Assembly: GCA_016196825.1 (NCBI GenBank)
Contig: JACPWY010000055.1
Span: 70 to 64,069 of the forward strand
Length of the DNA: 64,000 bases
Source of the DNA: Deltaproteobacteria bacterium
Lineage (GTDB): Bacteria > Bdellovibrionota > FAC87 > UBA2466
Reading direction: 5' to 3'
Part shown: positions 1 to 64,000 of the stretch, in pieces
Layout of the letters: every line of letters starts with the position of its first letter
How positions within the stretch are numbered: the stretch's first letter is position 1
The notes under the pieces: generated by a model
What the model was told of the DNA's origin: nothing
Seen by the model: the letters and a program-made list of their open reading frames with translations, nothing else
Databases searched by the model: none
Program-made: the position numbers and the translations under genes

Positions 1-449
1 GAGAGCGTGACCTCCGAGTGGGTGCTGCAGATGGGGCGCGTGATTTCGCGTCTCTTCCCCGGAAAACGCTTCTTAAGCTCACATTCAAGGCCCCGTTTGG
101 TTTGCGTGGAGGCCAACTCTAGGAGTTCCTCTTCATTACAACTATTGATAACTTTAAGGAGCAGTGTGGCATGCGATACCGACAAGGAACCTTGATCAAT
201 GAGTTCAAGCATCTTGGGACATTCCCTGCTCTTTCTGGCAATGCCTACGAGTGAATAGGCCTGAAAATCACTCAGCCCTAGCGGGCCCACACAATAGGAC
301 CGCATCGAGGCAAAACCCAAGGCAACAAATCCTCGAGTCCTATCCATCTCATTCAACAGATCGATGAGGTGTCTCTCACAGCGTTTGAATTCTTTTGCGA
401 CGCCAAGGTTCTTCTCATGCAGAAAGAGAATCATAGGAGAAATCATCAT
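1..449 (-). CDS. HNH-endonuclease-family protein, N-terminal part only (3' end runs off the left edge)
   Basis: Not in the supplied track because it is open at the window edge. Reverse-strand translation from ATGATG at 449 reads MMISPMILFLHEKNLGVAKEFKRCERHLIDLLNEMDRTRGFVALGFASMRSYCVGPLGLSDFQAYSLVGIARKSRECPKMLELIDQGSLSVSHATLLL... This is colinear with the N-terminal helical region of the complete HNH protein at 62726-63598. AGGTG lies 4 nt upstream of the ATG. Confidence 0.5.
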   Translation of the reverse strand, partial: MMISPMILFLHEKNLGVAKEFKRCERHLIDLLNEMDRTRGFVALGFASMRSYCVGPLGLSDFQAYSLVGIARKSRECPKMLELIDQGSLSVSHATLLLKVINSCNEEELLELASTQTKRGLECELKKRFPGKRREITRPICSTHSEVTL

Positions 450-461
450 GAAGCACCTAAA

Positions 462-529
462 TATCGACGATAGATCTCACAAATATAGACGATATGTCAA
501 CGTGAAACAAGCTGATCTATCGTCGATAA
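462..529. repeat. 15-bp perfect inverted repeat (TATCGACGATAGATC / GATCTATCGTCGATA) with a degenerate third copy in the spacer
   Basis: Read directly: 462-476 and 515-529 are exact reverse complements. 485-499 (TATAGACGATATGTC) is a 12/15 direct copy of the left arm. The repeat lies about a dozen nt upstream of the left-edge HNH gene start. Confidence 0.7.
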
Positions 530-736
530 CGAGAGAATGACAGGAAAGAAATATCAGTTTCATTGCCCGGGCAATAACTTGCGTCTAGGCGACAGCGACC
601 GCCGACTGCGGGAGATGTTCTTTTCTTTAAGAGATTTACGCATGGAGCGCTTCGGTTTTTGGCGGCTCACTGAGCCTTATTTCGCTACTTCTGGACTCCT
701 GACTACACGAAACCGATCCGTAGCTGCGGCAAGGCG

Positions 737-916
737 ATGCAATGGTTTGCAGCCCCAGCGCTCCTGGCCGTGGGGGCCACAGGGTATGTGCTCAATACTC
801 CAACCCAGAATCGCGAACTCCGATACGCTAAGGCTGCTTCGGATGTGTCTCTGGCCGAGGCGGAATTGAACGAGTGTGTCCGGGAGCTCAAAGCCAAACT
901 CGAAGTGGCGCGCTAA
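737..916 (+). CDS. possible 59-aa membrane-anchored coiled-coil protein (below the track's size cut-off)
   Basis: ATG 737 to TAA 914-916 translates to MQWFAAPALLAVGATGYVLNTPTQNRELRYAKAASDVSLAEAELNECVRELKAKLEVAR: one hydrophobic helix followed by an amphipathic helix. Only a weak AAGG lies upstream. I recognise no homolog. Confidence 0.25.
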   Translation: MQWFAAPALLAVGATGYVLNTPTQNRELRYAKAASDVSLAEAELNECVRELKAKLEVAR

Positions 917-1225
917 CGACGGGCGAACAAGGCTAAACAAAAGACCTCGTGGCGCGAGAGATTCGCACAGGGCGTGCTCAGATGCGCTGGCCCCTCAGAT
1001 TGGAGATTCGGGCGAGGCCATCACAATCGCGGTCTCGGGTCAGAAATATCCCTCGCACATCAATACAAGCTTGCGACCAGACCCTTCCGCAGTCCAGATT
1101 TCCATTGCCGATCCACAAATCGAACCTGAAGAGACGCATCCCGCGCACCAAATCGATGGCCCCCGTCTTGCTCTATTTCCCCCACGTTCGGCTCAACATT
1201 GACAATATAGGTGTATTATACCAAT

Positions 1226-1507
1226 ATGCTCGTGCGACGTGAGAAGTTTGTCTTTCAAGGAAGTTACATCGTCGAAATCTCTGTACACGAAGTTGCGAGA
1301 GACGATCGATATCAAGACGGTCTCAAGTGGGGATTGGTTTGCGTTGATCAGAAAACAGGAAAACGGATTCTGATGGATAATCACCATCCCAAGGGACCGC
1401 ACGTGCACGTCAATGAATTTGAGGAGAATTACGAATTCCTGGGGCTAAACGAGCTTGTAGCCGATTTCAGGCGATTGATTGTCGAACATCTGGGAGTAGA
1501 AATATGA
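1226..1507 (+). CDS. DUF6516 / TumE-like toxin-family protein
   Basis: Track ORF 1211-1507 trimmed to ATG 1226 (AGGTG at 1208-1212). The core ..RILMDNHHPKGPHVHVNEFEENYEFLGLNELVADFRRLIVEH matches my memory of the DUF6516/TumE family (..yDN..g.gdH.H....e..y.f.....L..dF...v). Its stop overlaps the next start (ATGA at 1504). Confidence 0.6.
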   Translation: MLVRREKFVFQGSYIVEISVHEVARDDRYQDGLKWGLVCVDQKTGKRILMDNHHPKGPHVHVNEFEENYEFLGLNELVADFRRLIVEHLGVEI

Positions 1508-1872
1508 AACGTCTCATAGTTTCGTGTAAAACAGCTGACCAGGTCTTTGCCGACTTCAAATGCACTGCAAAGAAAGTGCAGCGGGGCACGTTTCGTGGGG
1601 AGCCCGAGTATGAGGTGAGTTTTGATTCGAAGGCCAACTTCAATCAATTCGTGCGAAATATTCCCGTTCTCTCCGCCATCCTGGTTTTCAAGCCACGATC
1701 GATCTATGAGCTCGCAAAGGTGACAGGCGCCGACGTTTCTAATCTCAACAAGGTGATTAAGTTTTTCGAGGATATTGGGGTGGTTCAAATCAAAACGACC
1801 AAGGTCTCCGGACGACAGGTAAGACGACCCAGCGTTGAGTTCGAGGAAGTGACCTTTCGTCTAGCCGCCTGA
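1504..1872 (+). CDS. winged-helix DNA-binding protein, TumA/HVO_A0114-like putative antitoxin
   Basis: 122-aa ORF translationally coupled to the upstream gene. The segment RSIYELAKVTGADVSNLNKVIKFFEDIGVVQI looks like a MarR-type HTH. Size and position are as in DUF6516-associated regulators. Confidence 0.55.
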   Translation: MKRLIVSCKTADQVFADFKCTAKKVQRGTFRGEPEYEVSFDSKANFNQFVRNIPVLSAILVFKPRSIYELAKVTGADVSNLNKVIKFFEDIGVVQIKTTKVSGRQVRRPSVEFEEVTFRLAA

Positions 1873-2076
1873 CCACTGCCCCTGACAAAATCCGTCACCG
1901 TATTCAGGCGAGTTACAGACGATATTTCACACTCTCCCGAAAACCCCTCACTCGTCCGCACGAAAATCCCGCACGGGCCGTGGCACCTCTCTTGCTCTTA
2001 TTAATATTCAGGTTTGGGCCTGTGGCTGCCAGTTTGGCGACCGCCCCCCAAGACCAGTTGTATACAGGTGTGGTGG

Positions 2077-3405
2077 ATGTTGCGGTTGTTGTGGAAGCTG
2101 GTGGTCCTGTTGACGATAATCCCGAGTATAGGGATCCAAGCGAATCCTCCCATCGCCAAGAAAACTTCTCTCCTCGGCCAGCTGACGCCGATGAAGCGTG
2201 CGGCTAAGCTCAACTATCCCGAATTCCCCAAGGAACTCAAGGCTCGCATCGAGGGCAAAACGCCCGCGAGCCACCCAGCTGTTGCCACCTCGACGACGAA
2301 GGATTGGGGCTTGAGCCACATCGGTTTTTTCCAGATCTTCAATACATTTCTATTGCCTGTGAAACCCGCGACAGTCCCCTGCTCTGCTGCCGTCGTAGTC
2401 GCTGTGGTTGACACAGGAATTGATTACACACACGCCGAGCTCAGGGACAGCGTTTGGATCAATAAGGGCGAAACCGGATCGTGGTCCCCTCCGCCCGGAA
2501 TGGAAAGATATATCAGCTGCCGCGACAAAAGCTGCAATGGCATCGATGACGATGGTGATGGTTTCGTGGATGATGTCGCTGGCTGGGATTTCGTGAATGA
2601 CGTGCCATTGGCCTACGATACTCACGGCCATGGCTCCCACATCGCGGGGATCATCGCGAGCACCGGCGCCGATGGCATCGGAAGTCCGGGCGTCTGCCCC
2701 GGCGTCTCGATCATGCCGCTCAAGTATTACGACGCCTCAGGCGTCGGCTATAACAATCTTCAAAACACAGTCCGCGCTTTCCACTACGCCATTCAGATGG
2801 GTGCGCAGATCATCAACTACAGTGGCGGCGGCACCGATCCTGCTCCCGCTGAGCGCCTCGCGCTGGAAGATGCCAAGAACCACGGCATCCTCGTCGTCGC
2901 AGCCGCCGGCAACGAAGGGCAAAACAATGACATCGCCCCCTATTTTCCCGCTAGCTACGGCCTTGAGAACATCATCAGCGTGGCCTCTATCAACCCCGAG
3001 AACCAGCTGCTCCCATCGAGCAACTGGGGCCCGGGCCGCGTCCACATCGCAGCCCCCGGCCAAGGAATCGTGAGCACGCTTCCCGGCGGCCAGCTTGGCG
3101 CCATGACCGGCACCTCCCAAGCCACCGCCTTTGTCACCGGCACCGCAGCCCTGCTTCTGAGCCAGCTCTCTAACCCCAAGGATTTTGACTACCACCAATT
3201 GAAAAGGTGGATCACCGATGGCGCCAAGCCCCTCCCCGGCAACGCCAAGAGGCAGATTCTGATGAGCGGCGTTCTCAACGTTGGCGGCGCGCTTGAGGCC
3301 GAGCGCAAAGATGTCCAGCGCGACAAGACACCGGTGAAACTCCCGGCCGTCGCTCTCAACCCCGGAAAGCCCACCTCGGGGACGTCACTCTCCAAAACCC
3401 AGTGA
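2077..3405 (+). CDS. secreted S8 (subtilisin-family) serine peptidase, paralog 1
   Basis: Track ORF 2014-3405 trimmed to ATG 2077, which exposes a signal peptide (MLRLLWKLVVLLTIIPSIGIQA). Triad motifs occur in order: VVDTGIDYTHAEL (Asp), HGHGSHIAGIIA (His), GTSQATAFVTG (Ser), plus AAAGNEG. An acidic Cys-containing insert CRDKSCNGIDDDGDGFVDDVAGWDF lies between Asp and His. Confidence 0.9.
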   Translation: MLRLLWKLVVLLTIIPSIGIQANPPIAKKTSLLGQLTPMKRAAKLNYPEFPKELKARIEGKTPASHPAVATSTTKDWGLSHIGFFQIFNTFLLPVKPATVPCSAAVVVAVVDTGIDYTHAELRDSVWINKGETGSWSPPPGMERYISCRDKSCNGIDDDGDGFVDDVAGWDFVNDVPLAYDTHGHGSHIAGIIASTGADGIGSPGVCPGVSIMPLKYYDASGVGYNNLQNTVRAFHYAIQMGAQIINYSGGGTDPAPAERLALEDAKNHGILVVAAAGNEGQNNDIAPYFPASYGLENIISVASINPENQLLPSSNWGPGRVHIAAPGQGIVSTLPGGQLGAMTGTSQATAFVTGTAALLLSQLSNPKDFDYHQLKRWITDGAKPLPGNAKRQILMSGVLNVGGALEAERKDVQRDKTPVKLPAVALNPGKPTSGTSLSKTQ

Positions 3406-3671
3406 CACTCCAAGGGCTTGAAACCGCGAATGAAACAGGATGGGTACACCGCACTTCTTCACAATCCGAGCTGTCCTGAAATTTCACACCTCAAGCCCTC
3501 GACTCCACACCGGTTTTTCAATTGTGTTTTTCGGACCGAATAGCTGGCTTACAGAAATCACCCTTCACAATCTGTCTAAAGTCTCGTCGACACAATTGTC
3601 TTTCCCATCCCATTCCATGGGTTACACGCCATCTCCGGCCCCTGGCGTGCGACTTGAAGGAGATCAGGGGT

Positions 3672-4886
3672 ATGAACCAAGCCCCAATCAAGCTGGTGAT
3701 TACCTTTTGGACGCTTTTCACATTTCCCTCAGTGGCCCAAACGGCGGCCGAAAAAATGAGTGCGCTCGGTTACCCAGCCATTCCTGCCTCCATTCGAGGT
3801 GAGAAGAGCACCCGCAATCCGAACTCCATCGGACTCACAGCTCCAGCCCACAGCGGCGACTGGGCCCTAGCTGACATCGGCTTCTTCCGCGTCTTTAATC
3901 CTCTCTTTCAGGCGATCGACCCCAAAACCACCCCCTGCTCAAAATCGACCATTGTGGCCGTCGTCGACACGGGCATCGACTACACCCACGCCGATCTCGT
4001 CGACGCTCTCTGGGTGAACCAAGGCGAAGTGGGACAGTGGGCACCCCAGGCCGGTTGGGTTCCACCCGCCGGAATCGATGCGCTCTGCCGCGACCGAAGC
4101 TGCAACGGCATCGATGACGACGCCAACGGCTTTGCCGACGATGTGATTGGTTGGGATTTCGTCCACAACATCGCGGCCCCCTACGATATCATCGGCCACG
4201 GCTCCCACATCGCGGGCATCATCGCGGCAACGGGCCGAAGCCAAATGAGCGGCGTGTGCAGCGGCGCTTCGATCATGACCCTTAAGTATTATGATCCGAC
4301 CAATCCCGGCGCGAATAACCTGAGCAATCTCGTGAGGTCGATTCACTATGCCGCCGCCAATGGCGCCGACATCATTAACTTCAGCGGTGGCGGCGTAGAG
4401 CCAGCCGAATCGGAACTTAAAGCTGTGAGAGCGGCGCGCGAAATGGGAGTGCTCATCGTGACCGCCGCGGGCAACCAGGGCCGCAGCAATGATCTTTTCG
4501 GCTCGTACCCGGCCAACTACCCTGTCGACAACATTCTCTCCGTCGCAAGCGTCGACTCCGAAAACAAGGTTCTTCCCTCGAGTAATTATGGCCAGCGCGT
4601 CCACCTCGCGGCCCCCGGTTCTGAGATTCTGAGCACCCTCCCCCAGGGTGGACTCGGCCGCCTCACCGGCACGAGCCAAGCAACGGCCTACGTCACCGGT
4701 GCCGCTGCATTCCTCATGAGTCAGCTCGGCAAGCATACGAGCTATGACTACATTAAGATCAAGTCCTGGCTCACCCGCGGCGCCAAGTCGCTCCCCAGCC
4801 CCAAGGTCATTGCGCACGGTCTTCTCTCGCTCCCCGACTCTCTGAAGCTCCTCAGAGCCGAAGAAGCCCACGTCTCCAAAAACTAA
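3672..4886 (+). CDS. secreted S8 (subtilisin-family) serine peptidase, paralog 2
   Basis: Track ORF 3522-4886 trimmed to ATG 3672 (AAGGAG at 3657-3662, 9-nt spacing). Signal peptide MNQAPIKLVITFWTLFTFPSVAQT. Same motif series as paralog 1: VVDTGIDYTHADL, CRDRSCNGIDDDANGFADDVIGWDF, HGHGSHIAGIIA, TAAGNQG, GTSQATAYVTG. Confidence 0.9.
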   Translation: MNQAPIKLVITFWTLFTFPSVAQTAAEKMSALGYPAIPASIRGEKSTRNPNSIGLTAPAHSGDWALADIGFFRVFNPLFQAIDPKTTPCSKSTIVAVVDTGIDYTHADLVDALWVNQGEVGQWAPQAGWVPPAGIDALCRDRSCNGIDDDANGFADDVIGWDFVHNIAAPYDIIGHGSHIAGIIAATGRSQMSGVCSGASIMTLKYYDPTNPGANNLSNLVRSIHYAAANGADIINFSGGGVEPAESELKAVRAAREMGVLIVTAAGNQGRSNDLFGSYPANYPVDNILSVASVDSENKVLPSSNYGQRVHLAAPGSEILSTLPQGGLGRLTGTSQATAYVTGAAAFLMSQLGKHTSYDYIKIKSWLTRGAKSLPSPKVIAHGLLSLPDSLKLLRAEEAHVSKN

Positions 4887-5008
4887 CCATAAATAATTCG
4901 CTAACGTGTTGAAATCCCGCGCGAAACATTCCCAGATTTCCCCTTGAATTCAATTTTTGACACATGGTATCAAATGCCCTTCGGTTCAATCGGTTACAGG
5001 GAGAAAAC

Positions 5009-8000
5009 ATGGTGAAGAGGCGCAGTGTTGGGGGCGTCCTGTCGTTGGCTTTTCTCGCAAAGCGGCTGCACCAAGCCCTTTGGATGAAGGCCCTCATCGC
5101 GGTCCTTTGCTTTCAATTCGCGTTGCCGGTGCATCTCATGGCGGCGCCCGAAGACGAAGCGCAGGAGGCCGGTGAAACATCAAGTCCCCACGAAGAGGCG
5201 ATCAAGGTCAGCTTAGACGATCTTCGCGCCCGTATCGAACGGGCGGGCAACACCTCGGCCCGTCTCGCGCTGACCGCCGTTCAGCGCAATGTTGGCCTCT
5301 TGCTCAATCAGGAGCTGATCGACACTCAAACCGGAAAAGTTTACGACCTGACCGTGGAAAACCTGGCACTCCCCCGAGCGAGCGTGCCAGCCGGTCTAGT
5401 CAACCGCGCCCTCACCGTCGAAAAGACCGATAACGGCGTCGTCCTCGGTCTCAAAGGCAATCGATACAAGCACCGAATCTCGCTCAACCCCGGCGTGGAG
5501 CTCGTGGATTTCGATTGGGACAGCGACGTTGTCGAGCTTCTCTTGAGCGACGGCTCACGTCACGTCATAGAGGTGTCGTCTCTAGGCCCCACATCCGAAA
5601 ACATGGCGCAGGGTCTCCTCTTTTCGGCGCCCATTCCGGTGTTTTATCTCGGCATAGCCCAATCGGTGAACGGGAAACCCGTGAACCGCATTCGCATTCT
5701 TCAAAGACGGGTCGATCCTGTCGATCGCTCGCGCGCGGCCCAGCTCGCCCGCCTCGATCGCAACCCCCGCACACGGGAGCAGGGCCTCCTCTCCGCCAAT
5801 CGCGATCTCGTGAACCGCGTGGCCGATAATCTCGAACTGCTTCGGCCCGTTCCCCTTGCCCCAGAACTGGAACAGATCCTGAAGACCCACTCCGACGATG
5901 GGCAGGCCTGGCTCTACGCCGGTGACACGGCTCTGATCCATGACGACGGAAACAGCGAAGAGATGGTCGGCTGCGACTCGCGTCTCACCGAAGTCGGCAT
6001 GATCGGGCTCCAGATGGGGCCACTTACGGGTCTGTGGCACATCGCCTCTCCGGAAAGCGCGAAGGCCTCGAAGGATCTCTTCGACCTGCGCAACAGCGCC
6101 AAGCTCGCAGTCTCCGAGATGGTCAGTGATCCAGAAGAGCTGGCGAGATTCTTCAGAGACGGAACTCAGAGTGCCCTCTCCCGCATTCCCGCGAGCGCAC
6201 TCAACGCCACGAATGATTACGCGATCCGAATCGCAGAGCGGGTGAAGAAGCTGAAAGAGCAGGGCACGCCTGACGCCCTCCGAGATGCTTTCACGGGAGA
6301 ACAGCAACTCGCCGACTACGAATCTTTCAAGAGGTATCACTCCGAGCTCACCGAGCGCACCCTTGCCCATGAGAAAAAGAGTCTCTGGAACCCTTCGCGC
6401 TATCCGTTCGCCCGCCGCATGGGCACACGAATGGCCGATTTCGGAAAGGGCATCGCCAGTTTTGATCTTCCGAGAAGAATGCGCCAGGTGACGACGGTCT
6501 TGAAAAAGCCGCTAGTGGCCGGCGCCATTGCTATCGCAAGCTCGGCGGCGGCGACCGATTACATGGCAAACCATGGACAGAACGTGGGGTTGGTCGTGGA
6601 TACGGTGACATCGGCCTGGAACCACGTCCAAGATTTCACAGTCCCCATCATGCGCGACATGAACTACGCCAAGGACGTCACCCTCTATTCATTTCCCAGC
6701 CGGACCGCCATGATGATGTCGGTTTTTCTGTTAGCGGCCGCGGCCTATCCGTTCACTCAGCACTCGATTAATAAGCTCATCACCCGATCGGGCCTGAAGT
6801 ATCTCTTCAGCGCGTCTATCATGCCCCCCCAGCGGTTTCTCGCGGGGCTCACCCTGCGCCCAGAGCTCGTCGATGCGATGAAGAAGGGTCATTTTCCGCG
6901 CGAGCTTCTCAATCCCATGGGCCGCCTCAGTAGCTCCTGGCCCGACCGATTGGCGCTGGCCTCGCGGAATATCAATGACCACAACCGGTATAAGAGCATC
7001 GCCTCCGCCATCGCGCTCACTGCCATCGCAGACCGCCAGGGAATCGACATGGCGGCGCTACTCTCCTCCCCCGAGTTGGCCACGCCATCGTCCAATCTTG
7101 CGCTAGGCCTCGGCGATCTCTTAGGCAATTCAAGCCAAGGCACGCTCTTCCGAGCTCTGAATGAAAGCCCCGAAGAGTTCTTCCATTCGCTGCTGAATGC
7201 ACGACAACTCGCGAGCAGCGTCCTCATCCCCTCCGGCGCCATAGACCGAGCGCCAGGAATGGCGATAATGCGTTCGATCGTGCTCCCGAACATTCTCTCC
7301 AGCGTCGGAAACTTTCAGGAGGCCCGTTATCAGGCTTTGCGCGACCCGCAACCGACTCAGGATTTTTCTGACTACGTCATGAGAGGTTATCTGGTCGACG
7401 GCCTCTTTTCGCTCATTCAATCCACGTATATCCGTGGCAGGTACGCCGATTTTGAAAATCCCGACGCCTTGGCTTATCAAGCCGATGGAGCCCTTTGGAC
7501 GAACAAAATGATCTGGATCAACGATTGGGAGCAGATCTTTCTCCACCTCGGAGCCTCGGCGGCGGTGGATTTCCTCTCTTCAGGCCTTGAGGCAAAGGCT
7601 GTGTTCAACTTCCTTCAACCGGCCTCGGGATACGACCTGGATCGCACCACGGGGACCCGCAGTGCCGCCCGTGACGGTTTGGAATATTTCAAGTTGCTCT
7701 TCGATCTTCGGGGTAACAACTACCTCGTGGGGTTTGGCGAGCGAAGCTGGAACCAGTGCGTGCGATTGCTGCAGGGATTTTTCCTCATTGGCATGGGACT
7801 TCGTCTTTTCGAAGGGATGCTGGGAGGCGAGCCGGTGTCGAGCCTCTTCTCCATGCAGTCATTCGAACACGCCACGGTGGGGCAGCTCTATTTCGTATTC
7901 GCTGCGCCTTTTGTCTATCGTTGGGTGTGGGCTGTGGTTATCACCTCGATGCGTGCCTTCGGCGCCCAGATTGGTAAAATGAGCGCCGGGTACCAGGACC

Positions 8001-8623
8001 ACTACACGCAACTCATGGCCTCCCTCAATAAGAAGGACATCGCCGGAGCGCGGAGGGAGGCCGATCACATGGTCTCGCTTTACGATCGGGAATTTCGATC
8101 CATCCCGCAAAATATTCGGGATTCTCTTAAGAGAACAGCGAATGACAATCCGCTCGAGTGGGCCAACAGAGTCCTTGAGGCCTGCCGCAATACACCGCCC
8201 GTGCCCGAGGGAAGCAATGAGAAGGTGAACAAAGCCATCATGTTCGTGGCCTCAGTTGCGACCACCTACCTCGCTGGGTTTCTCATGGTCGATAGCTTCG
8301 AAAACCGCCCCTTCCGTGGCTTCGACGTGCCCGAGGGGCAAATGGGCTTCGACACCTCTGACTGGTTCGCCTGGAACGGAATGTCGAGACGAGACTCGAT
8401 ACCGGCCCTAATGTTCAAGTCTCTTCTCAACATCATGGCCATCTGGGGCGCCGGCCATGCATTCAATGTCGCGCGCGACTGGTGGGCTGGGAAGGATACG
8501 AGCGAGGCGGTCAAAGGTCTACGATCGATGCCGCTCGTGAATTTCGGGAACCCTTCGCCGCCCCTCATGAAGCCAGTGAAAGACTCCAATTGTCCGGAGC
8601 AACTTCTGCGCAAAGCCTCTTAG
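5009..8623 (+). CDS. large (~1,200 aa) multi-pass membrane protein of unknown function
   Basis: Uninterrupted 3.6-kb frame. ATG 5009 is preceded by AGGGAGA (4998-5004); ATG 5084 is an alternative start that gives a classical signal peptide (MKALIAVLCFQFALPVHLMA/APE). The N-terminal ~450 aa look soluble. At least 6 hydrophobic helices follow (e.g. TAMMMSVFLLAAAAYPF, LLQGFFLIGMGLRLF, LYFVFAAPFVYRWVWAVVITSM, AIMFVASVATTYLAGFLMV, LLNIMAIWGAGHAF). I recognise no known motif. Confidence 0.75.
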   Translation: MVKRRSVGGVLSLAFLAKRLHQALWMKALIAVLCFQFALPVHLMAAPEDEAQEAGETSSPHEEAIKVSLDDLRARIERAGNTSARLALTAVQRNVGLLLNQELIDTQTGKVYDLTVENLALPRASVPAGLVNRALTVEKTDNGVVLGLKGNRYKHRISLNPGVELVDFDWDSDVVELLLSDGSRHVIEVSSLGPTSENMAQGLLFSAPIPVFYLGIAQSVNGKPVNRIRILQRRVDPVDRSRAAQLARLDRNPRTREQGLLSANRDLVNRVADNLELLRPVPLAPELEQILKTHSDDGQAWLYAGDTALIHDDGNSEEMVGCDSRLTEVGMIGLQMGPLTGLWHIASPESAKASKDLFDLRNSAKLAVSEMVSDPEELARFFRDGTQSALSRIPASALNATNDYAIRIAERVKKLKEQGTPDALRDAFTGEQQLADYESFKRYHSELTERTLAHEKKSLWNPSRYPFARRMGTRMADFGKGIASFDLPRRMRQVTTVLKKPLVAGAIAIASSAAATDYMANHGQNVGLVVDTVTSAWNHVQDFTVPIMRDMNYAKDVTLYSFPSRTAMMMSVFLLAAAAYPFTQHSINKLITRSGLKYLFSASIMPPQRFLAGLTLRPELVDAMKKGHFPRELLNPMGRLSSSWPDRLALASRNINDHNRYKSIASAIALTAIADRQGIDMAALLSSPELATPSSNLALGLGDLLGNSSQGTLFRALNESPEEFFHSLLNARQLASSVLIPSGAIDRAPGMAIMRSIVLPNILSSVGNFQEARYQALRDPQPTQDFSDYVMRGYLVDGLFSLIQSTYIRGRYADFENPDALAYQADGALWTNKMIWINDWEQIFLHLGASAAVDFLSSGLEAKAVFNFLQPASGYDLDRTTGTRSAARDGLEYFKLLFDLRGNNYLVGFGERSWNQCVRLLQGFFLIGMGLRLFEGMLGGEPVSSLFSMQSFEHATVGQLYFVFAAPFVYRWVWAVVITSMRAFGAQIGKMSAGYQDHYTQLMASLNKKDIAGARREADHMVSLYDREFRSIPQNIRDSLKRTANDNPLEWANRVLEACRNTPPVPEGSNEKVNKAIMFVASVATTYLAGFLMVDSFENRPFRGFDVPEGQMGFDTSDWFAWNGMSRRDSIPALMFKSLLNIMAIWGAGHAFNVARDWWAGKDTSEAVKGLRSMPLVNFGNPSPPLMKPVKDSNCPEQLLRKAS

Positions 8624-8633
8624 GGAGGTCAGG

Positions 8634-10850
8634 TCAGCCGTCTTTTTTCTGAACGCGTTCGACCGAGATCACACCTTCAACGCCTTCGAGGGCGCGGATG
8701 ATCTTTGAAAGATGCGGCAAATCCTGGATCGCCACCCCAAAGGTGCAGACCGCTTTCTTGTCTTTCGTCGTTCCCACGGTTGCGCGGCTGATGTTGGTGT
8801 CGAGCTCCTTGATCACGCGGCTCATGTCGGCGAGGAGTCCCGGCCGATCCTCGCACAACACTCGCACCTTGACGATCCGCTCGGCCCTCTTCGACACATC
8901 CCAGTCGATATCGACGAGACGGTGAGGATCGGTGTCAAAGACCTTCGGGCATTTTCGGGAGTGGACGCTGATGCCGCGGCCACGCGTGATGAAGCCGACC
9001 ACGCTGTCCCCCGGCACCGGGTTGCAGCAGCGGGCGAAGCGGACGAGGATGTCATCGACCCCCTTCACCTTCACAACCTGGCGCTCCTGATTCTTTCTTT
9101 TTGCCTCTTGAAAGATCTTCTGAAGAGGCGATTCGGGGCTAGCCGTCAGCGCCTCGCCCTCGGGCTGGATCTTGGTGAGGATCTTTCTCACGCTGATCTT
9201 GCCATATCCGACAGCGCTCATGAGGTCGTCCACCGATTTCAGAGAAAACTCTTCGGCGACCCGCAGGAGTGTGCCGTCCTTCTGCAGTGTCTTGAGCTTC
9301 AGATTCTCGCGCTTGAGCTCCCTATCAAGGACCATCTCGCCCATCGTTTTCGATTTCTCATGCTCGGCGCTTTTAATGAACTGACGAATCTTGTTTTTGG
9401 AGCGCGAGGTGCGGACGATCTTGAGCCAATCCTTGTTGGGCTTCTGATTGGGCGAGGTGATGATCTCAACGGTATCACCGCTTTTCAGCTTATGCTTGAG
9501 CGGCACAATGCGGCCGTTGACTTTGGCGCCGATGCAGCGGTGGCCCAGATCCGTGTGAACCGCGTAGGCGAAATCGAGCGGCGTGGACCCTTGGGGAAAC
9601 TCCATCACCTGCCCTTTCGGCGTGAAGACATAAACATCTTCCGCGAAGAGATCGAGCTTCACCGTCTCTAAGAACTCATTGGGGTCGGAGAGATCGCGGT
9701 TCCATTCGATGAGTCTCGTGAGCCATCCGAACTTCTCCTGGTCCTTATCGGTATCCTTCCCGAGGCTGACATTTTCTTTGTAGGCCCAGTGGGCAGCAAT
9801 TCCGCGTTCAGCGGTATCGTGCATTTCATGGGTGCGAATCTGGATCTCAATGCGTTCGCCCCCGGGGCCGACGACCGTCGTATGCAAGGACTGATAAAAA
9901 TTGGCCTTGGGAATGGCAATGTAATCCTTGAACCGCCCCGGCACCGGCGTCCACAAGGAGTGCAAGAGCCCCAGAACCGCGTAGCACTGCTCGACCGTAT
10001 CCACGAGCACGCGGAAACCGGTAATGTCATAAACCTGATCGTATGAAACGTTCCGTTTCTCCATCTTTTTGTGGATGGAATAGAAATGCTTCGGGCGGCC
10101 GGTGACGTTAGCCGAGCCGTAACCGTGCTGCGCGAGCGTGCTCTGGATGAGCGCCTGCACATCGACAGTGTATTGCTCGCGCTCCTTCATCTTCTTACTC
10201 ACCTGCGAAACGAGGCGGTAGTAGATCTCGGGCTTTGTGAAACGGAGCGAGAGATCCTCCAGCTCACGTTTCAAGGAAGACAATCCCAGGCGATTGGCGA
10301 GTGGACTGTAGATATCCAAAGTCTCCTGCGCGATCTTCACCTGCTTCTCGGGCTTCAAGTGCTGGAGCGTGCGCATGTTGTGGAGGCGATCGGCGATTTT
10401 TACGATGATCACGCGCAGGTCCTTCGCCATTGCGAGGATCATCTTGCGAAAATTCTCGGCCTGCTTCTCCTCGCTGGTCTGGAACGTGATCTGGGAGATT
10501 TTGGTGACGCCATCGACAAGCACCGCGATATCATGGCCGAAGTTGGCCTCAATCTCCGCCAGAGTCGCGCGCGTGTCTTCGACGGTGTCGTGCAAAAGAC
10601 CCGTCACAATCGTCGTCGTGTCGAGCTTGAGCTCGGCGAGGATCCGCGCCACTTCAAGCGGGTGCTGAATATAGGGCTCGCCGCTCGAACGCTTTTGATC
10701 CTGGTGGGCGCCGGCGGAGAAGTGGAACGCCTTCTCGATCAGGGCCGTGTCGGACTTTGGGCTGATCTGTTTCACCGTATTGATGAGTGACTTTAGTGCG
10801 GCAACTGGCTCGAAAGGCGGAGGAGTATTTTGCGTCGTTGTTACTGACAT
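8634..10850 (-). CDS. rel: bifunctional (p)ppGpp synthetase/hydrolase (RelA/SpoT family)
   Basis: HD hydrolase motif HPLEVARILAELKLD...LLHDTVEDT, a RelA/SpoT synthetase region (RPKHFYSIHKKM), a TGS region (VFTPKG...GSTPLDFAYAVHTDLG) and a C-terminal ACT-like region. Start trimmed to ATG 10850, just after the gmk stop at 10841-10843. Confidence 0.95.
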   Translation of the reverse strand: MSVTTTQNTPPPFEPVAALKSLINTVKQISPKSDTALIEKAFHFSAGAHQDQKRSSGEPYIQHPLEVARILAELKLDTTTIVTGLLHDTVEDTRATLAEIEANFGHDIAVLVDGVTKISQITFQTSEEKQAENFRKMILAMAKDLRVIIVKIADRLHNMRTLQHLKPEKQVKIAQETLDIYSPLANRLGLSSLKRELEDLSLRFTKPEIYYRLVSQVSKKMKEREQYTVDVQALIQSTLAQHGYGSANVTGRPKHFYSIHKKMEKRNVSYDQVYDITGFRVLVDTVEQCYAVLGLLHSLWTPVPGRFKDYIAIPKANFYQSLHTTVVGPGGERIEIQIRTHEMHDTAERGIAAHWAYKENVSLGKDTDKDQEKFGWLTRLIEWNRDLSDPNEFLETVKLDLFAEDVYVFTPKGQVMEFPQGSTPLDFAYAVHTDLGHRCIGAKVNGRIVPLKHKLKSGDTVEIITSPNQKPNKDWLKIVRTSRSKNKIRQFIKSAEHEKSKTMGEMVLDRELKRENLKLKTLQKDGTLLRVAEEFSLKSVDDLMSAVGYGKISVRKILTKIQPEGEALTASPESPLQKIFQEAKRKNQERQVVKVKGVDDILVRFARCCNPVPGDSVVGFITRGRGISVHSRKCPKVFDTDPHRLVDIDWDVSKRAERIVKVRVLCEDRPGLLADMSRVIKELDTNISRATVGTTKDKKAVCTFGVAIQDLPHLSKIIRALEGVEGVISVERVQKKDG

Positions 10851-11431
10851 TCTTTCCTGAAGATGCTTTGGAGTTCCTTGTAGGCCCGGTCCAGCTGGTC
10901 GTTCAAAATCTGGTAGTCGAAGATCCTGCTCCATTCGACTTCATTGTAGGCATTGCGCAAACGCGTTTCAATAGCCTGCGGGCTGTCGCCCTTGCGATCC
11001 ACCAGTCTTTTCTCGAGCTCCTTCATCGACGGTGGGTGGATGAAAATGAGCAAAACCCGGTCGCCATAGGCCTTTTGCAGGCTCTTAGCGCCCTGTACGT
11101 CGATATCAAAAAGGACATGCTTTCCATTTGTTAACGCCTTTTCGATCTGCTCGCGGGAGGACCCATAAAAATTACGATGGACCTCGGCCCATTCGGCAAA
11201 ATTGCCCGCCGTCTGCTGGGCCTTGAACTCGTCGGGAGTCACAAAAAAATAGTGAACTCCTTGAGTTTCGTTAGGTCTTTGGGGCCGAGTTGTCGTCGAA
11301 ATGGAGAGCTGGACCGTGGGGAACTCCTTGAGGAGCCTCTCACAGAGTGTGGTCTTCCCAGCGCCCGAGGGGGCTGAAAGAATGATGAGGCGAGGAAGAG
11401 GTGTCTTCGATGTTCTACGAGACAAACTCAC
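10841..11431 (-). CDS. gmk: guanylate kinase
   Basis: P-loop LIILSAPSGAGKTTL, then STTTRPQRPNE..GVHYFFV. Size (196 aa) is typical. Confidence 0.95.
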   Translation of the reverse strand: MSLSRRTSKTPLPRLIILSAPSGAGKTTLCERLLKEFPTVQLSISTTTRPQRPNETQGVHYFFVTPDEFKAQQTAGNFAEWAEVHRNFYGSSREQIEKALTNGKHVLFDIDVQGAKSLQKAYGDRVLLIFIHPPSMKELEKRLVDRKGDSPQAIETRLRNAYNEVEWSRIFDYQILNDQLDRAYKELQSIFRKECQ

Positions 11432-11741
11432 CCTCCTCCAGCTCCTGCCTTGAAAGCGCAGATTGGAGGGGCGCGACTTTGAAACGTTCCTGCAGCGTGG
11501 TCGACAGCACGCTTGTCACAACCACGTGGCCGGAATCGAGCACAATGAGCGACTTCTCTCGGCGCCCAGCAGACGCATCGATGAGCCGATTCTCTTGCTC
11601 GGCCCTATTGCGCATGCGGCGCACTGGCGACGAATTGATCTCCTGAATCGCCACGATGCGATCACAGGGCAGGTAGTTTTTGAATCCAACGTCCAAAGTG
11701 TTCCCCTGGTTCAAACGGAATGCCTTAAACTTATTCGACAT
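11415..11741 (-). CDS. remA: RemA/DUF370-family regulator
   Basis: LDVGFKNYLPCDRIVAIQEINSSPVRRMRNRAEQENRLIDASAGRREKSLIVLDSGHVVVTSV matches the RemA pattern (..iGfgN.v...riiai..p.SaP.kR.i..a...g.liDaT.GrrtravI..ds.hv.LSa.). It sits in the conserved yicC-remA-gmk context. Confidence 0.8.
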   Translation of the reverse strand: MSNKFKAFRLNQGNTLDVGFKNYLPCDRIVAIQEINSSPVRRMRNRAEQENRLIDASAGRREKSLIVLDSGHVVVTSVLSTTLQERFKVAPLQSALSRQELEEGEFVS

Positions 11742-12615
11742 TTTGCGCCTGCTCCCTTAGCTTTTCGATCGCATGCTTCGCTTCGATAACGCTTTGCGAA
11801 ATCCTCGTTGAAGCGACCTTGGCTCCGAGCGTGTTCACCTCACGATTGATCTCCTGCAACAGAAAATCGAGCTTCCGGCCGACGCTCCCCTGATCCTTGA
11901 GAGCAGCCCGGAAGGCCCCGAGGTGGTGCGCGAGACGATCGAGCTCCTCCGAGACATCCGCCTTGTCGGCCAACAGTGCCAGCTCGAGCTCAAGGCGCTG
12001 CGAGTCAATCCCTTCGAGCTTCCATTTTTTCAGTCGGGCCGTGAGCCGCTCATGGATGAGTTGGGGTTGATCAACGGAAGCCTTGAGGATGCGATCGGCG
12101 ATCTCTTGGAGATCATTGATTCCAGAAAGAAGAATCTCGGAAAGCCGTTGGCCCTCGCTTTCGCGCATCTTCGAGAGAGCCTGAAGACCCTTTTCGACGA
12201 TGCCTTTGATGTCAGTGAAGATCGCTTCGTCCTTCTCTTCTTCGGTGGCAACGACGACCCGGGCGGTGCTGATGACCGCTTCCGCTGTGAGGGCGATCGG
12301 GGTGCCGGCGGCTTTGGAAACCTTTTCTAAGGACTGCAGAAGGCTCCTGAGAGCCAGCTCATCCACGATAAATCGGGAGACGCCTTTGATAGCTCCCTGC
12401 TTCGGGGCAAGACGTGTGCGAATCGAGAGCTCGAAGGATCCGCGCTCAAAGCGGGAGCGGAGGAGTTCGTTCAGGGGAATTTCAAGTGAAGACAGGGCCG
12501 ACGGAAGCCGAAACCGGGCCTCAAGATACCGATGGTTCACACTTTTTGATTCAAACGTATAGTGGGTGTCGCCGACCGTTCCATCCGAACGGCCAAAGCC
12601 GGTCATTGATCTCAT
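11731..12615 (-). CDS. yicC: YicC-family stress-induced protein
   Basis: N-terminus MRSMTGFGRS and C-terminus EINREVNTLGAK..S...S..V.E.K..IEK.REQ.QNVE are typical of YicC. Confidence 0.85.
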   Translation of the reverse strand: MRSMTGFGRSDGTVGDTHYTFESKSVNHRYLEARFRLPSALSSLEIPLNELLRSRFERGSFELSIRTRLAPKQGAIKGVSRFIVDELALRSLLQSLEKVSKAAGTPIALTAEAVISTARVVVATEEEKDEAIFTDIKGIVEKGLQALSKMRESEGQRLSEILLSGINDLQEIADRILKASVDQPQLIHERLTARLKKWKLEGIDSQRLELELALLADKADVSEELDRLAHHLGAFRAALKDQGSVGRKLDFLLQEINREVNTLGAKVASTRISQSVIEAKHAIEKLREQAQNVE

Positions 12616-13556
12616 GGTGGGGTCTCCAGAGCGTATTTGAGGTTTTCCACCTCTAGGGCGACGCGATCGAGATCGCGCGAATCGACGTAGCGAATCTCCG
12701 GGTCGCTCCTCAGCCAGGTGATCTGACGCTTCGCCAGCCGGCGAGTCTTCTCGATGATCTCATTCCTGAGCTGCTTATCCGTGAGTTCTTTCGAGAGGAA
12801 GCGAGCCGCTTCGTTGTATCCGATGCAAGAGAGAGAGCGAGTCTTGGGATACTTTTGCAAAAGGGCGCGCGCCTCATCCACTAGGCCGGTCATGAGCATA
12901 GTTTCCGTTCGTCGAGTGATGTTGTTGGTGAGGACACGGCGAGAGACCGCCATGGCATACTTCATCCAAAGACGCGATGACTGCTCGGGAGAGACACGTT
13001 CGGGTTTGAGCTCGCTCGGTTTCTGTTTGTAGTGTTTCAGAATAGCGAGAGCGCGAACGAGGCGATAACGATCGTTGGGGTGGATCTTCTCTGCCGCGGC
13101 AGGGTCCTGTGACTTGAGATTGGCGTACATCTTCTCGCCATCGAGCGTTTCATCGATCGTGTATTCATTTTCGATCGCCTCGATCTCGACCGCCGAGACA
13201 AACACATTCTGGTACATGCCGTGCTGTAGGGCCCGGAGGTAAAAATAGGTTCCCCCCACCACGATGGGGAGCTTTCCACGGGATGCAATCTCCGTAATGC
13301 TGCTCTCGGCCTGTTCCACAAAATGGTAGGCCGAAAAATTTTCATCGGGGTTCAGGACATCGAGTAGGTGGTGGCGCACCCGTTCCCGCTCCTCGCGAGA
13401 GGGCTTACTCGTGCCGATGTCGAGCTCGCGATAGACCGTCGAGGAATCAAGGCAAACAATTTCGCCGCCCAGACGCGCGGCCACCTCAATGGCAAAGGCC
13501 GACTTGCCGGAGGCGGTGGGGCCCAGTATAGCGAGGGTGAGGTGGCGGCTCTTCAT
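12612..13556 (-). CDS. miaA: tRNA dimethylallyltransferase
   Basis: P-loop ILGPTASGKSAFAIEVA, DSSTVYRELDIGTSKP, VGGTYFYLRAL. 4-nt overlaps with both neighbours. Confidence 0.95.
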   Translation of the reverse strand: MKSRHLTLAILGPTASGKSAFAIEVAARLGGEIVCLDSSTVYRELDIGTSKPSREERERVRHHLLDVLNPDENFSAYHFVEQAESSITEIASRGKLPIVVGGTYFYLRALQHGMYQNVFVSAVEIEAIENEYTIDETLDGEKMYANLKSQDPAAAEKIHPNDRYRLVRALAILKHYKQKPSELKPERVSPEQSSRLWMKYAMAVSRRVLTNNITRRTETMLMTGLVDEARALLQKYPKTRSLSCIGYNEAARFLSKELTDKQLRNEIIEKTRRLAKRQITWLRSDPEIRYVDSRDLDRVALEVENLKYALETPP

Positions 13557-15349
13557 ATTCTTTGAAAATACCTCTTCATCTCCCCAAAGCTCAACCGGAA
13601 GAGTACGGGGCGGCCATGAGGGCAGGTCCAGCCCATTTCGAGGTCCTTCAGGTAATTCATCAGCGAACGGGCCTCGGTGTCGCTCAGACGCTGATTCGCG
13701 CGGACCACGCTGTGGCAGGCCACGGTCGCGAGATAGGGCCGGAGAATTTTTTCCTTGAGCCGTGAGGCATCCTCTTCACTGAGACAGAGGCGGAGTGTTT
13801 CAAGAAGTGTTCTCTCGGCCTCGGATTCGCTCAGGACCTGTGGAATTGATCGGATTGCCACATCACAGCCGCCAATCGATTCGACCTCCATGCCGAGCTC
13901 GGAGAGAAGGGGAAGGGCGACCTCGGCGATGGCCGTGAGATCGGGTGGAAGAGAGATGACCTTGGGCACCAATAGCGATTGTGTGGGTTGCCGCCCCACC
14001 GCGGCCGAGGCCATGAGCTCTTCAAAACGAAATTTTTCATGGAGAGCGTGTTGATCGACGAGGAGAAGGCCTTCATCGTCCTCGCATACCAGATAGGCCG
14101 CATCCGCCTGGCCGAGGTAGCGCACCGAAGAGGGCTCGATCACTGGAACGGGCTGGTACATTGCCGATCGCGGTCCAGAAACTCCGGGGACAACCAAATT
14201 TTCCGCCTCCGACACGTACTGGTGCACCGCCTCTAAAACTGGCGGCGCAAAGAGATCCGGCTCGGGGCTGGACATAGGAATCTCACTCAACAAAGGCGAA
14301 GACTCCTCTTTGTTCCCCCCTGCGGAACTGCGCCGGGCAAGCCAGGTTTTGGGGAGAGCCTCGGTGATTTTTTTGGGCGGTTGGGAGAGGTGCTTACGGA
14401 TAGAGGCCACGATCCAGCTGTAGAGGATCTCACCTTTTAAGATGCGGACCTCGGATTTTTGGGGGTGAACGTTTACATCGACCCAGTCGGCGCGGATGTC
14501 GATGAAGAGCGCGCCGCTTGGGTCGTGGTGGGGTCCGAGGGTGTCGATGTAGGCGCTGCGCACGGCGCTCATGAGATTGCGGTTTCTAACGCTGCGACCG
14601 TTCACATATACGAAGAGCTCACCCCGATCATTGATTGTGTGCGCTGGCGAGAGAAACCCTTCGAGCTCGATGCCCTCCGTGCTCTCTTTCAAACAGAGTG
14701 GTTCCCAATCAACTTTGAGGCATTCCCGCACCCGATCGGCCCGTGAATCGCTCACGTAGGATTTTGGAGTGCCTCCATTGTGCGACACAAAAAAGGAGAC
14801 GCTCGGGTTCCCGAGGGCGATCTCTTTCAAAATCTTTTGGCAGTGAGCAAGCTCCGTGGAGTGGCTGCGCAGAAACTTTTGCCGCGCCGGAAGTTTTTCA
14901 AAAAGACGGGTGACCGTAATGGTGGTCCCCTCCTTTTGACCGACCGGCTGAGCGGCCCCCTTTACCTCACCAAACTCCACAGCGATCTTATGGCCCAGGC
15001 TCTCGCCCCGGCGCCTACTCTGAATCGTGAGATGGCCTACCGCCGCGATGCTTGAAAGCGCCTCGCCGCGAAACCCGAAGGTCTCAATCGCCTCGAGGCA
15101 ATCGGCATCCACAATCTTGCTGGTCGCGTGGCGCTCGATGCAAAGAATGAGGTCCTCGCCTGTCATCCCCTCACCATCATCGATGATCTCGATGAGATCC
15201 GTACCGCCTTCACCCAGACGGACGTCCACCCGCCTGGCGCCGGCGTCGATGGCATTTTCCACGAGCTCCTTGAGTACACTCGCCGGCCTTTCGACAACTT
15301 CGCCCGCAGCGATAAGGTTAATAAGGTGGTCAGGAAGGCGCCGAATCAT
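13553..15349 (-). CDS. mutL: DNA mismatch repair protein MutL (endonuclease-type)
   Basis: GHKL ATPase N-terminus MIRRLPDHLINLIAAGEVVERPASVLKELVENAIDAG. The C-terminal domain carries the endonuclease motif DQHALHEKFRFEEL (DQHAxxExxxxE). Confidence 0.95.
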   Translation of the reverse strand: MIRRLPDHLINLIAAGEVVERPASVLKELVENAIDAGARRVDVRLGEGGTDLIEIIDDGEGMTGEDLILCIERHATSKIVDADCLEAIETFGFRGEALSSIAAVGHLTIQSRRRGESLGHKIAVEFGEVKGAAQPVGQKEGTTITVTRLFEKLPARQKFLRSHSTELAHCQKILKEIALGNPSVSFFVSHNGGTPKSYVSDSRADRVRECLKVDWEPLCLKESTEGIELEGFLSPAHTINDRGELFVYVNGRSVRNRNLMSAVRSAYIDTLGPHHDPSGALFIDIRADWVDVNVHPQKSEVRILKGEILYSWIVASIRKHLSQPPKKITEALPKTWLARRSSAGGNKEESSPLLSEIPMSSPEPDLFAPPVLEAVHQYVSEAENLVVPGVSGPRSAMYQPVPVIEPSSVRYLGQADAAYLVCEDDEGLLLVDQHALHEKFRFEELMASAAVGRQPTQSLLVPKVISLPPDLTAIAEVALPLLSELGMEVESIGGCDVAIRSIPQVLSESEAERTLLETLRLCLSEEDASRLKEKILRPYLATVACHSVVRANQRLSDTEARSLMNYLKDLEMGWTCPHGRPVLFRLSFGEMKRYFQRI

Positions 15350-15446
15350 GAAGTGTGAAACGGTATCAACACAACCAAAATGCCGTCAAACAACTTGGCA
15401 GAAAAGGGGGGTAATCCCTCAGCTCGGTTGAATTTGGCCAGAGGGA

Positions 15447-15704
15447 TTACACGTTGGGCACCGGAGGCATGTCCTCGACTTCGCCCTCTATCGTACGCCC
15501 ACCCGGAGGCACCGGAGCGCGGCCACCCACCGAGTCATCCGTATCGTGAGCGCCATCGTTGGGGCCCACACCGGGATTATGCGCTACAAGACCCCCGCCG
15601 TCGGTGCACTGGTTGCACCCCCCACGCTTTGCCTTCATCGACCGACAACCCAAGCCGAGCGTGGCAAATAGACCTATCGCAATCCAAAGTATGACCGTTT
15701 TCAT
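15447..15704 (-). CDS. small lipoprotein, unknown function
   Basis: Track ORF trimmed to ATG 15704 (GGGGGA upstream). MKTVILWIAIGLFATLGLGC gives a signal peptide with a lipobox Cys. The remainder is Gly/Pro/Asp-rich. Confidence 0.5.
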   Translation of the reverse strand: MKTVILWIAIGLFATLGLGCRSMKAKRGGCNQCTDGGGLVAHNPGVGPNDGAHDTDDSVGGRAPVPPGGRTIEGEVEDMPPVPNV

Positions 15705-15909
15705 CGATCCCCCTAACGGTAGTGAATACAAGAAACATGCCGGGGGTTTAGGCATGCGTATACAGGAAGTGCGCGTAGGGGTTTTGGGCACGCGAATTCT
15801 CGGTTTGGCGGTAGCTTAAAAAATGGCGCGCGGGCGTGTAGGGACTACCGGCGCAATCTTCGTCTTCCAAACTGTGAAGAGGCACCAAGTTACTTTTCAG
15901 CCGCGACTG

Positions 15910-15945
15910 TTGACATAACTATACACATTGATATACACTCCACAC
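15910..15945 (+). promoter_or_regulatory. sigma70-like promoter with a direct-repeat operator candidate; possibly a leaderless transcript for the Phd-VapC pair
   Basis: TTGACA at 15910-15915, a 16-nt spacer, then TATACA at 15932-15937. TATACAC occurs twice (15920-15926 and 15932-15938). The ATG at 15946 lies 8 nt after the -10 element and has no SD. Confidence 0.4.
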
Positions 15946-16212
15946 ATGAAGGTCAACGCCCTCCAGGTTCGGCAGTCGTTTGGGAAGATTCTTAAGAAGC
16001 TTATTGCCTCCGATGAACCCATCATCATTGAGAAGGGGCGTTTGCCAGTGGCCGTCTTGATCTCTCTCAAGACGTTTCAGGAACGTTTTATTGACTACCG
16101 TGAGCAGCAGAAAAAAGAGGCGGTCCTGGAGAGATTCAAAAAGGCCGCAGTGGAATCCAAGACAGACTCTCTCAAAGCGCTCCGCGAGCTCCGCTATGGT
16201 TCGGATCGTTGA
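15946..16212 (+). CDS. Phd/YefM-family type II antitoxin
   Basis: MKVNALQVRQSFGKILKKLIASDEPIIIEKGRLPVAVLISLKTFQ is a typical Phd/YefM N-terminal fold. It overlaps the downstream PIN gene by 17 nt. Confidence 0.75.
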   Translation: MKVNALQVRQSFGKILKKLIASDEPIIIEKGRLPVAVLISLKTFQERFIDYREQQKKEAVLERFKKAAVESKTDSLKALRELRYGSDR

Positions 16213-16606
16213 CGCATCGGTAGCGATCAAGTGGTTCATCGAAGAACCCGGGCACGAAGTGGCCATTGCCATGCTCGAGGAGCTCATTGAAAAACCGAGA
16301 AACTTCGCCGTTCCGGAACTATTCTTTTTTGAGCTATTTCACGTATTCCACAGGATTCTGCCCCGAGCTACGAACGAACAGTTTGACCTGTTGACCACGG
16401 TCGTTGAATTACCCATTCAACGATTCTCGATGACCCGCGAACTTCTTGAGGCCTGCAGTGAGTTTCAGAAGATGGGCTTGTCGGGGTACGACAGCGCTTA
16501 TGTCGGACTCGCCAAAGTCTTAAAGGGCCAATGGGTAACCTTTGATTCGAAAGCCCACGCCGTCGTCAGGCACACCAACCTTTCCAAGCTCCTCTTAGCG
16601 CAGTAA
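16196..16606 (+). CDS. vapC: PIN-domain toxin (VapC family)
   Basis: Track ORF 16091-16606 trimmed to ATG 16196. MVRIVDASVAIKWFIEE...FAVPELFFFE...GYDSAYVGLA carries the acidic PIN residues (D6, E, D) in the usual spacing. Confidence 0.75.
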   Translation: MVRIVDASVAIKWFIEEPGHEVAIAMLEELIEKPRNFAVPELFFFELFHVFHRILPRATNEQFDLLTTVVELPIQRFSMTRELLEACSEFQKMGLSGYDSAYVGLAKVLKGQWVTFDSKAHAVVRHTNLSKLLLAQ

Positions 16607-16739
16607 CCCCGCTGGCGAGAACGCACTAAGGAGGCCCCCCAGGCGGGCCTGTAGGCCCGTCGGGGACGGCGACTGCGGAGGACGAAGTCCAGCGGGCCTT
16701 GCAGCCGCCAGGCATGGATCTTTCTCGATGCGTCCCTGT

Positions 16740-17924
16740 TTAGCTCCAGCCGCCCCATGGAACGAGAGCAACCCCGTCATTCTCCTTGGGAGGAACAAAA
16801 TTTTCGATTGGTCCCACGAGCATCCCATAGGGGCTTTTCAATTTCTTCATTGCGCCGCGGATGGAACGCTCTTCCCATGAGAGGCGTTTCTGCATCTGGG
16901 ACAGTGAAGAAACAATGCGAATGGGAATATCCTCTACAATATAATCGACGGGAGAGCCTTGAGCTGATTTGTAGTAGCAGGCATCGATCCTGTTTCCAGC
17001 ATAACTGTGAAGGCATCGCCACTCATTCCATAGAAAATGCCTGACTAAAGTCAGCGTTGCCCCCTCTCCCATGACCTTCTTCATGAGAAAGGCCGAAAGC
17101 CCGGCATCCATGAATTGCCAGGCCTCTTTGCCAATCCCGCTTGGGTGGCACCGATGCCGGTACAAGAGAAAAATCGTTTCCATACCGGAGAGGTACCGTC
17201 GAACGGTGCTCGCGGGTTCTTTGAAGTGTTTCAGAGTGGGAAGTTCACCGTCTGCCAAGACCTTCCCCATTTGTCGTACGAGTGAAAAAGCGATTTCAGC
17301 GTCATAATTTTTTTTGAGAACCCGGCCCAGATCTCGGTAAAGCGTAGTTTCAAGCCACGAAGTCCAATACAGATTTCGTTGTTCGTCTGATCGAGCAAAC
17401 GCCGGCACGGGCATTCCCCCCAATGCCAGATCTTGACTGATCTTCTCTGCTGACACACGCGGTTTTAGACCCTTCCAGGGCTCCAAAAACTGCGCCGGTC
17501 GAACTGGCAGTTGGTTGCGTTCCGCGAAGTTCAGAGGGTGCAGTTCCAAAATACCAATACGGCCCGTAAGACTCTCTCGAATGCCAACCTGATCAGAAAA
17601 AGACGTCGACCCGGTGATCAGGTAACTCCCCGGGAGCTTTTTCTTGTCCACCACCCTCTTAAGCTCGTCGAATATCGCCGGAACTTTTTGAACCTCATCG
17701 ATGAGGGCTGGTGTGCCGAGCCGAGCAACGAATGTCTTGATTGATCCCACGGCCTCTTCTCTAATTTCAGCGTCATCAAACGTGTAGTCACGTCCATTGG
17801 GGAGAAGCAACTTGGCCAAAGTAGTCTTGCCGCACTGCCGAGGCCCAATAATTCCGGTGACCGGCCAATAAGAGAAAAGCTTCTTCAGCTGCTCCAAGGC
17901 GAAACGGTCTCTAAAATGAGGCAC
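16740..17924 (-). CDS. AAA-type ATPase with DUF4143-like C-terminal domain
   Basis: Walker A GIIGPRQCGKTTLAK and Walker B-like ALIDEVQKVP. Length (394 aa) and C-terminal region are typical of the AAA_14/DUF4143 family. Confidence 0.85.
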   Translation of the reverse strand: MPHFRDRFALEQLKKLFSYWPVTGIIGPRQCGKTTLAKLLLPNGRDYTFDDAEIREEAVGSIKTFVARLGTPALIDEVQKVPAIFDELKRVVDKKKLPGSYLITGSTSFSDQVGIRESLTGRIGILELHPLNFAERNQLPVRPAQFLEPWKGLKPRVSAEKISQDLALGGMPVPAFARSDEQRNLYWTSWLETTLYRDLGRVLKKNYDAEIAFSLVRQMGKVLADGELPTLKHFKEPASTVRRYLSGMETIFLLYRHRCHPSGIGKEAWQFMDAGLSAFLMKKVMGEGATLTLVRHFLWNEWRCLHSYAGNRIDACYYKSAQGSPVDYIVEDIPIRIVSSLSQMQKRLSWEERSIRGAMKKLKSPYGMLVGPIENFVPPKENDGVALVPWGGWS

Positions 17925-18071
17925 CCTCTAATAATGCCTATAATAAATATCATTTGCAATATGCTTATTATATGCATTATTGTTCGGATATCGTTATTAT
18001 TCAGAGATGGCACGGATTAGGCGTAGGTACCTGCTACCGTGCTTTTCGGCCGAAAAGTAACTTGGTACCTG

Positions 18072-18986
18072 CTAGCGCACGCAGACTTTATTGCGGCCGC
18101 TGTTTTTGGCGTCGTAGAGGGCCTTGTCGGCCATGGCGATGAAGGCGTCGGGGCTTTTGCACGTGGAATCCAGACTCACCACCCCCATACTGACCGTGAC
18201 GGGGATCAATTGGCTGTCGTAGAGGAATCGGTGTTTCTCGATAGTCGATCGAATGCGTTCGGCGACCTCGACGGCAATCCTCAACGGCGTCTCGCGAAGT
18301 AATAGCGAGAACTCCTCGCCGCCGTAGCGGCCGAGGGCGTCTTGGCTGCGGATCATTTTGTTTTTGATGATCGCACAGGTCTCTTTCAAGACGAAGTCGC
18401 CCGCGAGGTGGCCGAATTTGTCATTAGTCTGTTTGAAATGATCGAGGTCAAACATGATGAGGCACAATGATAGCTCGCGTGCGAGTGACTTCGAAAACTC
18501 TTCGGCGATGAGCTCTAGGATCGCCTTCTTGTTGAGCGCCTGAGTGAGATCGTCGCGAGTGGCGAGGTCGTACATTTTGTTGTAGTGGATGTTTTCGATC
18601 TTCCCCTCTTTAAGGAATTTCAAGATCGTGTTGCCCGTGCGGATGAGATCGCCATCCTGAAGCACTTTTTTCCCGATCTTCACGTCGTTGACGTAAGTGC
18701 CATTGGTGCTGCCGAGATCGACCACGACGATGCCTTCGTCGGTGACCTTGAATTCGGTGTGCTTCCTCGAAATGGCGGTCTCGGCGATCTGAATGTCAGC
18801 CTCGAGATCGCGGCCCAGGATCATCCCATCGCGGGTGACGAAGAATGATTTGCCGAGTGGACGGCCCGAGATCACAACCAGCACCGGCGCTGAGGACTTC
18901 GCCTCTTCGAGGCGAATCTTCAGCGTATCGCTATCGGCAACCTCGGTTTTATCGATTTCGGGCTTACCGTCTTTTTTGTCGGCCAT
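18072..18986 (-). CDS. FHA-domain diguanylate cyclase (GGDEF)
   Basis: FHA core GRDLEADIQIAETAISRKHTEFKV...VVVDLGSTNGTYVN. GGDEF domain with active-site GGEEF and an I-site RSQD five residues upstream (IRSQDALGRYGGEEF). Confidence 0.9.
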   Translation of the reverse strand: MADKKDGKPEIDKTEVADSDTLKIRLEEAKSSAPVLVVISGRPLGKSFFVTRDGMILGRDLEADIQIAETAISRKHTEFKVTDEGIVVVDLGSTNGTYVNDVKIGKKVLQDGDLIRTGNTILKFLKEGKIENIHYNKMYDLATRDDLTQALNKKAILELIAEEFSKSLARELSLCLIMFDLDHFKQTNDKFGHLAGDFVLKETCAIIKNKMIRSQDALGRYGGEEFSLLLRETPLRIAVEVAERIRSTIEKHRFLYDSQLIPVTVSMGVVSLDSTCKSPDAFIAMADKALYDAKNSGRNKVCVR

Positions 18987-18996
18987 TGCAGTGAGA

Positions 18997-20277
18997 TTAT
19001 ATCAGGGCCTCTTTGAGAAGACGCTTACCTTCCTCAACCCCCGGCTGACCGAATGCGTCGACATCATAGAGCTCACCCGCCAGAGCACAGACGGTCTCAA
19101 AAAAGAAAAAGGCCGAACCAAGCGCTTCGGGCGAGAGGCCCTCGAGTGCGAGGCGGTAGGTAGGCATCCCGCCGTTCTGGAGCGAGAGCTCTGTCGAGCG
19201 ACAGGCGAGATGGTTGAGCTGTTCAAAGGTTGTCTTCGTCAAGTAAGCCGCCTCGCCTGGCGAAAAACTTGGCATTCCCACAACCGTTGAGGCCTTCACA
19301 GGAGTGTCGATAAAACCCACCATCTTGTCCCTTGGCCCCTGCCGCAACATCTGAAGAATCGAGTGCTGATCGCTGGGCCCGAGGGCCGCGACCGGTGTGA
19401 AACCGACGGCCTTCCCGGTCCTATCGATCTTCCCCAGACTTTCGGCAAAAAGCTGTGTGTGCCACTCGGCCAGGCTCTTGAGCGTCTGACGATAGGGCAT
19501 CAGGTAATGGATATTACGGCGAAACTCCGTGTCCCAGCGGAAATGGCTCAGAGCCAGCCAAAAGGCGGGGCATTCATCGGGCGTCGAATTGAGAATCGCT
19601 TCCCGCATCCGTCGGGCCCCCGTGAGGATCCTTTGCGAAGAAATCTTCGCGAGTTCAGCCGGGAAGAGCCCGACCGAAGTCAGCACGGAGAATCGGCCAC
19701 CCACGTCGGGAGGGACCGAGAAAGTCGACCAACCTTCTCGTCTTGCCATCTCCCGCAGCGCCCCCTTCTCGGGATCGGTGATGATCAAATACCCCTGGGC
19801 GTTCACGCTCTGGCTCAGATTGAAAAAGGCTGACAGAGTTTCCGTCGTGTTTCCCGACTTGGAAATGACGACGAGCGCGTAACGTTTTTCGAGCGCTAGG
19901 CGCTGCAGAATATGGATCCGCTCCGGATCGGGCTGAGTAACCCAAAGAATAGGAAAATCCTCCTGATCGGTCGCTACCCTCAAAGATTCCAAAAGGGTTT
20001 GAGGCCCCAGGTAAGACCCGCCAATGCCCACGATGATTGCGCCGTCAAAACTCGATCGCAATCGGTGGGCCGTCACAGCCCACTCCTTAGGAGCCGCCTC
20101 GGGTGTTGTCTCGGGCAGATCGAAGAAGCCTATTTCTTCGGTCACTGACCGGTGGCGAAAAGCTTTCCAGACCCGTTGGCTGAGCGCCCCCTCCTCGCCC
20201 GTCAGACGCGGCCCGCCGGGATGAGTCCAGAGGTGAGAGAGGTCCAATGACAGATTAGGGAGTATCCACTGCTTCAT
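18997..20277 (-). CDS. pgi: glucose-6-phosphate isomerase
   Basis: VGIGGSYLGPQ and DVGGRFSVLTSVG PGI signatures. Start set to ATG 20277 (MKQWILPN..), which overlaps the upstream gene by 23 nt. The upstream ATG 20337 would overlap by much more. Confidence 0.85.
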   Translation of the reverse strand: MKQWILPNLSLDLSHLWTHPGGPRLTGEEGALSQRVWKAFRHRSVTEEIGFFDLPETTPEAAPKEWAVTAHRLRSSFDGAIIVGIGGSYLGPQTLLESLRVATDQEDFPILWVTQPDPERIHILQRLALEKRYALVVISKSGNTTETLSAFFNLSQSVNAQGYLIITDPEKGALREMARREGWSTFSVPPDVGGRFSVLTSVGLFPAELAKISSQRILTGARRMREAILNSTPDECPAFWLALSHFRWDTEFRRNIHYLMPYRQTLKSLAEWHTQLFAESLGKIDRTGKAVGFTPVAALGPSDQHSILQMLRQGPRDKMVGFIDTPVKASTVVGMPSFSPGEAAYLTKTTFEQLNHLACRSTELSLQNGGMPTYRLALEGLSPEALGSAFFFFETVCALAGELYDVDAFGQPGVEEGKRLLKEALI

Positions 20278-21406
20278 ACATTCTATCCAATTCTCGAGAC
20301 AGCACGAGGCGCTGAATCTGATTAGTCCCTTCAACAATCTGAAGGGCCTTGGCGTCTCTGAGCAGACGCTCGACTCCGAAAGACTTCTTGTAACCGTCGG
20401 GCCCGAGGTAGGTGATGGCGTCGCTCGACACCTTCACGGCGAGATCGCTGCCCAGCATCTTTACCTGGCTCGCAATAATCGTGAGCCGCTCCTCGCGATC
20501 CCGAAGTCGAGCCGCTTCATTCACCAAGAGACGGGCGGCCTGTATTTCCGCGAAATGAGCCGAGAAGAGATCTCGTTCGCCCTGCTCGAAGTGGCCAGCG
20601 CGGGTGCGGTGGCTCCAGAACTGGGCCAGGGCCTCGATAGCCGTGCCGATACCGCCCACGCCAATGGTGACGCGGCCGGCGTCGAGTTGAGACAGCGCAA
20701 CCTTAAAACCTTCTCCCTCAGCACCCAGTCGCTGTTTCTCACCGAGAAAACAGTCCTCAAAGATAAGCTCGGCCAGAGTCGAGCCCCTCAGACCGAGCTT
20801 CTTCTCCAGCTTTCCGACACGAAAGCCAGCAGTCCCCTTCTCGACGAGAAAAGAGGTCACCCCCTTGGCACCGGGCTCGCCGGTTCTGGCCATGAGCAGA
20901 AAGAGATCGGCGTCGCCCGCGTTACTGCACCACATCTTGGTGCCGGTGACGCTGAAACCACCCGAAACCTTTTTCGCCGAGGTCCTTAAGGCCGCTGCAT
21001 CCGAACCGCTGTGGCTCTCAGACAACGAGAAGGCTCCCAACCATTCCCCGCTGATAAGCTTGGGCAGATATTTCTTCTTCTGCTCATCGGTGCCAAAGGC
21101 GAGGATTCCGCTTTGGACAATATTGTTAACCCCGACCGCGACGGTCATCGATAGGCTCGCCCGGGAGATCTCCTCCAGAACCGCGTAGTGGCAACCGTAG
21201 GGCATCTCGCTCCCGCCGAAGGCCTTCGGCGCAAAGCTCGCGAGCAACCCCTGTTTACCCAGTTCCTTGAACGCGCCCTTTCTGTAAAAACACTTTTCAT
21301 CGTCCTCGAATGCGAACGGGCGTAGAAGGTCATCGCAAATCGCGCGGGTCTTCGTGCGGTTGAGCGCCTCCGCGGGTGTGTCGGGTGGATAGAACTGGAG
21401 CTTCAT
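20255..21406 (-). CDS. acyl-CoA dehydrogenase
   Basis: ACAD architecture: ..AFSLSESHSGSDAAAL.., ..GTKMWCSNAG.., C-terminal ..QIVEGTNQIQRLVLSREL. Its start overlaps the stop of the upstream ACAD by 4 nt. Confidence 0.9.
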   Translation of the reverse strand: MKLQFYPPDTPAEALNRTKTRAICDDLLRPFAFEDDEKCFYRKGAFKELGKQGLLASFAPKAFGGSEMPYGCHYAVLEEISRASLSMTVAVGVNNIVQSGILAFGTDEQKKKYLPKLISGEWLGAFSLSESHSGSDAAALRTSAKKVSGGFSVTGTKMWCSNAGDADLFLLMARTGEPGAKGVTSFLVEKGTAGFRVGKLEKKLGLRGSTLAELIFEDCFLGEKQRLGAEGEGFKVALSQLDAGRVTIGVGGIGTAIEALAQFWSHRTRAGHFEQGERDLFSAHFAEIQAARLLVNEAARLRDREERLTIIASQVKMLGSDLAVKVSSDAITYLGPDGYKKSFGVERLLRDAKALQIVEGTNQIQRLVLSRELDRMYEAVDTP

Positions 21407-22539
21407 GCCTCGCCCAAGAGTTTCTTAGCGATGATCACGCGCATCACTTCATTCGTCCCGGCCCCGATCTCCATGAGCTTTGCGTCGCGCATGTAGCGCT
21501 CGACCGGGTGCTCCTTCATGTAGCCATAGCCACCGAGAATCTGAATGCCATCGAGCGCGGCGACTGTCGCCATTTTCGCGGTGAAGAGTTTGGACTTAGC
21601 ACCGAGATCCATTTCGCGATTTCCCTTGTCGTACGCGCGGCCCGCGGCGTAGACGAGGGCGCGGCCCGCGTCCCGCTGTGTTGCCATCTCGGCGAGCCGC
21701 TCCTGCACCATCTGAAAACTTGCGATCGGTTTTCCAAATTGAGTCCGCTCCTGGGCGTAGGTCAAAGAATAGTCGAGGGTGGCCCCGGCAATGCCCAGCG
21801 AAATGCCCGAGATGGTGATGCGCTCGATGTTGAGGTTCTTCATCATGTGGGCCACGCTGTCGTTCTCCTCCCCCACGAGATTTTCAACGGGCACCTCACA
21901 TTCATCAAAAACGAGCTCCGAGGTCGGTGAGCCGCGCATGCCCATTTTGTGCAGCCGCTTCCCCAGCCGAAAGCCAGGGAAAGTTTTTTCGACGATAAAG
22001 GTGGAAATATCTTTCTTGGTGGCACCCGTACGGGCGTAAACCACAAACACATCGGCCACGGGGCCATTTGTAATAAAGGTCTTGGTGCCGGTGAGGATGT
22101 ACTTGTTGCCCTTCTTGACGGCCTTCGTCGCAAGGCCAAGCGCATCGCTGCCAGCGCCAGGCTCTGTCATCCCCATTCCGCCGATGCATTCACCGGTGAT
22201 GAGCTTCGGAAGATATCTTTTCTTCTGCTCGGGTGACGCATTCTCGTGAAGATTGTTCACACAAAGAATCGAGTGCGCGAGGTAGGAAAGCGTCGTCGAA
22301 GCGCAGGCGCGGCCGAGCTCCTCCATCGCGATGGTCGCGGCTATACAACCCATTTCACTCCCGCCGTACTCCGATTTGGCAGTAATCCCCAACAGGCCCA
22401 GAGGCCCCATTGCCCGGAAGGCGGCCTCGTTGAAGCCCTCCAATTTGTCGATCTCCTCGGCCTTGGGTTTGAGTGATTTTTCAGCAAAAGACCTCACGGT
22501 CGATTGCAGTAGCGTCTCGTCACCAGAGAATTCGATCAC
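21403..22539 (-). CDS. acyl-CoA dehydrogenase (short/branched-chain type)
   Basis: GGMGMTEPGAGSDA.., ..GTKTFITNGP.., ..QILGGYGYMKEHPVERYMRDAKLMEIGAGTNEVMRVIIAKKLL are typical of isovaleryl/butyryl-CoA dehydrogenase-like ACADs. Confidence 0.9.
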   Translation of the reverse strand: MIEFSGDETLLQSTVRSFAEKSLKPKAEEIDKLEGFNEAAFRAMGPLGLLGITAKSEYGGSEMGCIAATIAMEELGRACASTTLSYLAHSILCVNNLHENASPEQKKRYLPKLITGECIGGMGMTEPGAGSDALGLATKAVKKGNKYILTGTKTFITNGPVADVFVVYARTGATKKDISTFIVEKTFPGFRLGKRLHKMGMRGSPTSELVFDECEVPVENLVGEENDSVAHMMKNLNIERITISGISLGIAGATLDYSLTYAQERTQFGKPIASFQMVQERLAEMATQRDAGRALVYAAGRAYDKGNREMDLGAKSKLFTAKMATVAALDGIQILGGYGYMKEHPVERYMRDAKLMEIGAGTNEVMRVIIAKKLLGEA

Positions 22540-22871
22540 AGCGCCTCCTTTCCCGTCTCAGCGGGTCTTCGGCGGGCTTCGCCGAAGCGAAGGTTGCGGA
22601 TCAGAATCTCCTGGAGCTCTACCTTTTTCGTGAGGCGCTCGAGCTCCTTCACTCGACCGTCGAGCTCGGTGAGCGCCTCTTGGCCGGCCGACAATCTTTG
22701 GTAGACGATTTCACCGAGATCGCGAAGGAGCCTTTTACGCTCAGTGACAAGATAAGCCCCTTTGGCCATCAACGATCCCAGGCGCCAGGAGTGGATCACC
22801 CAAAAGCGCAGTTCATCAAAGGTGTTACCTAATCGTTCCGCAAAGCTCACTTCAGGTGCTGGAGGTGTCAC
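22536..22871 (-). CDS. hypothetical coiled-coil protein, first gene of the ACAD-pgi-GGDEF operon
   Basis: 111-aa ORF with a 4-nt overlap onto the downstream ACAD. Helical heptad-like sequence (RKRLLRDLGEIVYQRLSAGQEALTELDGRVKELERLTKKVELQE). I recognise no family. Confidence 0.5.
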   Translation of the reverse strand: MTPPAPEVSFAERLGNTFDELRFWVIHSWRLGSLMAKGAYLVTERKRLLRDLGEIVYQRLSAGQEALTELDGRVKELERLTKKVELQEILIRNLRFGEARRRPAETGKEAL

Positions 22872-22974
22872 AGCTCATCAATTTATCGCTCCCACGAACC
22901 TCTAGTAAAGGAGCGATAACCAAAGTTACCGGTCGGGAAAGCTTCACCTTTCCATTCATGACGAGGCTTGTTAG

Positions 22975-24087
22975 ATGTTGAATATGTCTTGGGGGAATTG
23001 GGCGTGGATGGCTGCGGTGTTGTGTTGTCTCTCCGTCTGGGGGGCTTCCCGACAATCCAAGGCCCCGGTTCTGTACGACCTGTCTTCTATTCTTGTGGCT
23101 AATTCTGATTCGATTCCGCTTTTGGGTGGCCGATTCGTGCCACTGCCAAAAATTGTGTTCGACCGGATCCAATTTGTGGATGAACACCCCGATGCCAACT
23201 GGGAGCACGCCGCGCGATTTCGTTTTTTTCTCAAGGGGCGCTTGATTCAAGAGATGCCGACCCGCCTTCCTCCGAAGGGGCTCGATCGAAGGTGGCGAAT
23301 CTCTCCTCCTACGGCCGATGACACGACACCAACCTTCAAGATATCCGGGTTCGACGGAAAGTACCGTGTCAAGGACGCTTCTAAACACTTTGCTCTTCTC
23401 TTCAGTGGAAATGCCGACGATCGGCACTGGAATGACTTTTCATTTCTCTATCGCACGCTGACTCAGGTGTACGGTTACAGCCGCGAAAACATCCTGGTGG
23501 GTGACAGCAACTTCCGGGAGAAGGCCGGGGATCTCGATGGTGACGGCAAGACGGACATTCTATTTGGTTCAACGCTCGCCGATCTTCAGGGGCTCATGAC
23601 CTCGCTGACCGAGCGGATGAAGAAGGGCGATCAGCTCCTGCTCGTCGTCAATGATCACGGGAGCACCAAGGACGGAGAGTCCACTCTGATCCTTGCCGAC
23701 AACGAGATCAAGGCATCGGAATTTGCAGCCCTGATGAAGCCGCTCCCAACCGATCGGGTGCTCTCCGTTTTCGAGCAGTGCTTCAGCGGAGGCTTTGTGA
23801 GGCCGACGGTTGCGGCGGGCCGGGTCTCGGTGGCCGCTTCGACCAACCGGGAGATCAGCTGGGCAAGCGACGACGGCCTCTTTGACGAATTCCTCTACCT
23901 GTTTACTGCTGCCTTCGCACACCAGACTCACGACGGCGTCCCCGCCAATGCCGACCTCGACGGCAACGGCCGCGTGAGCGCTCGCGAAGGCTTCACCTAC
24001 GCCCTCGGCCAGGACGCATCCTCGGAAAGCCCGTTCCTGGAGTCCTACGTCAACACCAACTCAGCCTTCACACTCGGATTTGACTAA
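22975..24087 (+). CDS. secreted clan-CD cysteine peptidase, C13 (legumain/GPI8)-like
   Basis: Signal peptide MSWGNWAWMAAVLCCLSVWGA. Catalytic dyad context LLLVVNDHGS (His-Gly) and VFEQCFSGGF (Cys) occur in the legumain order. Asp-rich loops DLDGDGKTDILFG and DLDGNGRVSAREG look like Ca-binding loops. Confidence 0.7.
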   Translation: MLNMSWGNWAWMAAVLCCLSVWGASRQSKAPVLYDLSSILVANSDSIPLLGGRFVPLPKIVFDRIQFVDEHPDANWEHAARFRFFLKGRLIQEMPTRLPPKGLDRRWRISPPTADDTTPTFKISGFDGKYRVKDASKHFALLFSGNADDRHWNDFSFLYRTLTQVYGYSRENILVGDSNFREKAGDLDGDGKTDILFGSTLADLQGLMTSLTERMKKGDQLLLVVNDHGSTKDGESTLILADNEIKASEFAALMKPLPTDRVLSVFEQCFSGGFVRPTVAAGRVSVAASTNREISWASDDGLFDEFLYLFTAAFAHQTHDGVPANADLDGNGRVSAREGFTYALGQDASSESPFLESYVNTNSAFTLGFD

Positions 24088-24115
24088 GGCTTTGTCGCGC
24101 AGCGATGATACCCGA

Positions 24116-24198
24116 GGAGGGATAGGCAAATTGGTATGCCACCGCACTCGAAATGCGGCGGGAGCAATCCCTTGAGAGTTCAAGTCTCTCTCCCTCCG
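24116..24198 (+). tRNA. tRNA-Ser (anticodon CGA)
   Basis: Folded by hand. Acceptor GGAGGGA/TCCCTCC (7 bp). U8. D-arm GGCA-AATTGGTA-TGCC. Anticodon arm CCGCA-CT CGA AA-TGCGG. Long variable arm (GGGA-GCAA-TCCC). T-arm GAGAG-TTCAAGT-CTCTC. Discriminator G. CCA is not encoded. Confidence 0.9.
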
Positions 24199-24264
24199 CG
24201 CTCCCACATAATCCTTCGCTCGCTAGTTGTTGACCGGATGCAGCGGGGATGGCAGAACGGCGGA

Positions 24265-24972
24265 ATGATAATTTCATATCGCCTGTTTTTGGTCTTTTGC
24301 TTTTTTCTTAACTGCTTTGTCTTCGCCGGTGAACACCTGGTGCCGAATACACCACCCAACAAGGATATCCAGATCGTTTCTGGATCGTTGTCTAAGACTT
24401 TGCATCTTGGGGAGCAGGTCGACTTCAAAAAGTGTTCTGAGATCGCTGTGAAGACCTTTAAGGGTGGTCGTTTGGTGAACGCCGATTGCACGAATTATTT
24501 TGCAGAAATGTTGGGAGTGCCGCTCGCTCACCGGCTGGTCATCCCGTACACGGAGTCAAACGGCTCCATCTCCAGTGACTGGCGCTGCTACGACAGCCAG
24601 ATCGTGGCCGCAATCAAAACGAAGGCTCTCGAGTCATCGAGCTTCGTGCGGGTGGGATTCTACCATTCCCACGGCGAGCTGCTCCTCACACCCAAAAAGG
24701 CCCTCCATACCCTTGGCAAGGCGACCCTCAAATCGGGTGACGAAGTGACCTTGACTCAGTTTACGTCGTTGGCCCAGTGCTGGCTCGGCACGGCCTCGTC
24801 GAGCGCGTACCAAACTCAGGAGTTCAAACCCTTCGTTGATTTTGGCGTCGAAGAGGAGGGGGGCAGCCTTTCAATTTATCGACGCTGGGAAGACGTCCCC
24901 ACCAATTTCAAGCTGGGTTGGGGCAAAGAATTCGATCGCTCAACCGAGCTCTTTCAGTCCCAGCCCTACTAG
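24265..24972 (+). CDS. secreted hypothetical protein
   Basis: Track ORF 24136-24972 trimmed to ATG 24265, because the longer form would run through the tRNA. Signal peptide MIISYRLFLVFCFFLNCFVFAG. I recognise no family. Confidence 0.6.
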   Translation: MIISYRLFLVFCFFLNCFVFAGEHLVPNTPPNKDIQIVSGSLSKTLHLGEQVDFKKCSEIAVKTFKGGRLVNADCTNYFAEMLGVPLAHRLVIPYTESNGSISSDWRCYDSQIVAAIKTKALESSSFVRVGFYHSHGELLLTPKKALHTLGKATLKSGDEVTLTQFTSLAQCWLGTASSSAYQTQEFKPFVDFGVEEEGGSLSIYRRWEDVPTNFKLGWGKEFDRSTELFQSQPY

Positions 24973-25057
24973 GGAAGCGGCAGTGGCCGTATTGACGTAT
25001 ATACAAGAGCGCCGCTGGGCTCAAGCTGGCCTAAAACGCACCCGGGCACCATGACTC

Positions 25058-25101
25058 GAGTTGCCTAATTGGTTCTTTGCGACAGTAAGGGCAACTTTTT
25101 T
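25058..25101 (+). terminator. weak candidate intrinsic terminator
   Basis: GAGTTGCC (25058-25065) can pair with GGCAACTT (25090-25097), followed by a T-run that ends at 25101. The 24-nt loop is large, so this is weak. Confidence 0.3.
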
Positions 25102-25107
25102 GTAAAT

Positions 25108-25947
25108 CTAGCGCCAAGCGGGGGCCGTGGGGCTCGACGCCCTCGGGCTTTGTTCATACCGGGGAACCGCTCCGAGCGACCGCTCCATGATTCGGGATTG
25201 ATCGTTAAAGGGGCCGTAGAACCCGGGAACAATCGGCGGACTGCCGTACGCGCCAGGAGGAGTGGAACCGGCGTGGACTGGAATCAATCTTTTCGGACCG
25301 CTCACTACGCCGCCCCGGTCGTGAACGACCGCGCTCGGGCCGGTCATGGGGAGGAAGGGCGTCTCGCCTTTCTGAATTCGCTTGAGATCACTCGCCAAAA
25401 CGCTTTGGCAAAAAAAGGCCGCGTAGGCTCCCACATCGGCTAACGGGGTGCTCGCGAACGTTTCGAACGGAAGTGAAGATGGGAGACTCAGGTCGGCTCC
25501 GCGTTTCAACTCTTGCCGGAGAAGCTCGATAAACGCCCTATAGCTCTTCAATTTCTGCAGGCGCGCTACCGGAAGAGTGCGATCCTTGAGAGCCTCTTCG
25601 AGAGATTTGTCGGTCACCTCGACTTCATCAGCAAGCGATTGGGTGCTACGCTCGTAGGCCTTCAGGACCTCATCGAGAGCGCGAGATATTTGAAATCTCA
25701 AACTGGGCGGCAAAGGGCCGGCTGCGATCGCTTTCTTCAGAGATACTATGCGCTCGGCGTATGTTGGATAGATTCCTTTGGGGTCAGCCCAGGCACGAGG
25801 GAGAAAGTCATCCTTCGAGAATTGACCGATCAGAATCTTATTAATGAGCTTTCCATCAACGCGCGCATAGAGAACCTCGGTGTACGGATCTTCCGCCCAA
25901 AGAGATGTCACAAAAGTGATCGAGATCAATGCTGCCAGTGTCTTCAT
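25108..25947 (-). CDS. secreted hypothetical protein
   Basis: Track ORF trimmed to ATG 25947 (AGGGG upstream). Signal peptide MKTLAALISITFVTSLWA. A helical middle is followed by a Pro/Gly-rich C-terminus. Confidence 0.55.
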   Translation of the reverse strand: MKTLAALISITFVTSLWAEDPYTEVLYARVDGKLINKILIGQFSKDDFLPRAWADPKGIYPTYAERIVSLKKAIAAGPLPPSLRFQISRALDEVLKAYERSTQSLADEVEVTDKSLEEALKDRTLPVARLQKLKSYRAFIELLRQELKRGADLSLPSSLPFETFASTPLADVGAYAAFFCQSVLASDLKRIQKGETPFLPMTGPSAVVHDRGGVVSGPKRLIPVHAGSTPPGAYGSPPIVPGFYGPFNDQSRIMERSLGAVPRYEQSPRASSPTAPAWR

Positions 25948-26087
25948 GGATGCCCCTATCAAATTCATGCTCGTCAGCCTAGCTGCTGCAAATCCAAGAC
26001 CAGGCTCAGTTCGTGCGTGGGGAAAAACTCCCAAGTGTCTAACGGGACGAGAGTGTCGATGAAATAGACAGGCCGAGGGGTGCGGGA

Positions 26088-27260
26088 TCAGGCTGCTTGC
26101 AAGGCTCCTGCCCGAGGCGGGACTGAGGAGACGATCTCTTTCACCCATTGGGTGAGCCCGCTTTCATAGTGTTTCCAGTCGAGAGCGGGGGCTGTTTTTC
26201 GGAGCGTCTCGGCCAGAGCCACCCTTTGCGCGGGATCTCGTATGAGCGCATGGAGGAGCGACTGAATCGCCTCCGCACTAAAAGCGGGCACGACAAATCC
26301 GTTTCGGCCGGTCTGAATTAGCTCCGCCGCTCCACAGTGGTTGGTTACGATGGGAATGAGGCCCGAGGCCATCGCCTGCGGGACGACGGTGGCAAATCCA
26401 TCGTGAATCGAGGGCAAGACGAAAACATCAAAATCGCGGATAAACTGAGCAAGCCTTGAGTGCGGCATCGGTGGAAAATGGGTGTAGTGTCCATAGTGGG
26501 CGAGTGTGTCGGCAAATTCCGGATCGACCGATCCCACCAACGTGAGGGTGAGATCACGGCCAGCCAGTGGCTTCGTGGCCTCAAGGAGATACTTCACCCC
26601 CTTCTGGATCGAAAGAGTTCCGAAATAGATCACCCGCAGTGGGCCGGGGGCCGTTCGCACGGGGCCGGAAGTGAACAGAGAGAGGTCGGCGCCGAGCCCC
26701 AAGACCTTGATCTTTTTCTCGGGGAAACCCTTTTCCAAAAACGTCCGTTTTGCAAATTCAGAGAGCACCAGAATCCGATCGCTCAATGCGTATTCCTTCA
26801 CCTCACGATTGCGGACAAAGGAATGTTCGGGGAAGCGCTGGTTGAATCGACGGTATTCCGCTTCGAGCACCTCGATCTGGAAGTCGATGTGGGCCGAGTC
26901 CCGAATCGTCACATACCGACGAGCATAGCCCTGCTCCATCACCTCGAGTCCAAACGATGACCATGTTAACGAAAGATCACTAGCACGATTGAGCCGCCGA
27001 ATCTCAGCCGCCATGGCCCTGCCAAACGCCGCCATCTTGAGCGCGCCGCCGTAGGCATCAAGCCCCAAAGCCTTCCACCCGCGGAAGAGAATCTCAGGCC
27101 AGAGGAAGGAGTGGACAGCCGCCGCTGGGATTCTCGGGAAGCGGGACTTGGGAAAGGAGGTGAAGAGTTGCGCGTCGAACTGTGCGCGCAGAGCCAAGAC
27201 CATACGATCAGCGTGAAAACGACCGCCAACACCCACATCAATGGAAAAGGGTTGAATCAA
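26088..27260 (-). CDS. glycosyltransferase, GT4 (GT-B fold) family
   Basis: C-terminal nucleotide-sugar binding region VFVLPSIHDGFATVVPQAMASGLIPIVTNHCGAAELIQTGRNGFVVP is typical of the GT4 pattern. Length is 390 aa. Confidence 0.85.
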   Translation of the reverse strand: MIQPFSIDVGVGGRFHADRMVLALRAQFDAQLFTSFPKSRFPRIPAAAVHSFLWPEILFRGWKALGLDAYGGALKMAAFGRAMAAEIRRLNRASDLSLTWSSFGLEVMEQGYARRYVTIRDSAHIDFQIEVLEAEYRRFNQRFPEHSFVRNREVKEYALSDRILVLSEFAKRTFLEKGFPEKKIKVLGLGADLSLFTSGPVRTAPGPLRVIYFGTLSIQKGVKYLLEATKPLAGRDLTLTLVGSVDPEFADTLAHYGHYTHFPPMPHSRLAQFIRDFDVFVLPSIHDGFATVVPQAMASGLIPIVTNHCGAAELIQTGRNGFVVPAFSAEAIQSLLHALIRDPAQRVALAETLRKTAPALDWKHYESGLTQWVKEIVSSVPPRAGALQAA

Positions 27261-27420
27261 ATGGCCTCGGAATTAGGAGTCGGGAGGTTTTGCCTGCTTA
27301 ATAAGAATACCATCCACCCCAAGAGCTCGGCGTCGCGCCGCTTCCCAAGGATTTCGGCGTGTACTTAAGAAACCAGTTATACTGAATTCACGCCTCATCA
27401 CCGCTATTCCGGATAAAACC

Positions 27421-27885
27421 ATGGACAAGAAAACGCCGCCTGAGAGCGAAGTTCAGATAGTTGATCTGCAGCGCTACCGGAAAAACAAGAACGAAGAGCG
27501 ACGACGGGAGTACGAACGCGTGCTCTTCAATCGAATCTTAGGGGTGTATAGCTTCGCGGAGAAAAACTCCCTCAACCATATTGAGGTCATCGATATTAGT
27601 TACTCCGGTCTCAAGTTCCGGGAGGAGAATCCCGAGCGCCCGTTAAAGGCGGAAGAGAAGGTGGCCTTGCGCTTTTATTTCACTCCAAGCTCCTACCTCA
27701 AGGTGATCGTCGATGTGAAACGCGCCATCCCATTCAAAGATGACGATCGCGAGGGGATGGAATACGGCTGCCAACTCGATAAGTCCACAAAGTCCTACGA
27801 AGTCATTCGGGAGCTGATCGCCTTCATGTATAAGTACTCAGAAACAGCGTGTCAGGACACCAACCCGCCCATGATCTGGTTCTAA
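27421..27885 (+). CDS. stand-alone PilZ-domain protein (putative c-di-GMP receptor)
   Basis: RxxxR element (RREYER) followed ~25 aa later by the DxSxxG element (DISYSG). Size is 154 aa. No SD is visible. Confidence 0.75.
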   Translation: MDKKTPPESEVQIVDLQRYRKNKNEERRREYERVLFNRILGVYSFAEKNSLNHIEVIDISYSGLKFREENPERPLKAEEKVALRFYFTPSSYLKVIVDVKRAIPFKDDDREGMEYGCQLDKSTKSYEVIRELIAFMYKYSETACQDTNPPMIWF

Positions 27886-27930
27886 TCCCTCAGCTCAATT
27901 CCGTTACTGCACTGTCCGATAAGAAGGGGA

Positions 27931-30900
27931 ATGTGTGTCTCGGGGAAAAATGTGCGTATTGGGCTGGTTTTGGTGGTTCTTGCCGCCCTGGCCAGCTGCC
28001 GATTCAACATGTCCGACCGATCTCCTTCGGGCGTCAGCTCGGTCACGAGTCCGGCCACCCCCTCCTCAACGACGGCGACCACCGCTGGAGGCGACACCTC
28101 CCTCACCTCGGTAACCGCCGGACCAGCCGTCAAACTGGCGGTCAATGGGCTTCCACCCTTTCAGGCGGGTGTTTGTGCTGGCCCCTTTACGATCACCGCA
28201 ATCGACGCCCACGGGAACGTCGCGACCCCTTCCAACAACACCGAGCTTTTCAAGCTCGAGGGCACCCCGCCCAACGCCATTTTTATTGATGTCAATTGCA
28301 CGGAGCTCGCCCCTGAAGGATCCGTTGTATCGGACTCTTCCGGCACCCGCGCTCTATTCTATGTGAACGGCACTCAAGCCTACTCCAAGGTGATCGCCGT
28401 CAACGGCGCCGGCGTGACGGGAACGTTTGGGATTCAAATCCTCAGTGGCACCCCCACCCGCCTTGAAGTGACTGCGCCAGCCGCCGTGTCGGCAGGCGAT
28501 TGCTTCGCAGGCGCCCTTTCACTCGTTGACAAAAATGGGAACGTCGCCACCGCCACAAAACGATTTTCCGCAGGCGTGCTCATTCATGGGCTTTCCAACG
28601 CCGGAGTTTTTTCTGATCCGCAGTGCTCCCAGCCGCTCGCCACGTTGGATTTCTCGGTGGGGACCTCCTCCCAGCCGTTTCATTTTCTCACACAGTCACC
28701 CGGCACCGGTTCCCTGGCCGCGCAAGCTCCGTCGGGACTGGAAGGAGGAAGCGCCAACCTCACCGTCTTCGTGGAAAATTCACCGCAGCTAGGCCTCATC
28801 CCTCCCCCGGGCCAGATGGTGGCCGGGCTATGTTCGGCATTTCGAATCGTTTCACTCGACACCGCCGGAAACACTCTGGTGACCCACAACGGCCTCCCCG
28901 TCACAGTGAGTTCCAAAACGAGCCAGCTCGTTCTCTTCTCCGATGCGGCGTGTTCCACTCCTCTCAATCCCGCCACAGTGACGCTTGCCGCGGAATCATC
29001 GACCAATCAATTTTTTGCCCGCAGCGAGCTTGCCCACACGGGGCAGGTGGCGGTCAGCGCCAGTGGGTATCTCTCTGCGACCGTCGCCCCCATTGTCGCG
29101 CCGGCCCCCGCAGTCTCTCTGTCGCTCGATTCTCTGCCCGACTCACTCACCATGGGCGGATGCATGACAGCTGTTGTGCGTTCCAAAGATCCGTTTGGAA
29201 ACGTATCGACCGTCCCGGTCGGTGTGCCGATCCTGATTTCCGGCTCAGGCACTGCCGCGACGGGAACCAATTTCTACGCCGGCGGCTCCTGCACGACCTC
29301 CGCCACCAAACAATTCACACTCGGCAATGGGTCCTCCCTCGCAGCCTTTTCATTCTCGCCTGGGAGCCCAGGGGCACTCACCATCACGCTCACCCCGAGC
29401 GGTCTCACCGGAAGTGGTGGAGCCACATCCACATCCGGCACTACGACGATCGCCCCCTCCCCCACTGTGCGCCTCTCGCTGAGCTCTTCGACAAGCGCCA
29501 TCATTGCGGGCCTCTGCGCCAAAATGTCTCTCTCAACCATCGACGCAGCCGGGACGGTAACGATGGCCCCCATCGACACCTCGGTCACTCTCTCAAATGA
29601 TCAGAGTCTGCAACCACTCTTTTTCTCGGACGCGTCGTGCTCCTCGGCCACATCCAATCTGATCGTGAGATCGGGGACGTCTTCCGCCGATTTTTACATT
29701 CAAAGCACAAAGATCAATGCAATCGTTGTCTCGGCCCAAGGGACCGATTCCACTGGAAAAGCGATCTCGACCTCAAAGGGAGTCGCCATCGTTGCAGCTG
29801 CGCCCTCTACGTTAAGCATCGGCTCGCTCGGAAGCGCCCCATCAGGAAAACTGTGCCTCGGCCCTGTCGCGGTCGACACCCTCGATCAATTCCGCAATCC
29901 AGCGATCGTTCCGAAGACCACATCATTCGCGCTGGAATCAACGGGAGCCGTCGAATTGCAATTCTCATCAAACTCGACCTGCTCTGACTCCATTAGCTCC
30001 CTCACGATCCCGGCGGGAAAAGGTGAAGGTGTCTTTTACGCCAAGGCCCAATCGGGAGGGGCGGTCTCATTTTCTATTTTGGGGGGAGACCTCCAGGGCT
30101 CGGGCGGCACCACGCTCAGCGATCCCCCCGCGCTGCACCTTGTGCTGGCAGGACCCTCATCGGCCTCAGCCACCGTCGGCACCTGCGTGGCCTTTCAGGT
30201 CGGGAGTGTCGACCCCACAAACACTCCTAAGATCTTTGATCCTAATACGATCACGGTCGGGGTCACTCCCACGACAAATGCAGTGTTTTTCTCGGACAGC
30301 AGCTGTGCAACGGGGCTGCCAAACAATCAAGTGACCATCAGCCCGGCGCTCAACCCCGCGCCTTTCTACTTCAAGTTCACGACGGCCCAGTCAATGACCA
30401 TCTCGGCCAACGGATCACTGAATTCACAGGGGGCGGGAAGCCAGCTTACGCTCACGCCAGCCAACCCTTCCCAGATTGTCTTGTCACCGATGGGTGCGGG
30501 CACCTTTTCGGCCTCGACTTGCGCGGGTCCCTATTCGGCTGAGGCGCAGGATAGTTTCGGTAACTCATCACCTGTGCGCTCAACGCTGCCATTCACTTTT
30601 CAACCCACGGGCGTGTCGGCCAGCTTCTACTCCGATGCGGCGTGCTCGACTTCAGGAGCGGCCATCGCAGCAGGCAAAACGTCCGGCCTTTTCTATATGA
30701 AGGGAGCCGAACCAGGGTCGCTCACCGTCTCAGTGGGCGCAACGTCGCTGCATAGCTCCTGGCGGATCTTCACCGTCGCAGCCGATGGCGCAGTGAAGCT
30801 CACGTTGCTCGGGCAACCGGTGACTCAGGCCTCATTCGGGTCGGTGAGCCAGGGGCAGACATCATCCCTCATCTTCACTCTGACCAATAGTTCGACCAGG

Positions 30901-33900
30901 ACGGCGGCGAGTAAAATCGCGGTGACGGTGAGCAGCAGCTCCTTTTCCGCCGCGCTTTCAACCGCACCCGCCGGTTGCAGCACCCTCACCGATCTCAAGC
31001 TAGCGCCGGGCCAACAGTGTGGATTCGGGGTCCTCTTCACCGCCAACAGCCAGGGCGCTGCCTCGGGATCACTCGACTACACCTTTTCGATGGGAGGCGC
31101 TTCTCAATCACAGTCGGTCTCTCTTTCCGGAACTGGCACCACCCCGCTCGCTGCAGTCCTCACAGCGTCTGCGCAGTCGATCGACTTTGGCATGCTCATG
31201 GCCGGCCAAACGACCAAACAGCATGTGACAGTGACCAATTCCGGAACTAGGGACGCCTCACAGATATCGCTCAGTGGAGTATCTGCTCCCTTCTCGGCCA
31301 GTTTTGAAAGCGGGTGCGCAACTCTAGCCCCGGGATCCGCATGTGACCTCACCCTCGCCGCTGCCCCCTCCACCTCGGGCAGCGCACAACAGACGCTCGT
31401 GATCGACTACTCCGATGGAACGGATCACACACCCAACCCTTCGACGGTGAGCCTCAAAGAGACGTCGAACCTACCAGCGGTACTGCAGGTCTCGAACTCA
31501 TCGCTTTCATTTCCAGCCACGGTCGTAAAGGGAACCTCCGGTGCGCAGACGCTGACAGTTACCAACATGGGAAGTCTTCCGGCCACGGAAGTCAGCTATT
31601 CCCTCTCCGGCTCGGCCTTCTCACTCAACAGCTCGAGCTGCCCGGCCACCCTGGATGCGTTCACGAGCTGCGCACTTTCGATCACCTTTAACCCAACCGC
31701 GCTGGGTTCCTTTTCGGACGTCCTCTCCATCAGTTACACGAGCTACGCTCAAGCCAAGGCCACCACCGTGGCGATCGTTTCCGGGGATTCGACTTCGCCT
31801 CCCCACTTGATCTTTAACCCCGCGCTGGGGACATTCGCTCCCACCGCCATCAACAAGGCAGCACCATCGGTCAGTCTACTCCTTACAAACTCCGGTAATG
31901 GCGATGCCCAAGGGATCACGCTTGCAACCTCCGCCCCTTTCTCCGTGAACTCCACCGAGTGCAGCATGCTCAACGCCGGACAATCGTGTTTCGTTAAGGT
32001 CGGTTTCACTCCGACTGCCGCGGGGTCCTTCTCGAGCACGCTCACGGCCAACTGCTCTAATGCTACGCTTGGGTGCGCGGCCACCACCGCCTCCCTCACT
32101 GGCAGCACGTTGCCTCAATCCTCCCTCACCCTGAGCGCAACCCAGCTCTCCTTTGGCCTCTTAACGATCGGCCAGACGATGACCGAGACCATTACGCTCA
32201 GCAACAGTGGCGCCTTAGGAAATCCCGCGATCCAACTCTCGACGCCGCAGCTGGGAGGCTCCAATTCGGCAGCGGCTCTGGCTCTCACTCATAGTTGCGG
32301 CACCACCCTGGCGAGCGGATCAAGTTGCACGGTTTCCGTCACCTTTAGTCCAACGAACGCCGGAACCTTTGACAACACTCTCGATATCGTTTGGAGCTCC
32401 GGCAACGGCCTCACTACATCAACCGTTGGTCTTTCCGCGTCAGCCCTCTCCGCGGCAAACGTCACGCTCTCTCCGGCAACGTCCAATTTTCCTGACACAG
32501 TTGTCGGTAATACGTCACAAGCAATCGCAGTCACCGTCTCTAATGGCGGTCAGAGCAGCGCGAAGGACATTGTGATTTCAGGCCCAACCTCGGTGTTCAT
32601 CCGCTCCGCCGCCACCTGCCCGCCCGAACCTTTCGCGCTCGCTGCTGGTGCCAATTGCACCGTTAGCTACACCTTTACCCCACCCGGTATAGGAAAGACG
32701 ACCCACTCCTTCGGAGGCACCTTTGCTGGCACTTCCGGCGCAACGAGTATCGGAAACATTTCTTTCTCCGGCACCGGCATTGCAACCGCCTCACTTGTCG
32801 TTGATGAAACATCTCTGAACTTCCCTCCCACATCCGTTGGAAAAAGCTCACAAGCGAGTCTTGTTTTCACGAACACCGGAAATGGTCCCGCCTCCCAAAT
32901 CAATTTAGCCAACAATCTCGCAAGTCCCTACTTTCTTTCGGGCCCGCTTTGCTCGTCGCTCGCTGCTGGAGCCCAATGCACCGTCACCATCACCTTCACC
33001 CCGGTTGCGATTGGCACATTTCCGAGTAACGTTCAGGTGCAATACTCCGACGGATCCACCCTCCAGAAAACTTCGAGCATCTCCCTCACGGGGACAACCG
33101 GCGGAAAGGTGAACGCGACCCCCTCGACTGTGAGTTTCTCCAACGTTGTCGTCGGGCAGACCAATCATCAAGATGTAACGATCACTAACAATGGCGCGGT
33201 CAGCCTATCCTTTTTGGCGGCAGGCATCGATCCGAACAGCAGCCCTGGCTTCAGCGTCAATCCAGGTGCTTGTGGGACGCTGTCAGTTGGACAATCATGC
33301 GAAATCGTTTTTAGCTTAAGTCCCAACGCTGTCTCGAACTCACTCAGCGGTTCCTCAACCGTGCGATTTTCCGACAGCGTCGGAAACGTTGTAACCGCGC
33401 CCCCCATTGCACTTTCCGGCACCTCCGTGGGACTCGCCAAGCTCACGGTCGCTCCCCAATCGCTGACATTCAGCGACACTGTCATCGGAACACAGTCCGC
33501 CACCCAAACTCTCACGATCACCAATACCGGTGTCGGTCAGGCCACAAAGATCGCGCCAGCGCTTCCAGCCGATTTTCTCAACTCAGGGGGAAGCTGCGGG
33601 GCAAGTCCCTTCTCCCTCTCACCCAATGCCCAATGCACCATTTCTCTCATCTTCAAGCCAACAGCGGCTGAGGACCTTTCCCAGGCCATCACCGGGACTT
33701 ACTCTAACGGAGTTGCCGATGACATCTTCAGCTTTGACGTGAGGGGAAATGGCCAAACACCCGGCAATCTTATGCTCTCAGTGGCTAGCTTAGATTTCGG
33801 TTCGATTGCTCTGGGCACGACCTCGCCGTTAAGAAGTGTCACTGTCTCCAACACCGGAGGGTCGGCCGCGACCCAAATCACAATCCTCAATCTCTCCCCG

Positions 33901-36900
33901 CCCTTTAAAAACCCCTCTTCGAGTTGCGGCGCTCAACCCTTTGCCCTTGCGGCTGGATCGAGTTGTGAGCTCGACTACGCATTCAATCCGACCTCGGCAG
34001 GCAATTCCACGGAAAAACTCGCGGTAAACTATAGCAACGGAGTCGGGAGCGGAACTCAGCGCAGCCTCAATCTCTCAGGTACGGGGATGGGAGGCAGTTT
34101 CTCCGCCCTGCCCAACCCACTCAATTTCAACAACACGCTCCTCGGCCAGACCGGCAACCTTTCGGTTACCGTCACCAACACTGGAGCGACCAACCTGAAT
34201 TTCGCCGGCGCCGGAATCAATACTGGAAGCGGCGCCGGCTACAGCATCGCGAATGGCAACTGCGGATCGCTTTCTACCGGGGCCACCTGCTCACTGACCT
34301 ACTCCTTCACTCCCACGGCCATCTCTAGCTCCTTCAGCGGATCCTCCACGATCCAGTTCACCGATAACATGGACAACGCAGTGTCGCAGGTGTTGCCCCT
34401 TTCCGCATCGTCTTCGGGGGTCGGCCTTCTCTCCTCTTCGAAAGCATCATTGAGCTTCGGCGATGTCACCGTGGGCAGTTCATCGGCCGCGCAAACGTTC
34501 ACGGTTACCAATATCGGCTCGGGCCCGGCGACCCAAATCTCGTGGAGCGGCCCATCGCCCGATTTTGTGGTCAACTATGGTTCGTGTGGCTCCAATGCCT
34601 CTCTTGCGGCGGGGGCCCAATGCACCGTCAGCCTCTCGCTGAAGCCCGCAGCGCCGGGAACTTTCAATCAAACCCTCACGGTTGGCTATTCCGACGGACA
34701 AACAACAACCACGGCAAACATGGTGACCGTCTCGGGAAGAGGCCTCGGCCCCGCCAATTTGGCTCTTTCACCCTCATCTCTCGATTTCAGTGGCATTGCG
34801 GTCGGTGCCACTTCTCCCACGAAGTTGGTGACGATCACAAACAGCGGCTCGGCCACTGCTTCGAACATTCTTCTCAACCCCACTCTCTCAGGCAATAGTT
34901 TCACCAAGGTCAGCTCCACCTGCGGGAACGAGCCCTTCGTTCTCGCCGCGGGGACAAATTGCCAAATCAATCTCGCCTTTTCGCCGGCGGTCGCGGGATC
35001 GGCCTCGCAGATCTATAGCGTGAGCTATTCCGATAGCGTTTCTCAACAAAGTGGCAGCACTCTGACGTTGAACGGAACCGGAATCGAGGCGGCCGTCCTC
35101 ACCACAAATCTGTCGAATGTTGTTTTCCCCTACACCGCTCTCGGTCAATCCTCGAGCGCAACGGTTGTCCTGACCAACGCGGGCGGAACCGATGCCACGC
35201 AAATCGCCCTGTCACCTTCCACGCTTCCAGCCCATTTCAGTTATGGGAACAGCACCTGCGACAGCACTCTGTCACCCGGCGCGACCTGCAGTCTCACCCT
35301 CAACTTCATTCCCAAAGTGAGCGGCACCTTCACGGCGTCTCTGCAGATCACTTACAATAATGGCACCCCCACGACGCCAACTCCGCCCTCCATAAGCTTA
35401 ACGGGAACTACCGCCGGCGCGTATTCCCTCACGACGGCCTCACTCGACTTCGGAGCAGTCCCAGTCGGGTCGAGCAAGAATCTCTCCCTGACCGTGACAA
35501 ATATCGGGGCTCCAACAATTACCTCCTCAACCCCAACGATGGACACCGGCTCCGATGCCGCCTTTCGGTTGATCAACTCGACATGCTCGACGCTCGCATC
35601 CGGGCAAAACTGTTTAATCACATATTCATTTCAGCCCACGACTGCGATGACGAACGCCGGAGGCGCCTCCACGCTGGCCTTCACCAATCCCGACAATAGC
35701 CCGCTCCCTTCCACTCAGGTGAGAATGACTGCTTCAGCCCCCGGTGTCGCGAGAATCACCGCCTCTCCGTCTACTCTGGCCTTTGGCCCCATCGCGGTGA
35801 ATGGCTCCTCCAGCCCCCAAACGCTCACTCTCACCAATGCCGGCACGGGCCCAGCCACCCAGCTCGCCTGGAGCGGGGTAACGAACGACTTTTCTATTGC
35901 CTTTAGCACTTGTCCCAATGGCTCCGCGCTTTCAGTCGGCGCGCAGTGCACGATTTCTGTCACTTTTAGACCAACATCAGCCGCCACATTCTCCCAATCC
36001 CTGGCACTCAGCTATTTCGATGGCACGGCCAATAGCAATCTCATCGCCTCTACACTCACGGGGCAGGGAGTGGGTGCGGGAGTGATGGCCTTAAGTCCTC
36101 TGAGCCTTGATTTCGGAAGCGTACTGGTGGGACAGACGAAAGCGCTCAATTTTGCGATCACGAACACGGGTACTGGTCCCATCACCAATGTTCAATTTTC
36201 ATCACCCGTCGCTTTGCCCTTTGCGACGGGCTCGTTGTGTTCATCCATTCAGCCGGGTGCCAGTTGCCAACTGAGCACGGCCTTTCTTCCGTCTGCGGCC
36301 GGAACCTTTCAGGCCACGGGCCAGCTCAGTTATTACGACGGCGCCTCAGCCCAGCTCTCGCCGGCGTTCACGCTCTCAGGGCACACCGGACCAGCTTTTA
36401 GGTTCAGTCCGACATCACTCAGTTTTGGAAACGTTGCCTATGGGACAACCTCGACGGCGCAGGCCATCACGATCACCAACACCGGCGGCACTTCCATTAA
36501 GCTGAATACCATTCTCTTCGACGGACAAAACTCTCCTCAAAATGGGTTCAGACTAGTCACCAGCAATTGCGGCACAACCCTCTCCCCAAACGGGATCTGC
36601 ACACTCTCGGCCACTTTCACTCCGGCGGCGGCCAACTCGGGTTACTCCTCCGTCTGGACAATCAGCTTCGTTGATGCCGTGACAAGTAGTAATCCCATCT
36701 CCGGGTCAATCATTCTGAGCGGTTCAGGCACGTCACCAGGAGCACTCTCAGCCAACCCAGCCTCTTTCTCCTATGGTACGGTGTCGCTCGGTTCAACAGC
36801 CAACACCACGATAGTCATTTCAAACCCAGGTGGAACATCGACTCTGATCACGGGGGTCACGGCTCTGGCGAGCCCTTTCAGGGCAGTCAATCAATGCACT

Positions 36901-39474
36901 GGGATTGCGTTGGCGCCGTCGGGCACCTGCCTCGTTCAGATCGCGTTCACCCCTTTGAGTGGAACCACGAGCTCCTGGCAGCAAAACTTGATCGTGAGCG
37001 GTCAGGCCGGTTCCACGCCCGTGAGCGTTTCGGTCCCGATCAGCGGCAACACCACCTCGGTCGGAGCTCTGAGATTTTCTCCCGCCTCGGTCGCCTTCCC
37101 GGCGACCGCGCTCAATTCGTTCGCGACCATGAACGTCTCCCTTTCCAACACCGGGGGAACGGCGATCACCTTGGGTGCTCTTCCGACGCTCACCCCTCCC
37201 TATTCGGTGAATGCAGCCAACTGCTCCGGAATCACACTTCTGCCCGGCTCAAACTGCACGCTCATCATTACGTTCACGCCGGTGAGCGGAGCGACGAATT
37301 TCAATCAGACTCTCACGGTGGCAGGCACCTCCGGGGGTGTTCCGCTTTCCGCCTCGCTCCCGGTGAGTGGATCAACATTATCCTCCGGTGTTCTCACACC
37401 GTCGGCCAGTACGTACAACTTTGGTTCACTCCTGGCGGGACAGACCCGCACCTCCACGATCACTTGGACAAATACGGGAGGCGCCTCGCTCACAGCCACT
37501 TCGGCATCAGGTCTCTCCAGTCCCTTCACCCTCACCGCCAACAACTGCCTGAACGTGACACTGCAGGCGGGGATGAGCTGCTCGACCACGGTCACGTTCA
37601 CATCGCCCGGCGGGGCCGACATGGCGTGGAGCCAAGTTCTTAGACTCGCGTACGCGACGGCGGGAACCTCCGCCACATCGTCAGTTACTTACATTGCCGC
37701 GGCGTCCGCTACTCCCGGGACATTCACCCCAAGCCCGACAAGCTATAACTTTGGCACGATTAGCTCCGGCACATCGAGGAGCGTAAACATCACGTGGACT
37801 AACACCGGTGGCGCCACATCTCAGGCCCTCTCCTTCACGGGCTACTCGGCGCCCATCACGCTGACTTCAGACGGGTGCACGGGAAGGGCGCTCGCGGTCG
37901 GCGGCTCCTGCACCACGATGTTTACATTCAGCCCCACAACCGGGGGCCCGAGCTTCACCCGCACGGTGATCGCGCAATATACAACCAACGGGGCGGTTTT
38001 ATCGTCGAGCATTACCCTGGCAGGATCCATCGCTGCTCTTCCCGGCACGCTCACCGCAAGCCCGACAAGTTACAACTTTGGAAGTTTGCCCCCAGGAGGC
38101 ACCGGCTCCTCGACGGTGACCTGGACCAACACGGGCGGGTCGAGCCTCACTATCGCACCTGCGACAGGCATTTCGAGTCCGTTCACTCTGACTTCCAATT
38201 CATGCTCGGCTGCCACTCTTCTTCCAGGAGCGAGGTGCAGCACAACGGTCATATTCACGGCGCCTTTCGGGACGACCACCTCGTGGAACCAGATTCTAAG
38301 GCTCTCCTACTCGACGAACGGAGCTTCCGCGTCCACTTCGGTGGCATACTACGCCGCCACTACCGCCCCGCCGGGGACGCTCACGCCCAACACAGCCTCC
38401 TACAATTTCGGGTCGGTCAGCGTCGGCTCCGCCGTCCGCCAATGTTTCACCGAGACAAATACTGGTGGGGCCGCCATTACACTGCCGGCCGTTCCACGCA
38501 CGCTCTCCATCGCCGGCGGCTTCAATATTGTCGTCGACTCCTGCATCGGATCATCCCTGCAACCGAGCCAATCGTGTCAGGTGTGTCTCTCCTTTGCGCC
38601 GACAATCGCGGGCACCATGACCGCAACCTTCTCAGAAACTTTCACAAATACCGATGGCACCAACACGCGATCGGGCGGCACTATTAAGCTGATGGGAAAC
38701 GGCGTGGCACCCTCACCCTCCCCCACTCCCACCTATGGCTTCCTCCGCATCACTCCGACCCAATACAATTTTCCGGCCACCGCCGTGAATTATTCCAAGC
38801 TCCAAGTGTTCACTGTCACCAACACGGGCTCTGGCCCTGCCACCATCAACAATGTCCAGTACGGGGAGAATCCGGGGTGGCCGCAAAAGGCAATCGTCTA
38901 TAGCACCAACTGCTGTTCTGGTCTCAACACAACCACCGGGGCATGCACCCCCACAAACCTCAACCCTTACAGCTCTTGCACCGTCTCCCTCAATTTCTTG
39001 CCCAATATCTACATGATTCTGTCCAACTATGCCTTCACGGTCACCACGAACCTGATGGGGGTAGGTGGACTCTATAGTGGCCAATCCGTAATGGTCCAGG
39101 GCTCCATGGGGGTACTTTCGAATCCGCCGACCTCGGGAGCCCGGTGGTTCGCCACGTCCGGATCGACGACACTCCATGCTGCCGTGGGCGCTCAATCCGC
39201 CGCCACCACGGTCGTGCTTCAATCATTTTCGACGACGGCCAGAGCACCAACGATACCGGGTGTCGGCCCCGGATTCATGAGTCTCTCCGCCAACTACATC
39301 AATAGCCCGTTTCTGCTCACAAGCTCGTGCCCCATTGGGGGTAGCGTCGGGAGTTGTTACGCGACCGTCCGTTGCACACCTCGGGCCACCGGCTCGGTCA
39401 CTCTCCCGCTGACGGCGACCTTCAGTGACGGCACCCCCACGGCCACCCTCCCCTTCACCTGTGCCTCCCCTTAA
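27931..39474 (+). CDS. giant (3,847 aa) surface lipoprotein with tandem Ig-like and choice-of-anchor-D/HYDIN-like (PapD-like) repeats
   Basis: Single uninterrupted 11,544-nt frame. Purine-rich AAGAAGGGGA (27921-27930) abuts the ATG. Signal peptide plus lipobox ..VVLAALASC (Cys23), then a Ser/Thr/Pro linker and two repeat arrays (listed as separate features). Composition is Ser/Thr/Gly/Ala-rich. Confidence 0.9.
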   Translation: MCVSGKNVRIGLVLVVLAALASCRFNMSDRSPSGVSSVTSPATPSSTTATTAGGDTSLTSVTAGPAVKLAVNGLPPFQAGVCAGPFTITAIDAHGNVATPSNNTELFKLEGTPPNAIFIDVNCTELAPEGSVVSDSSGTRALFYVNGTQAYSKVIAVNGAGVTGTFGIQILSGTPTRLEVTAPAAVSAGDCFAGALSLVDKNGNVATATKRFSAGVLIHGLSNAGVFSDPQCSQPLATLDFSVGTSSQPFHFLTQSPGTGSLAAQAPSGLEGGSANLTVFVENSPQLGLIPPPGQMVAGLCSAFRIVSLDTAGNTLVTHNGLPVTVSSKTSQLVLFSDAACSTPLNPATVTLAAESSTNQFFARSELAHTGQVAVSASGYLSATVAPIVAPAPAVSLSLDSLPDSLTMGGCMTAVVRSKDPFGNVSTVPVGVPILISGSGTAATGTNFYAGGSCTTSATKQFTLGNGSSLAAFSFSPGSPGALTITLTPSGLTGSGGATSTSGTTTIAPSPTVRLSLSSSTSAIIAGLCAKMSLSTIDAAGTVTMAPIDTSVTLSNDQSLQPLFFSDASCSSATSNLIVRSGTSSADFYIQSTKINAIVVSAQGTDSTGKAISTSKGVAIVAAAPSTLSIGSLGSAPSGKLCLGPVAVDTLDQFRNPAIVPKTTSFALESTGAVELQFSSNSTCSDSISSLTIPAGKGEGVFYAKAQSGGAVSFSILGGDLQGSGGTTLSDPPALHLVLAGPSSASATVGTCVAFQVGSVDPTNTPKIFDPNTITVGVTPTTNAVFFSDSSCATGLPNNQVTISPALNPAPFYFKFTTAQSMTISANGSLNSQGAGSQLTLTPANPSQIVLSPMGAGTFSASTCAGPYSAEAQDSFGNSSPVRSTLPFTFQPTGVSASFYSDAACSTSGAAIAAGKTSGLFYMKGAEPGSLTVSVGATSLHSSWRIFTVAADGAVKLTLLGQPVTQASFGSVSQGQTSSLIFTLTNSSTRTAASKIAVTVSSSSFSAALSTAPAGCSTLTDLKLAPGQQCGFGVLFTANSQGAASGSLDYTFSMGGASQSQSVSLSGTGTTPLAAVLTASAQSIDFGMLMAGQTTKQHVTVTNSGTRDASQISLSGVSAPFSASFESGCATLAPGSACDLTLAAAPSTSGSAQQTLVIDYSDGTDHTPNPSTVSLKETSNLPAVLQVSNSSLSFPATVVKGTSGAQTLTVTNMGSLPATEVSYSLSGSAFSLNSSSCPATLDAFTSCALSITFNPTALGSFSDVLSISYTSYAQAKATTVAIVSGDSTSPPHLIFNPALGTFAPTAINKAAPSVSLLLTNSGNGDAQGITLATSAPFSVNSTECSMLNAGQSCFVKVGFTPTAAGSFSSTLTANCSNATLGCAATTASLTGSTLPQSSLTLSATQLSFGLLTIGQTMTETITLSNSGALGNPAIQLSTPQLGGSNSAAALALTHSCGTTLASGSSCTVSVTFSPTNAGTFDNTLDIVWSSGNGLTTSTVGLSASALSAANVTLSPATSNFPDTVVGNTSQAIAVTVSNGGQSSAKDIVISGPTSVFIRSAATCPPEPFALAAGANCTVSYTFTPPGIGKTTHSFGGTFAGTSGATSIGNISFSGTGIATASLVVDETSLNFPPTSVGKSSQASLVFTNTGNGPASQINLANNLASPYFLSGPLCSSLAAGAQCTVTITFTPVAIGTFPSNVQVQYSDGSTLQKTSSISLTGTTGGKVNATPSTVSFSNVVVGQTNHQDVTITNNGAVSLSFLAAGIDPNSSPGFSVNPGACGTLSVGQSCEIVFSLSPNAVSNSLSGSSTVRFSDSVGNVVTAPPIALSGTSVGLAKLTVAPQSLTFSDTVIGTQSATQTLTITNTGVGQATKIAPALPADFLNSGGSCGASPFSLSPNAQCTISLIFKPTAAEDLSQAITGTYSNGVADDIFSFDVRGNGQTPGNLMLSVASLDFGSIALGTTSPLRSVTVSNTGGSAATQITILNLSPPFKNPSSSCGAQPFALAAGSSCELDYAFNPTSAGNSTEKLAVNYSNGVGSGTQRSLNLSGTGMGGSFSALPNPLNFNNTLLGQTGNLSVTVTNTGATNLNFAGAGINTGSGAGYSIANGNCGSLSTGATCSLTYSFTPTAISSSFSGSSTIQFTDNMDNAVSQVLPLSASSSGVGLLSSSKASLSFGDVTVGSSSAAQTFTVTNIGSGPATQISWSGPSPDFVVNYGSCGSNASLAAGAQCTVSLSLKPAAPGTFNQTLTVGYSDGQTTTTANMVTVSGRGLGPANLALSPSSLDFSGIAVGATSPTKLVTITNSGSATASNILLNPTLSGNSFTKVSSTCGNEPFVLAAGTNCQINLAFSPAVAGSASQIYSVSYSDSVSQQSGSTLTLNGTGIEAAVLTTNLSNVVFPYTALGQSSSATVVLTNAGGTDATQIALSPSTLPAHFSYGNSTCDSTLSPGATCSLTLNFIPKVSGTFTASLQITYNNGTPTTPTPPSISLTGTTAGAYSLTTASLDFGAVPVGSSKNLSLTVTNIGAPTITSSTPTMDTGSDAAFRLINSTCSTLASGQNCLITYSFQPTTAMTNAGGASTLAFTNPDNSPLPSTQVRMTASAPGVARITASPSTLAFGPIAVNGSSSPQTLTLTNAGTGPATQLAWSGVTNDFSIAFSTCPNGSALSVGAQCTISVTFRPTSAATFSQSLALSYFDGTANSNLIASTLTGQGVGAGVMALSPLSLDFGSVLVGQTKALNFAITNTGTGPITNVQFSSPVALPFATGSLCSSIQPGASCQLSTAFLPSAAGTFQATGQLSYYDGASAQLSPAFTLSGHTGPAFRFSPTSLSFGNVAYGTTSTAQAITITNTGGTSIKLNTILFDGQNSPQNGFRLVTSNCGTTLSPNGICTLSATFTPAAANSGYSSVWTISFVDAVTSSNPISGSIILSGSGTSPGALSANPASFSYGTVSLGSTANTTIVISNPGGTSTLITGVTALASPFRAVNQCTGIALAPSGTCLVQIAFTPLSGTTSSWQQNLIVSGQAGSTPVSVSVPISGNTTSVGALRFSPASVAFPATALNSFATMNVSLSNTGGTAITLGALPTLTPPYSVNAANCSGITLLPGSNCTLIITFTPVSGATNFNQTLTVAGTSGGVPLSASLPVSGSTLSSGVLTPSASTYNFGSLLAGQTRTSTITWTNTGGASLTATSASGLSSPFTLTANNCLNVTLQAGMSCSTTVTFTSPGGADMAWSQVLRLAYATAGTSATSSVTYIAAASATPGTFTPSPTSYNFGTISSGTSRSVNITWTNTGGATSQALSFTGYSAPITLTSDGCTGRALAVGGSCTTMFTFSPTTGGPSFTRTVIAQYTTNGAVLSSSITLAGSIAALPGTLTASPTSYNFGSLPPGGTGSSTVTWTNTGGSSLTIAPATGISSPFTLTSNSCSAATLLPGARCSTTVIFTAPFGTTTSWNQILRLSYSTNGASASTSVAYYAATTAPPGTLTPNTASYNFGSVSVGSAVRQCFTETNTGGAAITLPAVPRTLSIAGGFNIVVDSCIGSSLQPSQSCQVCLSFAPTIAGTMTATFSETFTNTDGTNTRSGGTIKLMGNGVAPSPSPTPTYGFLRITPTQYNFPATAVNYSKLQVFTVTNTGSGPATINNVQYGENPGWPQKAIVYSTNCCSGLNTTTGACTPTNLNPYSSCTVSLNFLPNIYMILSNYAFTVTTNLMGVGGLYSGQSVMVQGSMGVLSNPPTSGARWFATSGSTTLHAAVGAQSAATTVVLQSFSTTARAPTIPGVGPGFMSLSANYINSPFLLTSSCPIGGSVGSCYATVRCTPRATGSVTLPLTATFSDGTPTATLPFTCASP
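28117..30780 (+). repeat. array of 8 tandem ~105-aa Ig-like modules (in-frame protein repeats)
   Basis: Each module has the G-x-C...D/S-x-x-G-N-(V/T) start: AGVCAGPFTITAIDAHGNV, AGDCFAGALSLVDKNGNV, AGLCSAFRIVSLDTAGNT, GGCMTAVVRSKDPFGNV, AGLCAKMSLSTIDAAGTV, GKLCLGPVAVDTLDQFRNP, GTCVAFQVGSVDPTNTP, STCAGPYSAEAQDSFGNS. Each also has a second Cys in an F-(S/Y)-(S/D)-x-x-C-S motif. Confidence 0.8.
30781..39470 (+). repeat. array of ~25 tandem ~95-105-aa choice-of-anchor-D/HYDIN-like modules (in-frame protein repeats)
   Basis: Recurrent pattern L-x-F-(G/P)-x-(V/T)-x-V-G...(T/S)-(V/I)-T-N-(T/S)-G...(F/Y)...C...L-x-x-G-x-x-C...(F)-x-P...G. I counted 25 'TN.G'-type cores, from FTLTNSS to FTVTNTGSGPA, plus a degenerate terminal copy. 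Confidence 0.8.
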
Positions 39475-39501
39475 GGGCCCTAAATTCTCCACTGTCGGAT
39501 T

Positions 39502-40257
39502 TTATCGGAGTTTTTTCGGATCGATTCCCCAGGCGTCAAGGATGGCCTTCTCATCCTCGGCCGACACGGCCTTCTTGAATTTGGCGCTCGAGCGGCCCTT
39601 CACCCGGCTCTCGCATTCTTTCCAGGTCGAGTGCCGATAGGCGATATCGCCGATAAGACTCAGGTAAGAATAGGCCGCCACCTTCTCGTGTTTGCGTGAT
39701 TTTGAGGCGGCCGGTTTCTCGGTCTCCTCGGGAATGTCGTGCACCGGCACCGTGTATTTCAGAAGCGGGCCATCGAAAAGGCTCGGTCGGCGTTTTTGCG
39801 AGAAGTCCACCGCAATGGCATCAGCGCGGTCGTTGCCCGCAATCCCCGCGTGCCCCTTCACGTAGCGCCAACTCACTTTACCATCCGCTCCACGCGCCCG
39901 AGCCACACTCAAGAGTGCCTGCCACAATTCCCGATTGGCGACATCCTTCCCGTCGACCGTTTTCCACCCTTTTTTCATCCAGCCCCAGATCCACCCTGTC
40001 ATCCCCTGGATCACATACTTGGAATCGGTGTGGATGAAGACCTCCTCGCTTCGATCGCGCACAAACTCCAAAGTCCGAATCGCCGCCGTGAGCTCCATCC
40101 GATTGTTAGTGGTCTCAGGATCTCCGCTCCCAATCTCTCGCACCCGACCCTCGGGGAAAACAATCACAGCCCCCCAGCCCCCCGGCCCCGGATTCCCGGA
40201 GCAAGCCCCGTCACAAAACACAATAATGTTACTTAGAGCGCTCTTAATCTCTTCCAC
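39502..40257 (-). CDS. rnhA: ribonuclease HI with C-terminal hybrid-binding (Cauli_VI-like) domain
   Basis: RNase H core: FCDGACSGNPGPGGWGAV.., NNRMELTAAI, IHTDSKYVI, GHAGIAGNDRADAIA. The C-terminal YSYLSLIGDIAYRHSTWKECESRVKGRSSAKFKKAVSAEDEKAIL aligns by eye to the RNase H1 HBD (FYAV..G...GV...W.EC...V..f..A.fKKF.t..EA..F). Confidence 0.9.
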   Translation of the reverse strand: MEEIKSALSNIIVFCDGACSGNPGPGGWGAVIVFPEGRVREIGSGDPETTNNRMELTAAIRTLEFVRDRSEEVFIHTDSKYVIQGMTGWIWGWMKKGWKTVDGKDVANRELWQALLSVARARGADGKVSWRYVKGHAGIAGNDRADAIAVDFSQKRRPSLFDGPLLKYTVPVHDIPEETEKPAASKSRKHEKVAAYSYLSLIGDIAYRHSTWKECESRVKGRSSAKFKKAVSAEDEKAILDAWGIDPKKLR

Positions 40258-40280
40258 CCGGCGAGCTTACCGGGGACCGA

Positions 40281-40574
40281 TCACTTTCGAAAGGGCGGAA
40301 TCACGAGTGGCTTGGGCTCGAGGGCTGCGGGTTGGTTGGCGCGAACGGACGGCGCCGCGGGTGGAAACTCCAGTATCACGCGAAATGTTTGACCGTTTCG
40401 TCGACAGGTCATCTCGACGGCGTCCCCGGGCCCTACCCCGATGAGCGCGCGCTCCAGATCGAGGCGGTCGCGCACCGCAATGCCTCGCACTTCCTTTTGA
40501 GGAAGTCCGACTGGTCGACGAGTGGCAATTTTTGGAATAAGCTGGATCTCTTTGCGACGCAGCGTAGCAAGCAC
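40281..40574 (-). CDS. hypothetical protein (weak call)
   Basis: 97-aa ORF upstream of and co-oriented with rnhA. Only 16 nt separate it from the divergent mmsA start. I recognise no motif with confidence. Confidence 0.3.
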   Translation of the reverse strand: MLATLRRKEIQLIPKIATRRPVGLPQKEVRGIAVRDRLDLERALIGVGPGDAVEMTCRRNGQTFRVILEFPPAAPSVRANQPAALEPKPLVIPPFRK

Positions 40575-40590
40575 AGTTTTAGGGGGAGTT

Positions 40591-42039
40591 ATGGTCCGAA
40601 ATTACATTGATGGTCGTTGGGTTGATTCGACGGGGCGGGAATCTGTCGACATCATCAACCCCGCCACCGAAGAGGTGCTCGACAAATGTCCACTCGGTAC
40701 AGCCGAGGATGTAAACCGCGCGGTAGCGGCCGCCCAAGCGGCCTTTCCCGCCTGGCGCCAGACGCCGGTCATCGATCGCGTCCAGTATCTTTTCAAACTC
40801 AAAAGCCTGCTCGAGGCCACCTTCGACGAAATCGTCGCCCTCAATACCGCTGAACACGGCAAGACACTGGTCGAATCGCGCGGCGACGTCCGCCGCGGTA
40901 TCCAGATGGTGGAAACTGCCTGCGGCATGCCGAGCCTCATGATGGGCCAATGCTCCGAAGACGTAGCAGCGGGTATCGACTCGATGAGCGTGCGCCAGCC
41001 GATGGGAGTCTTCGCCGCCATCACGCCGTTTAATTTTCCAGCGATGGTTCCCTTTTGGTTTTGGCCATTCGCCATCGCGAGCGGCAACACATTCGTCCTC
41101 AAACCTTCCGAGCGCGTGCCACTCACCCAAGTTAAAATCTTTGGCCTCCTAGAAAAGACCGGCCTACCCAAAGGCGTGATGAATCTGGTCGCGGGCAGCA
41201 AGGATGTGGTCAATGCACTCTGCACTCACCCCGATGTGAAGGGCGTCTCGTTCGTCGGCTCAACTCCGGTCGCGAAACACGTCTACCAAACCGGCACGTC
41301 GCACGGAAAAAGGGTCCAGGCCCTGGGCGGCGCGAAAAATTTCATGGTGATCCTCCCCGACGCCGCGATGGACACCTCCATCAGCACCTGCCTCGAATCG
41401 ATCATCGGCTGCGCCGGGCAGAGGTGCCTCGCAGGCTCCGTGATCATCTCGGTCGGCGATTGCGCCAAGACGGTGAGCGATCGCATCGTACGGCTCGCCA
41501 GCGATGTGCGCATAGGCAACGGCGCCGACCCGCAAACCCACATGGGGCCCGTGATCTCGCGCTCTTCGCTAGAACGGATCCACGGCCTCATCCAATCTGC
41601 GGCCCTTGACGGCGCGCAGATTCTCCTCGATGGCCGGCAGACCGCAGGCCGCGGCTATTTCTTAAAACCCACGGTCATCGCGGGCGTGACTCCCAAGATG
41701 CGCATCGCCCAGGAGGAGATCTTTGGCCCGGTCGTCTGCCTGGCGAACACCGACTCGCTCGCAAGCGCCATCCAGTGGATCAACTCGTCGCCGTTTGCCA
41801 ACACGGCTTCCCTTTTCACCAACTCAGGCGCAGCGGCCCGACAGTTCAGCTACGAGGCGGCCCCGGCCATGTTAGGCCTCAACATTGGGGTCCCGGCCCC
41901 GATGGCCTATTACTCCTTTGGCGGCGCGAAAGATTCCTTTTTTGGTGACGTGAAGGCGCACGGAGCACAGGGCGTGCTCTTCTTCACCGATCAGAAGGTC
42001 ACCATCTCGCGCTGGAAGAAGAACTCAAACATCTGGTGA
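40591..42039 (+). CDS. mmsA: CoA-acylating methylmalonate/malonate-semialdehyde dehydrogenase
   Basis: Track ORF trimmed to ATG 40591 (AGGGGGAG upstream). N-terminus MVRNYIDGRWVDS. Catalytic Cys context GCAGQRCLAGS. C-terminus FFTDQKVTISRW. All are typical of MMSDH. Confidence 0.9.
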   Translation: MVRNYIDGRWVDSTGRESVDIINPATEEVLDKCPLGTAEDVNRAVAAAQAAFPAWRQTPVIDRVQYLFKLKSLLEATFDEIVALNTAEHGKTLVESRGDVRRGIQMVETACGMPSLMMGQCSEDVAAGIDSMSVRQPMGVFAAITPFNFPAMVPFWFWPFAIASGNTFVLKPSERVPLTQVKIFGLLEKTGLPKGVMNLVAGSKDVVNALCTHPDVKGVSFVGSTPVAKHVYQTGTSHGKRVQALGGAKNFMVILPDAAMDTSISTCLESIIGCAGQRCLAGSVIISVGDCAKTVSDRIVRLASDVRIGNGADPQTHMGPVISRSSLERIHGLIQSAALDGAQILLDGRQTAGRGYFLKPTVIAGVTPKMRIAQEEIFGPVVCLANTDSLASAIQWINSSPFANTASLFTNSGAAARQFSYEAAPAMLGLNIGVPAPMAYYSFGGAKDSFFGDVKAHGAQGVLFFTDQKVTISRWKKNSNIW

Positions 42040-42043
42040 GACC

Positions 42044-43426
42044 ATGAAAAAGACCCTCATCAAAAATGGCACGGTCGTGACAGCGACCGACACAGCCGCG
42101 GCCGACATTCTCATCGAAGGGGAAAAGATCGCGGCCATCGGACGCGACCTCTTCCATTCACCCGACACGACGGTCGACGCCACCGGTTGCTACGTCATCC
42201 CGGGCGGCATCGACGCCCACACTCACCTCGATCTCCCCTTCATGGGCACCTCCTCGAGCGACGATTTTGAGACAGGCACCCGCGCGGCCCTCTTTGGCGG
42301 CACGACCTCCATCATCGATTTCGCCTTCCAAACTCAAGGGCGCTCACTCAAAGAGGGGCTCGCCACCTGGCGCGAAAAGGCCGCAGGCCGTGCCATCGCC
42401 GATTATGGATTCCACATCGCCGTCACCGATTTCAATCCGACTGTCCATCAAGAGGTCCGCGACCTAATCGAAAAGGATGGCGTCACCTCCTTTAAGACCT
42501 TCATGGCCTATAAAGGCGCTCTCATGATTGACGATAAGCAGATGATCGGCCTCATGAATGAGGTCAAGAAGTGGGGTGGGCTCGTCACGGTCCACGCCGA
42601 AAATGGTGATCTCGCCGATTCGCTCATTCAGCAAAACTGTGAGGCCAAGAACCTCGCCCCGAAGTTCCACGCCCTTTCACGGCCCGAAATCGTTGAGTCC
42701 GAGGCCACGGGGCGCGCAATTGACATCGCCTACGCCGGAGGCCACCCGCTCTATGTCGTGCACATGACGTGCGAGGGGGCGCTCAACCGAGTGCGCGAGG
42801 CCACCAAGCGCAACCAGACGGTTCTCGTCGAGACCTGCGTGCAGTACCTCCTTCTCGATGATTCCGTCTACGAACGGCCCGGTTTCGAGGGGTCTAAATG
42901 GGTGATGAGCCCTCCGATTCGCAAACCAAAAGATCAGACAGCACTCTGGAACGGGATCGATCAAGGACTCGTCCACACAGTAGCCACCGATCACTGCCCC
43001 TTTTGCCTCGATCAAAAGGCAATGGGGAAGGATGACTTCTCCAAGATCCCCAACGGCGCCCCCGGCATCGAGCACCGGATGGAGCTCATGCACTCCGAGG
43101 GCGTCGTTAAGAACCGGATCACGCTCAACCGTTTCGTCGATCTCAATTGCACAGCGCCTGCGAAGATTTTTGGCCTCTACCCGAAAAAGGGGAGTCTCTC
43201 CGTCGGAAGCGACGCCGACATCGTCATTTTTGATCCCAAGGTGCAGCACACGATTTCCCAAAGCACCCACCACATGCGGTGCGATTACTCGGCCTACGAA
43301 GGCTGGAAGGTCCAGGGCAAGGTCCGCACCGTGTATTTGCGCGGCACCTGCGCCATCGACAAGGGGCAGGTCCTGATTGGCAAGGGCTTTGGACAATACC
43401 TGCCCCGCAAGAAGTTTAAGGAGTAG
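42044..43426 (+). CDS. hydA: dihydropyrimidinase / D-hydantoinase
   Basis: Cyclic amidohydrolase motifs PGGIDAHTHLDLPFMGT, SFKTFMAYKG (carboxylated Lys context), VHAENGD, ATDHCPF. Confidence 0.9.
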   Translation: MKKTLIKNGTVVTATDTAAADILIEGEKIAAIGRDLFHSPDTTVDATGCYVIPGGIDAHTHLDLPFMGTSSSDDFETGTRAALFGGTTSIIDFAFQTQGRSLKEGLATWREKAAGRAIADYGFHIAVTDFNPTVHQEVRDLIEKDGVTSFKTFMAYKGALMIDDKQMIGLMNEVKKWGGLVTVHAENGDLADSLIQQNCEAKNLAPKFHALSRPEIVESEATGRAIDIAYAGGHPLYVVHMTCEGALNRVREATKRNQTVLVETCVQYLLLDDSVYERPGFEGSKWVMSPPIRKPKDQTALWNGIDQGLVHTVATDHCPFCLDQKAMGKDDFSKIPNGAPGIEHRMELMHSEGVVKNRITLNRFVDLNCTAPAKIFGLYPKKGSLSVGSDADIVIFDPKVQHTISQSTHHMRCDYSAYEGWKVQGKVRTVYLRGTCAIDKGQVLIGKGFGQYLPRKKFKE

Positions 43427-43428
43427 AA

Positions 43429-44295
43429 ATGGCAAGACCCGTGAAAATTGGCCTCATCCAGATGGCAAGCAAATTGCCGACAAGCGCTTCGTGCGAAGAG
43501 CACAGAAAGGCTATGACCGAGGCGCATGTCACCTACATCGAAGAGGCGGCCAGAAAGGGCGTGAATATTCTCTGCATGCAGGAGATCTTCACCGGCCCCT
43601 ATTTCTGCCCCTCGCAGGAGACGAAATGGTACGGCCTCACCGAGAAGATCCCCGAAGGCCCCACGACCCAGCTCATGATGGAGCTCGCCAAGAAGCACAA
43701 GATGGTGATCGTGGTCCCGATCTATGAGGAGCACATGACCGGCGTTTACTACAACACGGCCGCCGTCATCGATGCTGATGGAAAGTATCTTGGTAAATAC
43801 AGAAAGAATCATATCCCGCAGGTGAAGGGCTTCTGGGAGAAGTTTTTCTTTAAGCCAGGCAACCTCGGCTACCCGGTTTTCAACACCGCCTTTGGCAAAG
43901 TCGGCGTCTACATCTGCTACGATCGGCATTTTCCTGATGGCGCGCGCTGCCTCGGGCTCAATGGCGCTGAAATCGTTTTCAATCCCTCCGCCACGGTGGC
44001 GGGCTTGTCGGAATACCTTTGGGAGATCGAGCAGCCGGCACATGCCGTTGCCAACGGTTACTTCATCGCCGCTATCAACCGCATCGGCCGCGAAGAGCCG
44101 TGGAACATCGGCGATTTCTACGGCCAAAGCTACGTGGCCAGTCCGCGGGGAAAAATTCTTAAGAAAGCCTCGCGCGACAAGGACGAGCTCCTCATCGCCG
44201 ACATCGATCTCGATGAGGTGAAGGAAATTCGAGACCTCTGGCAGTTTTATCGGGACAGGCGACCCGAGACCTATGGCGCCATCACGGAAATTTAA
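43429..44295 (+). CDS. beta-ureidopropionase (N-carbamoyl-beta-alanine amidohydrolase), nitrilase superfamily
   Basis: CN-hydrolase triad context: CMQEIF (Glu), YRKNHIP (Lys), VYICYDRHFP (Cys). It sits between dihydropyrimidinase and the transaminase. Confidence 0.85.
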   Translation: MARPVKIGLIQMASKLPTSASCEEHRKAMTEAHVTYIEEAARKGVNILCMQEIFTGPYFCPSQETKWYGLTEKIPEGPTTQLMMELAKKHKMVIVVPIYEEHMTGVYYNTAAVIDADGKYLGKYRKNHIPQVKGFWEKFFFKPGNLGYPVFNTAFGKVGVYICYDRHFPDGARCLGLNGAEIVFNPSATVAGLSEYLWEIEQPAHAVANGYFIAAINRIGREEPWNIGDFYGQSYVASPRGKILKKASRDKDELLIADIDLDEVKEIRDLWQFYRDRRPETYGAITEI

Positions 44296-44305
44296 GGGGA
44301 AAGAC

Positions 44306-45613
44306 ATGATGACCACGGACCAGATAGGTGAAATCAGAAAGAAGCATTTTCTGCACACGACGGTGCACTACTACAAAAAGCCCCTGCAGCTCGTAAAAGC
44401 GAAGAACCAGTATGTCTTCGACGAAACGGGGCGACAGTATTTGGATTGCGTCGGCGGCATCGTCTGCATCTCGGCGGGCCACAACCACCCTCGCATCAAG
44501 GCCCAGCTCAAGAAGATGCTCGACGAGGATGAGATCCAGCACACCTCAACGCTTTATTTTAATCCGCACGCGGCCGAGCTGGCGGCTCGTCTCATCGAAG
44601 AGGCCCCACCGGGAGTGGATCGCGCCTTTTTCACCAACTCCGGCAGCGAGGCCAATGAGCTCGCGTTTCTCGCCGCCCGTCAGGCCACAGGCGAGACGAT
44701 GATCGTGAACCTGCGCCACAGCTACCACGGCTGCACATCCGGCGCTCTTTCTTCTTGCGGCCACAACACGTGGCGATTCCGGAGCCAACCCGTGACGGCC
44801 GTCACCTCCGCGATGGAGCCGTATTGCTATCGGTGTCCATTTGGAAAAGCTCCAAGCTCATGTGAGTTGGAATGCGCGAAAAACGTCGAGACAACGATTC
44901 AGACCACGACCCACGGGAAAATAGCGGCGTTTATCGCCGAGCCCGTGATGGGCGTGGGCGGATTCATCACGCCTCCAGCTGACTACTTTCCCGAGGTCAC
45001 CAAGATCGTCCACAAGTATGGCGGCAAATACATTAGTGACGAAGTCCAGACAGGCGCCGGCCGGGCCGGGCAGACCGTGCTGCTCACCAAGGATCTTGAG
45101 ATCGATGCCGACATGGTGACGATGGCCAAGGGGCTTGGCAACGGCGCCCCCATCGGAGCCACCCTCATGAAGAGTGACATCGCTGAAGCGATGTCGGGCA
45201 AGATGATGTTCAATACCTTCGGCAGCGACCCCTACCAAGCCGCACAGGCCAAGCTCGTGCTCGACATCATCCACGATGAACACCTCATCGAGAACGCCCA
45301 GACCGTCGGAAAATACCTGATGGACAGCCTCAAGGGGCTCATGAAGACGCACCCGCTCATCGGCGATGTCCGAGGCCGCGGCCTCCTTCTGGGTGCCGAG
45401 CTGGTAAAAGATCGCACGACTAAGGAATACGCCACCGCCGAGACGTCCGAGCTGATGGAGCGTTGCCGGGACAAGGGGGTGCTCATCGGAAAGGGTGGCC
45501 TGTTCGGCAACGTCATCCGCTTTGCGCCCCCACTCACCTTCACCCGAGCCAACGCCGACGAGCTCCTGAAGGCTATAGACGAGGGACTCTTCGAAATCGA
45601 GAGGAAGCAATGA
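44306..45613 (+). CDS. class-III (AGXT2-like) aminotransferase, probable beta-alanine/beta-aminoisobutyrate:pyruvate transaminase
   Basis: Trimmed to ATG 44306 (AAGGGGAAAG upstream). YLDCVGGIVCISAGHNHPRI, FTNSGSEANE, ISDEVQTGAGRAG, and MVTMAKGLGNG (PLP Lys). Confidence 0.85.
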   Translation: MMTTDQIGEIRKKHFLHTTVHYYKKPLQLVKAKNQYVFDETGRQYLDCVGGIVCISAGHNHPRIKAQLKKMLDEDEIQHTSTLYFNPHAAELAARLIEEAPPGVDRAFFTNSGSEANELAFLAARQATGETMIVNLRHSYHGCTSGALSSCGHNTWRFRSQPVTAVTSAMEPYCYRCPFGKAPSSCELECAKNVETTIQTTTHGKIAAFIAEPVMGVGGFITPPADYFPEVTKIVHKYGGKYISDEVQTGAGRAGQTVLLTKDLEIDADMVTMAKGLGNGAPIGATLMKSDIAEAMSGKMMFNTFGSDPYQAAQAKLVLDIIHDEHLIENAQTVGKYLMDSLKGLMKTHPLIGDVRGRGLLLGAELVKDRTTKEYATAETSELMERCRDKGVLIGKGGLFGNVIRFAPPLTFTRANADELLKAIDEGLFEIERKQ

Positions 45614-46887
45614 GTCTCAAGACGGAATTCCTCGGCTTTGAACTCGAGAATCCGTGGTGCCTCGCCTCAGCTCCGCCGACTGCCACAGGAAAGCTCATGA
45701 GCGATGCTTTTGAAGTGGGCTGGGGAGCGGCCATTATGAAGACCGTGGGCCCGGTGGAAGAGCCCATCATTAACGTCGCTCCCCGCATCCACACCTATAA
45801 AAAGTGGAACCGTGAAATTGCGATGCAAAACATCGAGCTCATCACCGATCGCAAGCTCTCGGTCTGGCTCGAAGAGCTCAAAGTCCTTAAGAAGCGATAC
45901 CCCAAGAAGATGGTCATCGGCTCGATCATGGCCCCCGGCCATGAAATGGACGCCTGGGCCCGCCTCATCGAGGAGATGAACCGGGTCGGCTGCGACGCCA
46001 TCGAGCTCAACCTCGGCTGTCCCCACGGCATGCCCGAAAGAGACATGGGTGCTATCTGCTCCCAGGACCCTGAGATCGTCTACAACATCGTCTCCACCTG
46101 CAAGGGTGCAAGCAAGGTTCCCATCCTCACCAAGCTCACGCCGAACGTGACTAATATTAAAGTCATGGCCGCCGCCGCCAAACGCGGTGGCACCGATGCG
46201 ATCACGGTCATCAATACGGTGAACGGCATCATCGGCGTGGACGTCTACTCGCGAAAACCCCACCTTTCGGTGAACGGCTATACCGCTGTCGGCGGCATCT
46301 CAGGTAACGCCGTAAAGCCCATTGGCTTGAAATGCGTCGCCGAGTGCAAGCAGGCGACAGAGCTTCCGATCTCCGCCACCGGCGGCATCACCACATGGTC
46401 CGACGGAGTCGAATACCTCATCATGGGTGCAAGCCAACTCCAGCTCTGCACGGAGGTGATGATCCGCGGCTTTAAGATCATCTCTGGGCTCAATCAAGGC
46501 ATTGAAAAGTACATGACCGAGATGGGTTACACGTCGATAGATGAGGTCAAAGGGACGCTCTATAAAAATATCACGTCATTTGATTACCTTCTCAAACAAA
46601 GCCACTCCGAAAAGGTTCGCGTTAACGAAGAGACCTGCACCGGCTGCAACATCTGCGTCGTCGCCTGCCGCGACGCCGGCTACGACGCCCTCAAGCTGAA
46701 AGGCGTCCCCGCCCACGATCGCACCAAAGGAACTCGCAATGTGGCCGACGTCATCGTAGATCACTGCACGGGCTGCAACCTCTGCGTCGCCGTCTGCCCA
46801 GTGCCAGAATGCATGAGCCTCTACGACTCCCATGAACAATTCCCTTACGACCTCCACACCAGCTACGCACAGAATACGTTAACGTAA
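45610..46887 (+). CDS. preA: dihydropyrimidine dehydrogenase catalytic subunit (PreA-like: DHOD-type barrel plus 2x[4Fe-4S] ferredoxin domain)
   Basis: Trimmed to ATG 45610 (ATGA overlap with the transaminase stop). MSLKTEFLGFELENPWCLASAPP, IELNLGCPHGM. C-terminal CTGCNICVVACRD and CTGCNLCVAVCP clusters. Confidence 0.85.
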   Translation: MSLKTEFLGFELENPWCLASAPPTATGKLMSDAFEVGWGAAIMKTVGPVEEPIINVAPRIHTYKKWNREIAMQNIELITDRKLSVWLEELKVLKKRYPKKMVIGSIMAPGHEMDAWARLIEEMNRVGCDAIELNLGCPHGMPERDMGAICSQDPEIVYNIVSTCKGASKVPILTKLTPNVTNIKVMAAAAKRGGTDAITVINTVNGIIGVDVYSRKPHLSVNGYTAVGGISGNAVKPIGLKCVAECKQATELPISATGGITTWSDGVEYLIMGASQLQLCTEVMIRGFKIISGLNQGIEKYMTEMGYTSIDEVKGTLYKNITSFDYLLKQSHSEKVRVNEETCTGCNICVVACRDAGYDALKLKGVPAHDRTKGTRNVADVIVDHCTGCNLCVAVCPVPECMSLYDSHEQFPYDLHTSYAQNTLT

Positions 46888-46937
46888 GGGGCCAGTCGCC
46901 TTCCAATATTGAAAGGTGCCGGGTCCTAGAAATGACC

Positions 46938-47297
46938 TTAATAGGGAACGCGAATATCCGGCCATTTCCGGGAGAAGTCCTTCGTATTCCGAGTGACCAA
47001 CACATACCCGAGGCGCTCCGCAGTGGCTTTGATGATTGCGTCGGGAATTCTCATCTTAAACTTCCTACGAACTCGGACAGTTTCCTTCGCCATTTCACCA
47101 TCAATCGCGTGAGTCTTGAAACGGCTTAGAAACCCGGCAAGCTCGATCTCCTCACGACCACTTCGAGCCCCGACCAAAATTTCGATTTGTGTGATGATAC
47201 TAATGTGCAGTTCATCGTAGCGCTCAAACTCCTCCTTCGAACGCCGGTCGCCGTTCAGGTAGTCAATCAAGATATTGGTGTCAAAAACGGCGTTCAC
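46938..47297 (-). CDS. vapC: PIN-domain toxin VapC
   Basis: MNAVFDTNILIDYL...ISIITQIEILVGA...DAIIKATAERLGYVLVTRNTKDF shows canonical PIN acidic residues. 4-nt overlap with the upstream antitoxin. Confidence 0.85.
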   Translation of the reverse strand: MNAVFDTNILIDYLNGDRRSKEEFERYDELHISIITQIEILVGARSGREEIELAGFLSRFKTHAIDGEMAKETVRVRRKFKMRIPDAIIKATAERLGYVLVTRNTKDFSRKWPDIRVPY

Positions 47298-47521
47298 TTT
47301 TTTTCCCAGTCCTTCCTCAGTTTCTTTTCATAAGCCAGGGAGTCCACACCCCGTCCCTTCCACAAACCGAACGAGGCGTCCTTCGGCAAGCAATGGGGGG
47401 ACTCCGCGAGAAACAGGGTGATAGCCCTTCGAATGGCCTCAGCCCGCGAAATGGACTCTTTCGCGCAAATCTCAGCGAGCTGCTTGATTATCTTCTCCGG
47501 AATGTCGATGAGAGTCTTCAT
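47294..47521 (-). CDS. vapB: ribbon-helix-helix (CopG/VapB-type) antitoxin
   Basis: MKTLIDIPEKIIKQLAEICAKESISRAEAIRRAITLFL has an RHH pattern. Confidence 0.8.
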   Translation of the reverse strand: MKTLIDIPEKIIKQLAEICAKESISRAEAIRRAITLFLAESPHCLPKDASFGLWKGRGVDSLAYEKKLRKDWEKK

Positions 47522-47615
47522 TCATATAGTATATCTATATATAATATGCTTTTCAAGCTGGATGGAGTTTTCAGCAGTAGGCGTAATTGCCGAAATTGTC
47601 CTATAGAATAATCAC

Positions 47616-49055
<1,440 letters not shown>

Positions 49056-49061
<6 letters not shown>

Positions 49062-49865
49062 ACGCTGCCGGCGAGTGTGGGTCAAACACCCGACCTGCAC
49101 GATCATGCTCGCACTAAAGAAAAACACATTGCACATGGCCGCTCCAAACGCATGGATGGCGCTAGTCAGTCCGAGTGCCGCTAGGAAAAACACCCGCCTG
49201 TGGCGTGGCCAAAACCACCAGGCGACTAGCACAGCGCCAAGCGCCGCCTCCCCAATCACCCCCATCCACGCCAAGATCGCGTTGTGCGAAAGCGCCGCTA
49301 TCCACTGACGGTACAGGTCCGGAAACCACCAGTCCCGCGCGGTGGCCAGATAATTCTGTCGCACGTACAGATCCCCCCCACTCAAAAACTCAGTGTTCAC
49401 CTTCATCAGCGCCGTCGACAGATAAATCCAAGCCGTCTCGATCACAAACACGTCACGTGGCCAGATCCTGACCGCCTTCCCACGGTCCGCATTGGAGCAC
49501 TCACTCTGCGCCAGCAGAAAAACACTCACACAGTAGTAAAGAAAATCATTCAGCGGAAAAATATACGCCTCAAGCCCCCGCGCCAGCAGCGCCCCCACCG
49601 CAAACCACCGCGCCCGCCACCCAATCAGCAAACCCACTTCGCAAAATATCACCCCCAATTGCGATAACTGGATCGCCCGGTGAAAAGTCTGGTCCGGCAC
49701 CAGCCACAAAACACCCTGCGTCCCGCCGTAAAAGAGATCCATCAGATCATAAGTCAGCCACACGAGCGCAAAACCAATTCGCAAAGCAATGTAGGGATTG
49801 TGGTCCGTGGTCTCCCCCACCCAGCGACGCCACCGTTCAACCACAGGGCACCTCCTCCTCGGCAT
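49056..49865 (-). CDS. HTTM-like multi-pass membrane protein (tentative)
   Basis: 269 aa, Trp/Arg-rich, with ~6 helices. The N-terminal ..NPYIALRIGFALVWLTYDL.. resembles the HTTM opening helix (..laa.RI.fG......d.). Its 3' end overlaps the convergent NCS1 gene by 6 nt. Confidence 0.45.
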
Positions 49866-50238
49866 GGGTGCCGTCTGGCGAGAAGCAATGGAATTTCACC
49901 CGGTGCCGCGCCTCCGGCGAACTCCTCAATCGACACACCAGCTGCCCCACCGCGTGGTAGTCGCGGGCGGTGTCATAGATGATGTCCCACTCAAGAGACG
50001 TGCCGAATCGCCGAAGCGAAGAAAACTCCCCAAGCTCGGTCGCAACCGGCGGATCCCAGCTCAACTGGCAGCGCTCCACCCGAGTGGCGAACATGTCCCA
50101 CGAAAAGGCCACCCGTCCAGGCGGCGCGCCGAAGAGCCGAAAGCCCCTCTCAAACTGCAGGCGGGTGGAGTTCAACTGGAGCACCACAAGCCCCCCCACG
50201 AGCACCGCCACATACACTGGAGACGCCAAGAATTTCAT
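49837..50238 (-). CDS. signal-anchored hypothetical protein
   Basis: Trimmed to ATG 50238, which places the start just outside the inverted repeat. MKFLASPVYVAVLVGGLVVL anchor, then ..FSWDMFATRVERCQLSWD... Overlaps the downstream HTTM-like gene by 29 nt. Confidence 0.45.
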   Translation of the reverse strand: MKFLASPVYVAVLVGGLVVLQLNSTRLQFERGFRLFGAPPGRVAFSWDMFATRVERCQLSWDPPVATELGEFSSLRRFGTSLEWDIIYDTARDYHAVGQLVCRLRSSPEARHRVKFHCFSPDGTHAEEEVPCG

Positions 50239-50245
50239 TGATTTA

Positions 50246-50377
50246 AGAGCGCATTGCAAAATTAACCCCTACTCGGTCGGATAAAATGGCCAGGCCCTTC
50301 GTCCTCCGCGTTCGCGTCCTCGGTCCTGGCCATTTTATCCCTCCCTCGCTCACGGGGTTAATTTTGCAATGCGCTCT
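50246..50377. repeat. 132-bp nested perfect inverted repeat (24-bp outer arms, 16-bp inner arms)
   Basis: Outer arms AGAGCGCATTGCAAAATTAACCCC (50246-50269) and GGGGTTAATTTTGCAATGCGCTCT (50354-50377). Inner arms GGATAAAATGGCCAGG (50279-50294) and CCTGGCCATTTTATCC (50325-50340). Both pairs are exact reverse complements. The element lies in the 197-bp divergent intergenic region. Confidence 0.9.
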
Positions 50378-50435
50378 AAATTATATACCGAGTCAGCCTT
50401 GAAAGTCCGTTCACCCGTTTGCTATAGCCTCATGC

Positions 50436-50879
50436 ATGAAAACCACCCTCATCGTCACAGGCCTTCTCTTCCTTTCGCCCACACTCTTCGCCACCGAGGA
50501 TAAAATCCTCGGTCCCATCGAGGCTATCGAAAGAACGGTGGTCGTCGATCCCAAGAAGTGTCTTGAAAACCTCAAGATGACCGTAGAGGTCGGGGGCGGC
50601 GGCGGGTGGGGCTACGCAATCCAGGTGGGTCAGTGCGAGATCACTTTCGAAGACGCCGACCGCATTCTTCAATCCGACAAGATCGAAAAGCCATTTCCAA
50701 GCGCTGGCCCTATCGGAACCCAAGTTTCTCTCGGTGTCGATGGCAAGAGCTATCACATCAGTGTGAGATTCCGGAACGAAGGCTTCAAGGATAAGACCGA
50801 CACGGCCAGAGGTCTCATTCTCAACTCCGTCCCCCGACAGACTTTTCTCGTGAATGCGATTCGCGTTATCGCGCAATGA
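50436..50879 (+). CDS. secreted hypothetical protein
   Basis: Signal peptide MKTTLIVTGLLFLSPTLFA. 147 aa. I recognise no family. Confidence 0.6.
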   Translation: MKTTLIVTGLLFLSPTLFATEDKILGPIEAIERTVVVDPKKCLENLKMTVEVGGGGGWGYAIQVGQCEITFEDADRILQSDKIEKPFPSAGPIGTQVSLGVDGKSYHISVRFRNEGFKDKTDTARGLILNSVPRQTFLVNAIRVIAQ

Positions 50880-50892
50880 CGCCGATGGTGGG

Positions 50893-51222
50893 CTACAGCA
50901 GGCGAATTTGTTTATTGATGCGCTCTACGTCAGACTCAACACGCTCTTGGCGGGAGATAACAGCTGCGAGGCCGTCGAGAACGATACGATTCTCGTTGCG
51001 CTGCTCCTCCATAAGAGAGGCCACACGATGAATTTCACCGGTGAGGCCCTCAATTTTGGATTCTATCCCCGCAAATCGAGCGTCCATCCTTTTGCCGAGA
51101 GATCGAATGTCCGCTTTGAGCTCACTTCGGATCTCTTTGACCAGCCCAACCGATGCTGGGGCGGAAGAACGAGTGATGTGTCTCTTTTCCATCAGGCATT
51201 GATAGCCACGAACGTGAGCCAA
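50893..51222 (-). CDS. hypothetical coiled-coil protein
   Basis: 109-aa ORF with heptad-like ELKADIRSLGKRMDARFAGIESKIEGLTGEIHRVASLMEEQ. The true start may be the internal MEKRH. Confidence 0.4.
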   Translation of the reverse strand: MAHVRGYQCLMEKRHITRSSAPASVGLVKEIRSELKADIRSLGKRMDARFAGIESKIEGLTGEIHRVASLMEEQRNENRIVLDGLAAVISRQERVESDVERINKQIRLL

Positions 51223-51402
51223 ATCAAAGGGAAATGCGTCATGAAATATGGGTCCCGATTGTGGACTCGCAAGTGGGAATTCCGGACCGCAAGTAAACTT
51301 ATCAATTCCGCAAGCGGTAGGAACCGGTCAGCCGCGACAGCCAGCCGGCACGCGCGCTTTCAAGAAATGAATGATTAAAGAGCAACTCAGGCTCTCCCAA
51401 AA

Positions 51403-52521
51403 TCAGCGAAAATCCTGCACCTGGACTCGAGACAAGAAAATCGGATCCGCGATGAAACGGTTGTAGCGCTCCAAGGATTGCATCGATGTATCCAGGGCAA
51501 AGTTATTGTCAGGGCCGCCATTCTCCGAATGGAAGTGGTAGTAGTTGATCGCCTTTATCTGTGGGTACCTTCCACCGATAAACGCCCGCAACGCCCCTTC
51601 GATCCAGTCGGCCTTGCCATCCGGCACATGAGGCTTTTCGATTACGCCCCACTCCGACAGGATCACCGGCCGCGTAGCTGAAACAGCCGTGAGCTCGGCC
51701 CACCTGGCATCGAGCGTCTCGGTGAAGGGCCCCCACCAATCCCCCTGCAATTGAGCGCCATACACCGTGATGCCGAGCCAATCGATGTAGTCATCGCCCG
51801 GGTAATAAAACTTCAGATTATTCCATGGCATTTCCGGAATCGGCTGGGAATCGCCATGAAACACCCAAGTGATGTTGTGGGCGTGCTCCTGGCGAAACAA
51901 CGCAACGATCCTTTGAAACGTGAGCTTGAATCGTGTGGGCCCGGTCGGAACCGTCTGTCCCGCCCAGATCATCGGCGTCTCGCCGCCATTGGAATCGCCG
52001 CTCCATTGAAACCATTTCCCATTACACTCGGGGCCAAATTCCACCATCAGAGCCGCGTTCGTCGCCTTCGCGTCCCGCGCCCACTGCCGAATCTCCCCGT
52101 CGAAATCGCCCTTCACAAACCGCTCGAGTGAAAACACGGGATCCGTGCCAGTGAACACCTTCCTCGTGCTCCTCGGCAGCATACGAATGAGCGGCGTCTT
52201 CCCCTTTATGAGAATCTCCCGGATGGGGGCATCCGGAAATCTGAACCCATCCACGAAATCATTATCAAAGGAAACGAAAGCAAGCGGCCTCTTCAGCATC
52301 CCCTCGATCTGATCGATCTTTTCTCCCACCCCCTCGAAGACCCCATCGGCGATGTCCGGATAGACTCCGTGATAGATGCCATTCGGCGAGGGGACGACCT
52401 TCACGCCCGAACTCACAACCGAAAGCATCGGCTGCGCCACCAACCCCGGAGGTTGCGCAGCGCAACACGAAAGGCTCAAAACACCACAAACCCACACCAA
52501 TCGGAGCCAAAATGACCTCAT
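51403..52521 (-). CDS. GH26-like glycoside hydrolase lipoprotein (beta-mannanase/endoglucanase family)
   Basis: Trimmed to ATG 52521. Signal peptide plus lipobox MRSFWLRLVWVCGVLSLSCC. Acid/base context FGPECNGKWFQWSG (compare GH26 hEmNG.WFWWG). Nucleophile context PVILSEWGV. Confidence 0.7.
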   Translation of the reverse strand: MRSFWLRLVWVCGVLSLSCCAAQPPGLVAQPMLSVVSSGVKVVPSPNGIYHGVYPDIADGVFEGVGEKIDQIEGMLKRPLAFVSFDNDFVDGFRFPDAPIREILIKGKTPLIRMLPRSTRKVFTGTDPVFSLERFVKGDFDGEIRQWARDAKATNAALMVEFGPECNGKWFQWSGDSNGGETPMIWAGQTVPTGPTRFKLTFQRIVALFRQEHAHNITWVFHGDSQPIPEMPWNNLKFYYPGDDYIDWLGITVYGAQLQGDWWGPFTETLDARWAELTAVSATRPVILSEWGVIEKPHVPDGKADWIEGALRAFIGGRYPQIKAINYYHFHSENGGPDNNFALDTSMQSLERYNRFIADPIFLSRVQVQDFR

Positions 52522-52577
52522 GACCGCCACTCCCCACGGAATTTGCAATTCGCGTGCCTCCGCGCAGACTCAAACCC

Positions 52578-52924
52578 ATGAGCAAAGCATCGGTGACATT
52601 TACATCTGCTAAACCACCGCTCTCTTTGACTTTACGACGACAACCACCTCGGCCATCACAGTCACGGGAACCTCGCGCGCGAACCGAGTCTTAAGCAGCG
52701 GCACGCTTCACGTAGTGAATAACCTCGCGAGCAGCTCCTGCGATTTTTCCGCAACCGACGTGACCTGGGCGTCCACCTGCAACTGTCCCGTCTCTGGAAG
52801 CTGGACCGGCACGTGCTCCGACGGCAAGACCGCCACAGTCACGATCGTCAGCTGTGGGTACGGCACCATCGACATCGGCTCAGACACTCAAGGCCTGACG
52901 TTCGATCGTTGCTACAGCCTGTAA
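52578..52924 (+). pseudogene. possible frameshifted small Cys-rich ORF
   Basis: ATG 52578 opens MSKASVTFTSAK, which continues sensibly only after a 1-nt shift at GCTAAACC (52608-52615) into the frame of track ORF 52715-52924: ..TTALFDFTTTTTSAITVTG...CDFSATDVTWASTCNCPVSGSWTGTCSDGK..CGYG..DRCYSL. That open frame runs from 52613 and has no canonical start before GTG 52715. Confidence 0.25.
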
Positions 52925-52930
52925 CCGCTA

Positions 52931-53311
52931 TCAATTCGAAACCGGCTGCAGGGCCTTGGGCTGGAGCCAGCCCGTGACAGCAGTGCCGTCGGGTTTTTGA
53001 AGATTGATCCAGCCGCTCTGCTTCTTCGCAACGACGTAGATTTCTCCCTTTTTCACTTGTCCCACCACTTGGCTGCCCACCAAGAGATCGGTGTCTTCCA
53101 CGATTGAAACCTGATCACCAACCTTGAAGGTGAATTGAATCGTGTAATAGTTGCCCAGCGAATAGCTGGCCGTCTTTTCTCTGAGACTGCGTTTCACGAT
53201 GAGTCCGACGTAGGCCTTGGTGCCGAGCTTTAGGTAATCGACATTGATTCCCAGTTTTCCCATCTGAATTTGCACGCCCTCTTTGCCGGCGACCAGGGCT
53301 TCGGGGGGCAC
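52931..53311 (-). CDS. SH3-like domain protein, start uncertain (possibly 5'-truncated)
   Basis: The C-terminus GEIYVVAKKQSGWINLQKPDGTAVTGWLQ looks like a bacterial SH3. The frame stays open and protein-like upstream to 53443 (..IETTTVTIDDASHVSDVLSTSVALKYFTQEAGAYKVHYDAAV..). It has no ATG/GTG/TTG and no SD before GTG 53311. Confidence 0.35.
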   Translation of the reverse strand: MPPEALVAGKEGVQIQMGKLGINVDYLKLGTKAYVGLIVKRSLREKTASYSLGNYYTIQFTFKVGDQVSIVEDTDLLVGSQVVGQVKKGEIYVVAKKQSGWINLQKPDGTAVTGWLQPKALQPVSN

Positions 53312-53577
53312 AGCCGCGTCGTAATGGACCTTGTAAGCGCCAGCCTCCTGCGTAAAGTATTTGAGGGCGACCGAAGTCGAAAGAACATCGGAGACGTGGG
53401 AGGCGTCATCGATCGTAACAGTGGTAGTTTCAATCTCAGACCTTCAGAGCTGCAAGAGGTGCGCCAACCGTTTCGCGCAAGAACGTCGCGTCAACCTCAC
53501 GAACTCTGGTTCCCCTTTGACACCACTTCACGCCACGCCAGTAGATCTTACCCTGCGCCGCGTGCTAAAATTCAGCT

Positions 53578-53742
53578 GTGCAATCAGCGCTTGCAAAAAA
53601 GTGTCGTCAGGATCTTATCGAACTGTGCAGAAAAATGTCGCCCGCCGAACGACTTGAGGCGTTTCTCAATCAGTCTAAGACCCTAGCGGAGATTGCCTTG
53701 CAGGGTGAGACCGATCGAAATCGGAAAGCGAACAAACGATGA
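53578..53742 (+). CDS. small ORF (54 aa from GTG 53578, or 35 aa from ATG 53635) coupled to the nucleotidyltransferase gene
   Basis: Not in the track (<60 aa). ..KKCRQDLIELCRKMSPAERLEAFLNQSKTLAEIALQGETDRNRKANKR. Its stop overlaps the next start (ATGA at 53739). No SD is visible. Confidence 0.3.
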   Translation: MQSALAKKCRQDLIELCRKMSPAERLEAFLNQSKTLAEIALQGETDRNRKANKR

Positions 53743-54302
53743 CAGCGGGCCCGGGGCAGTCCGCGCAGCTCCTCCTGGAAGTAGTGCCTCTATTGGACCG
53801 GTTGGCCATTCCTCACGCAATCGTGGGTGCACTCGCTGCCTCCTACTTCGGTGTCGTGCGAGGAAGTCTAGACGCCGATGCGATTATTTCAGTGAGCGGT
53901 CCCACCACACGGATCGATCAGCTGGTACTTTCACTCAAGAAGCTTGGGCTTTCAGTAAGCTTACGGATGGGAGACCCATCCGATCCGCTCATTGGGGTGA
54001 TTTCGCTCGAAGATTCTCACCACAATCGTGTCGATCTGATTCTTGGCATACGAGGAATGGATCCCGCTGCATTCTCAAGAGTCGTCGAGACCAGCCTACT
54101 CGGATCGACGATCCGGATCATTGGGATCGAGGATTTCATAGCAATGAAACTCTTCGCGGGCGGCCCAATCGATCTCAATGACGTCCGCGGCGTTCTTGAG
54201 ATTTCCCGCTCAATGATCAAAATGGATCTCCTCAGACAACTCGCAATTCATTTTGGCCCACAGACGCGCGCCTCTCTCGAAACTCTCCTCACAGAGAAAT
54301 AG
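53739..54302 (+). CDS. nucleotidyltransferase-fold protein (DUF6036/MNT-like, TA-associated family)
   Basis: AIVGALAASYFGVVRGSLDADAII (G-x-x...D-x-D NTase core) and IIGIEDFIAMKLFAGGPIDLNDVRGVL (the KL.AgR.kDl.Dv motif typical of this family). Confidence 0.6.
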   Translation: MTAGPGQSAQLLLEVVPLLDRLAIPHAIVGALAASYFGVVRGSLDADAIISVSGPTTRIDQLVLSLKKLGLSVSLRMGDPSDPLIGVISLEDSHHNRVDLILGIRGMDPAAFSRVVETSLLGSTIRIIGIEDFIAMKLFAGGPIDLNDVRGVLEISRSMIKMDLLRQLAIHFGPQTRASLETLLTEK

Positions 54303-54326
54303 GGCCCCGTACTCACAGCACTAGAC

Positions 54327-54764
54327 TCACTCCCCGATATCCTCATTCCACAGCTCGGGGGAGCGCACTATAAATACGCGCATGAGCTCGATGCAGCGGG
54401 AGTCATCGACAATCGTCAGCTCCACGCCGCGGCTTTTCACATAGTCCTCCGGCCCCTGGAACGATCGGTTCTCACCGATCACGATGCGGGGGATCTTATA
54501 AAGCAGCGCCGTTCCGCTGCACATGTCACAGGGCGAAAGCGTCGAGTAAAGAACCGCGTGCTGATAGTCGCGCGCTTTCAAGCGGCCCGCGTTTTCAAGA
54601 CAATCCATCTCAGCGTGCAAAATCGAGCTTCCCTTTTGCACCCGGCGGTTGTGACCACGCCCCACAATCTTTCCGCCGAGGACCAGCACCGACCCAATAG
54701 GAATGCCGCCCTCTTTCAGACCCAGCTCCGCCTCTTCAATAGCCGCTTTCAAAAACTCGCTCAT
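54327..54764 (-). CDS. cytosine deaminase, yeast FCY1-type (CMP/dCMP zinc deaminase fold)
   Basis: GHNRRVQKGSSILHAEMDCLENAGRL...LYSTLSPCDMCSGTALLYKIPRIVIGEN aligns almost residue-for-residue with my memory of Fcy1 (GHNMRFQKGSATLHGEISTLENCGRL...LYTTLSPCDMCTGAIIMYGIPRCVVGEN). Confidence 0.85.
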   Translation of the reverse strand: MSEFLKAAIEEAELGLKEGGIPIGSVLVLGGKIVGRGHNRRVQKGSSILHAEMDCLENAGRLKARDYQHAVLYSTLSPCDMCSGTALLYKIPRIVIGENRSFQGPEDYVKSRGVELTIVDDSRCIELMRVFIVRSPELWNEDIGE

Positions 54765-55426
54765 ATCAACAGGTCCTCAAAGAAAGCTCCACACCCGGTC
54801 TTCGGATCGTAGAGCTGGATCTCCAGAATCCACCGCCCTTCGGTGGGGACAAAATCGATCTCCCAAAGTCCGTGGTTGAAGTACTGGCGATGAGAAAACT
54901 CCGACAGGCGGTGCCCATCCACATCGGTCTTGAGCTCAAAGCCCTCACCTCGCGCCTGACCACTCAGCCACTCGTAGAGCTGTCGTCCTTTGGGGCGCTC
55001 GGCCTTCCAATGGTCGCAACCTTTTCTGTAAAGAGACGCGGCGGTTCGCGCCAAATGGTCGAGGTCATCGCTCTTCCCGACGGTGAAGGTCTCGCCGATA
55101 TCCCCTTCATACTCGACGCCATCGATCACCCAATTCGGACCCAGGTCGAGAAAGAAGATGTCATCCTTTTGCAATATCGATCGCACCCTCTGGTTCTCGT
55201 TGAACTTATAGATCGTGTTCTTCCCGACCCGCACCACCGGCCGGTGCCACGCCCGTGGCGAGCCCATCCGCTGCATGTGACTGACAGCTATTTCAACGAT
55301 GGCAATCTCATCCATTCCCGGCCGCACCTCGGCCGCTATCTCATTCAATGCCCGGCGGGACAAATCCTGCGCCTTGATAAGGCCCGCCAATTGGAATACG
55401 TCCCCTGATCTCTCGAGAGGGTTCAC
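54761..55426 (-). CDS. M24-like (pita-bread fold) metallohydrolase, catalytic domain only
   Basis: IFFLDLGPNWVIDGVEYEGDIGETFTVG (D...D metal ligands), DGHRLSEF (His), LEIQL and FFEDLL (Glu ligands). 221 aa with no N-terminal creatinase/prolidase domain. 4-nt overlaps on both sides. Confidence 0.65.
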   Translation of the reverse strand: MNPLERSGDVFQLAGLIKAQDLSRRALNEIAAEVRPGMDEIAIVEIAVSHMQRMGSPRAWHRPVVRVGKNTIYKFNENQRVRSILQKDDIFFLDLGPNWVIDGVEYEGDIGETFTVGKSDDLDHLARTAASLYRKGCDHWKAERPKGRQLYEWLSGQARGEGFELKTDVDGHRLSEFSHRQYFNHGLWEIDFVPTEGRWILEIQLYDPKTGCGAFFEDLLI

Positions 55427-56772
55427 AACATCGCCTCCACCAGCTTCTTAGCCCGCGCAATGTCGACATCCTCAGCAATCTCGATCCCATCGCACAGCTC
55501 ATCCAGAATTTTTTGCTGAATGAGCCCCTTCTCATAGGCCTCCCGGTACGGCGTGCGCGTGAACGACACCAGCGTGTAGCGCGGCACATACCGGCTCGGA
55601 AAGGCCGCTTGGAGCAGACGCTCCACCTTTTTCTCGAGTTGAAATCTTGTATCGGCCACCTTGTCGCGCATCTCGATAAAGTTCTCGATCGCCATGTCGG
55701 CTATTGCATCGGCGTTGGATTTGCGGCGCGAATAGAAATCATCAAAGGCCGCATCCCAATCCTCTCCCCACTTCTCAAGACACTCATTGAGGACGGAACA
55801 ATCCTCAAATCCGCAGTTCATCCCCTGCCCAAAAAACGGCACGATCGCATGGGCCGCGTCTCCCAGCAGAAGCACGCGACCCTTCACAAACCAGGGCCCC
55901 GCCTTTACGGTCACCATCTTCCCGGTCGGGTGGCCAAAGAACTCTTCGGTCAGATTTGGAATGTGATCCAAAGCATCCACGAACTGACTCTCAAAGAAAC
56001 TCTCAACGGCTGCCTTATCATTCAGCGCCGCGAAGCTCCTCTCCCCCTCAAAGGGCAAAAAGAGCGTGCAGGTGAAGCTCCCCTCTTCATTGGGAAGCGC
56101 AATGAGCATGTCCTTCCCGCGCGGCCAGATGTGAAGCGCGTTCTTTTCGATCGCAAACCCGCCCCCCGGAAGTGCTGGCATGACGACCTCTTTATAACCG
56201 TGGCTCAAATGCGATTCGCTCGTGTCGACTCCCATCGAGTCGCGCATCGCATGCCGAATCACCGACGCCGAGCCATCCGTGCCGAGAATCCGTTCATACG
56301 TCGCCTCTCGCCTTTTCCCGTCCCGCTCGCTCATGATCTGAAGAGTATTGGTCTCAAAATCGATTCCGGTCACCGTGGAATAAAATTGAAACCGCACGCG
56401 CCCCGTCTTTTCCGCCCCCGTCATCAACATCTTATTGAGCCCATTACGCGAAACGGAATTGATGCACTGGCCACTCGCTCCGTAAGGTTGAAACTGGTTC
56501 CGGCCGTCGAGCATGTGGACCATCCGCCCTGGCATCTGGATAATGTGCGGCAAAACTTCGTCTTTGAGCCCAATTTCTTCGAGCGCGTGAAGACCACGCA
56601 CCGAAATCGCCAAGTTGATTGAACGCCCTTCGCCCACCGACTCCCGACGCATGTCTCCGCGCCGCTCAAACACATCGCTCTGAAATCCCCTCCGCGCCAA
56701 GTAGGTTGCCAGCACCGACCCCACAAGGCCCCCGCCCACAATCGCAATAGGCGCTGTCACAGGTGTCGCCAT
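55423..56772 (-). CDS. kmo: kynurenine 3-monooxygenase (FAD-dependent)
   Basis: Rossmann IAIVGGGLVGSVLATYLARRGF..DVFERR, GRSINLAISVRGLHALEEIGL, LLGDAAHAIVPFFGQGMNCGFEDC. Start is ATG 56772 (alternative ATG 56793). Confidence 0.85.
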   Translation of the reverse strand: MATPVTAPIAIVGGGLVGSVLATYLARRGFQSDVFERRGDMRRESVGEGRSINLAISVRGLHALEEIGLKDEVLPHIIQMPGRMVHMLDGRNQFQPYGASGQCINSVSRNGLNKMLMTGAEKTGRVRFQFYSTVTGIDFETNTLQIMSERDGKRREATYERILGTDGSASVIRHAMRDSMGVDTSESHLSHGYKEVVMPALPGGGFAIEKNALHIWPRGKDMLIALPNEEGSFTCTLFLPFEGERSFAALNDKAAVESFFESQFVDALDHIPNLTEEFFGHPTGKMVTVKAGPWFVKGRVLLLGDAAHAIVPFFGQGMNCGFEDCSVLNECLEKWGEDWDAAFDDFYSRRKSNADAIADMAIENFIEMRDKVADTRFQLEKKVERLLQAAFPSRYVPRYTLVSFTRTPYREAYEKGLIQQKILDELCDGIEIAEDVDIARAKKLVEAML

Positions 56773-57974
56773 AGCTCCTCCGAAAAGTGCCATACATCTT
56801 CATAAGAATTGTAAAATGGCACCGGCGCCACCCGAATCACATCCGGGAAGCGGAAATCAGCGATAATCCCTTGCGCCTTCATGGCCCTCACGACCGCCTC
56901 AGCGCTCTTGTGGCGAAAAGACAACTGAGAACCCCGGCGGGCTGATTCGCGCGGCGTGAGAAGCTCGGCCTCAGGATTCAGGAATTCCATAAACGCCGTG
57001 AGGCGCTCGCTCTTCTTACGGATCTCACCCATCCCTGCTTCATCAAAGAGCGAAAGCGACGCCCTTAGCGCTGCGGCCTGAAAAATAGGCGGATTGGAAA
57101 CCTGCCAACGCTCGACCGTGGGAATGGGCTTGAAACCATCCGTCATAAGAAATCGGCTCTTTTTGTCATGGCCCCACCAACCCGCACACTGCGGAACATC
57201 CGCCGCATGATGCTTCTCATGAACAAAGCAGCCCGCAATCGCGCCTGGGCCTGCGTTGAGGTATTTGTACGAGCACCAAACCGCAAAATCGATCTCCCAA
57301 TCATGGAGATTCAAAGAAAGATTTCCGATCCCATGCGCTAGATCGACTCCAAAAACCACACCCGCCTTCTGAGTCGCCCGAGCCACGGCCTCGAGGTCAA
57401 ACGCCCGGCCCGTGATGTAGTTCGGCTGGCCCAAAATCACGAGAGCGATCTTTTCGCCGTTCTCCTCGATAAACCGAATGATCTCGGAATCGCTCTCGGT
57501 TTTAAGCCGCACCACCGCCTTCGCAAATCCATGAAACTCAGCCTGGGACTGCACCGCATAACGATCCGATGAAAACGCGCCATCCTCGATCACAATCCAA
57601 TGGCGATCGGTCGTGGGCCTATAGAATGACACCATCATCAAATGAAGATTCACCGTGAGCGAATTCATCGCTACGACTTCACTCGGTCGCGCCCCCGTGA
57701 GCCGGCAGAGCGGCTCCGTCAAAAACTCATGGTACGGCAGCCAGGGGAATTTCCCTTTGAGGTGCCCCTCGACGCCGAGTGTCCGCCACTGCTCGAGTTC
57801 CGCTTCAAGATACCGCTTCGTCTCGATGGGCTCCAAACCCAAGGAGTTGCCGGTCAGGTAGACCGTGTCCCTTCCCTGGTGTTGCGGCGTAAAAAACTTC
57901 GCGCGGAAACGCGCCAGGGGATCCTGCCGATCCAGCTCCTGGGCACACGCCAGGCTCTTTTCAAAAGGCTTCAT
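56757..57974 (-). CDS. kynU: kynureninase
   Basis: VYLTGNSLGL, DLAHGIGNLSLNLHDWEIDFAVWCSYKYLNAGPG (PLP Lys context), PDVIRVAPVPFYNSYEDV. ATGA overlap with the ACMSD stop. Confidence 0.9.
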   Translation of the reverse strand: MKPFEKSLACAQELDRQDPLARFRAKFFTPQHQGRDTVYLTGNSLGLEPIETKRYLEAELEQWRTLGVEGHLKGKFPWLPYHEFLTEPLCRLTGARPSEVVAMNSLTVNLHLMMVSFYRPTTDRHWIVIEDGAFSSDRYAVQSQAEFHGFAKAVVRLKTESDSEIIRFIEENGEKIALVILGQPNYITGRAFDLEAVARATQKAGVVFGVDLAHGIGNLSLNLHDWEIDFAVWCSYKYLNAGPGAIAGCFVHEKHHAADVPQCAGWWGHDKKSRFLMTDGFKPIPTVERWQVSNPPIFQAAALRASLSLFDEAGMGEIRKKSERLTAFMEFLNPEAELLTPRESARRGSQLSFRHKSAEAVVRAMKAQGIIADFRFPDVIRVAPVPFYNSYEDVWHFSEELWRHL

Positions 57975-58969
57975 GGCAGCCCCAGCCAGACACGAGCATT
58001 GCCGGCGAGCATTCCGGTCTTCTCTACCTCAGACAGATCGGACATCGACTGGATCATTTCACCCGGGCGAAGTTCACCCAGCGGAAACGGGTAGTCGGAC
58101 CCCAACAAAATCTTGTCGGCGCCAAAGACCTTCAGGCAATGGCGAAGAAGATCCGGAGCGTGGACTATCGAATCCACGAAAAAATGGCCCAAATATTTCT
58201 TGGGGTTCACGGGATTCTGCGTGGCTACAAGATCCGGTCTCGCGCTAAAGCCGTGTTCCATCCGACCATACACACTCGCAAAGCTCCCGCCCCCATGCGC
58301 GAAAGCCACCCGCAGCTTGGGGAATTTTTCAAACACACCGCCAAAGATGAAATGGGCGATGGCGAGCGCTGTTTCCGTCGGCATCCCGATGAGCCATGGC
58401 AACCAATACCGATCCATCCGCTCTTTCCCCAACATCTCCCAAGGGTGAACAAAGAGCGCCGCCCCCAGACGCTCAGCCTCCGCGTAAAAGGGAAATAACG
58501 ACGCATCATCGAGGCTACGACCATTGAAGTGGGTCCCGATCTGCACACCACTGAGTTTGAGATCCTTCACAACCCTTTGGAGCTCCAGCGTCGCCAGCTC
58601 GGCGTCCTGCAAAGGCACCGTCGCCAACCCCAAAAACCTCTTCGGGTGCTGGGCCACGACACCTGCCAGGTGATCGTTCAAGAAGCGCGCCACCTCGAGC
58701 GTGTCTCTTCCTTTGGCCCAATAGTTAAACATCACCGGAACCGTCGATAAAACTTGGGTGGCCACACCCTGAGCATCGCACTCTTCAACGCGACGTTTCG
58801 GATCCCAGCAGTTGTCCCCGACCTCGCGAAAGAATCGCCCGTCGTCATACACCATACGCGCGTTACACCCGGCCTTATGCTGCACCTCGATGAACCCTCC
58901 GTATCCAAAGCGCTCCGCAAAACGCGGCACCCTTTTGGGAAGGATGTGGGTGTGGACGTCGATCTTCAC
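57971..58969 (-). CDS. nbaD: 2-amino-3-carboxymuconate-6-semialdehyde decarboxylase (ACMSD, amidohydrolase_2)
   Basis: Start moved to GTG 58969 (GTGA overlap with the HAAO stop; GGAGAAGG upstream), giving (M)[11 protein letters not shown] as in known ACMSDs. Also ..VHPWEM.., ..FAHGGGSF.., [12 protein letters not shown]. Confidence 0.85.
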
Positions 58970-59481
58970 GCGGCCTTCTCCACCTTCGTTCCACACTGGG
59001 GACAGGTGCATTTCGCGGGATCGGAATAGAACCGGTCAAACACTGGCGGGAGCTGCGAGACGATGTTGGTGAGCCTGAAAAATTCATCGTAGAGGCGGGT
59101 ATTACAATTGGGGCAGTACCAGACAAAACCATCGAGTTCATGGGGCAGGCGTTTGCGCTCAACGACAAGCCCGACGGTGTTGGCCGGCCGCTGGGGGGAA
59201 TGCGGCACCTTTCGCGGCAGGAGATAGATCTCCCCCTGGCGAATGGGAATCTCGTAGGGCTTGCCCTCTTTCATGATTCGCAACGTGATGTCACCCTCGA
59301 TCTGATAAAAAAACTCCTCACCCTCATTCACATGGTAATCGGTTCGTCGGTTCGGCCCGCCCACCACCATAATGATGAACTCTCTGTCCTCCCACACCTG
59401 CTGATTGCCGACGGGCGGCTTGAGAAGGTGCCGGTGCTCATCGATCCACTTCTGAAAATTAATGGCCTGAAAAAACTCCAT
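58966..59481 (-). CDS. nbaC: 3-hydroxyanthranilate 3,4-dioxygenase
   Basis: Trimmed to ATG 59481. [53 protein letters not shown] (cupin with His/Glu ligands). C-terminal CPNC...CPQC rubredoxin-like site. Confidence 0.9.
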
Positions 59482-59485
59482 CACG

Positions 59486-59914
59486 TCACTCCAAAGTCGC
59501 AATGCATTTCAGCTCGATCGCAATCGGCGTCGGGAGGCTTGTGATCCCGAGAGTGGTGCGGCACGGCTGGTGGGTTTTGAAATATTCACTATAGATCTTG
59601 TTATAGATCGGAAAATCGTCGCGCATGTTGGTGAGGTAGACCGTCACATCCACCAATCTGTCCCAACCGCTTCCGGCCTCCTCGAGAATCACCTTCACAT
59701 TGTGAAAGACCGAGTGACACTGCTGGGCGATGTCGTAGCTCGTAATCTTACCGTCAGGGCCAAGTGTCACGCCCGGAATCTCCTTTTTGCCTCGTTCGCG
59801 CGGCCCCACGCCCGACAGAAACAACAGGTTTCCCACCCGGCGCGCGTGCGGGTAGGCCCCCACCGGTTCCGGGGCTCGACTCGATCTCACCTCATCGGAC
59901 TTGAATGCAGACAT
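59486..59914 (-). CDS. RidA/YjgF-family deaminase (probable 2-aminomuconate deaminase)
   Basis: [25 protein letters not shown]...[10 protein letters not shown]...[21 protein letters not shown] is the RidA fold. Position matches nbaF-type genes. Confidence 0.75.
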
Positions 59915-61376
59915 TTTTCGACTCCGTAAAGAATCTCATCGCCTCAAAACCACCCTCGCGCCCCAGTCCCGACTGTTTCACGCCGCCAAAAGGGGTGCGT
60001 AGGTCGCGCACCATCCAGCAGTTGCCCCACACCATCCCCACTTCAAGCCCCTGGCCAAATCGGTGGAGACGACCTGCGTCGGCGGTCCACACGCTCGCGG
60101 CAAGGCCATACACCGATTGGTTTGCAAGCCCCAACGCCTCGTTCTCCGTGTCAAAAGGAACCAGGGTGACGACAGGGCCAAAGATCTCCTCTTGGTTCGT
60201 ACGACAATCATTTTTCAAACCGGTAATGACGGTCGGCTCGATAAACCACCCCTTCGCGCAACGCCCCCGAGCGGCGAATCGCTGGCCCCCACAAAGAATT
60301 TTTCCGCCCTCTTTCCGAGCGAATTCCAGGTAGCCCATCACCTTCTTGAAATGGGTCTCCGAGACCACAGCGCCCTGGTCGGTGGCTTCGTCGTCGGGAT
60401 CTCCAACGCGCAATCGCTGAACGCGCTCGACAAAACCTTGCGTGAATTTGTCAAAGAGCGACCGCTCAACAAGGATGCGCGATCCACAGAGACAGATCTG
60501 CCCCTGGTTGGAGAAGCCGGCCCGCACACACTCGCTCAACGTCCGATCAAAATCACAGTCGGCAAAAACAATTGTCGCATTCTTGCCCCCCATCTCAAGC
60601 GACACCTTCTTGAAATCCTTCGCGACCGCTTCACTGATAGCTCGCCCGGTCGCCGTGCTGCCGGTGAAGGTTACTGCCTTAACGTCGGGGTGAGTCACAA
60701 GCGGAGATCCCACTCGAGGTCCGCTGCCGTGAACGATGTTGAGAACGCCCGCAGGAAACCCCATTTCACTCGCGAGTTTTCCCAGAAGTCCCGCGGTCAA
60801 TGGCGTTATTTCCGAGGGCTTTGCGACCACGCAATTCCCGGCAGCCAAAGCCGGCGCGATCTTCCAAGTGAACAGATAAAGCGGCAGGTTCCACGGAGAG
60901 ATCGCCCCCACTACCCCCAAAGGCTTTCTCAGCGTGTAATGGATCGCATCCCCCGAGGCGTGGCTTTCCGACGCAAACTGGGTTGCCACGTCAGCGAAGA
61001 ATTCGAAATTGAGAATGCTCCGGGGGATGTCCACCGACCGCGCCACTGAGCGGGGCTTGCCCGTGTTTTGGCTTTCCGCTTCTGCCATGAGCTCGAGGTT
61101 ATCACTGATTGAGGTCGCCAGGCGCCGGAGCCATCGGCCCCGTTCCTGTGCGGAGAGTGCACTCCAGAAGGGGAATGCATGCCGCGCGGCCTCTATCGCA
61201 TTCGCCACGTCGGCCGCGCCGGAATCGGGCGCGTTCCCCAAAACCGCCCCCGCGGCCGGCTCAAAAAACGGGAGCGTCCCACCCTCGGTCGCGGGCACGA
61301 GCTTGCCATCGATAAGATTCAAAACTGACTGCACGCGACTAGTTTTGTCGGGGGAGGCACGAAGTGCAAGGGACAA
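59892..61376 (-). CDS. nbaE: 2-aminomuconate-6-semialdehyde dehydrogenase (ALDH superfamily)
   Basis: ISPWNLPLYLFTWKIAPALAAGN, LEMGGKNA, GFSNQGQICLCGSR (catalytic Cys), EEIFGPV. Pathway context supports the call. Confidence 0.85.
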   Translation of the reverse strand: MSLALRASPDKTSRVQSVLNLIDGKLVPATEGGTLPFFEPAAGAVLGNAPDSGAADVANAIEAARHAFPFWSALSAQERGRWLRRLATSISDNLELMAEAESQNTGKPRSVARSVDIPRSILNFEFFADVATQFASESHASGDAIHYTLRKPLGVVGAISPWNLPLYLFTWKIAPALAAGNCVVAKPSEITPLTAGLLGKLASEMGFPAGVLNIVHGSGPRVGSPLVTHPDVKAVTFTGSTATGRAISEAVAKDFKKVSLEMGGKNATIVFADCDFDRTLSECVRAGFSNQGQICLCGSRILVERSLFDKFTQGFVERVQRLRVGDPDDEATDQGAVVSETHFKKVMGYLEFARKEGGKILCGGQRFAARGRCAKGWFIEPTVITGLKNDCRTNQEEIFGPVVTLVPFDTENEALGLANQSVYGLAASVWTADAGRLHRFGQGLEVGMVWGNCWMVRDLRTPFGGVKQSGLGREGGFEAMRFFTESKNVCIQVR

Positions 61377-61411
61377 GTTGTGACTGAAAGCTCAGACGGT
61401 TAGGGGCTGCC

Positions 61412-62530
61412 TCAGGGAAACTCCATGGCCCACCAGGTCTGGAAGAGTGTGCAGGGGGCGCCGCCGCCACAGACATTGCCGCCGCCGTGGCTGTTGCCGC
61501 CGTTACCCTTGATGACAAGCAGATTATTGGTGGCCGAGCCACCCTGGTTCTTGGCGGGAAGACTTAAGTGGTCATAGTACATCGATTCGTAATCGTTGAA
61601 GGTGCTGTGACACGTCAAACAGCTTCCGATGCCGTTCTTCACCGTATTGTTGAAATAGTTCGTCCCCGCTGTCGTCGGCGAGTAGAGGAGATAATTGTAC
61701 GGACTCTTCGACAGAACTGAGGCCGTGCCGCCGCTTAAGCTCGGCGCGTCTGTGAAAAGGGTGTGGTTAGTCCCGTTGCGATACGCGGCTGGAATCTGGA
61801 AATTGAAGCCGTGATTACCGGAAAAGCCCGACGGCGGCGTCGCCAGATTCGCGGTCGTCGATCCGATGAGCGTCCCGGTCCCTTTGGGCCCATCGATATA
61901 GAAATTGATCACAACCGGTGAGGTCTGGGCCCCGATGTCGACCGCCCACCCCAGCACCTGGCCCCGGTTAGTCATGAGGGTGATTTGGCCGATAGGAGAC
62001 GAGCTCGTCACACCACCGCGTGAAGCCACCTCTTTCGCCCACCAGATCTTCACCTCGAAGCATGGCGAGTTGTTGCTACTCCCTGAACAGACGTCTCCGC
62101 CGGTGTGGGCAATCTGATTTCGCATTCGGCTCATCAGGGAATTTGTATCGGGGCTCGATCCGTTGAGAAGCTGGGCCACCATCTTGTCATAAGAATAGAT
62201 CGTCAGACCGCCCGAACCGCCAAAGCGCGGGTCGTTGTGACAGCTCGTGCATTGCGCCTGAAACGAAAGAGCCACCGTGTTGGCGAAATAGGAGGAGGGA
62301 GAATTCGGATCGCCCCCAATAGCCCCACCGCCCCCTGACCCATTTCCGGACCCAGAACCAGTGGACCCATTGCCCCCAGCCGCACTCCCCAGCTGCGAGG
62401 GAAACCGAAACCCGCAGCCCGAAAGGGCCACCAGGACGCAAATGGCCAGGATAGCAGTAACTTGAGAGTACTTCGTGTGAGTGGGCACGCCCCTAATAAG
62501 TGCAATCCCCAGGCCCAAACGCCCACGCAC
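61412..62530 (-). CDS. lipoprotein with two CxxCH motifs (PSCyt-like putative c-type heme sites) flanking an Ig-like middle domain
   Basis: Lipobox AICVLVALSGC, a Gly/Ser linker, FQAQCTSCHNDPRFGGSGGLTIYS and IGSCLTCHSTFNDYE. Only 35 nt separate it from the downstream kynurenine-pathway genes. Confidence 0.6.
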   Translation of the reverse strand: MRGRLGLGIALIRGVPTHTKYSQVTAILAICVLVALSGCGFRFPSQLGSAAGGNGSTGSGSGNGSGGGGAIGGDPNSPSSYFANTVALSFQAQCTSCHNDPRFGGSGGLTIYSYDKMVAQLLNGSSPDTNSLMSRMRNQIAHTGGDVCSGSSNNSPCFEVKIWWAKEVASRGGVTSSSPIGQITLMTNRGQVLGWAVDIGAQTSPVVINFYIDGPKGTGTLIGSTTANLATPPSGFSGNHGFNFQIPAAYRNGTNHTLFTDAPSLSGGTASVLSKSPYNYLLYSPTTAGTNYFNNTVKNGIGSCLTCHSTFNDYESMYYDHLSLPAKNQGGSATNNLLVIKGNGGNSHGGGNVCGGGAPCTLFQTWWAMEFP

Positions 62531-62725
62531 ACAACAATCGCCAATTTCATAATCGCCTGTCTAAATTCTAGACACCTGTCAGGACCTTGGGCGAAGCGGT
62601 TTTTTTTCTCTTTTTTGTGCAAGTGGTTAATTGCTCGTTGCGCCGCACGCCAAGGGCAGGCCGCGTCTCCATTGAGATTGCCCCAGCGTAATTGACCTTC
62701 GATTGGTCGTGCAGCTCTATCTGGG

Positions 62726-63598
62726 TCATCTACTGGTTTCTAAAGCTCGACCATCCTGCCCATGGCTTTTGCCCCTTCCCCAATCAACCCTGGGGGTAAT
62801 TTGCGGCCTCTCCCACCGAGGAAAATCCAGGCATGCTTTGGCGAGATTGTGGGCTCTGCACAGGAGCCTGAGGTTTTCTAGATCGCGACTGCTCCCACCC
62901 AAAGCGTATGGCCGAATGTGATCGATCTGGAGATGTGCGGTTTGGTTGCACCGAACGCCGTTCGGACCGACATACGAGCATTGATAACCATCACGATCTT
63001 TTACCTCTTTCGCCGTATGTGCAAGTACCCGGTGCGTGTGACGTGGCGTGACGGTGTTCCGGGTTTTCTTCTGTCTCACGAAGCTTTTGAGTACTCTTTT
63101 TAAGAGCACAGCTCCATCCTTTTCCGAGGCGAGTCTCTTTGCCTGTTCGAGAAGTTCTTTGAGTTCCTCGTCTAAGACGATTTTCAAAATCTCCTTTTGG
63201 ATCTTTTCAGGAAATTCCTTGGCCAAGATATCCGCCACCTCCCGGGATGGTTTGTTGATGACCTTGGGAAGAAGGTCTTGAGCGTTAGACTTCTCAAGAA
63301 CAGGAGAAAGCAGAGTGAGAGAGGTTAAAGACAGAGTCCCGTTCTCAAGAAGAGGCTTCACCTCGACTACTTTTTGACTCAGCCGACAGGCCTGAATTCG
63401 TCGGTGGGTTTCCCCCTCGGAGTACCCAAGATATCGAATACAAAAATCATAAAGACTGGCGTAGCCTTCCTTGAGCCACAGCCGGCGACGATCCACTTCA
63501 CCCAAGTAATCAAGGACCCGACTAGTCTGAGTCTTTTCCTTAAGCACCGCAGTCTTTGTTTCAACCAATAGAGTTTCATCACAGATATTTTCAAACAT
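62726..63598 (-). CDS. HNH endonuclease (DUF222-like N-terminal helical domain plus HNH)
   Basis: Trimmed to ATG 63598 (GAGAGG upstream). HNH core CSYVGPNGVRCNQTAHLQIDHIRPYALGGSSRDLENLRLLCRAHN. Confidence 0.8.
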   Translation of the reverse strand: MFENICDETLLVETKTAVLKEKTQTSRVLDYLGEVDRRRLWLKEGYASLYDFCIRYLGYSEGETHRRIQACRLSQKVVEVKPLLENGTLSLTSLTLLSPVLEKSNAQDLLPKVINKPSREVADILAKEFPEKIQKEILKIVLDEELKELLEQAKRLASEKDGAVLLKRVLKSFVRQKKTRNTVTPRHTHRVLAHTAKEVKDRDGYQCSYVGPNGVRCNQTAHLQIDHIRPYALGGSSRDLENLRLLCRAHNLAKACLDFPRWERPQITPRVDWGRGKSHGQDGRALETSR

Positions 63599-63908
63599 AG
63601 AACCTCTCAATTGAGATGACTCTAACCCGAGTTTTTGACGATGCATTTTTCACTGCAAAAAACCCAATGAAATCGCAAGATGGTCACAGAAAATTGATAG
63701 TTTTTGAAAACAGAAAAAATATCCCCTCAAAAATCGATCTGACTACAACGACTTACCGTCGATAAATCTGAACAACATCGGGATTTCGTCAATCACAAAA
63801 TGGAATTTCTGAATATTTTTTTACTAAAAATGTGAGCGCTTCATAAACCGCACCTGGAAGTCGTAAATCCGAATCCTTATGCTGGGCCCATTAAGGAGGT
63901 CTGGCAGA

Positions 63909-64000
63909 TGGGTCCAATCAATCAGGAAAAAGAGAAGTTTTGGCGGGCGAAGATGGCCGAGGCGAAGGAGCACGGCGGCTCGATTGACGGGTTTTGTAGG
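63909..64000 (+). CDS. 5' end of an ORF running off the right edge; N-terminus resembles HTH accessory proteins of IS elements
   Basis: Strong SD TTAAGGAGG (63890-63898) lies 10 nt before ATG 63909. MGPINQEKEKFWRAKMAEAKEHGGSIDGFCR resembles the W..k..e...sG.S...FCr opening of IS66/IS3-type TnpA/Orf1 proteins. Only 30 codons are visible. Confidence 0.35.

Follow-up and report, generated by a model that had tools for sequence, protein, structure and literature searches.

Mycosins, the S8 proteases associated with type VII secretion systems (T7SS), are encoded next to large membrane proteins. Among solved structures, the closest to the first protease considered here is deseasin MCP-01, a collagenolytic S8 subtilase from Pseudoalteromonas (PDB 3vv3; E 1.5e-41). 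Secreted hydrolases are expected in a Bdellovibrio-like bacterium, and Bdellovibrionota genomes are rich in unexplained envelope proteins; the literature on Bdellovibrio subtilases held nothing specific to the clade of the two proteases described below. In the window (the whole 64-kb stretch of DNA that was analysed, from a Gram-negative relative of Bdellovibrionota), two tandem subtilase genes, S8-1 and S8-2, precede the gene of a large exported protein on the same strand. With a probability of about 0.6, we read this region as a lineage-specific juxtaposition of two separate things, subtilases and a member of an independent family of large proteins, and not as one machine.

Both proteases are supported by their sequences as real paralogous secreted S8 peptidases, in line with the sequence-only reading of this locus, which had noted a shared motif series in two genes of the same strand. 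S8-1 (2077..3405, + strand) encodes a 442-aa predicted secreted subtilase (PF00082, E 3e-49, 168.5 bits), and S8-2 (3672..4886, + strand) a 404-aa, more divergent tandem duplicate (E 8e-45, 153.8 bits), for a gathering cut-off of 21.8 bits. They are 50% identical across 382 aa (E 3e-135), and the catalytic residues D112, H185 and S347, together with the oxyanion residue N279 (S8-1 numbering), are conserved without exception in the two paralogues and their orthologues in L001, the closest relative, a Pseudobdellovibrionaceae MAG. S8-1 shares 72% identity with the first S8 protein of L001 and 57-60% with the S8 proteins of two further relatives (L011 and L012, in an SLT-S8-relA context), while S8-2 clusters with the second S8 protein of L001. 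The S8-2 start codon, an ATG preceded by an AAGGAG Shine-Dalgarno sequence, lies at 3672, one base from the 3671 given earlier. Each protein begins with a hydrophobic signal-like segment, followed after about 50 aa by the mature-domain motif DWGL..IGFF, and Pfam gave no Inhibitor_I9 match at E<=0.1, which agrees with the earlier remark that signal peptides are present and an obvious long propeptide is not. Pfam found the S8 domain only, with no additional C-terminal domain, and hydropathy revealed no C-terminal hydrophobic segment or anchor helix. From these features, both proteins are predicted to be Sec-exported extracytoplasmic hydrolases.

Another feature common to the two proteins is an insert that follows the catalytic Asp and precedes the His, C-R-D-(K/R)-S-C-N-G-I-D-D-D-x-(D/N)-G-F-x-D-D-V-x-G-W-D-F. 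This acidic, Cys-containing insert had been called unusual; it is indeed present in both, but is not unusual, since it characterises an S8 clade of great size, with over 3,653 homologues at E<=1e-30. Among the 120 closest S8 homologues, the acidic loop was found in 107, the C-x4-5-C pair in 110 and the serine motif GTSQATA in 117. Deseasin MCP-01 has the same catalytic domain as S8-1 and likewise carries a D-rich loop, GIDNDGNGYIDDVHG, between its catalytic Asp and His. By contrast with deseasin, the loop of the window proteins is preceded by 18 additional residues, among them the C-R-D-K-S-C pair, and their serine motif GTSQATA departs from the usual GTSMA type. Judged by its sequence, S8-1 is an ordinary secreted subtilase, the marks of its clade being the GTSQATA serine motif and, in the stretch from the catalytic Asp to the His, the C-x4-5-C pair and D-rich loop.

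The large gene (5009..8623, + strand) starts 122 nt downstream of S8-2 (spacer 4887-5008), with a GGGAGA Shine-Dalgarno sequence 5' of its ATG, so that the spacer, ribosome-binding site and 3.6-kb reading frame described earlier were all confirmed. Its product of 1,204 aa comprises a predicted cleavable signal peptide (approximately aa 1-46), a variable beta/alpha N-terminal region extending to about aa 500, an all-helical conserved body with hydrophobic helices at aa 562-584, 920-938, 957-979 and 1074-1096, and a tail after aa 1096 that contains a near-invariant cysteine, Cys1195. This protein had been considered an orphan, a view overturned by a profile search that yielded 106 cluster representatives (50% clustering), including 19 at E<=1e-30. 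Family members measure 1,050-1,400 aa and are constant in size and layout; AxA-bearing signal peptides recur across the family, as does the C-terminal Cys, and distant homologues conserve chiefly profile positions ~570-1040.

The earlier statement that the large protein holds no familiar domain was upheld by profile, solved-structure sequence and fold searches. It had no match above a curated cut-off in Pfam or NCBIfam, and no family recurred when 32 diverse members were compared with both collections. Its only Pfam match, HMW1C_N (15.6 bits for a cut-off of 27, E 0.015), appeared in one of four close members, and a match to ATP synthase b (E 0.016) involved a long helix; both were rejected as chance or compositional. 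No internal repeats were found by hhalign of sub-alignments, nor any paralogue of the gene elsewhere within the 64-kb window. A second unannotated ORF of 1,203 aa in one relative (L003), considered as a possible paralogue, proved not to be one. A word-indexed homologue search with the 32-sequence profile returned the same four proteins only, a genome-contig scan only the one known relative, and two scans of JGI metagenome contigs zero matches, the latter indicating that the sampling of relatives is thin. In the preferred reading, the large gene belongs to an independent, undescribed family, otherwise encoded alone and without a recurrent neighbour.

Structure prediction with 68 sequences gave one compact and confident AlphaFold fold (pLDDT 87.4, pTM 0.85); these 68 sequences were needed, as the model obtained with only four close homologues was unusable (pLDDT 37.6). 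Compared with solved structures, the model showed no significant fold match. The six or more hydrophobic helices counted earlier were recovered as six hydropathy peaks, but only two of them, 562-584 and 1074-1096, proved consistently transmembrane-grade on a scale set by a 12-TM permease encoded in this window and after averaging across the family. The family medians were 3.4 and 2.8 for these two helices and 5.1 to 7.6 for the other four, the region 920-979 being intermediate and the segments 502-520 and 1130-1150 weak. Scores below 6, the range of all the permease helices, were observed for 562-584 in 97% of members and for 1074-1096 in 93%, while 40 of the 86 full-length members had no segment under the strict threshold. 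The hydrophobic helices are arranged in pairs, and the putative membrane helices contain near-invariant polar residues, R932 and K1137. Reading of the sequence flanking the helices showed basic residues after 584, before 920 and after 979, and acidic ones at 939-956 and after 1096.

From a topological point of view, the best reading, based on a positive-inside argument made by hand, is that of a Sec-exported inner-membrane protein. After cleavage of the signal peptide, the variable N-terminal domain of ~500 aa would lie in the periplasm, and helix 562-584 would cross inward. The conserved all-helical module (~585-919 and 980-1073) would then be cytoplasmic, broken by a membrane hairpin at 920-979, and helix 1074-1096 would return the chain outward, so that the tail of ~110 aa and its near-invariant Cys would be periplasmic. 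Against this topology speaks the strongly basic run RRMRQ..KK ahead of the weak helix 502-520, on the proposed periplasmic side. A variable outside combined with a conserved inside would point to a membrane-spanning sensor or coupling scaffold and not to the substrate of a protease. The large protein indeed has the layout of generic sensors and scaffolds: behind the signal peptide come a variable N-terminal ectodomain and a conserved helical body, with a small number of transmembrane helices. Unlike them, it showed no sensor, transmitter or enzymatic domain in sequence and fold comparisons, and the likeness is one of layout only, not of membership.

A conserved element of its own lies upstream of each of the three genes. 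Promoters dependent on sigma-54 (RpoN) carry a -24 GG and a -12 GC element (TGGCAC-N5-TTGCW), and an exact TGGCAC-N5-TTGC consensus is present at 1981..1995 (+ strand), 82 nt 5' of the S8-1 ATG, a suitable distance from the start. It is the sole match in the 64-kb window, for 0.07 expected, and the consensus also lies upstream of the S8 orthologues of L001, L011 and L012, that is, in four genomes in all. A conserved sigma-54 promoter most likely drives S8-1 transcription. About 75 nt 5' of this site, the block CGTCACCGTATTCA (1893..1906, + strand) recurs as an exact 14-mer 5' of the first L001 S8 gene and is a candidate site for an enhancer-binding protein. The spacer between S8-1 and S8-2 contains four copies of CACAAT (3460+, 3521-, 3566+ and 3591+; 3460..3596), the densest cluster of this motif in the window (four copies in 137 nt, for about 0.13 expected per 270 nt). 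This array includes a conserved 13-mer, CTTCACAATCTGT (3563-3575), common to L001, whose own S8-S8 spacer holds three CACAAT copies with identical 61- and 45-nt spacing, and it may represent a regulator-binding array.

Upstream of the large gene, a candidate sigma-70 promoter was located at 4944..4973 (+ strand), with TTGAAT (4944-4949), an 18-nt spacer and TG-n-TATCAA (4965-4973). Its extended -10-like element falls within a conserved block, TTGACACATGGTATCAA (4957-4973), in which L001 agrees at 16 of 17 positions, with an exact 11-mer among them, and has TTGATT at an equal distance. This putative promoter was proposed from consensus and conservation and was absent from the list of the standard consensus scan, which gave no + strand promoter and no terminator in the spacers. 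Neither intergenic spacer contained a sigma-54-like site with up to two mismatches, relaxed sigma-28 and sigma-70 patterns had zero matches in the three upstream regions, folding of the spacers was no better than that of shuffled sequence (z 0.29 and 1.14), and no Rfam family was found in the region. The spacers measure 266 and 122 nt in the window and 384 and 159 nt in L001. As far as consensus and conservation can indicate, their conserved non-coding blocks look like separate promoter or regulatory sites.

Gene order in relatives bears directly on the juxtaposition. The S8-S8-large order occurred in two of the 11 large-family contexts examined, several of them on short contigs, namely in the window and in L001. 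In L001 the trio is retained while both flanks differ from those of the window, so that it is the sole part conserved between the two. No S8 gene adjoined the large-protein homologue in the nine other contexts according to a tblastn check (L002, L003, L005, L006, L007, the P0010 contig, L008, L009/L010 and L013), and no conserved neighbour gene of the large family was found among the contexts examined. The recurrence of the arrangement elsewhere, suggested earlier as a check, thus holds for L001 and fails for these nine. Genes of 444 aa and 440 aa downstream of two distant family members, considered as a shared neighbour, were mutually unrelated.

Conversely, L011 and L012 carry a single S8-1 orthologue between an SLT gene and a convergent relA block, with the large gene absent there. 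This relA-gmk-remA-yicC-miaA-mutL block lies downstream of the trio in the window, where its first gene, relA/spoT (8634..10934, - strand; from ORF translation), is convergent with the large gene. One of the two genomes has the S8 orthologue and a large-family member on a single contig of 772,519 bp, separated by about 500 kb. By position and sequence, S8-1 is the orthologue of the single S8 gene beside the relA block, which marks the ancestral S8 position. In the preferred reading, S8-1 keeps its ancestral place beside the convergent block and would have been duplicated in tandem in the common ancestor of the window genome and L001, the copy S8-2 gaining its own regulatory spacer.

The absence of a predicted terminator between the three genes counts against this juxtaposition and would allow read-through co-transcription, and the retention of the trio in L001 despite differing flanks could reflect selection for linkage. 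Both observations, together with the common strand and the persistence of both families in the genome where they are unlinked, favour a functional unit, in which the large protein would be processed or activated by the subtilases or serve as their anchor, or would be their substrate or immunity factor, all three genes being co-expressed by read-through. We nevertheless regard such a unit as improbable, given the nine contexts with no S8 gene in the DNA at hand, the S8 orthologues at the equivalent chromosomal position with no large gene, the much larger S8 clade (over 3,653 proteins, as against 106 large-family clusters) and the separate conserved element upstream of each gene. The sequence-only reading had proposed a protease pair with a membrane partner, and had named a lack of synteny elsewhere together with independent promoters as evidence to the contrary; with synteny confined to L001 and apparently separate promoters, this is largely what was observed, and the proposal is mostly unsupported. 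Far less probable still is the idea that the S8 pair, with or without the large gene, forms a protease module of anti-phage function or one associated with type VII-like secretion. The top NCBIfam model of both proteases is indeed the T7SS mycosin (TIGR03921, E 2e-45 and 3e-39), and PADLOC gave weak matches to 'subtilase' and IetS. However, the proteases reach only 155.3 and 135 bits for a curated equivalog cut-off of 278.75, and 13.5 for one of 900 in the case of IteS, while the PADLOC matches to IetS cover short stretches (E 5e-4 and 5e-3) and the large protein has no PADLOC match at all. Moreover, unlike mycosins, the S8 proteins have no C-terminal membrane anchor, no ESX or IetA-type partner gene lies in the neighbourhood, and the organism is Gram-negative. 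The parallel, an S8 gene adjoining that of a large membrane protein, appears superficial.

Other readings concern the large protein itself. It might be secreted or periplasmic, with its hydrophobic hairpins buried in a helical fold and able to insert into another membrane, such as that of a prey, in the manner of helical pore-forming toxins. The cleavable signal peptide, the borderline character of most helices, their arrangement in pairs, the members devoid of any segment below the strict threshold, the compact predicted fold and the placement of the closest relative in Pseudobdellovibrionaceae, which according to NCBI includes Bdellovibrio, are all in line with this idea. It seems unlikely to us, since helices 562-584 and 1074-1096 score in the permease range in nearly all members, the flanking charges obey the positive-inside rule of a resident membrane protein, and the fold search detected no likeness to any pore-forming toxin. 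Similarly doubtful is a bolder view in which the family, found so far only in contigs resembling the one placed Bdellovibrionota MAG, would represent a novel type of envelope-spanning protein whose fold is also new. Its variable periplasmic domain would be coupled through a few membrane helices with polar residues (R932, K1137) to the cytoplasmic helical module, for envelope signalling or predator-prey contact, and the adjacent sigma-54-controlled subtilases would have been recruited here to process it or act with it.

Under the juxtaposition preferred here, the subtilases alone change nothing, being additional members of a very large clade, yet the conserved sigma-54 promoter of the S8 orthologues offers a testable handle on the control of secreted hydrolases in a Bdellovibrio-like bacterium. 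The large protein matters more, since it defines a hitherto undescribed family that comprises at least 106 sequence clusters and has no relative in Pfam, NCBIfam or solved structures. Its newness means that no relation to anything described was detectable; it reflects ignorance of function and is not evidence for a new mechanism. With its variable outer domain and conserved inner module, the family could reasonably have a part in lineage-specific envelope or prey-interaction biology. In the window, the trio has as neighbours the relA block and a TumE-type toxin-antitoxin pair.

The tandem, same-strand paralogous subtilase genes and the long ORF that follows them, as described in the sequence-only reading, are real. 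S8-1 (2077-3405, +, 442 aa) and S8-2 (3672-4886, +, 404 aa) both match Peptidase_S8 (E 3e-49 and 8e-45, respectively), are 50% identical to each other over 382 residues (E 3e-135) and keep the catalytic Asp, His, Asn and Ser. The large gene (5009-8623, +) encodes a protein of 1,204 aa without a Pfam or NCBIfam family. The 122-nt spacer between S8-2 and the large gene agreed with that reading, whose 3671 is one base off; the S8-1/S8-2 spacer measures 266 nt. AAGGAG lies upstream of the S8-2 ATG, and GGGAGA upstream of the large-gene ATG at 5009. The public record annotates the large protein as “hypothetical protein” and assigns it to a MAG labelled “Deltaproteobacteria bacterium”; its closest relative comes from an uncultured MAG of Pseudobdellovibrionaceae, a family that includes Bdellovibrio and is assigned by NCBI to Bdellovibrionota.

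As subtilases, both S8 proteins are unremarkable: their clade is very large, with more than 3,653 homologues of S8-1 at E<=1e-30. The acidic, Cys-containing insert of the two proteins, earlier regarded as unusual, is a hallmark of this clade: among the best 120 of these homologues (51-71% identity, 370-460 aa), the G-x-D-D-D-x-N-G-x-x-D-D loop was found in 107, the C-x4-5-C pair ahead of it in 110 and the GTSQATA serine motif in 117. The best solved relative of S8-1, deseasin MCP-01 (3vv3), has the same D-rich loop but lacks just the 18 residues that carry the Cys pair. T7SS mycosin was the top NCBIfam model for both proteins (155 and 135 bits, cut-off 278.75); this identity was rejected because the scores lie below the cut-off, neither protein has a C-terminal anchor helix and no ESX neighbourhood surrounds the genes. 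PADLOC returned a generic subtilase match only.

As to how the pair arose, S8-1 shares 72% identity with the first S8 protein of L001, the locus of the closest relative, and S8-2 clusters with the second; the duplication is therefore older than the split between the window and L001. Two related genomes (L011 and L012) each hold one S8 gene (57-60% identity to S8-1, same insert), flanked by an SLT gene on one side and by a convergent relA/spoT, gmk, remA, yicC, miaA, mutL block on the other. The order and orientation of this block, a positional anchor for the S8 gene, are kept in three genomes (window 8634-15349, -; L011 12688-19391; L012 11439-18207), and it is likewise convergent in the window, where it starts at 8634; this identifies S8-1 as the positional orthologue and S8-2 as a copy specific to this lineage. 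The large gene of the window sits between the S8 genes and relA. In L011, the slot between S8 and relA holds a very hydrophobic, unannotated protein of 436 aa (11298-12608, -).

The proposal that the S8 pair and the large gene form a functional unit is weakly supported at best. It would be in line with the conservation of the trio as the sole block common to the window and L001, whose flanks are unlike on both sides, and with the absence of any predicted terminator between the three genes. However, among the 11 genomic contexts of the large family, including the window, S8 genes adjoin the large-family gene in the window and L001 only; none was found within the available DNA of the other nine (L002, L003, L005, L006, L007, the P0010 contig, L008, L009/L010 and L013), in agreement with tblastn, and no other neighbour recurs across the 11. 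Moreover, on one contig of 772,519 bp, an S8 orthologue (~758 kb) and a large-family member (~251 kb) lie far apart.

Conserved non-coding elements ahead of each gene also speak against such a unit and, judged by consensus and conservation, argue for separate control of the three genes. The one new detail of the S8 genes is a probable conserved sigma-54 promoter, TGGCAC-N5-TTGC at 1981-1995 (+), 82 nt upstream of the S8-1 ATG; this exact consensus occurs once in the 64-kb window (0.07 expected), and a perfect TGGCAC-N5-TTGC(T) also precedes the S8 orthologues of L001 (6794-6808), L011 (9842-9856) and L012 (9912-9926). A 14-mer upstream of S8-1 (1893-1906) is common to the window and L001. The S8-1/S8-2 spacer carries four CACAAT motifs (3460-3596), the densest such cluster in the window, with a counterpart of three in L001 (8403-8514) spaced in the same way (61 and 45 nt); the 13-mer CTTCACAATCTGT occurs in both spacers. 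Upstream of the large gene, TTGAC(A/G)CATGGTATCAA is common to the window and L001, and this block, read as TTGAAT, 18 nt and TG-n-TATCAA, may constitute an extended -10-type promoter. Neither spacer of the window contains a sigma-54-like site (<=2 mismatches) or folds better than shuffled sequence. We favor, at a probability of roughly 60%, the reading that independently promoted genes came to lie side by side by chance in this lineage and that the large protein is a resident, sensor- or scaffold-like protein of the inner membrane.

The large protein is not the orphan it was taken for. Among 1.84 billion cluster representatives, a profile built from four close homologues retrieved 106 proteins at E<=1e-3 (50 at E<=1e-10, 19 at E<=1e-30), nearly all of 1,050-1,400 aa and, where named in the source annotation, called “hypothetical protein”. 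The absence of a familiar domain was confirmed by Pfam, NCBIfam, solved-structure profiles and fold searches: its sole Pfam/NCBIfam match was HMW1C_N (15.6 bits, cut-off 27), no match recurred across 32 diverse members, and family profiles matched no sequence of a solved structure. This family is undescribed, without a detectable sequence or fold relative. Its members share an N-terminal signal peptide that has Q-(L/F)-x-x-x-P as its core and cleavage sites of the AxA type. They also share a near-invariant Cys located 5-45 residues before the C-terminus (residue 1195 of the large protein in the window; P0002-P0108), often within C-x-x-[LIVA]-[FL]; because no transmembrane segment follows this Cys, it is unlike known C-terminal sorting signals. 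Distant members align chiefly at profile positions ~570-1040; the C-terminal two thirds therefore form the conserved core, while the N-terminal region varies. In L003, the family member P0004 is preceded at a distance of 2.5 kb by another ORF of 1,203 aa (252-3863, +) without a Pfam match, for which BLASTP shows no relationship to the large protein.

AlphaFold modeling with four sequences reached a pLDDT of 37.6, and we used instead a model of residues 62-1147 built with 68 sequences (pLDDT 87.4, pTM 0.85), which predicts a beta-rich N-terminal part, a stretch of mixed alpha/beta structure and, from about residue 325 onward, a body made up entirely of helices. No resemblance was found in the PDB by Foldseek (best E 0.23) or among the viral predicted structures of BFVD (best E 0.013, with TM below 0.1), and fold matches were confined to short beta-blade-like and generic helical-bundle ones; no internal repeats were found. 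The six or more hydrophobic helices first proposed do appear as six Kyte-Doolittle peaks (502-520, 561-583, 916-938, 957-979, 1074-1096 and 1130-1150), but only two are consistently in the transmembrane range on a scale that simply adds up Hessa biological hydrophobicity values, calibrated on the window's 12-TM permease (every helix <6) and on relA and mutL (nothing below 8). The six score 5.8, 5.4, 5.5, 3.4, 0.3 and 6.0 in the large protein; across 87 full-length members, helices 562-584 (median 3.4) and 1074-1096 (median 2.8) fall below 6 in 97 and 93%, and helices 957-979, 920-938 and 502-520 in 67, 51 and 46%, respectively. The family also keeps a small number of polar residues within hydrophobic helices, R932 and K1137 among them.

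From a topological standpoint, removal of the signal peptide would leave the N-domain on the periplasmic side; helix 562-584 would then pass inward, residues 585-919 would lie in the cytoplasm, helices 920-979 would form a membrane hairpin, residues 980-1073 would again be cytoplasmic, and helix 1074-1096 would pass outward, so that the tail with the Cys ends up in the periplasm. Read from the sequence, the flanks are basic following 584, preceding 920 and following 979, and acidic in 939-956 and following 1096. These charges fit the proposed path, but a basic stretch ahead of 502-520 is at odds with it.

Immediately ahead of S8-1, a TumE-family toxin gene (1211-1507, +; PF20126, E 3e-6) overlaps by 4 nt an HVO_A0114-family gene (1504-1872, +; PF25212, E 9e-8), a pair that resembles an inserted toxin-antitoxin-like unit; in L001, this place is taken by an amino-acid kinase gene. 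The TumE-like ORF is preceded at ~40 nt by a sigma-54-like site that deviates from the consensus at one position (TGGCCCCCGTCTTGCT, 1157-1172, +). Rfam and ARAGORN detected a single RNA gene in the window, a tRNA-Ser (CGA) (24116-24199, +). Finally, an ORF of 3,847 aa (27931-39474, +) is made up of at least 15 Ig-like domains of the HYDIN/VesB/ASH/Cep192 type (PF22544, E 9e-146) and resembles a giant surface or adhesin-like protein.

Follow-up and report, generated by a model that had tools for sequence, protein, structure and literature searches.

The locus described here raises the question of whether a gene for a putative c-di-GMP receptor of the PilZ type, lying directly in front of the gene for a giant repeat lipoprotein in an uncultured Bdellovibrio-like bacterium, forms a dedicated signaling module with that gene or merely adjoins it. 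A first-pass annotation of the 64,000-nt stretch of DNA that we analyzed (the window) had favored the former, describing two ORFs on a shared strand with a 45-nt gap and a purine-rich Shine-Dalgarno (SD)-like tract ahead of the second. The coordinates agree with that description: a 154-aa ORF (27421-27885, +) is followed, after a 45-nt spacer, by a 3,847-aa ORF (27931-39474, +), and the SD-like tract sits directly 5' of the giant ATG (Table 1). A promoter/terminator scan of the spacer (27886-27930) found neither a terminator-like hairpin nor a sigma-70-like promoter, and given the short gap and the lack of a terminator the two genes may be co-transcribed. Rfam returned no match across 26900-28300, indicating that there is no c-di-GMP riboswitch around the leaders. 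We ruled out an assembly artefact or collapsed repeats: pairwise identity among the modules of the giant protein is no more than 23-29%, repeats at the DNA level are essentially lacking, and two run-level assemblies made independently (SRR12113416 and SRR12113417) contain an identical 3,847-aa product with unchanged flanks. In the literature, we found no pair of a PilZ protein and a giant lipoprotein described.

Table 1 Features of the PilZ-giant lipoprotein locus and its neighbors, in window coordinates
Feature	Positions	Strand	Description and basis
FHA-GGDEF cyclase, DgcB homolog	18072-18986	-	9 kb off, on the opposite strand; phosphoglucose isomerase (PGI) and acyl-CoA dehydrogenase genes around it
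GT4 glycosyltransferase	26088-27260	-	Divergent from PilZ; Pfam Glycos_transf_1, 83 bits
Stand-alone single-domain PilZ protein	27421-27885	+	Pfam PF07238, motifs, AF2 fold, 171 homologs
PilZ-giant spacer	27886-27930	+	45 nt; purine-rich SD-like tract AAGAAGGGGA directly 5' of the giant ATG
Predicted lipoprotein signal peptide, aa 1-23	27931-27999	+	n-region with K6 and R9, hydrophobic core, lipobox L-A-S-C, Cys23
Ser/Thr/Pro-rich low-complexity tether, aa 24-65	28000-28125	+	Links lipid anchor to first module; translation, composition
Eight 'A' modules, aa 66-948	28126-30774	+	About 110 aa each; HMM iteration, alignment A2, AF2, Foldseek
25 choice-of-anchor-D (ASH/HYDIN/PapD-like Ig) modules, aa 951-3704	30781-39042	+	NF012200, Pfam, own HMM
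C-terminal tail, 143 aa	39043-39474	+	4 Cys; resembles a degenerate 26th module, then stop; sequence

The smaller protein matches Pfam PF07238 over residues 28-134 (profile positions 2-101/102) at 31.6 bits (E = 2.2e-7; gathering threshold 22.5). The two elements on which its first assignment had rested, RREYER and DISYSG, hold up as RxxxR (R29-E-Y-E-R33) and DxSxxG (D58-I-S60-Y-S-G63), both invariant in 20 orthologs (alignment A1) and in keeping with the PilZ pattern, in which [D/N]xSxxG comes about 20-30 residues after RxxxR. The protein runs from a basic N-terminal helix carrying RxxxR, through a beta-barrel carrying D58xS60xxG63, to a long C-terminal helix and the tail ACQDxNPPMIWF. Its AF2 model is of moderate confidence overall (mean pLDDT 72) and places the beta-barrel, in line with the six-stranded PilZ fold, at residues 44-119 (block pLDDT 75-93); when this model was compared with the PDB using Foldseek, the top matches were all PilZ domains (MrkH, VCA0042, MapZ, PlzA and BcsA). 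A profile of the family found no match among PDB sequences at E ≤ 1. Having both motifs intact, the 154-aa protein presumably binds c-di-GMP, and its lack of a signal peptide places it in the cytoplasm.

Homologs of this protein fall into 171 clusters (62-92% identity) in which the binding motifs and the tail are invariant. The window PilZ is the orthologous form of a stand-alone receptor that is strongly conserved in the Pseudobdellovibrionaceae, and the tail is specific to the Bdellovibrionota family of this PilZ. We surveyed its gene context at the PilZ loci of 34 species-representative genomes, and additionally searched a set of 45 PilZ loci with tblastn. In 27-29 of the 34 loci, ugd (UDP-glucose dehydrogenase) and a UXS-like epimerase gene lie directly upstream on the same strand, joined in 9 species by Wzy_C, also directly upstream, in the conserved order ugd-UXS-(Wzy_C)-PilZ; the same convergent genes follow downstream in 19-25 of the loci, and 14 of the 34 have a GT4 gene no more than 10 kb away. 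None of the window's neighbor genes recurs at the 34 species-representative loci. Giant-like sequence was found within 10 kb on either side of PilZ at 0 of the 45 loci by tblastn, and module HMMs, whose positive controls were detected, likewise recovered no giant-like gene within 10 kb of PilZ in the 34 species-level genomes. Giant-linked PilZ proteins differ from the remaining family by few and conservative substitutions. We rejected the idea that they represent a neo-functionalized paralog, as the substitutions are conservative only and the subclade MAG L012 yielded just one locus.

The larger protein is, as far as its translation allows us to judge, a lipoprotein, as the first-pass annotation had held: the signal peptide (MCVSGKNVRIGLVLVVLAALAS-C23) combines a lipobox of the pattern [LVI][ASTVI][GAS]C with a charged n-region and an h-region, and both Cys23 and Arg24 are invariant in the giant orthologs of L049 and L050. 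The protein is thus predicted to be lipidated after Sec/Lgt/Lsp processing. Our own HMM iteration arrived at the same division into 8 N-terminal and about 25 further modules that the annotation had counted (8 plus 25, with the degenerate tail in addition), and the assignment of the distal array to the choice-of-anchor-D / ASH-HYDIN type was confirmed by NCBIfam choice_anch_D (NF012200; 814.4 bits against a cut-off of 45, in 25 stretches) and by Pfam matches to HYDIN_VesB_CFA65-like_Ig, ASH and Cep192_D4. The 'A' modules match no Pfam or NCBIfam model. They carry invariant cysteines at C17 and C58 (alignment A2), and the single-module structure prediction that the annotation had suggested gave an Ig-like beta-sandwich (AF2, pLDDT 76), for which Foldseek recovered GH2 Ig-like, S-layer SbsC, macroglobulin and intimin domains as structural neighbors (TM 0.55-0.6). 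Every module of the protein has two cysteines, and a few have three or four; the choice-of-anchor-D modules share a mean pairwise identity of 29%. Ser and Thr together make up 29.5% of the protein, and acidic residues are very few. Searches of Pfam and NCBIfam at E ≤ 0.1 gave no PEP-CTERM, LPXTG, T9SS or RTX match, and we recognized no sorting signal in the C-terminal tail. The mature protein is wholly extracytoplasmic and would form a fibre of more than 100 nm, which would serve the envelope of a Bdellovibrio-like cell as adhesin or spacer.

The 'A' module is carried by 546 representative proteins, and 81 of 128 full-length relatives with this module have a lipobox-like signal. The same base of eight 'A' modules is followed by 16 and 10 choice-of-anchor-D modules in P0133 and P0136, respectively, and by an array of choice-of-anchor-Z modules in P0147 and P0166. 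The giant is one of a broad family of modular giant lipoproteins that retain the 8xA base and exchange the distal array. Profile scans with an alignment of the window and L049 proteins, and with one of P0133, P0136 and P0142, yielded no confirmed relatives. On the giant side, the gene context was seen for one distant relative, P0133, which has the same architecture as the window protein and whose 14.6-kb locus (L053) contains no PilZ gene anywhere.

Checking the synteny of the pair, which had been proposed as a way to judge it, gave a divided answer: adjacency was present in close relatives, and it was absent from the L008/L012 lineage, from the 34 species-level PilZ loci and from the P0133 locus. 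Wherever a giant ortholog was visible in a close relative, PilZ directly preceded it. At L049 and L050, PilZ lies immediately upstream of a giant gene, with 42% identity in giant modules 1-3 and 80% in PilZ. At L046, the closest relative, PilZ is 92% identical and the contig stops 21 nt into the following ORF, so that this lineage probably has the adjacency as well; the contig of P0004 ends 44 nt past PilZ. The sister lineage L008/L012 has an intact PilZ followed by a convergent DEAD-box helicase gene, not by a giant. The spacer between PilZ and the following ORF measures 170 nt at L049 and 111 nt at L046, against 45 nt in the window. What lies upstream of PilZ also changes within the subclade: the window and L046 have GT4 there, L012 has small ORFs and L052 a LysR-type gene. 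A neighbor-joining (NJ) tree places the window PilZ in one subclade, with giant-linked members both basal (L049) and nested (window) and with the giant-less L008/L012 as sister to the window and L046, a placement that fits one juxtaposition event followed by at least one loss. The adjacency of PilZ and giant was found in the window's shallow subclade only, where one further lineage certainly has it, a second probably does and a third has lost it. Its retention despite only 42% identity at the giant N-terminus and despite turnover of the upstream gene would also fit selection for the pair. In other species, this PilZ family could conceivably act in trans on giant lipoproteins encoded elsewhere in the genome.

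To characterize the remaining neighborhood, we scanned with Pfam 47 larger ORFs of the window, hand-picked as likely genes (most of at least 100 aa at 13.5-49 kb and of at least 150 aa elsewhere). The divergent GT4 gene and the FHA-GGDEF gene had both been placed correctly, the latter being a DgcB homolog, and the reported absence of LapD, LapG and a T1SS nearby was upheld among these 47 ORFs, which include no LapD, no LapG/BTLCP-type protease and no T1SS component (ABC, HlyD or OEP). Nor do the scanned ORFs include a gene for a transmembrane c-di-GMP receptor or membrane relay. The FHA-GGDEF protein is the sole GGDEF protein found; it is soluble and scores 24.7 bits against a LapD cut-off of 1020. 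Wzy_C, ugd and UXS are all missing from the window. The window GT4 is shared with L046 (79% aa identity), and no ortholog of it was found near PilZ in other loci; we accordingly rejected its identification with the GT4 that recurs near other PilZ genes.

Several known systems offer points of comparison. In Pseudomonas fluorescens, the RTX-repeat adhesin LapA is secreted by a T1SS and stays attached through an N-terminal plug until the periplasmic protease LapG sets it free; LapG is in turn controlled by LapD, a transmembrane receptor with degenerate GGDEF and EAL domains (HAMP-GGDEF-EAL). The window shares with this system the concept of a cytoplasmic c-di-GMP signal linked to a giant repeat adhesin, but its giant has a Sec/lipoprotein signal, no RTX repeats (no HemolysinCabind match) and very few acidic residues, and its receptor candidate is a soluble PilZ protein rather than a LapD; with the defining features absent from the giant and from the 47 scanned ORFs, we rejected a Lap-type system. 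MrkH of Klebsiella pneumoniae is a PilZ-domain transcriptional activator, of two domains and about 230 aa, whose gene adjoins the mrk type 3 fimbrial operon and whose N-terminal domain is needed for DNA binding. It resembles the window protein in the placement of a PilZ-domain gene beside genes for a surface adhesive structure and is the best structural match, at fold level only (TM about 0.5, 17% identity); whereas MrkH chains span 219-232 aa, of which about 105 residues align, the window protein has 154 aa, with one barrel and flanking helices. Adaptors of the MapZ/PA4608 type, known from Pseudomonas aeruginosa, act by binding a cytoplasmic partner protein. They are similar in size to the window PilZ, like it combine one PilZ barrel and a C-terminal helix, and are among its structural matches, but share no detectable sequence relationship with it beyond the PilZ motifs, the window protein having its own tail. 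The giant, with 25 modules far above the curated cut-off of NF012200, resembles other choice-of-anchor-D proteins, differing in that its anchor is an N-terminal lipobox instead of a C-terminal sorting signal and in that a second Ig-like array precedes the first at its N-terminus. Within the same phylum, the PilZ gene Bd1482 of Bdellovibrio bacteriovorus HD100 is placed 5' of the gliding-motility genes in their operon, and its product has been proposed, not demonstrated, to receive the signal of a specific cyclase (PMC3271064). It is a precedent for a PilZ gene heading the operon of a surface or envelope machine, albeit with other downstream machinery.

These observations bear on what the pair might do. 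One reading, close to that of the first-pass annotation, makes PilZ a dedicated c-di-GMP switch for the giant within a single operon, acting on transcription or translation, or else on targeting, lipidation or export, with the DgcB-like cyclase as a possible source of the signal, such that fibre display would track the predatory c-di-GMP state. The shared strand, the 45-nt gap without a predicted terminator and the presence of a DgcB homolog in the same 64-kb window speak for it, as do the persistence of the adjacency in L049/L050 and probably L046 despite giant divergence and upstream turnover, and the precedents of MrkH beside its fimbrial operon and Bd1482 in its gliding operon. We nonetheless regard it as unlikely: PilZ is an unmodified ortholog of a protein that has a giant neighbor in 0 of 34 other species, L008/L012 lost the linkage yet retain an intact PilZ, and P0133 has the same architecture without a PilZ neighbor. 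The single 154-aa domain also lacks the additional DNA-binding N-terminal domain of MrkH, a cytoplasmic PilZ cannot contact a mature giant that has no cytoplasmic part, no transmembrane relay is encoded nearby, and the DgcB-like gene stands apart on the opposite strand, amid housekeeping genes with no relation to it, including those for PGI and acyl-CoA dehydrogenase. A narrower version has a stand-alone PilZ receptor captured, within a single lineage of Bdellovibrio-like predators, at the head of an operon whose product is a lipid-anchored Ig-domain fibre of more than 100 nm, so that the predatory c-di-GMP signal of a DgcB-type cyclase would be coupled to fibre production or export. This version strikes us as rather improbable, and we are just as doubtful of its corollary, a PilZ route from c-di-GMP to a giant adhesin, independent of Lap and T1SS, that would operate while Sec/Lol handles the lipoprotein or at an earlier step.

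It is also conceivable that the PilZ family regulates an envelope-glycan pathway (UDP-glucuronate/UDP-xylose, a Wzy_C-type ligase or O-oligosaccharyltransferase, and GT4) with the giant as a glycosylated client, which would explain why PilZ lies between GT4 and the giant here and beside ugd, UXS and Wzy_C elsewhere. The recurrent upstream genes of the family, the GT4 genes near 14 of its 34 loci, the divergent GT4 in the window and L046, and the Ser/Thr content of the giant are all consistent with such a role; however, the window GT4 is not orthologous to the others, the window has none of the three remaining pathway genes, Ser/Thr richness is normal in Ig-like repeat adhesins, and glycosylation of the giant is itself hypothetical, making this reading very improbable.

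On balance, we think it probable that the pair is a juxtaposition of two ordinary, uncharacterized genes, specific to a shallow subclade, with no dedicated signaling module. Its confinement to a narrow group of close relatives suggests that the pairing is a local accident of gene order, and since Bdellovibrio genomes carry from 15 to more than 18 PilZ genes (PMC3271064, PMC6733907), some PilZ gene adjoining a surface-protein gene is expected by chance. Of the proposal that a c-di-GMP module controls the giant, the adjacency in close relatives stands; the control itself is opposed by the family-wide occurrence of PilZ without a giant, the loss in L008/L012, the P0133 locus and the topology of the two proteins. 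If the pair is such a juxtaposition, PilZ would ancestrally have occupied the 3' end of the UDP-glucose dehydrogenase / UXS-like epimerase (/ Wzy_C) string and would have been relocated in front of the giant gene in the ancestor of the window's subclade, most likely keeping its ancestral role independently of the giant. By analogy with MapZ/PA4608, its mode of action is most likely that of a partner-binding adaptor, which, once bound to c-di-GMP, presumably signals to a cytoplasmic partner via the conserved C-terminal helix and tail. In the giant, for its part, a predicted lipid anchor and a Ser/Thr tether are followed by eight disulfide-containing 'A' modules as a base, from which 25-26 choice-of-anchor-D modules extend distally.

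The locus provides a worked example of how a tight gene pair, even one common to close relatives, need not be a module. Our analysis delineates a stand-alone PilZ family that is highly conserved in the Pseudobdellovibrionaceae and whose conserved UDP-sugar neighbors are a better lead to a partner than the giant gene. Were the pairing functional, it would represent a second c-di-GMP route to a giant adhesin, mechanistically unrelated to LapADG, and a receptor-output pair for the orphan PilZ proteins, many in number, of predatory bacteria. The analysis additionally brings out a family of modular giant lipoproteins, large and unannotated, whose members are built from a lipobox, an 8xA base and an exchangeable choice-of-anchor-D or -Z array, which are plausible prey- or surface-contact fibres.

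Both ORFs described in the first-pass annotation were recovered in full: the 154-aa PilZ gene and, after a 45-nt gap in the ORF list, the 3,847-aa lipoprotein ORF (the giant), with a purine-rich tract before its ATG and a canonical lipobox (MCVSGKNVRIGLVLVVLAALAS-C23) evident in sequence and translation. An identical product with the same flanks is recorded in two independent run-level assemblies, and the giant ORF is therefore real. Iterated HMMs built on the giant itself, from which all module boundaries derive, likewise bear out the proposed two different tandem arrays of 8 and about 25 modules, giving 8 Ig-like A modules and 25 choice-of-anchor-D (B) modules. Each module has two Cys, mean identity between modules is 23% (A) and 29% (B), and self-blastn found essentially no DNA repeats in the gene. 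NCBIfam matches choice-of-anchor-D in 25 stretches (814 bits), a region that Pfam names HYDIN_VesB_CFA65-like_Ig, ASH and Cep192_D4. The giant belongs with the choice-of-anchor-D proteins, but has an unusual N-terminal lipobox and adds a second array type, the A module, which no Pfam or NCBIfam model matches.

Table. Features of the window and of relatives' loci (L001, L003, L011, PilZ loci; L053, locus of the giant relative P0133)
Feature	Location	Strand	Basis or remark
Two tandem subtilisin-like (S8) proteases, then 1,219-aa ORF	window 2014-8623	+	
FHA-GGDEF protein	window 18072-18986	-	flanked by PGI and AAA_14 ATPase, not signalling genes
370-aa secreted protein	window 22975-24087	+	weak FG-GAP match
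PilZ ORF, 154 aa	window 27421-27885	+	
PilZ C-terminal tail	PilZ aa 135-154 (window 27823-27882)	+	
Giant ORF, 3,847 aa	window 27931-39474	+	
Ser/Thr-rich tether behind lipid anchor	giant aa 24-65	+	
8 A modules	giant aa 66-948 (window 28126-30774)	+	iterated HMMs
25 B modules	giant aa 951-3704	+	iterated HMMs
C-terminal tail, 143 aa, Cys-containing	giant		iterated HMMs; looks like degenerate 26th module
RNase HI	window neighbour		convergent with giant gene
Reductive pyrimidine-catabolism cluster, complete-looking	window 40522-49061	+	Pfam
Kynurenine/3-hydroxyanthranilate pathway cluster	window 55423-61376	-	
MutL, MiaA, RelA/SpoT, guanylate kinase, PGI, two acyl-CoA dehydrogenases	window neighbours		
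OMP-like ORF, 270 aa, signal peptide, C-terminal ...VGYSF	L053 557-1369	-	looks like small outer-membrane beta-barrel
Second convergent giant paralog	L053 10853-14629	-	
Aminotran_1_2/GNAT-like/epimerase trio	L001 14109-17634; L003 13246-16686; L011 13948-17322		

The A module is widespread, since an exhaustive HMMER scan with residues 1-950 as query returned 546 representative proteins (114 at E <= 1e-30); many of these relatives (P0124-P0272) span 2,000-6,000 aa, up to 6,027 aa, and 81 of 128 full-length relatives carry lipobox-like signals. Its AF2 model is an Ig-like sandwich (pLDDT 76) with fold-level-only resemblance to GH2 Ig-like domains, S-layer SbsC, macroglobulin and intimin domains, and we regard this Ig-like module with two conserved Cys as a candidate new domain family. 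Several relatives are collinear with giant residues 60-949 at equal N-terminal offset, followed by 16 choice-of-anchor-D modules in P0133, 10 in P0136, and choice-of-anchor-Z repeats in P0147 and P0166, a pattern suggestive of a lipid-anchored 8xA base that is conserved and a distal array that can be exchanged. L053, the single locus fetched for giant relatives, has no PilZ anywhere; besides a trypsin-like protease it contains a divergent OMP-like ORF and a second giant paralog. The putative barrel of the OMP-like ORF may help to export or anchor lipoproteins of this kind, and we recognised no counterpart of it in the window.

The PilZ domain scores 31.6 bits against a Pfam gathering score of 22.5 (residues 28-134), with the expected motifs R29xxxR33 and D58xS60xxG63 in order. 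Homologs form 171 clusters, each of about 155 aa and at 62-92% identity, and an alignment of 20 diverse members shows the binding motifs, much of the barrel and a distinctive C-terminal tail to be invariant. Judged by which organisms carry these orthologs, the window belongs to an uncultured member of the Bdellovibrionota (Pseudobdellovibrionaceae). AF2 models a single barrel with a helix on either side, the C-terminal one long, and the top PDB fold matches are all PilZ domains (MrkH, VCA0042, Xanthomonas PilZ, MapZ/PA4608, PlzA, BcsA). It is most similar to MapZ-like single-domain adaptors, and is not MrkH-like because MrkH's second domain is absent. Its C-terminal tail, ACQDxNPPMIWF, is nearly invariant family-wide and modelled at low confidence.

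Surveying one genome per GTDB species (34 loci), we found PilZ directly preceded, on its own strand, by ugd (27/34) and a UXS-like epimerase (29/34), which amounts to nearly every locus whose sequence reaches far enough upstream (28). In 9 of the 34, Wzy_C separates the epimerase from PilZ. Downstream, 19-25 loci share a convergent trio of an about 250-aa protein of unknown type, a HAD hydrolase and TetR. None of the window's neighbour genes recurs at these loci. Further along, some 3-5 kb past most PilZ orthologs, we also observed an Aminotran_1_2 enzyme, a ~350-aa GNAT-like protein and an NAD-dependent epimerase/reductase (conserved in 18-23 of the 34), a trio that may correspond to the genes for ceramide synthesis in bacteria (Spt, bCerS, CerR).

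An NJ tree places PilZ of the window, L046, L049/L050/L051, L008/L012, L052 and P0004 in a single subclade, with L049 basal and L008/L012 sister to window plus L046. At L046 (PilZ 92%), the same divergent GT4 lies upstream (79% aa identity), and the post-PilZ spacer aligns with the window as far as the same GAATGTGTG start, the contig ending 21 nt into the ORF. In three further samples (L049/L050/L051; PilZ 80%), a same-strand ORF begins 170 nt past PilZ and runs off the contig; it encodes a signal peptide with conserved Cys-Arg and matches giant residues 61-387 at 42% identity over 327 aa, ungapped and module for module. At L008/L012 (PilZ 88%), a convergent DEAD-box helicase follows 20 nt after PilZ and both flanks are unlike the window's, while the L052 and P0004 contigs both end just past PilZ. 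PilZ-giant synteny, the check named in the first-pass annotation, is seen within a shallow subclade (L049-L051, and probably L046) but not in L008/L012. At the species loci, tblastn within +-10 kb of PilZ found giant similarity at 0/34, and giant-module HMMs on six-frame translations matched none, with all positive controls (L047-L050 and L053) detected. On the most parsimonious account, PilZ moved once to a position before the giant gene, and the arrangement was kept in at least two lineages and lost in one. The subclade has only a handful of PilZ substitutions of its own, all conservative (I/V/L, Q/E); consistent differences between the three giant-linked PilZ proteins and the unlinked L012 protein fall at just three positions of the variable N-terminus, and the comparison gave no sign of new PilZ function.

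Window genes around the pair are mostly housekeeping or catabolic, including a pyrimidine cluster (aldehyde dehydrogenase, dihydropyrimidinase-like amidohydrolase, beta-ureidopropionase-like CN-hydrolase, class-III aminotransferase, dihydropyrimidine dehydrogenase-like DHO_dh-4Fe4S protein, cytosine/uracil permease) and a kynurenine cluster (FAD monooxygenase, kynureninase, ACMSD-like amidohydrolase, 3-hydroxyanthranilate dioxygenase, aldehyde dehydrogenase). Pfam agrees with the earlier identification of the GT4 gene divergent from PilZ and of the FHA-GGDEF gene, whose product (residues 33-301) aligns full-length with PDB 6HBZ (E = 1e-63), Bdellovibrio bacteriovorus DgcB (Bd0742), a cyclase required for prey entry (PMC6733907), and by this alignment is a DgcB homolog. 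Elsewhere, two stretches of the 370-aa secreted protein, ...NDHGS... and ...EQCFSGGF..., recall in sequence the His-Cys dyad of clan CD (caspase/legumain-like), and the 1,219-aa ORF behind the S8 proteases has no Pfam or NCBIfam match. Among 47 hand-picked likely genes scanned by Pfam (most ORFs of at least 100 aa at 13.5-49 kb and of at least 150 aa elsewhere), we found no T1SS, LapD, LapG or transmembrane c-di-GMP receptor; with the defining features of a Lap-type system looked for and absent, the pair is not Lap-type. Leaders matched no Rfam family, c-di-GMP riboswitches included, and no terminator-like hairpin lies between the two genes.

Domain identities, architecture and distribution are observed directly; how the two proteins act is read from established knowledge. 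PilZ would bind c-di-GMP as a cytoplasmic adaptor, and the giant would undergo Sec export, lipidation at Cys23 and disulfide bonding to form a fibre in which about 34 domains of Ig-like type follow one another; at roughly 4 nm per domain it would reach well over 100 nm. The periplasm could not house that length, so surface display in an adhesin or spacer role is probable. The mature giant is out of reach of a soluble PilZ; any specific link would have to act on transcription, translation, the pre-protein or its processing machinery.

The first-pass annotation observed the pair correctly, but its proposal that PilZ controls the giant is only partly supported. A dedicated c-di-GMP module of the two seems rather unlikely to us. 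The locus offers nothing for a link except adjacency itself. PilZ gene order across the species loci is stable at divergence exceeding the window-L049 separation, so retention of the pair could be inertia. Speaking against inertia, two or three lineages of the subclade keep the giant although the gene upstream of PilZ changes among members, which we weigh as modest evidence for an operon. In Bdellovibrio, a genome carries from 15 to more than 18 PilZ proteins (PMC3271064, PMC6733907), and some PilZ gene beside a surface-protein gene is thus expected by chance. We consider a shared glycan theme very improbable, and lean towards independent functions in a historical, possibly co-transcribed juxtaposition. 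The nearly invariant PilZ tail is likely a partner-docking peptide through which the true effector might be traced.

Follow-up and report, generated by a model that had tools for sequence, protein, structure and literature searches.

What is the nested perfect palindrome that fills the space between two divergent genes at this locus, and how did it come to lie there? The initial annotation of the window (the whole 64,000-nucleotide stretch of DNA that we analyzed) left three options: a MITE or REP-like mobile palindrome, a binding platform for a dimeric regulator of both genes, or a structured 5' leader or small RNA. We prefer the first kind of explanation and give a probability of roughly 45% to a MITE-like element, that is, a small, non-autonomous palindromic insertion of about 130 bp.

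The arms that had been described for this element (24 bp outer and 16 bp inner) were exact in both coordinates and sequence when we rechecked them, and the GC-rich 30-nt center does contain CGTCCTC twice. From left to right, the parts are as follows.

50243-50380: whole nested palindrome, 138 bp at its maximal inverted-repeat extent and 132 bp between the ends of the perfect arms (50246-50377)
50246-50269: outer left arm, AGAGCGCATTGCAAAATTAACCCC, 24 nt perfect; candidate terminal inverted repeat
50270-50278: left spacer between the outer and inner arms, TACTCGGTC, 9 nt, unpaired
50279-50294: inner left arm, GGATAAAATGGCCAGG, 16 nt perfect (50279-50297 is 19 nt at 95%)
50295-50324: center, 30 nt, 67% G+C, non-palindromic; CGTCCTC at 50300-50306 and 50315-50321
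50325-50340: inner right arm, 16 nt perfect (50322-50340 is 19 nt with one mismatch)
50341-50353: right spacer, CTCCCTCGCTCAC, 13 nt
50354-50377: outer right arm, the exact reverse complement of the outer left arm

The outer arms grow from 24 perfect nucleotides to 27 if one mismatch is allowed (50243-50380). The outermost 3 nt of the center on each side (50295-50297 and 50322-50324) are also counted within the 19-nt extension of the inner arms. The left and right spacers have unrelated sequences as well as different lengths (9 and 13 nt), so the two halves are asymmetric, which the initial annotation did not stress. The longest open reading frame inside the palindrome has 38 to 51 amino acids and no protein match.

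All 40 of the perfect arm pairs are Watson-Crick pairs, and there is no G-U pair on either strand. RNA structures that are under selection on one strand normally gather G-U pairs, and a decaying inverted duplication is expected to show evenly spread mismatches. Because the 40 arm pairs are all Watson-Crick, with no G-U, while the spacers are unrelated, we favor symmetry at the level of the DNA: the pattern fits arms that were generated or maintained as DNA, for example as ends that are recognized by a transposase.

A chance origin of the arms is excluded, because none of 100 shuffled sequences had even two matches to either arm. The initial annotation had suggested RNA folding as a check. The RNA from the plus strand is predicted to fold at -77.2 kcal/mol, compared with -33.6 +/- 3.3 for shuffled sequences (z = -13.4), and the RNA from the minus strand at -82.1 kcal/mol (z = -10); for the DNA fold of the palindrome, z = -12.4. 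The predicted shape is a single long hairpin containing an internal loop, and it is the strongest hairpin of the window (z of about -13). The impression that nothing comparable lies elsewhere in the window also held up: the palindrome is the longest perfect inverted repeat of the 64 kb, and the runner-up, at 462-528, has perfect arms of just 15 nt. As a class, however, long palindromes are statistically non-random yet not rare, because 1.29 Mb of unrelated bacterial loci contain about 17 perfect inverted repeats of at least 20 nt within 400 nt, or about 1 per 75 kb.

The runner-up is worth a comment of its own. It is a 15-nt perfect inverted repeat, TATCGACGATAGATC, at 462-476 and 514-528, with a 37-nt loop, and it closely precedes a series of small open reading frames, among which are a TumE-like toxin (1211-1507) and an HVO_A0114-like protein (1504-1872). 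This hairpin may be an operator of the toxin-antitoxin-like cluster.

The genes on either side of the palindrome are listed here with the partner of the left one.

49056-49865, minus strand: 269-aa HTTM-like membrane protein, in a conserved pair with the 133-aa gene, as the second gene of the operon
49837-50238, minus strand: left flanking gene (HYZ71_13585), 133 aa, with an N-terminal signal peptide or transmembrane helix and no family
50436-50879, plus strand: right flanking gene (HYZ71_13590), 147 aa; it scores well for coding, carries a signal peptide, and is an ORFan

The divergent arrangement that had been reported is real, because the left pair is conserved and the right open reading frame scores well for coding. 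In particular, the 133-aa gene has homologs at two distant loci only (38-46% identity), and its pairing with a membrane-protein gene is kept in both; the partner proteins there have weak matches to PF05090 (HTTM). No homolog of the 147-aa gene was found by protein search, but its codon-usage score is 0.26, versus 0.08 for its antisense open reading frame. The 133-aa and 269-aa genes score 0.03 and 0.05, while genes in the window with Pfam support score 0.09 to 0.31, which hints that the pair was acquired recently. Neither Pfam nor NCBIfam assigned a family to the three genes nearest the palindrome. At the two homologous loci, the 133-aa gene has just 30-70 nt upstream of it, the upstream context differs, and the palindrome is absent. 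One of these loci (L087) adjoins a YcaO/ThiF/nitroreductase cluster and a second HTTM gene. We also agree that the palindrome is not a terminator for either gene: both point away from it and no T-run follows the outer stem, so we reject an intrinsic terminator.

More broadly, the window is ordinary chromosome, with genes for RelA/SpoT, MutL, MiaA, YicC, PGI, a 3847-aa Ig-repeat protein, and several toxin-antitoxin modules. To the left of the palindrome lie a cluster for reductive pyrimidine catabolism and an NCS1 permease, and to the right lies a kynurenine-pathway cluster. The nearest relatives of the NCS1 permease are from Pseudobdellovibrionaceae and other Bdellovibrionota metagenome-assembled genomes (MAGs), at no more than 80% amino acid identity, and none of the 80 loci that we matched through this permease carries homologs of the genes that flank the palindrome. 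Genes for a transposase, integrase, invertase, or recombinase are absent from the 64-kb window. Similarly, the 10 kb to the left and to the right of the palindrome encode no DNA-binding regulator, and we saw no obvious one in the window.

Several other features of the neighborhood were recorded along the way. The giant 3847-aa open reading frame (27931-39474, plus strand) encodes Ig-like repeats of the ASH/HYDIN/Cep192 type, with at least 12 stretches that match PF22544, and it is directly preceded by a gene for a PilZ-domain protein (27421-27885). Two open reading frames overlap in antisense: 50854-51378 (plus strand, 174 aa) and 50893-51222 (minus strand, 109 aa). Logan and NCBI-style gene calls pick the 174-aa frame, while the 109-aa frame resembles a genuine coiled-coil protein (with a weak match to DUF1664); their coding scores, 0.09 and -0.005, do not discriminate between them. 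Accessory genes lie at 16091-16606, 46938-47521, 53578-54302, and 62726-63646; this set comprises two toxins with a PIN domain (one accompanied by an RHH antitoxin), a small open reading frame together with a 187-aa frame of no assigned family, and an HNH endonuclease. The 47-54 kb region around the palindrome seems to be a patch of accessory and orphan genes between the two catabolic clusters.

If the palindrome is mobile, then other copies might be found, and the initial annotation had proposed to look for them. No second copy turned up in the window or in the public collections that we searched. Within the 64 kb, a search for the arms with up to three mismatches, blastn-short with a word size of 7, and an exhaustive scan for perfect inverted repeats all returned the element alone. 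Exact seeds from the outer arm had no match in IMG/VR, in the JGI metagenomes, or in a genome set with one representative of each GTDB species; with the inner arm, scans of public genome, metagenome, and viral collections gave chance matches to a single arm, with no further similarity. A gapped pattern of two arms had no matches among IMG/VR viral contigs. BLASTN of the whole element, or of the arm alone, against phages and plasmids gave nothing meaningful with E values up to 10, and no insertion sequence (IS) with the element's ends was found among the plasmids. We also translated the stop-free frame that spans the element, which should catch open reading frames that were mis-called over other copies, and found no protein candidate. 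Finally, Rfam gave no match at gathering scores, and its permissive mode (E = 10) gave two chance-level matches (E = 4-6).

Perfect palindromes with arms of 20-27 nt do adjoin NCS1 permease genes in related Bdellovibrionota MAGs (L008, 9890-9968; L025, 9954-10018; L042, 32-82). In L008, a palindrome of about 80 nt lies about 30 nt upstream of the start codon. We considered a REP-like family that is common to these MAGs and rejected it: the three palindromes are unrelated in sequence to the element.

The promoters around the element offer another line of evidence. The relevant sites, with other genes of the window that have similar geometry, are as follows.

50380-50385, minus strand: perfect TATAAT that adjoins the palindrome, on the correct strand for the 133-aa gene
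50332-50361, minus strand: sigma-70-like site inside the element, TTAACC-18-TAAAAT, facing the 133-aa gene
50400-50429, plus strand: candidate leaderless-type promoter of the 147-aa gene, TTGAAA-18-TATAGC, 6 nt from the ATG at 50436 and outside the element
Gene start 10934: RelA/SpoT, TTGAAA-17-TACAAT-8-ATG
Gene start 18986: GGDEF/FHA gene, TATAAT-9-ATG
Gene start 47616: NCS1 permease, TAGAAT-6-ATG

Perfect TATAAT occurs seven times in the window, counting both strands (128 kb). The RelA/SpoT, GGDEF, NCS1, and 147-aa genes each lack a Shine-Dalgarno sequence and carry a -10-like hexamer at a distance of 6-9 nt from the ATG, which suggests, from the spacing of these motifs, that this lineage frequently uses leaderless mRNAs. 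The promoter of the 147-aa gene was read by eye: its -10 box is imperfect, and the promoter scan did not report the site. The site inside the element matches the promoter consensus at 9 of 12 positions. Its TTAACC is within the outer arms and its TAAAAT is within the inner arms, and a mirror site lies on the plus strand with a spacing of 14 nt instead of 18 nt, because the two spacers are 9 and 13 nt long.

The flanks of the element were also checked for a target-site duplication, as had been suggested, and a 3-bp direct repeat that overlaps the palindromic extension is present at both sides.

50244-50246: TAA, left copy of the candidate target-site duplication
50377-50379: TAA, right copy

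With TAA flanks, the element proper would be 50247-50376 (GAGCGC...GCGCTC), with the terminal sequence GAGCGCATTGCAAAATTAACCCC. Given that the repeat is just 3 bp, that it overlaps the palindromic extension, and that we were free to choose the boundaries, the chance of such a repeat is roughly 5-15%. Elements of the IS1031 group of the IS5 family insert at TNA with an exclusive 3-bp duplication, and the inverted repeats of the single IS1031-group element that is quoted begin with GA (PMC12016507). The match of TAA/TAA to a TNA target is a lead, not proof.

We then reconstructed the empty site in silico. Deleting 50247-50379 (the element and one TAA, 133 bp) gives TATAAT-TTAAATCA-ATG, with a gap of 8 nt, and a compact divergent promoter region of 64 bp; the predicted empty-site allele is ...TATAATTTAAATCAATG.... 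The geometry of the reconstructed gap is like that of the RelA/SpoT (8 nt), GGDEF (9 nt), and NCS1 (6 nt) genes, all of which have Pfam support. This coincidence would be explained naturally by an insertion between the -10 box and the ATG.

Independent assemblies break inside the element. Over 10.6 kb, 2.9 kb, and 2.3 kb, contigs from Logan (SRR12113417 and SRR12113388) agree with the window at 100% identity, but none of them crosses the element. The left contig (L003) ends at 50273, identically in two accessions, and its other end is at 47955. The right contigs (L001 and L002) start at 50306, as seen for two of the three contigs that carry the 147-aa gene. The break coordinates thus recur in at least two accessions per side, which argues against a random loss of coverage, and 50274-50305 (32 nt) is present in the MAG contig only.

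Logan assembles with k = 31, discards singleton k-mers, and leaves contigs of 150 bp or less unreported (PMC12424806). The window contains no repeated canonical 30- or 31-mers, so another sequence among the reads must be responsible for the branch in the assembly graph. The end of L003 at 47955 falls in a conserved NCS1 motif; such ends therefore mark k-mers that are common to other sequences in the community. At the other side, the end at 50273 means that the shared 30-mer starts at 50244, which is the outer edge of both the palindrome and the TAA. Most simply, a 92-nt node (50244-50335) would be common to at least one other sequence in the metagenome, i.e., another copy, and this middle node would be missing because of Logan's length limit. 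It is probable that the community contains a second, similar sequence. However, an identical second copy predicts a right break at about 50350 rather than 50306, so the other copy would have to differ in the right 45 nt. Alternatively, the breaks could be caused by micro-heterogeneity in 50274-50305 or by a reproducible sequencing artifact that is related to the hairpin. Plain allelic variation is disfavored, because Minia normally pops simple SNP bubbles.

How, then, do the possible explanations compare? For the MITE-like insertion, we found terminal inverted repeats (23-24 nt perfect, or 27 nt with one mismatch), a size well within the usual limit of about 500 bp (130-138 bp), and no coding capacity, as no open reading frame has a protein match; in these respects the element fits a MITE. 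The Watson-Crick arms, the TAA repeat, the reconstructed empty site, and the reproducible assembly breaks favor mobility, and the distant 133-aa/HTTM loci that lack the palindrome count in the same direction. Against it, there is no second copy, no transposase in the 64-kb window, and no plasmid IS with these ends; the TAA repeat may be due to chance; the right break is not in the expected place; and a MITE does not require perfect inner arms. A single copy without conservation is also the outcome for which the initial annotation would have left the element as a chance or locally evolved palindrome, so the MITE is formally unproven. Of the three original options, the mobile palindrome is thus supported by indirect evidence, and the operator and the RNA are weakened because there is no nearby regulator, no Rfam match, and arms that reach the -10 box. 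If the palindrome is instead a structured 5' leader of the 133-aa/HTTM mRNA, then transcription from the adjacent TATAAT would begin at the foot of the hairpin, and it would act as RNA, whether as a 5'-terminal stabilizer, an RNase III target, or a translational gate. The perfect TATAAT 3 nt upstream on the correct strand, the stable fold of the minus-strand RNA (-82 kcal/mol, z = -10), and a hairpin end that is only 8 nt from the AUG are what such a leader predicts. We nevertheless consider it unlikely: the 40 arm pairs include no G-U and the two strands of the element are equally perfect; with the palindrome 0-3 nt from the -10 box, its outermost pairs would be upstream of the transcription start; no Shine-Dalgarno sequence lies between the hairpin and the AUG; Rfam gives no credible match even at E = 10; and the element is absent from the homologous loci. 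Nor would a leader explain the breaks in the assembly graph. A palindrome that evolved locally as DNA, either an operator or cruciform for a multimeric regulator or a functionless quasi-palindrome from template switching during replication, would account for its place in a divergent promoter region and for the promoter-like hexamers in its arms (TTAACC in the outer ones and TAAAAT in the inner ones). This is a doubtful explanation as well. Perfect arms of 24 + 16 bp far exceed what an operator needs (no operator half-site is known to require arms of this length), there is no gene for a DNA-binding regulator within 10 kb of the palindrome in either direction, and no conservation can be demonstrated among the sequences searched. 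Correction by template switching should homogenize the spacers too, but they are unrelated.

The breaks might suggest that the locus itself is misassembled, with the MAG contig misjoining two repeat-ended contigs so that 50274-50305 would not be real at this locus. These 32 nt are indeed backed by the MAG contig alone, and no Logan contig spans the element. But the left inner arm that the MAG-only segment brings in complements the Logan-supported right inner arm exactly, which a random join would not yield; there are no Ns, and Logan's 150-bp limit accounts for the missing 92-nt node. We therefore view a misjoin as very improbable. Another way to account for breaks within the element is an invertible switch in promoter spacing: recombination between the outer arms would flip the 84-bp interior, swap the 9- and 13-nt spacers, and redirect the promoter to the right gene. 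It would suit such a switch that the outer arms hold a -35-like box and the inner arms a -10-like box, with spacings of 18 versus 14 nt that arise from the asymmetry of the spacers. If it were true, then one 130-bp element would toggle expression between two divergent genes and the breaks would reflect heterogeneity in the population. We give the switch hardly any credence. The 64 kb contain no gene for an invertase or recombinase, an invertible segment of 84 bp would be very short, and the promoter matches at just 9 of 12 positions. Furthermore, we reject an inversion polymorphism as the cause of the breaks, as two orientations predict k = 31 contig ends at 50269 and 50354 instead of 50273 and 50306. 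Sigma-54 promoter and dif readings were rejected on sequence grounds. The probability that is left after all of these readings goes to something else.

Under the MITE-like insertion, we propose the following course of events. An element of about 130 bp, with terminal repeats of 23-24 bp that start with GAG and with an internal pair of repeats, would have landed on TAA, between the TATAAT and the start codon of a formerly leaderless 133-aa/HTTM operon. Transcripts from this TATAAT would now start inside the outer arm and have a hairpin, about 135 nt long and with a predicted -77 to -82 kcal/mol, as their leader. This hairpin would end 8 nt before an AUG that lacks a Shine-Dalgarno sequence, which should lower the translation of the left operon. 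Alternatively, the internal TTAACC-18-TAAAAT site may supply outward transcription toward the left operon, while its mirror site on the plus strand, with a 14-nt spacing, should be inactive. The right gene would be little affected, as its candidate promoter (50400-50429) is outside the element.

If this reading is correct, then the element represents a previously unrecorded family of small mobile palindromes from an uncultured, Bdellovibrionota-like groundwater lineage. It would also mean that a leaderless gene has been caught while being converted to a gene with a long hairpin leader, which would be a clean natural case of the rewiring of expression. On the practical side, long palindromes fragment metagenome assemblies that are built with k = 31. 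This is one orphan element beside genes of no assigned function, and its value is local unless more copies or orientation variants appear.

Finally, we compared the element to known systems. Like the attC sites of integrons, it has nested inverted repeats (R''-L''...L'-R'), unequal unpaired spacers, a variable center, and a length in the range of 57-141 bp. However, its ends are AGAGCGC/GCGCTCT, not RYYYAAC/GTTRRRY; the sole GTT motif (GTTAATT) lies inside the element and departs from GTTRRRY; and the window has no cassette array, no second site, and no integrase, so we reject attC. Like an inverton of the fimS type, it has inverted repeats of about 24 bp that bracket promoter-like hexamers between two genes. 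In contrast to an inverton, its interior measures just 84 bp and is also palindromic, no gene for a recombinase is nearby, and there is no sign of two orientations. ERIC and REP-BIME elements are also long, imperfect, non-coding intergenic palindromes that can form very stable hairpins, but they have many conserved copies and are usually transcribed, between genes that are co-directional or convergent, whereas the element here is a singleton in a divergent promoter region. Membership in REP or ERIC can be set aside, with a single copy in the 64 kb and no other palindrome of related sequence.

MITEs that derive from the IS1031 group of the IS5 family come closer, with a 3-bp direct repeat that matches TNA and ends that begin with GA(G) (PMC12016507). 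The link consists of 3 + 3 nucleotides: the terminal repeats are unlike the ISLrh ends that are quoted in the same paper, and our searches found no such transposase and no full-length IS with these ends.

The Correia elements (NEMIS) of Neisseria are bacterial MITEs of about 100-155 bp that are non-coding and have terminal inverted repeats about 26 bp in length. They insert at short A+T-rich targets near gene starts, they carry outward promoter-like sequences, and they form a long hairpin when transcribed. They differ from the element in that they have hundreds of copies and a TA duplication, versus one known copy and a candidate TAA here; also, there is no sequence similarity, and the element has a second, perfect internal inverted repeat. 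The likeness extends to size, terminal repeats, lack of coding capacity, a candidate A+T-rich target by a gene start, an outward promoter-like site, and the predicted hairpin. Membership among the MITEs is not established; of the systems compared, the element works most like the Correia-type or IS5-derived MITEs.

What the first reader, a model, noticed from the sequence alone, without database searches (positions are those of the whole stretch)
54327..61376. Eukaryote-type kynurenine to 2-aminomuconate operon lacking TDO and formamidase but translationally coupled to an M24-like hydrolase and an FCY1-type cytosine deaminase
Seen in sequence:
- Eight minus-strand genes have 4-nt ATGA/GTGA overlaps or gaps of a few nt.
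- In order they are the ALDH (2-aminomuconate semialdehyde dehydrogenase-like), RidA-type deaminase, 3-hydroxyanthranilate dioxygenase, ACMSD, kynureninase, kynurenine 3-monooxygenase, a 221-aa pita-bread (M24) catalytic domain, and a yeast-type cytosine deaminase.
- No tryptophan 2,3-dioxygenase or kynurenine formamidase gene is present in the cluster.
Established knowledge: the KMO/kynureninase/HAAO route and the ACMSD branch are known in a minority of bacteria (work by Kurnasov et al. and by Colabroy and Begley). Formamidase has several non-orthologous forms.
Inference: the two coupled hydrolases have no assigned role in this pathway. They are candidates for a missing step such as N-formylkynurenine hydrolysis or an additional deamination. 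Alternatively they link aromatic amino-acid and nucleobase salvage.
Basis: partly seen in the sequence, partly recalled or inferred. Interest (0 to 1): 0.55.

Follow-up and report, generated by a model that had tools for sequence, protein, structure and literature searches.

The report
Kynurenine-breakdown operon with two extra hydrolases
A predatory-type bacterium packs six known genes for breaking down kynurenine (a tryptophan product) next to an ordinary cytosine deaminase, which belongs with a nearby pyrimidine cluster, and an uncharacterised metal hydrolase that might replace the missing formamidase.

Summary
Eight tightly packed minus-strand genes at 54327-61376 encode AMSDH-like ALDH, RidA-type deaminase, HAAO, ACMSD, kynureninase, KMO, a 221-aa M24 protein and an FCY1-type cytosine deaminase. 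No TDO or formamidase was detected in the 64-kb window.

The core six genes are a known kind of pathway (kynurenine to 2-aminomuconate). The source is a MAG labelled Deltaproteobacteria whose closest relative with this operon is a Pseudobdellovibrionaceae MAG.

The deaminase needs no new role. It keeps every yeast FCY1 active-site residue. It is about 83% identical to orthologues that sit tail-to-tail with a cytosine permease and reductive pyrimidine-catabolism genes. That same cluster lies at 40591-49040 in this window, in the same relative orientation.

The M24 protein is unresolved. The fold is confident and the catalytic residues are kept. It follows KMO in all three genomes of this clade. 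A more distant Bdellovibrionota operon carries canonical KynB and no M24, which fits a replacement. Against this, the family has more than 500 GTDB loci and none of the other 77 examined touches tryptophan genes. Sister genes sit beside rsgA or proBA.

Estimates: passenger about 0.5, analogous formamidase about 0.25-0.3. Interest is modest.

The parts
59892..61376 (-). 2-aminomuconate-6-semialdehyde dehydrogenase-like ALDH. The start is probably GTG 61334 rather than TTG 61376.
   Evidence: PF00171, E 1e-166. The top PDB hits are all AMSDH: 4u3w 5e-139 and 4i1w 7e-134. Candidate starts are listed.
59486..59914 (-). RidA-family protein, probable 2-aminomuconate deaminase. Its ATG overlaps the ALDH stop by 23 nt.
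   Evidence: PF01042. PDB 6izh, 2-aminomuconate deaminase, E 5.5e-20, sits among generic RidA hits. The gene keeps the same position between ALDH and HAAO in L002 and L104.
58966..59502 (-). 3-hydroxyanthranilate 3,4-dioxygenase. The likely start is ATG 59481.
   Evidence: TIGR03037, 266 bits, above the cut-off. PF06052. PDB 1yfu, E 8e-54.
57971..59011 (-). ACMS decarboxylase (ACMSD). The likely start is GTG 58969, which makes a GTGA overlap with the HAAO stop.
   Evidence: Human ACMSD E 3e-128; Pseudomonas ACMSD 1e-72. The alignments start at residue 15.
56757..57974 (-). Kynureninase of the 3-hydroxykynurenine (human-like) type. ATGA overlap with ACMSD.
   Evidence: TIGR01814, 385 bits, above the cut-off. 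Human KYNU E 4e-95 against P. fluorescens 8e-52.
55423..56793 (-). Kynurenine 3-monooxygenase. The start is ATG 56772 or GTG 56760.
   Evidence: PDB KMOs of several organisms, including P. fluorescens, E about 1e-96; the next non-KMO hit is at 4e-11. Homologues are named KMO by their sources.
54761..55426 (-). Short (221 aa) M24 'pita-bread' metallohydrolase consisting of the catalytic domain only. Substrate unknown. GTGA overlap with the KMO stop.
54327..54764 (-). FCY1-type cytosine deaminase. ATGA overlap with the M24 stop.
   Evidence: Yeast FCY1 E 1e-45, with I33, N51, H62, E64, C91, C94, F114, W152 and D155 all conserved in the printed alignment. 83% identical to orthologues beside a cytosine permease and pyd genes.
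40591..49040 (+). Reductive pyrimidine-catabolism cluster: semialdehyde DH, dihydropyrimidinase, beta-ureidopropionase, aminotransferase, dihydropyrimidine DH, cytosine/purine permease. This is the likely functional partner of the deaminase, not of the kynurenine genes.
   Evidence: Pfam domains. 67-84% identity and the same gene order as L094, where the deaminase lies tail-to-tail directly after the permease.
61412..62530 (-). Conserved upstream neighbour: a 372-aa predicted lipoprotein with two CxxCH motifs. It ends 35-77 nt before ALDH. Whether it belongs to the transcription unit is unknown.
   Evidence: No significant Pfam hit. A 48%-identical orthologue sits at the same position upstream of ALDH in L002.

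Best explanation
The locus is a six-gene catabolic operon of a known kind. The steps are:
1. KMO converts L-kynurenine to 3-hydroxykynurenine.
2. Kynureninase gives 3-hydroxyanthranilate plus alanine.
3. HAAO gives ACMS.
4. ACMSD gives 2-aminomuconate semialdehyde.
5. The ALDH gives 2-aminomuconate.
6. The RidA-type deaminase gives 4-oxalocrotonate (2-oxohex-3-enedioate).

The operon sits in a MAG labelled Deltaproteobacteria. Its nearest operon relative is a Pseudobdellovibrionaceae MAG, so I infer a Bdellovibrionota affiliation. The conversion of tryptophan to kynurenine is encoded elsewhere or not at all.

The two 3'-terminal genes are co-directional and probably co-transcribed, but they are most likely passengers rather than pathway steps.
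- The last gene is a genuine cytosine deaminase. It belongs functionally with the cytosine permease and reductive pyrimidine-catabolism cluster 5.3 kb away.
- The M24 gene encodes an apparently active binuclear-metal amidohydrolase. It belongs to a widespread, uncharacterised short-M24 family that sits in varied small-nitrogen-compound and housekeeping contexts.

Shown: gene identities, packing, synteny and conservation of the catalytic residues. Inferred: co-transcription, substrates, and the passenger status of the M24 gene.
For: **Core enzymes** are identified by curated models and solved homologues. The same order recurs in L002 and L104.

**Deaminase:**
- All FCY1 catalytic and substrate residues are kept.
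- The orthologue group is very large and highly conserved.
- 83%-identical orthologues abut Transp_cyt_pur plus pyd genes.
- The identical cluster is in this window, in the same tail-to-tail orientation.
- A PF04020 membrane-protein gene separates M24 from the deaminase in L001 and L002. The ATGA overlap seen here is therefore specific to this lineage.

**M24:**
- 523 GTDB loci were found.
- Only the three loci of this clade have kynurenine genes within 10 kb, and none has TDO or KynB.
- Sister genes in Bdellovibrionota lie beside rsgA, beside proB/proA/yajQ/yqeY, or beside unrelated genes.
- Elsewhere the neighbours are amino-acid permeases, MocR regulators, ferredoxin reductases, arginase-family and amidase genes.
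- A 64%-identical KMO contig has a downstream ORF of at least 200 aa that did not appear among the M24 hits.
Against: - M24 follows KMO in all three diverged members of the clade. M24 identity is 56-59% and KYNU identity 54-58%. Two of the three have a 4-nt stop/start overlap.
- The only related operon that carries KynB lacks M24.
- The kynurenine-linked clade has its own substitutions next to the catalytic histidines. P178 is S here and P in all 84 other sequences. G185 is H here. There is also an insertion between the two Asp ligands. This fits a changed substrate.
- No transcript data exist.
Confidence: 0.5

Rival explanations
1. Non-orthologous displacement. The kynurenine-linked M24 clade is an arylformamidase that hydrolyses N-formylkynurenine to kynurenine plus formate with a metal-activated water. 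It replaces the KynB cyclase-family enzyme in this lineage, and TDO is encoded elsewhere.
For: - L104, a Bdellovibrionota MAG, has KynB (TIGR03035 E 1e-60) followed by the same six genes. It has no M24 and no TDO within 10 kb.
- The window, L001 and L002 have M24 and no KynB in the sequence available.
- In this phylum's operon the formamidase, but not TDO, therefore travels with the pathway.
- The metal ligands and both catalytic His residues are intact.
- There are clade-specific changes beside the active site.
- The stop/start overlap with KMO is conserved in two of three genomes.
- kynA was reported in 14/14 predatory bacteria, and obligate predators lacked every other pathway gene (PMC4646340).
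- From general knowledge: M24 enzymes hydrolyse acyl-arylamides such as Met-pNA and Met-AMC, so the leaving-group chemistry is familiar.
Against: - The complementarity rests on one operon against three, and all three come from one shallow clade.
- KynB sits at the 5' end of its operon and M24 at the 3' end, so this is not a positional replacement.
- No other member of the more than 500-locus family lies near kynA, kynB or kynU.
- To my knowledge, no M24 enzyme is known to take a formyl group. The family normally anchors a free alpha-amino group on the metal site.
- The adjacent deaminase shows that tight packing here does not imply shared function.
Confidence: 0.27
2. M24 is linked to the pathway but acts upstream of it. 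It would be a small dipeptidase or amidase that releases kynurenine or tryptophan from prey-derived dipeptides or N-acylated forms and so feeds KMO.
For: - The fold is equidistant from MetAP, aminopeptidase P and prolidase.
- Invariant R66 and R173 could bind a substrate carboxylate, as in dipeptidases and creatinase. This is inferred.
- The family often neighbours amino-acid permeases and ABC amino-acid transporters.
- The organism is of a predatory lineage and carries secreted subtilases in the same window.
Against: - No evidence on specificity.
- No transporter in this operon.
- No such kynurenine conjugate is known to me as a bacterial nutrient.
Confidence: 0.13
3. The deaminase has a second, pathway-related deamination role, or M24 and the deaminase together link aromatic amino-acid and nucleobase salvage.
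For: - The deaminase is present downstream of M24 in all three clade members: 75% identity in L001 and 84% in L002.
- ATGA overlap with M24 in the window.
Against: - The deaminase is a mainstream orthologue. It is 80-85% identical across phyla, which leaves little room for a new specificity.
- All cytosine-contacting residues are kept.
- Its conserved partners are a cytosine permease and pyd genes.
- The pathway's only deamination already has a dedicated RidA-type enzyme in the operon (bioRxiv 10.64898/2026.06.05.730449).
- Other genes are inserted between M24 and the deaminase in relatives.
Confidence: 0.04

Closest known systems
Bacterial tryptophan/kynurenine-to-2-aminomuconate catabolic cluster. 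Known from Burkholderia cenocepacia and Cupriavidus metallidurans (Colabroy & Begley 2005) and from the bacterial KMO/KYNU/HAAO route (Kurnasov et al. 2003). Both are recalled from my own knowledge; the B. cenocepacia cluster and its AMD are cited in bioRxiv 10.64898/2026.06.05.730449.
   Same: The same six enzymatic steps from kynurenine to the product of 2-aminomuconate deamination, including a RidA-family 2-aminomuconate deaminase.
   Different: - No TDO, no KynB and no meta-cleavage lower pathway (4-oxalocrotonate decarboxylase, hydratase, aldolase) in the cluster or the window.
- Kynureninase and ACMSD are closer to the human enzymes than to the Pseudomonas ones.
- An M24 hydrolase and a cytosine deaminase are appended.
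- The host appears to be a Bdellovibrionota-type organism.
L104 operon, Bdellovibrionota MAG GCA_040754655.1
   Same: The same six genes in the same order, at 55-74% identity.
   Different: It starts with a KynB-type arylformamidase and ends with an SDR and an MFS transporter. A dmpH-like decarboxylase is transcribed divergently. It has no M24 and no cytosine deaminase.
Saccharomyces cerevisiae FCY1 cytosine deaminase (PDB 1uaq, 1p6o)
   Same: The same length class, the same zinc ligands, catalytic Glu and cytosine-contacting residues, and the same C-terminal ...EDIGE.
   Different: It is bacterial. It is a member of a very large bacterial orthologue group associated with cytosine permease and reductive pyrimidine degradation.
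M24 metallopeptidases (MetAP, aminopeptidase P, prolidase), and the non-peptidase M24 members creatinase, ectoine hydrolase DoeA and DMSP lyase DddP
   Different: - Only 12-21% identity.
- No N-terminal domain.
- Far below the MetAP and APP family cut-offs: TIGR00500 scores 25 bits against 171.
- From general knowledge, creatinase has lost the metal ligands, whereas this family keeps them.
- Substrate unknown.
KynB arylformamidase (cyclase family, TIGR03035), and eukaryotic AFMID/BNA7 (alpha/beta hydrolase)
   Same: If the rival hypothesis is right, the same reaction. From general knowledge, KynB also uses a binuclear metal centre.
   Different: No sequence or fold relationship to M24. Neither type was detected in the window.

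Membership tests
Kynurenine to 2-aminomuconate catabolic pathway (bacterial, Colabroy-Begley type) | KMO present | tested here: met
   PDB KMOs E 1e-96; the next family is at 4e-11.
Kynurenine to 2-aminomuconate catabolic pathway (bacterial, Colabroy-Begley type) | Kynureninase and HAAO present | tested here: met
   TIGR01814 and TIGR03037 both score above their curated cut-offs.
Kynurenine to 2-aminomuconate catabolic pathway (bacterial, Colabroy-Begley type) | ACMSD and AMSDH present | tested here: met
   ACMSD E 3e-128. AMSDH E 5e-139, with all top hits AMSDH. NCBIfam has no AMSDH-specific model, and the nearest model (TIGR03216) scores below its cut-off.
Kynurenine to 2-aminomuconate catabolic pathway (bacterial, Colabroy-Begley type) | Dedicated 2-aminomuconate deaminase | tested here: inconclusive
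   A RidA-family protein sits in a conserved operon position. The match to AMD 6izh (5.5e-20) is no better than the matches to generic RidA proteins.
Kynurenine to 2-aminomuconate catabolic pathway (bacterial, Colabroy-Begley type) | TDO and kynurenine formamidase in the cluster | tested here: not met
   No hit in the 64-kb window to two KynA and two KynB queries at E<=1. No such Pfam domains in the scanned ORFs. The rest of the genome could not be searched.
FCY1-type cytosine deaminase | CDA-fold zinc site (H, C, C), catalytic Glu, and cytosine-binding Asn51, Asp155, Trp152, Phe114 and Ile33 | tested here: met
   All are conserved in the printed alignment to 1uaq and 1ysb, E 1e-45.
FCY1-type cytosine deaminase | Genomic association with cytosine uptake and pyrimidine catabolism | tested here: met
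   Orthologues at 83% identity abut Transp_cyt_pur and pyd genes. The same cluster lies at 40591-49040 in the window.
FCY1-type cytosine deaminase | Cytosine deamination activity | not testable with these tools
   Needs an enzyme assay or codA complementation.
M24 metallopeptidase clan (pita-bread) | Pita-bread fold | tested here: met
M24 metallopeptidase clan (pita-bread) | Five metal ligands (D, D, H, E, E) | tested here: met
   D94, D109 and H172 (plus H179) align with MetAP residues. E202 and E217 are at least 95% conserved in 87 sequences and lie on the last two strands. Their ligand role is inferred by motif, not by alignment.
Methionine aminopeptidase / aminopeptidase P / prolidase (specific M24 subfamilies) | Score above the curated family cut-off | tested here: not met
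   TIGR00500 scores 25 bits against 171. TIGR00501 scores 17 against 223. PRK10879 scores 16 against 465.
Kynurenine formamidase (KynB cyclase type or AFMID type) | Homology of the M24 protein to either known formamidase family | tested here: not met
   The only Pfam or NCBIfam matches are M24 models. Any formamidase role would be analogous, not homologous.
Kynurenine formamidase (KynB cyclase type or AFMID type) | N-formylkynurenine hydrolysis | not testable with these tools
   Needs an enzyme assay.

The most novel reading that the evidence does not exclude
The kynurenine-linked clade of short M24 hydrolases, marked by S178, H185 and an insertion between the Asp ligands, is a new, non-homologous type of kynurenine formamidase that displaced KynB in a Bdellovibrionota lineage. 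By extension, short M24 enzymes might partner the 'orphan' TDO that was reported in all predatory bacteria examined without the rest of the pathway.
Probability: 0.25. Interest if true: 0.6.

Novelty: new variant of a known kind. Interest (0 to 1): 0.33.

Why it matters
The core pathway is textbook, so its presence adds little on its own. It does suggest that some Bdellovibrionota-type lineages carry the kynurenine pathway downstream of TDO. Earlier comparative work on 14 predator genomes found only an orphan TDO in obligate predators (PMC4646340).

The useful outcome is a sharpened, testable question. Is the KMO-adjacent short M24 hydrolase an analogous arylformamidase? A yes would add another non-orthologous form of a step already known for non-orthologous replacement. 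It would also give a first function to one clade of a family of more than 500 species-level loci that currently carry only generic annotation.

The deaminase result is a caution. Overlapping stop and start codons in a compact genome do not by themselves indicate a shared pathway.

Tried and rejected
- **Word-index homologue search for M24.** It suggested a rare family with 18 hits. The GTDB pattern scan showed 523 loci, so rarity was an artefact of sensitivity.
- **Metagenome scan with KMO.** It returned a single locus, L093, with the order KYNU-KMO-TDO-binding protein. This shows TDO can follow KMO but says nothing about M24.
- **Context look-up of the 64%-identical KMO, P0142.** Gene positions were returned but no DNA. 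The ORF downstream of KMO could not be identified. I only note that it is absent from the M24 hit list.
- **Promoter and terminator scan of 53600-62800.** Promoter-like sites were at chance level. Terminator-like sites were about twice the shuffled mean but lay mostly inside genes. None marks the operon ends.
- **Foldseek against AFDB50.** The library was unavailable.
- **Conserved-neighbour analysis of about 86 M24 loci.** No neighbour occurs in more than about 13% of loci, so no family-level function could be derived. There is only a loose association with transport and catabolism of small nitrogen compounds.
- **Annotated plasmid and chromid homologues.** They carry only the generic name 'M24 family metallopeptidase'.
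- **Creatinase plus creatinine-deaminase pairing.** Considered because some sources label the deaminase 'creatinine deaminase'. Rejected because the M24 protein keeps all metal ligands, unlike creatinase, and because the deaminase's conserved partners are pyrimidine genes.
- **Eukaryotic origin of the deaminase.** Rejected on the size and conservation of the bacterial orthologue group.


Full report
**Observation**

Family and structure searches give each an identity.

| Gene | Window coordinates | Main evidence |
|---|---|---|
| ALDH (AMSDH-like) | 59892-61376 | All top solved homologues are 2-aminomuconate-6-semialdehyde dehydrogenases, E 5e-139 |
| RidA-family protein | 59486-59914 | Hit list includes 2-aminomuconate deaminase 6izh |
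| HAAO | 58966-59502 | Above the NCBIfam equivalog cut-off |
| ACMSD | 57971-59011 | E 3e-128 to the human enzyme |
| Kynureninase | 56757-57974 | Above the equivalog cut-off |
| KMO | 55423-56793 | E 1e-96 to solved KMOs; next family at 4e-11 |
| M24 protein, 221 aa | 54761-55426 | PF00557 |
| Deaminase, 145 aa | 54327-54764 | E 1e-45 to yeast FCY1 |

I reconstructed the junctions by listing candidate starts and their upstream sequences.
- ATGA overlaps occur at ACMSD/KYNU and at M24/CD.
- A GTGA overlap occurs at KMO/M24.
- A GTGA overlap occurs at HAAO/ACMSD if ACMSD starts at GTG 58969. The alignments to human ACMSD begin there.
- KYNU/KMO has either a GTGA overlap or a 16-nt overlap.
- RidA/HAAO has a gap of 1-4 nt.
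- ALDH/RidA overlap by 23 nt.

No TDO or KynB-type cyclase is detectable anywhere in the 64-kb window by tblastn with two KynA and two KynB queries at E<=1. Pfam scans of the other window ORFs show no TDO, IDO, cyclase or alpha/beta-hydrolase formamidase.

**Source and relatives**

The M24 and KMO proteins are recorded from a MAG labelled Deltaproteobacteria, on a contig of 64,088 bases. The closest relative with the same operon is an uncultured Pseudobdellovibrionaceae MAG (L002 = L013). After the three operon members and a 64%-identical KMO on a short ENA contig, the nearest KMOs belong to myxobacteria and to a Bdellovibrionota MAG. The lineage therefore appears to be of the predatory Bdellovibrionota type.

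Kynureninase and ACMSD are clearly closer to the human enzymes than to the Pseudomonas ones. This fits a route in which KMO acts before kynureninase. HAAO is of the bacterial Cupriavidus type. 'Eukaryote-type' is thus only partly apt.

**The core pathway is a known kind**

The six steps from kynurenine to the product of 2-aminomuconate deamination match the bacterial tryptophan-catabolic cluster described for Burkholderia and Cupriavidus. I recall that cluster from my own knowledge (Colabroy and Begley 2005; Kurnasov et al. 2003). A 2026 preprint restates that the B. cenocepacia cluster contains a dedicated RidA-family 2-aminomuconate deaminase. At the sequence level the RidA protein here is no closer to the solved deaminase than to generic RidA proteins. 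Its assignment therefore rests on its conserved operon position.

**The deaminase**

Three independent lines show that it is an ordinary cytosine deaminase.
- The printed alignment to yeast FCY1 conserves Ile33, Asn51, His62, Glu64, Cys91, Cys94, Phe114, Trp152 and Asp155, and the C-terminal EDIGE.
- It belongs to a very large bacterial orthologue group. At least 8000 proteins score below 1e-20, and more than 100 clusters are 80-85% identical across Planctomycetota, Chloroflexota and Proteobacteria-labelled MAGs. Conservation this strong leaves little room for a lineage-specific new substrate.
- Orthologues at 83% identity lie tail-to-tail with a cytosine/purine permease. Dihydropyrimidine dehydrogenase, an aminotransferase, beta-ureidopropionase, dihydropyrimidinase and a semialdehyde dehydrogenase follow.

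The same six genes, in the same order and at 67-84% identity, occupy 40591-49040 on the plus strand of this window. The deaminase lies 5.3 kb beyond the permease in the same tail-to-tail orientation. It is therefore best read as the outlying member of the pyrimidine-catabolism neighbourhood.

In L001 and L002 a PF04020 membrane-protein gene lies between M24 and the deaminase, and L002 has an additional 118-aa ORF there. The ATGA overlap in the window is a local feature, not an ancient coupling.

**The M24 protein: what is shown**

- The AlphaFold model is confident, with pLDDT 91.5.
- It scores far below the curated cut-offs of the named subfamilies.
- A profile of 16 family members aligns D94, D109, H172 and H179 with the two Asp ligands, the His ligand and the second catalytic His of MetAP.
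- E202 and E217, on the last two strands, are at least 95% conserved in 87 sequences. So are W60, H61, R66, R173 and W199.
- It therefore looks like an active binuclear-metal hydrolase made of the catalytic domain only.

**The M24 protein: arguments for a pathway role**

- It directly follows KMO in the window, in L001 and in L002. The 4-nt overlap is conserved in the window and L001.
- The three proteins form one clade.
- They share substitutions next to the catalytic residues that the other 84 sequences lack. P178 is S here and P in all the others. G185 is H here. There is also an insertion between D94 and D109.
- A more distant Bdellovibrionota operon (L104) has the same six genes in the same order, at 55-74% identity. 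It begins with a KynB-type arylformamidase (TIGR03035, E 1e-60, just under the cut-off). It carries no M24, no deaminase and no TDO within 10 kb.
- In this phylum's version of the operon, the formamidase travels with the pathway and TDO does not. In the M24-bearing version, M24 is the only hydrolase with no assigned role.
- Published comparative genomics found kynA in 14/14 predatory bacteria. An unlinked TDO is therefore plausible for this genome.

**The M24 protein: arguments against a pathway role**

- The family is large, with 523 confirmed loci in GTDB species representatives.
- Among the 80 best loci plus the metagenomic ones, only the three clade members have any kynurenine gene within 10 kb. 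None has TDO or KynB.
- The sister genes within Bdellovibrionota sit directly after rsgA, after proB-proA-yajQ-yqeY, or beside unrelated genes.
- Elsewhere the commonest neighbours are amino-acid permeases, MocR regulators, ferredoxin reductases, TonB receptors, arginase-family proteins, amidases and glutamine amidotransferases.
- The complementarity with KynB is one operon against three, and those three come from one shallow clade. KynB and M24 also sit at opposite ends of the operon.
- A contig with a 64%-identical KMO has a downstream overlapping ORF of at least 200 residues that is not among the M24 hits.
- The neighbouring deaminase shows that overlap and conserved adjacency in these compact genomes do not prove shared function.

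**Weighing**

| Reading of the two 3' genes | Estimated probability |
|---|---|
| Both are passengers, with M24 a general small-substrate amidohydrolase | about 0.5 |
| M24 is an analogous arylformamidase | about 0.27 |
| M24 feeds the pathway from peptide or acyl conjugates | about 0.13 |
| The deaminase has any pathway role | about 0.04 |

The locus is a new variant of a known kind of operon. Its interest lies almost entirely in the M24 question. That question can be tested with a simple spectrophotometric assay and a genome-wide KynB/M24 exclusion analysis.

**Limits**

- The rest of the MAG could not be searched for kynA or kynB.
- There are no expression data.
- The coordinates of the structure model were not available for inspecting the substrate pocket.

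Noticed in passing
window 40591-49040 (+): Complete reductive pyrimidine-catabolism cluster: semialdehyde DH, dihydropyrimidinase, beta-ureidopropionase, aminotransferase, dihydropyrimidine DH with Fe-S domains, and a cytosine/purine permease. It is 67-84% identical and collinear with L094-L099, where the cytosine deaminase is directly adjacent.
   Followed up: yes
window 27931-39474 (+): Giant 3847-aa ORF built from many HYDIN/VesB-like, ASH and Cep192-like Ig domains (PF22544, 12 stretches, E 9e-146). It is probably a huge surface or adhesin-type protein. A small PilZ-domain ORF precedes it at 27421-27885.
   Followed up: no
window 61412-62530 (-): 372-aa predicted lipoprotein with a Gly/Ser-rich linker and two CxxCH motifs, and no significant Pfam match. 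It ends 35-77 nt upstream of the ALDH gene. A 48%-identical orthologue occupies the same position in L002, so it may be a ninth conserved member of the block.
   Followed up: partly
L104 3886-13384: Variant of the same operon in a Bdellovibrionota MAG: KynB-type arylformamidase, then the six core genes, then an SDR and an MFS transporter. A dmpH-like 4-oxalocrotonate-decarboxylase-family gene is transcribed divergently. No TDO within 10 kb.
   Followed up: yes
L093 1-4523: Metagenomic contig with KYNU, KMO (55% identity), TDO and a periplasmic binding protein. Here TDO occupies the position directly downstream of KMO.
   Followed up: partly
L001 4740-5165; L002 10137-10918: A PF04020 (4-TMS 'Phage_holin_4_2') membrane-protein gene lies between M24 and the cytosine deaminase in both relatives. 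L002 has an extra 118-aa ORF with no Pfam match. Both are absent from the window.
   Followed up: partly
window 2014-8623 (+): Two tandem secreted subtilases (Peptidase_S8) are followed by a 1219-aa ORF with no Pfam match. This fits a proteolytic, predatory lifestyle.
   Followed up: no
window 62726-63646 (-): 306-aa protein with a C-terminal HNH endonuclease domain, just upstream of the lipoprotein gene in a lower-GC stretch (GC 0.507 in 62001-64000). It may be a mobile-element remnant.
   Followed up: no
window 57971-59011 and 56757-57974: ACMSD and kynureninase are much closer to the human enzymes (E 3e-128 and 4e-95) than to the Pseudomonas fluorescens enzymes (1e-72 and 8e-52). HAAO is closest to the bacterial Cupriavidus type.
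   Followed up: partly
L006, L016, L018, L024, L035, L060, L081: In other Bdellovibrionota the short M24 gene sits immediately after rsgA, or after proB-proA-yajQ-yqeY, with gaps of 1-20 nt. These are housekeeping contexts, different from the catabolic contexts seen in Proteobacteria and Actinomycetota.
   Followed up: partly
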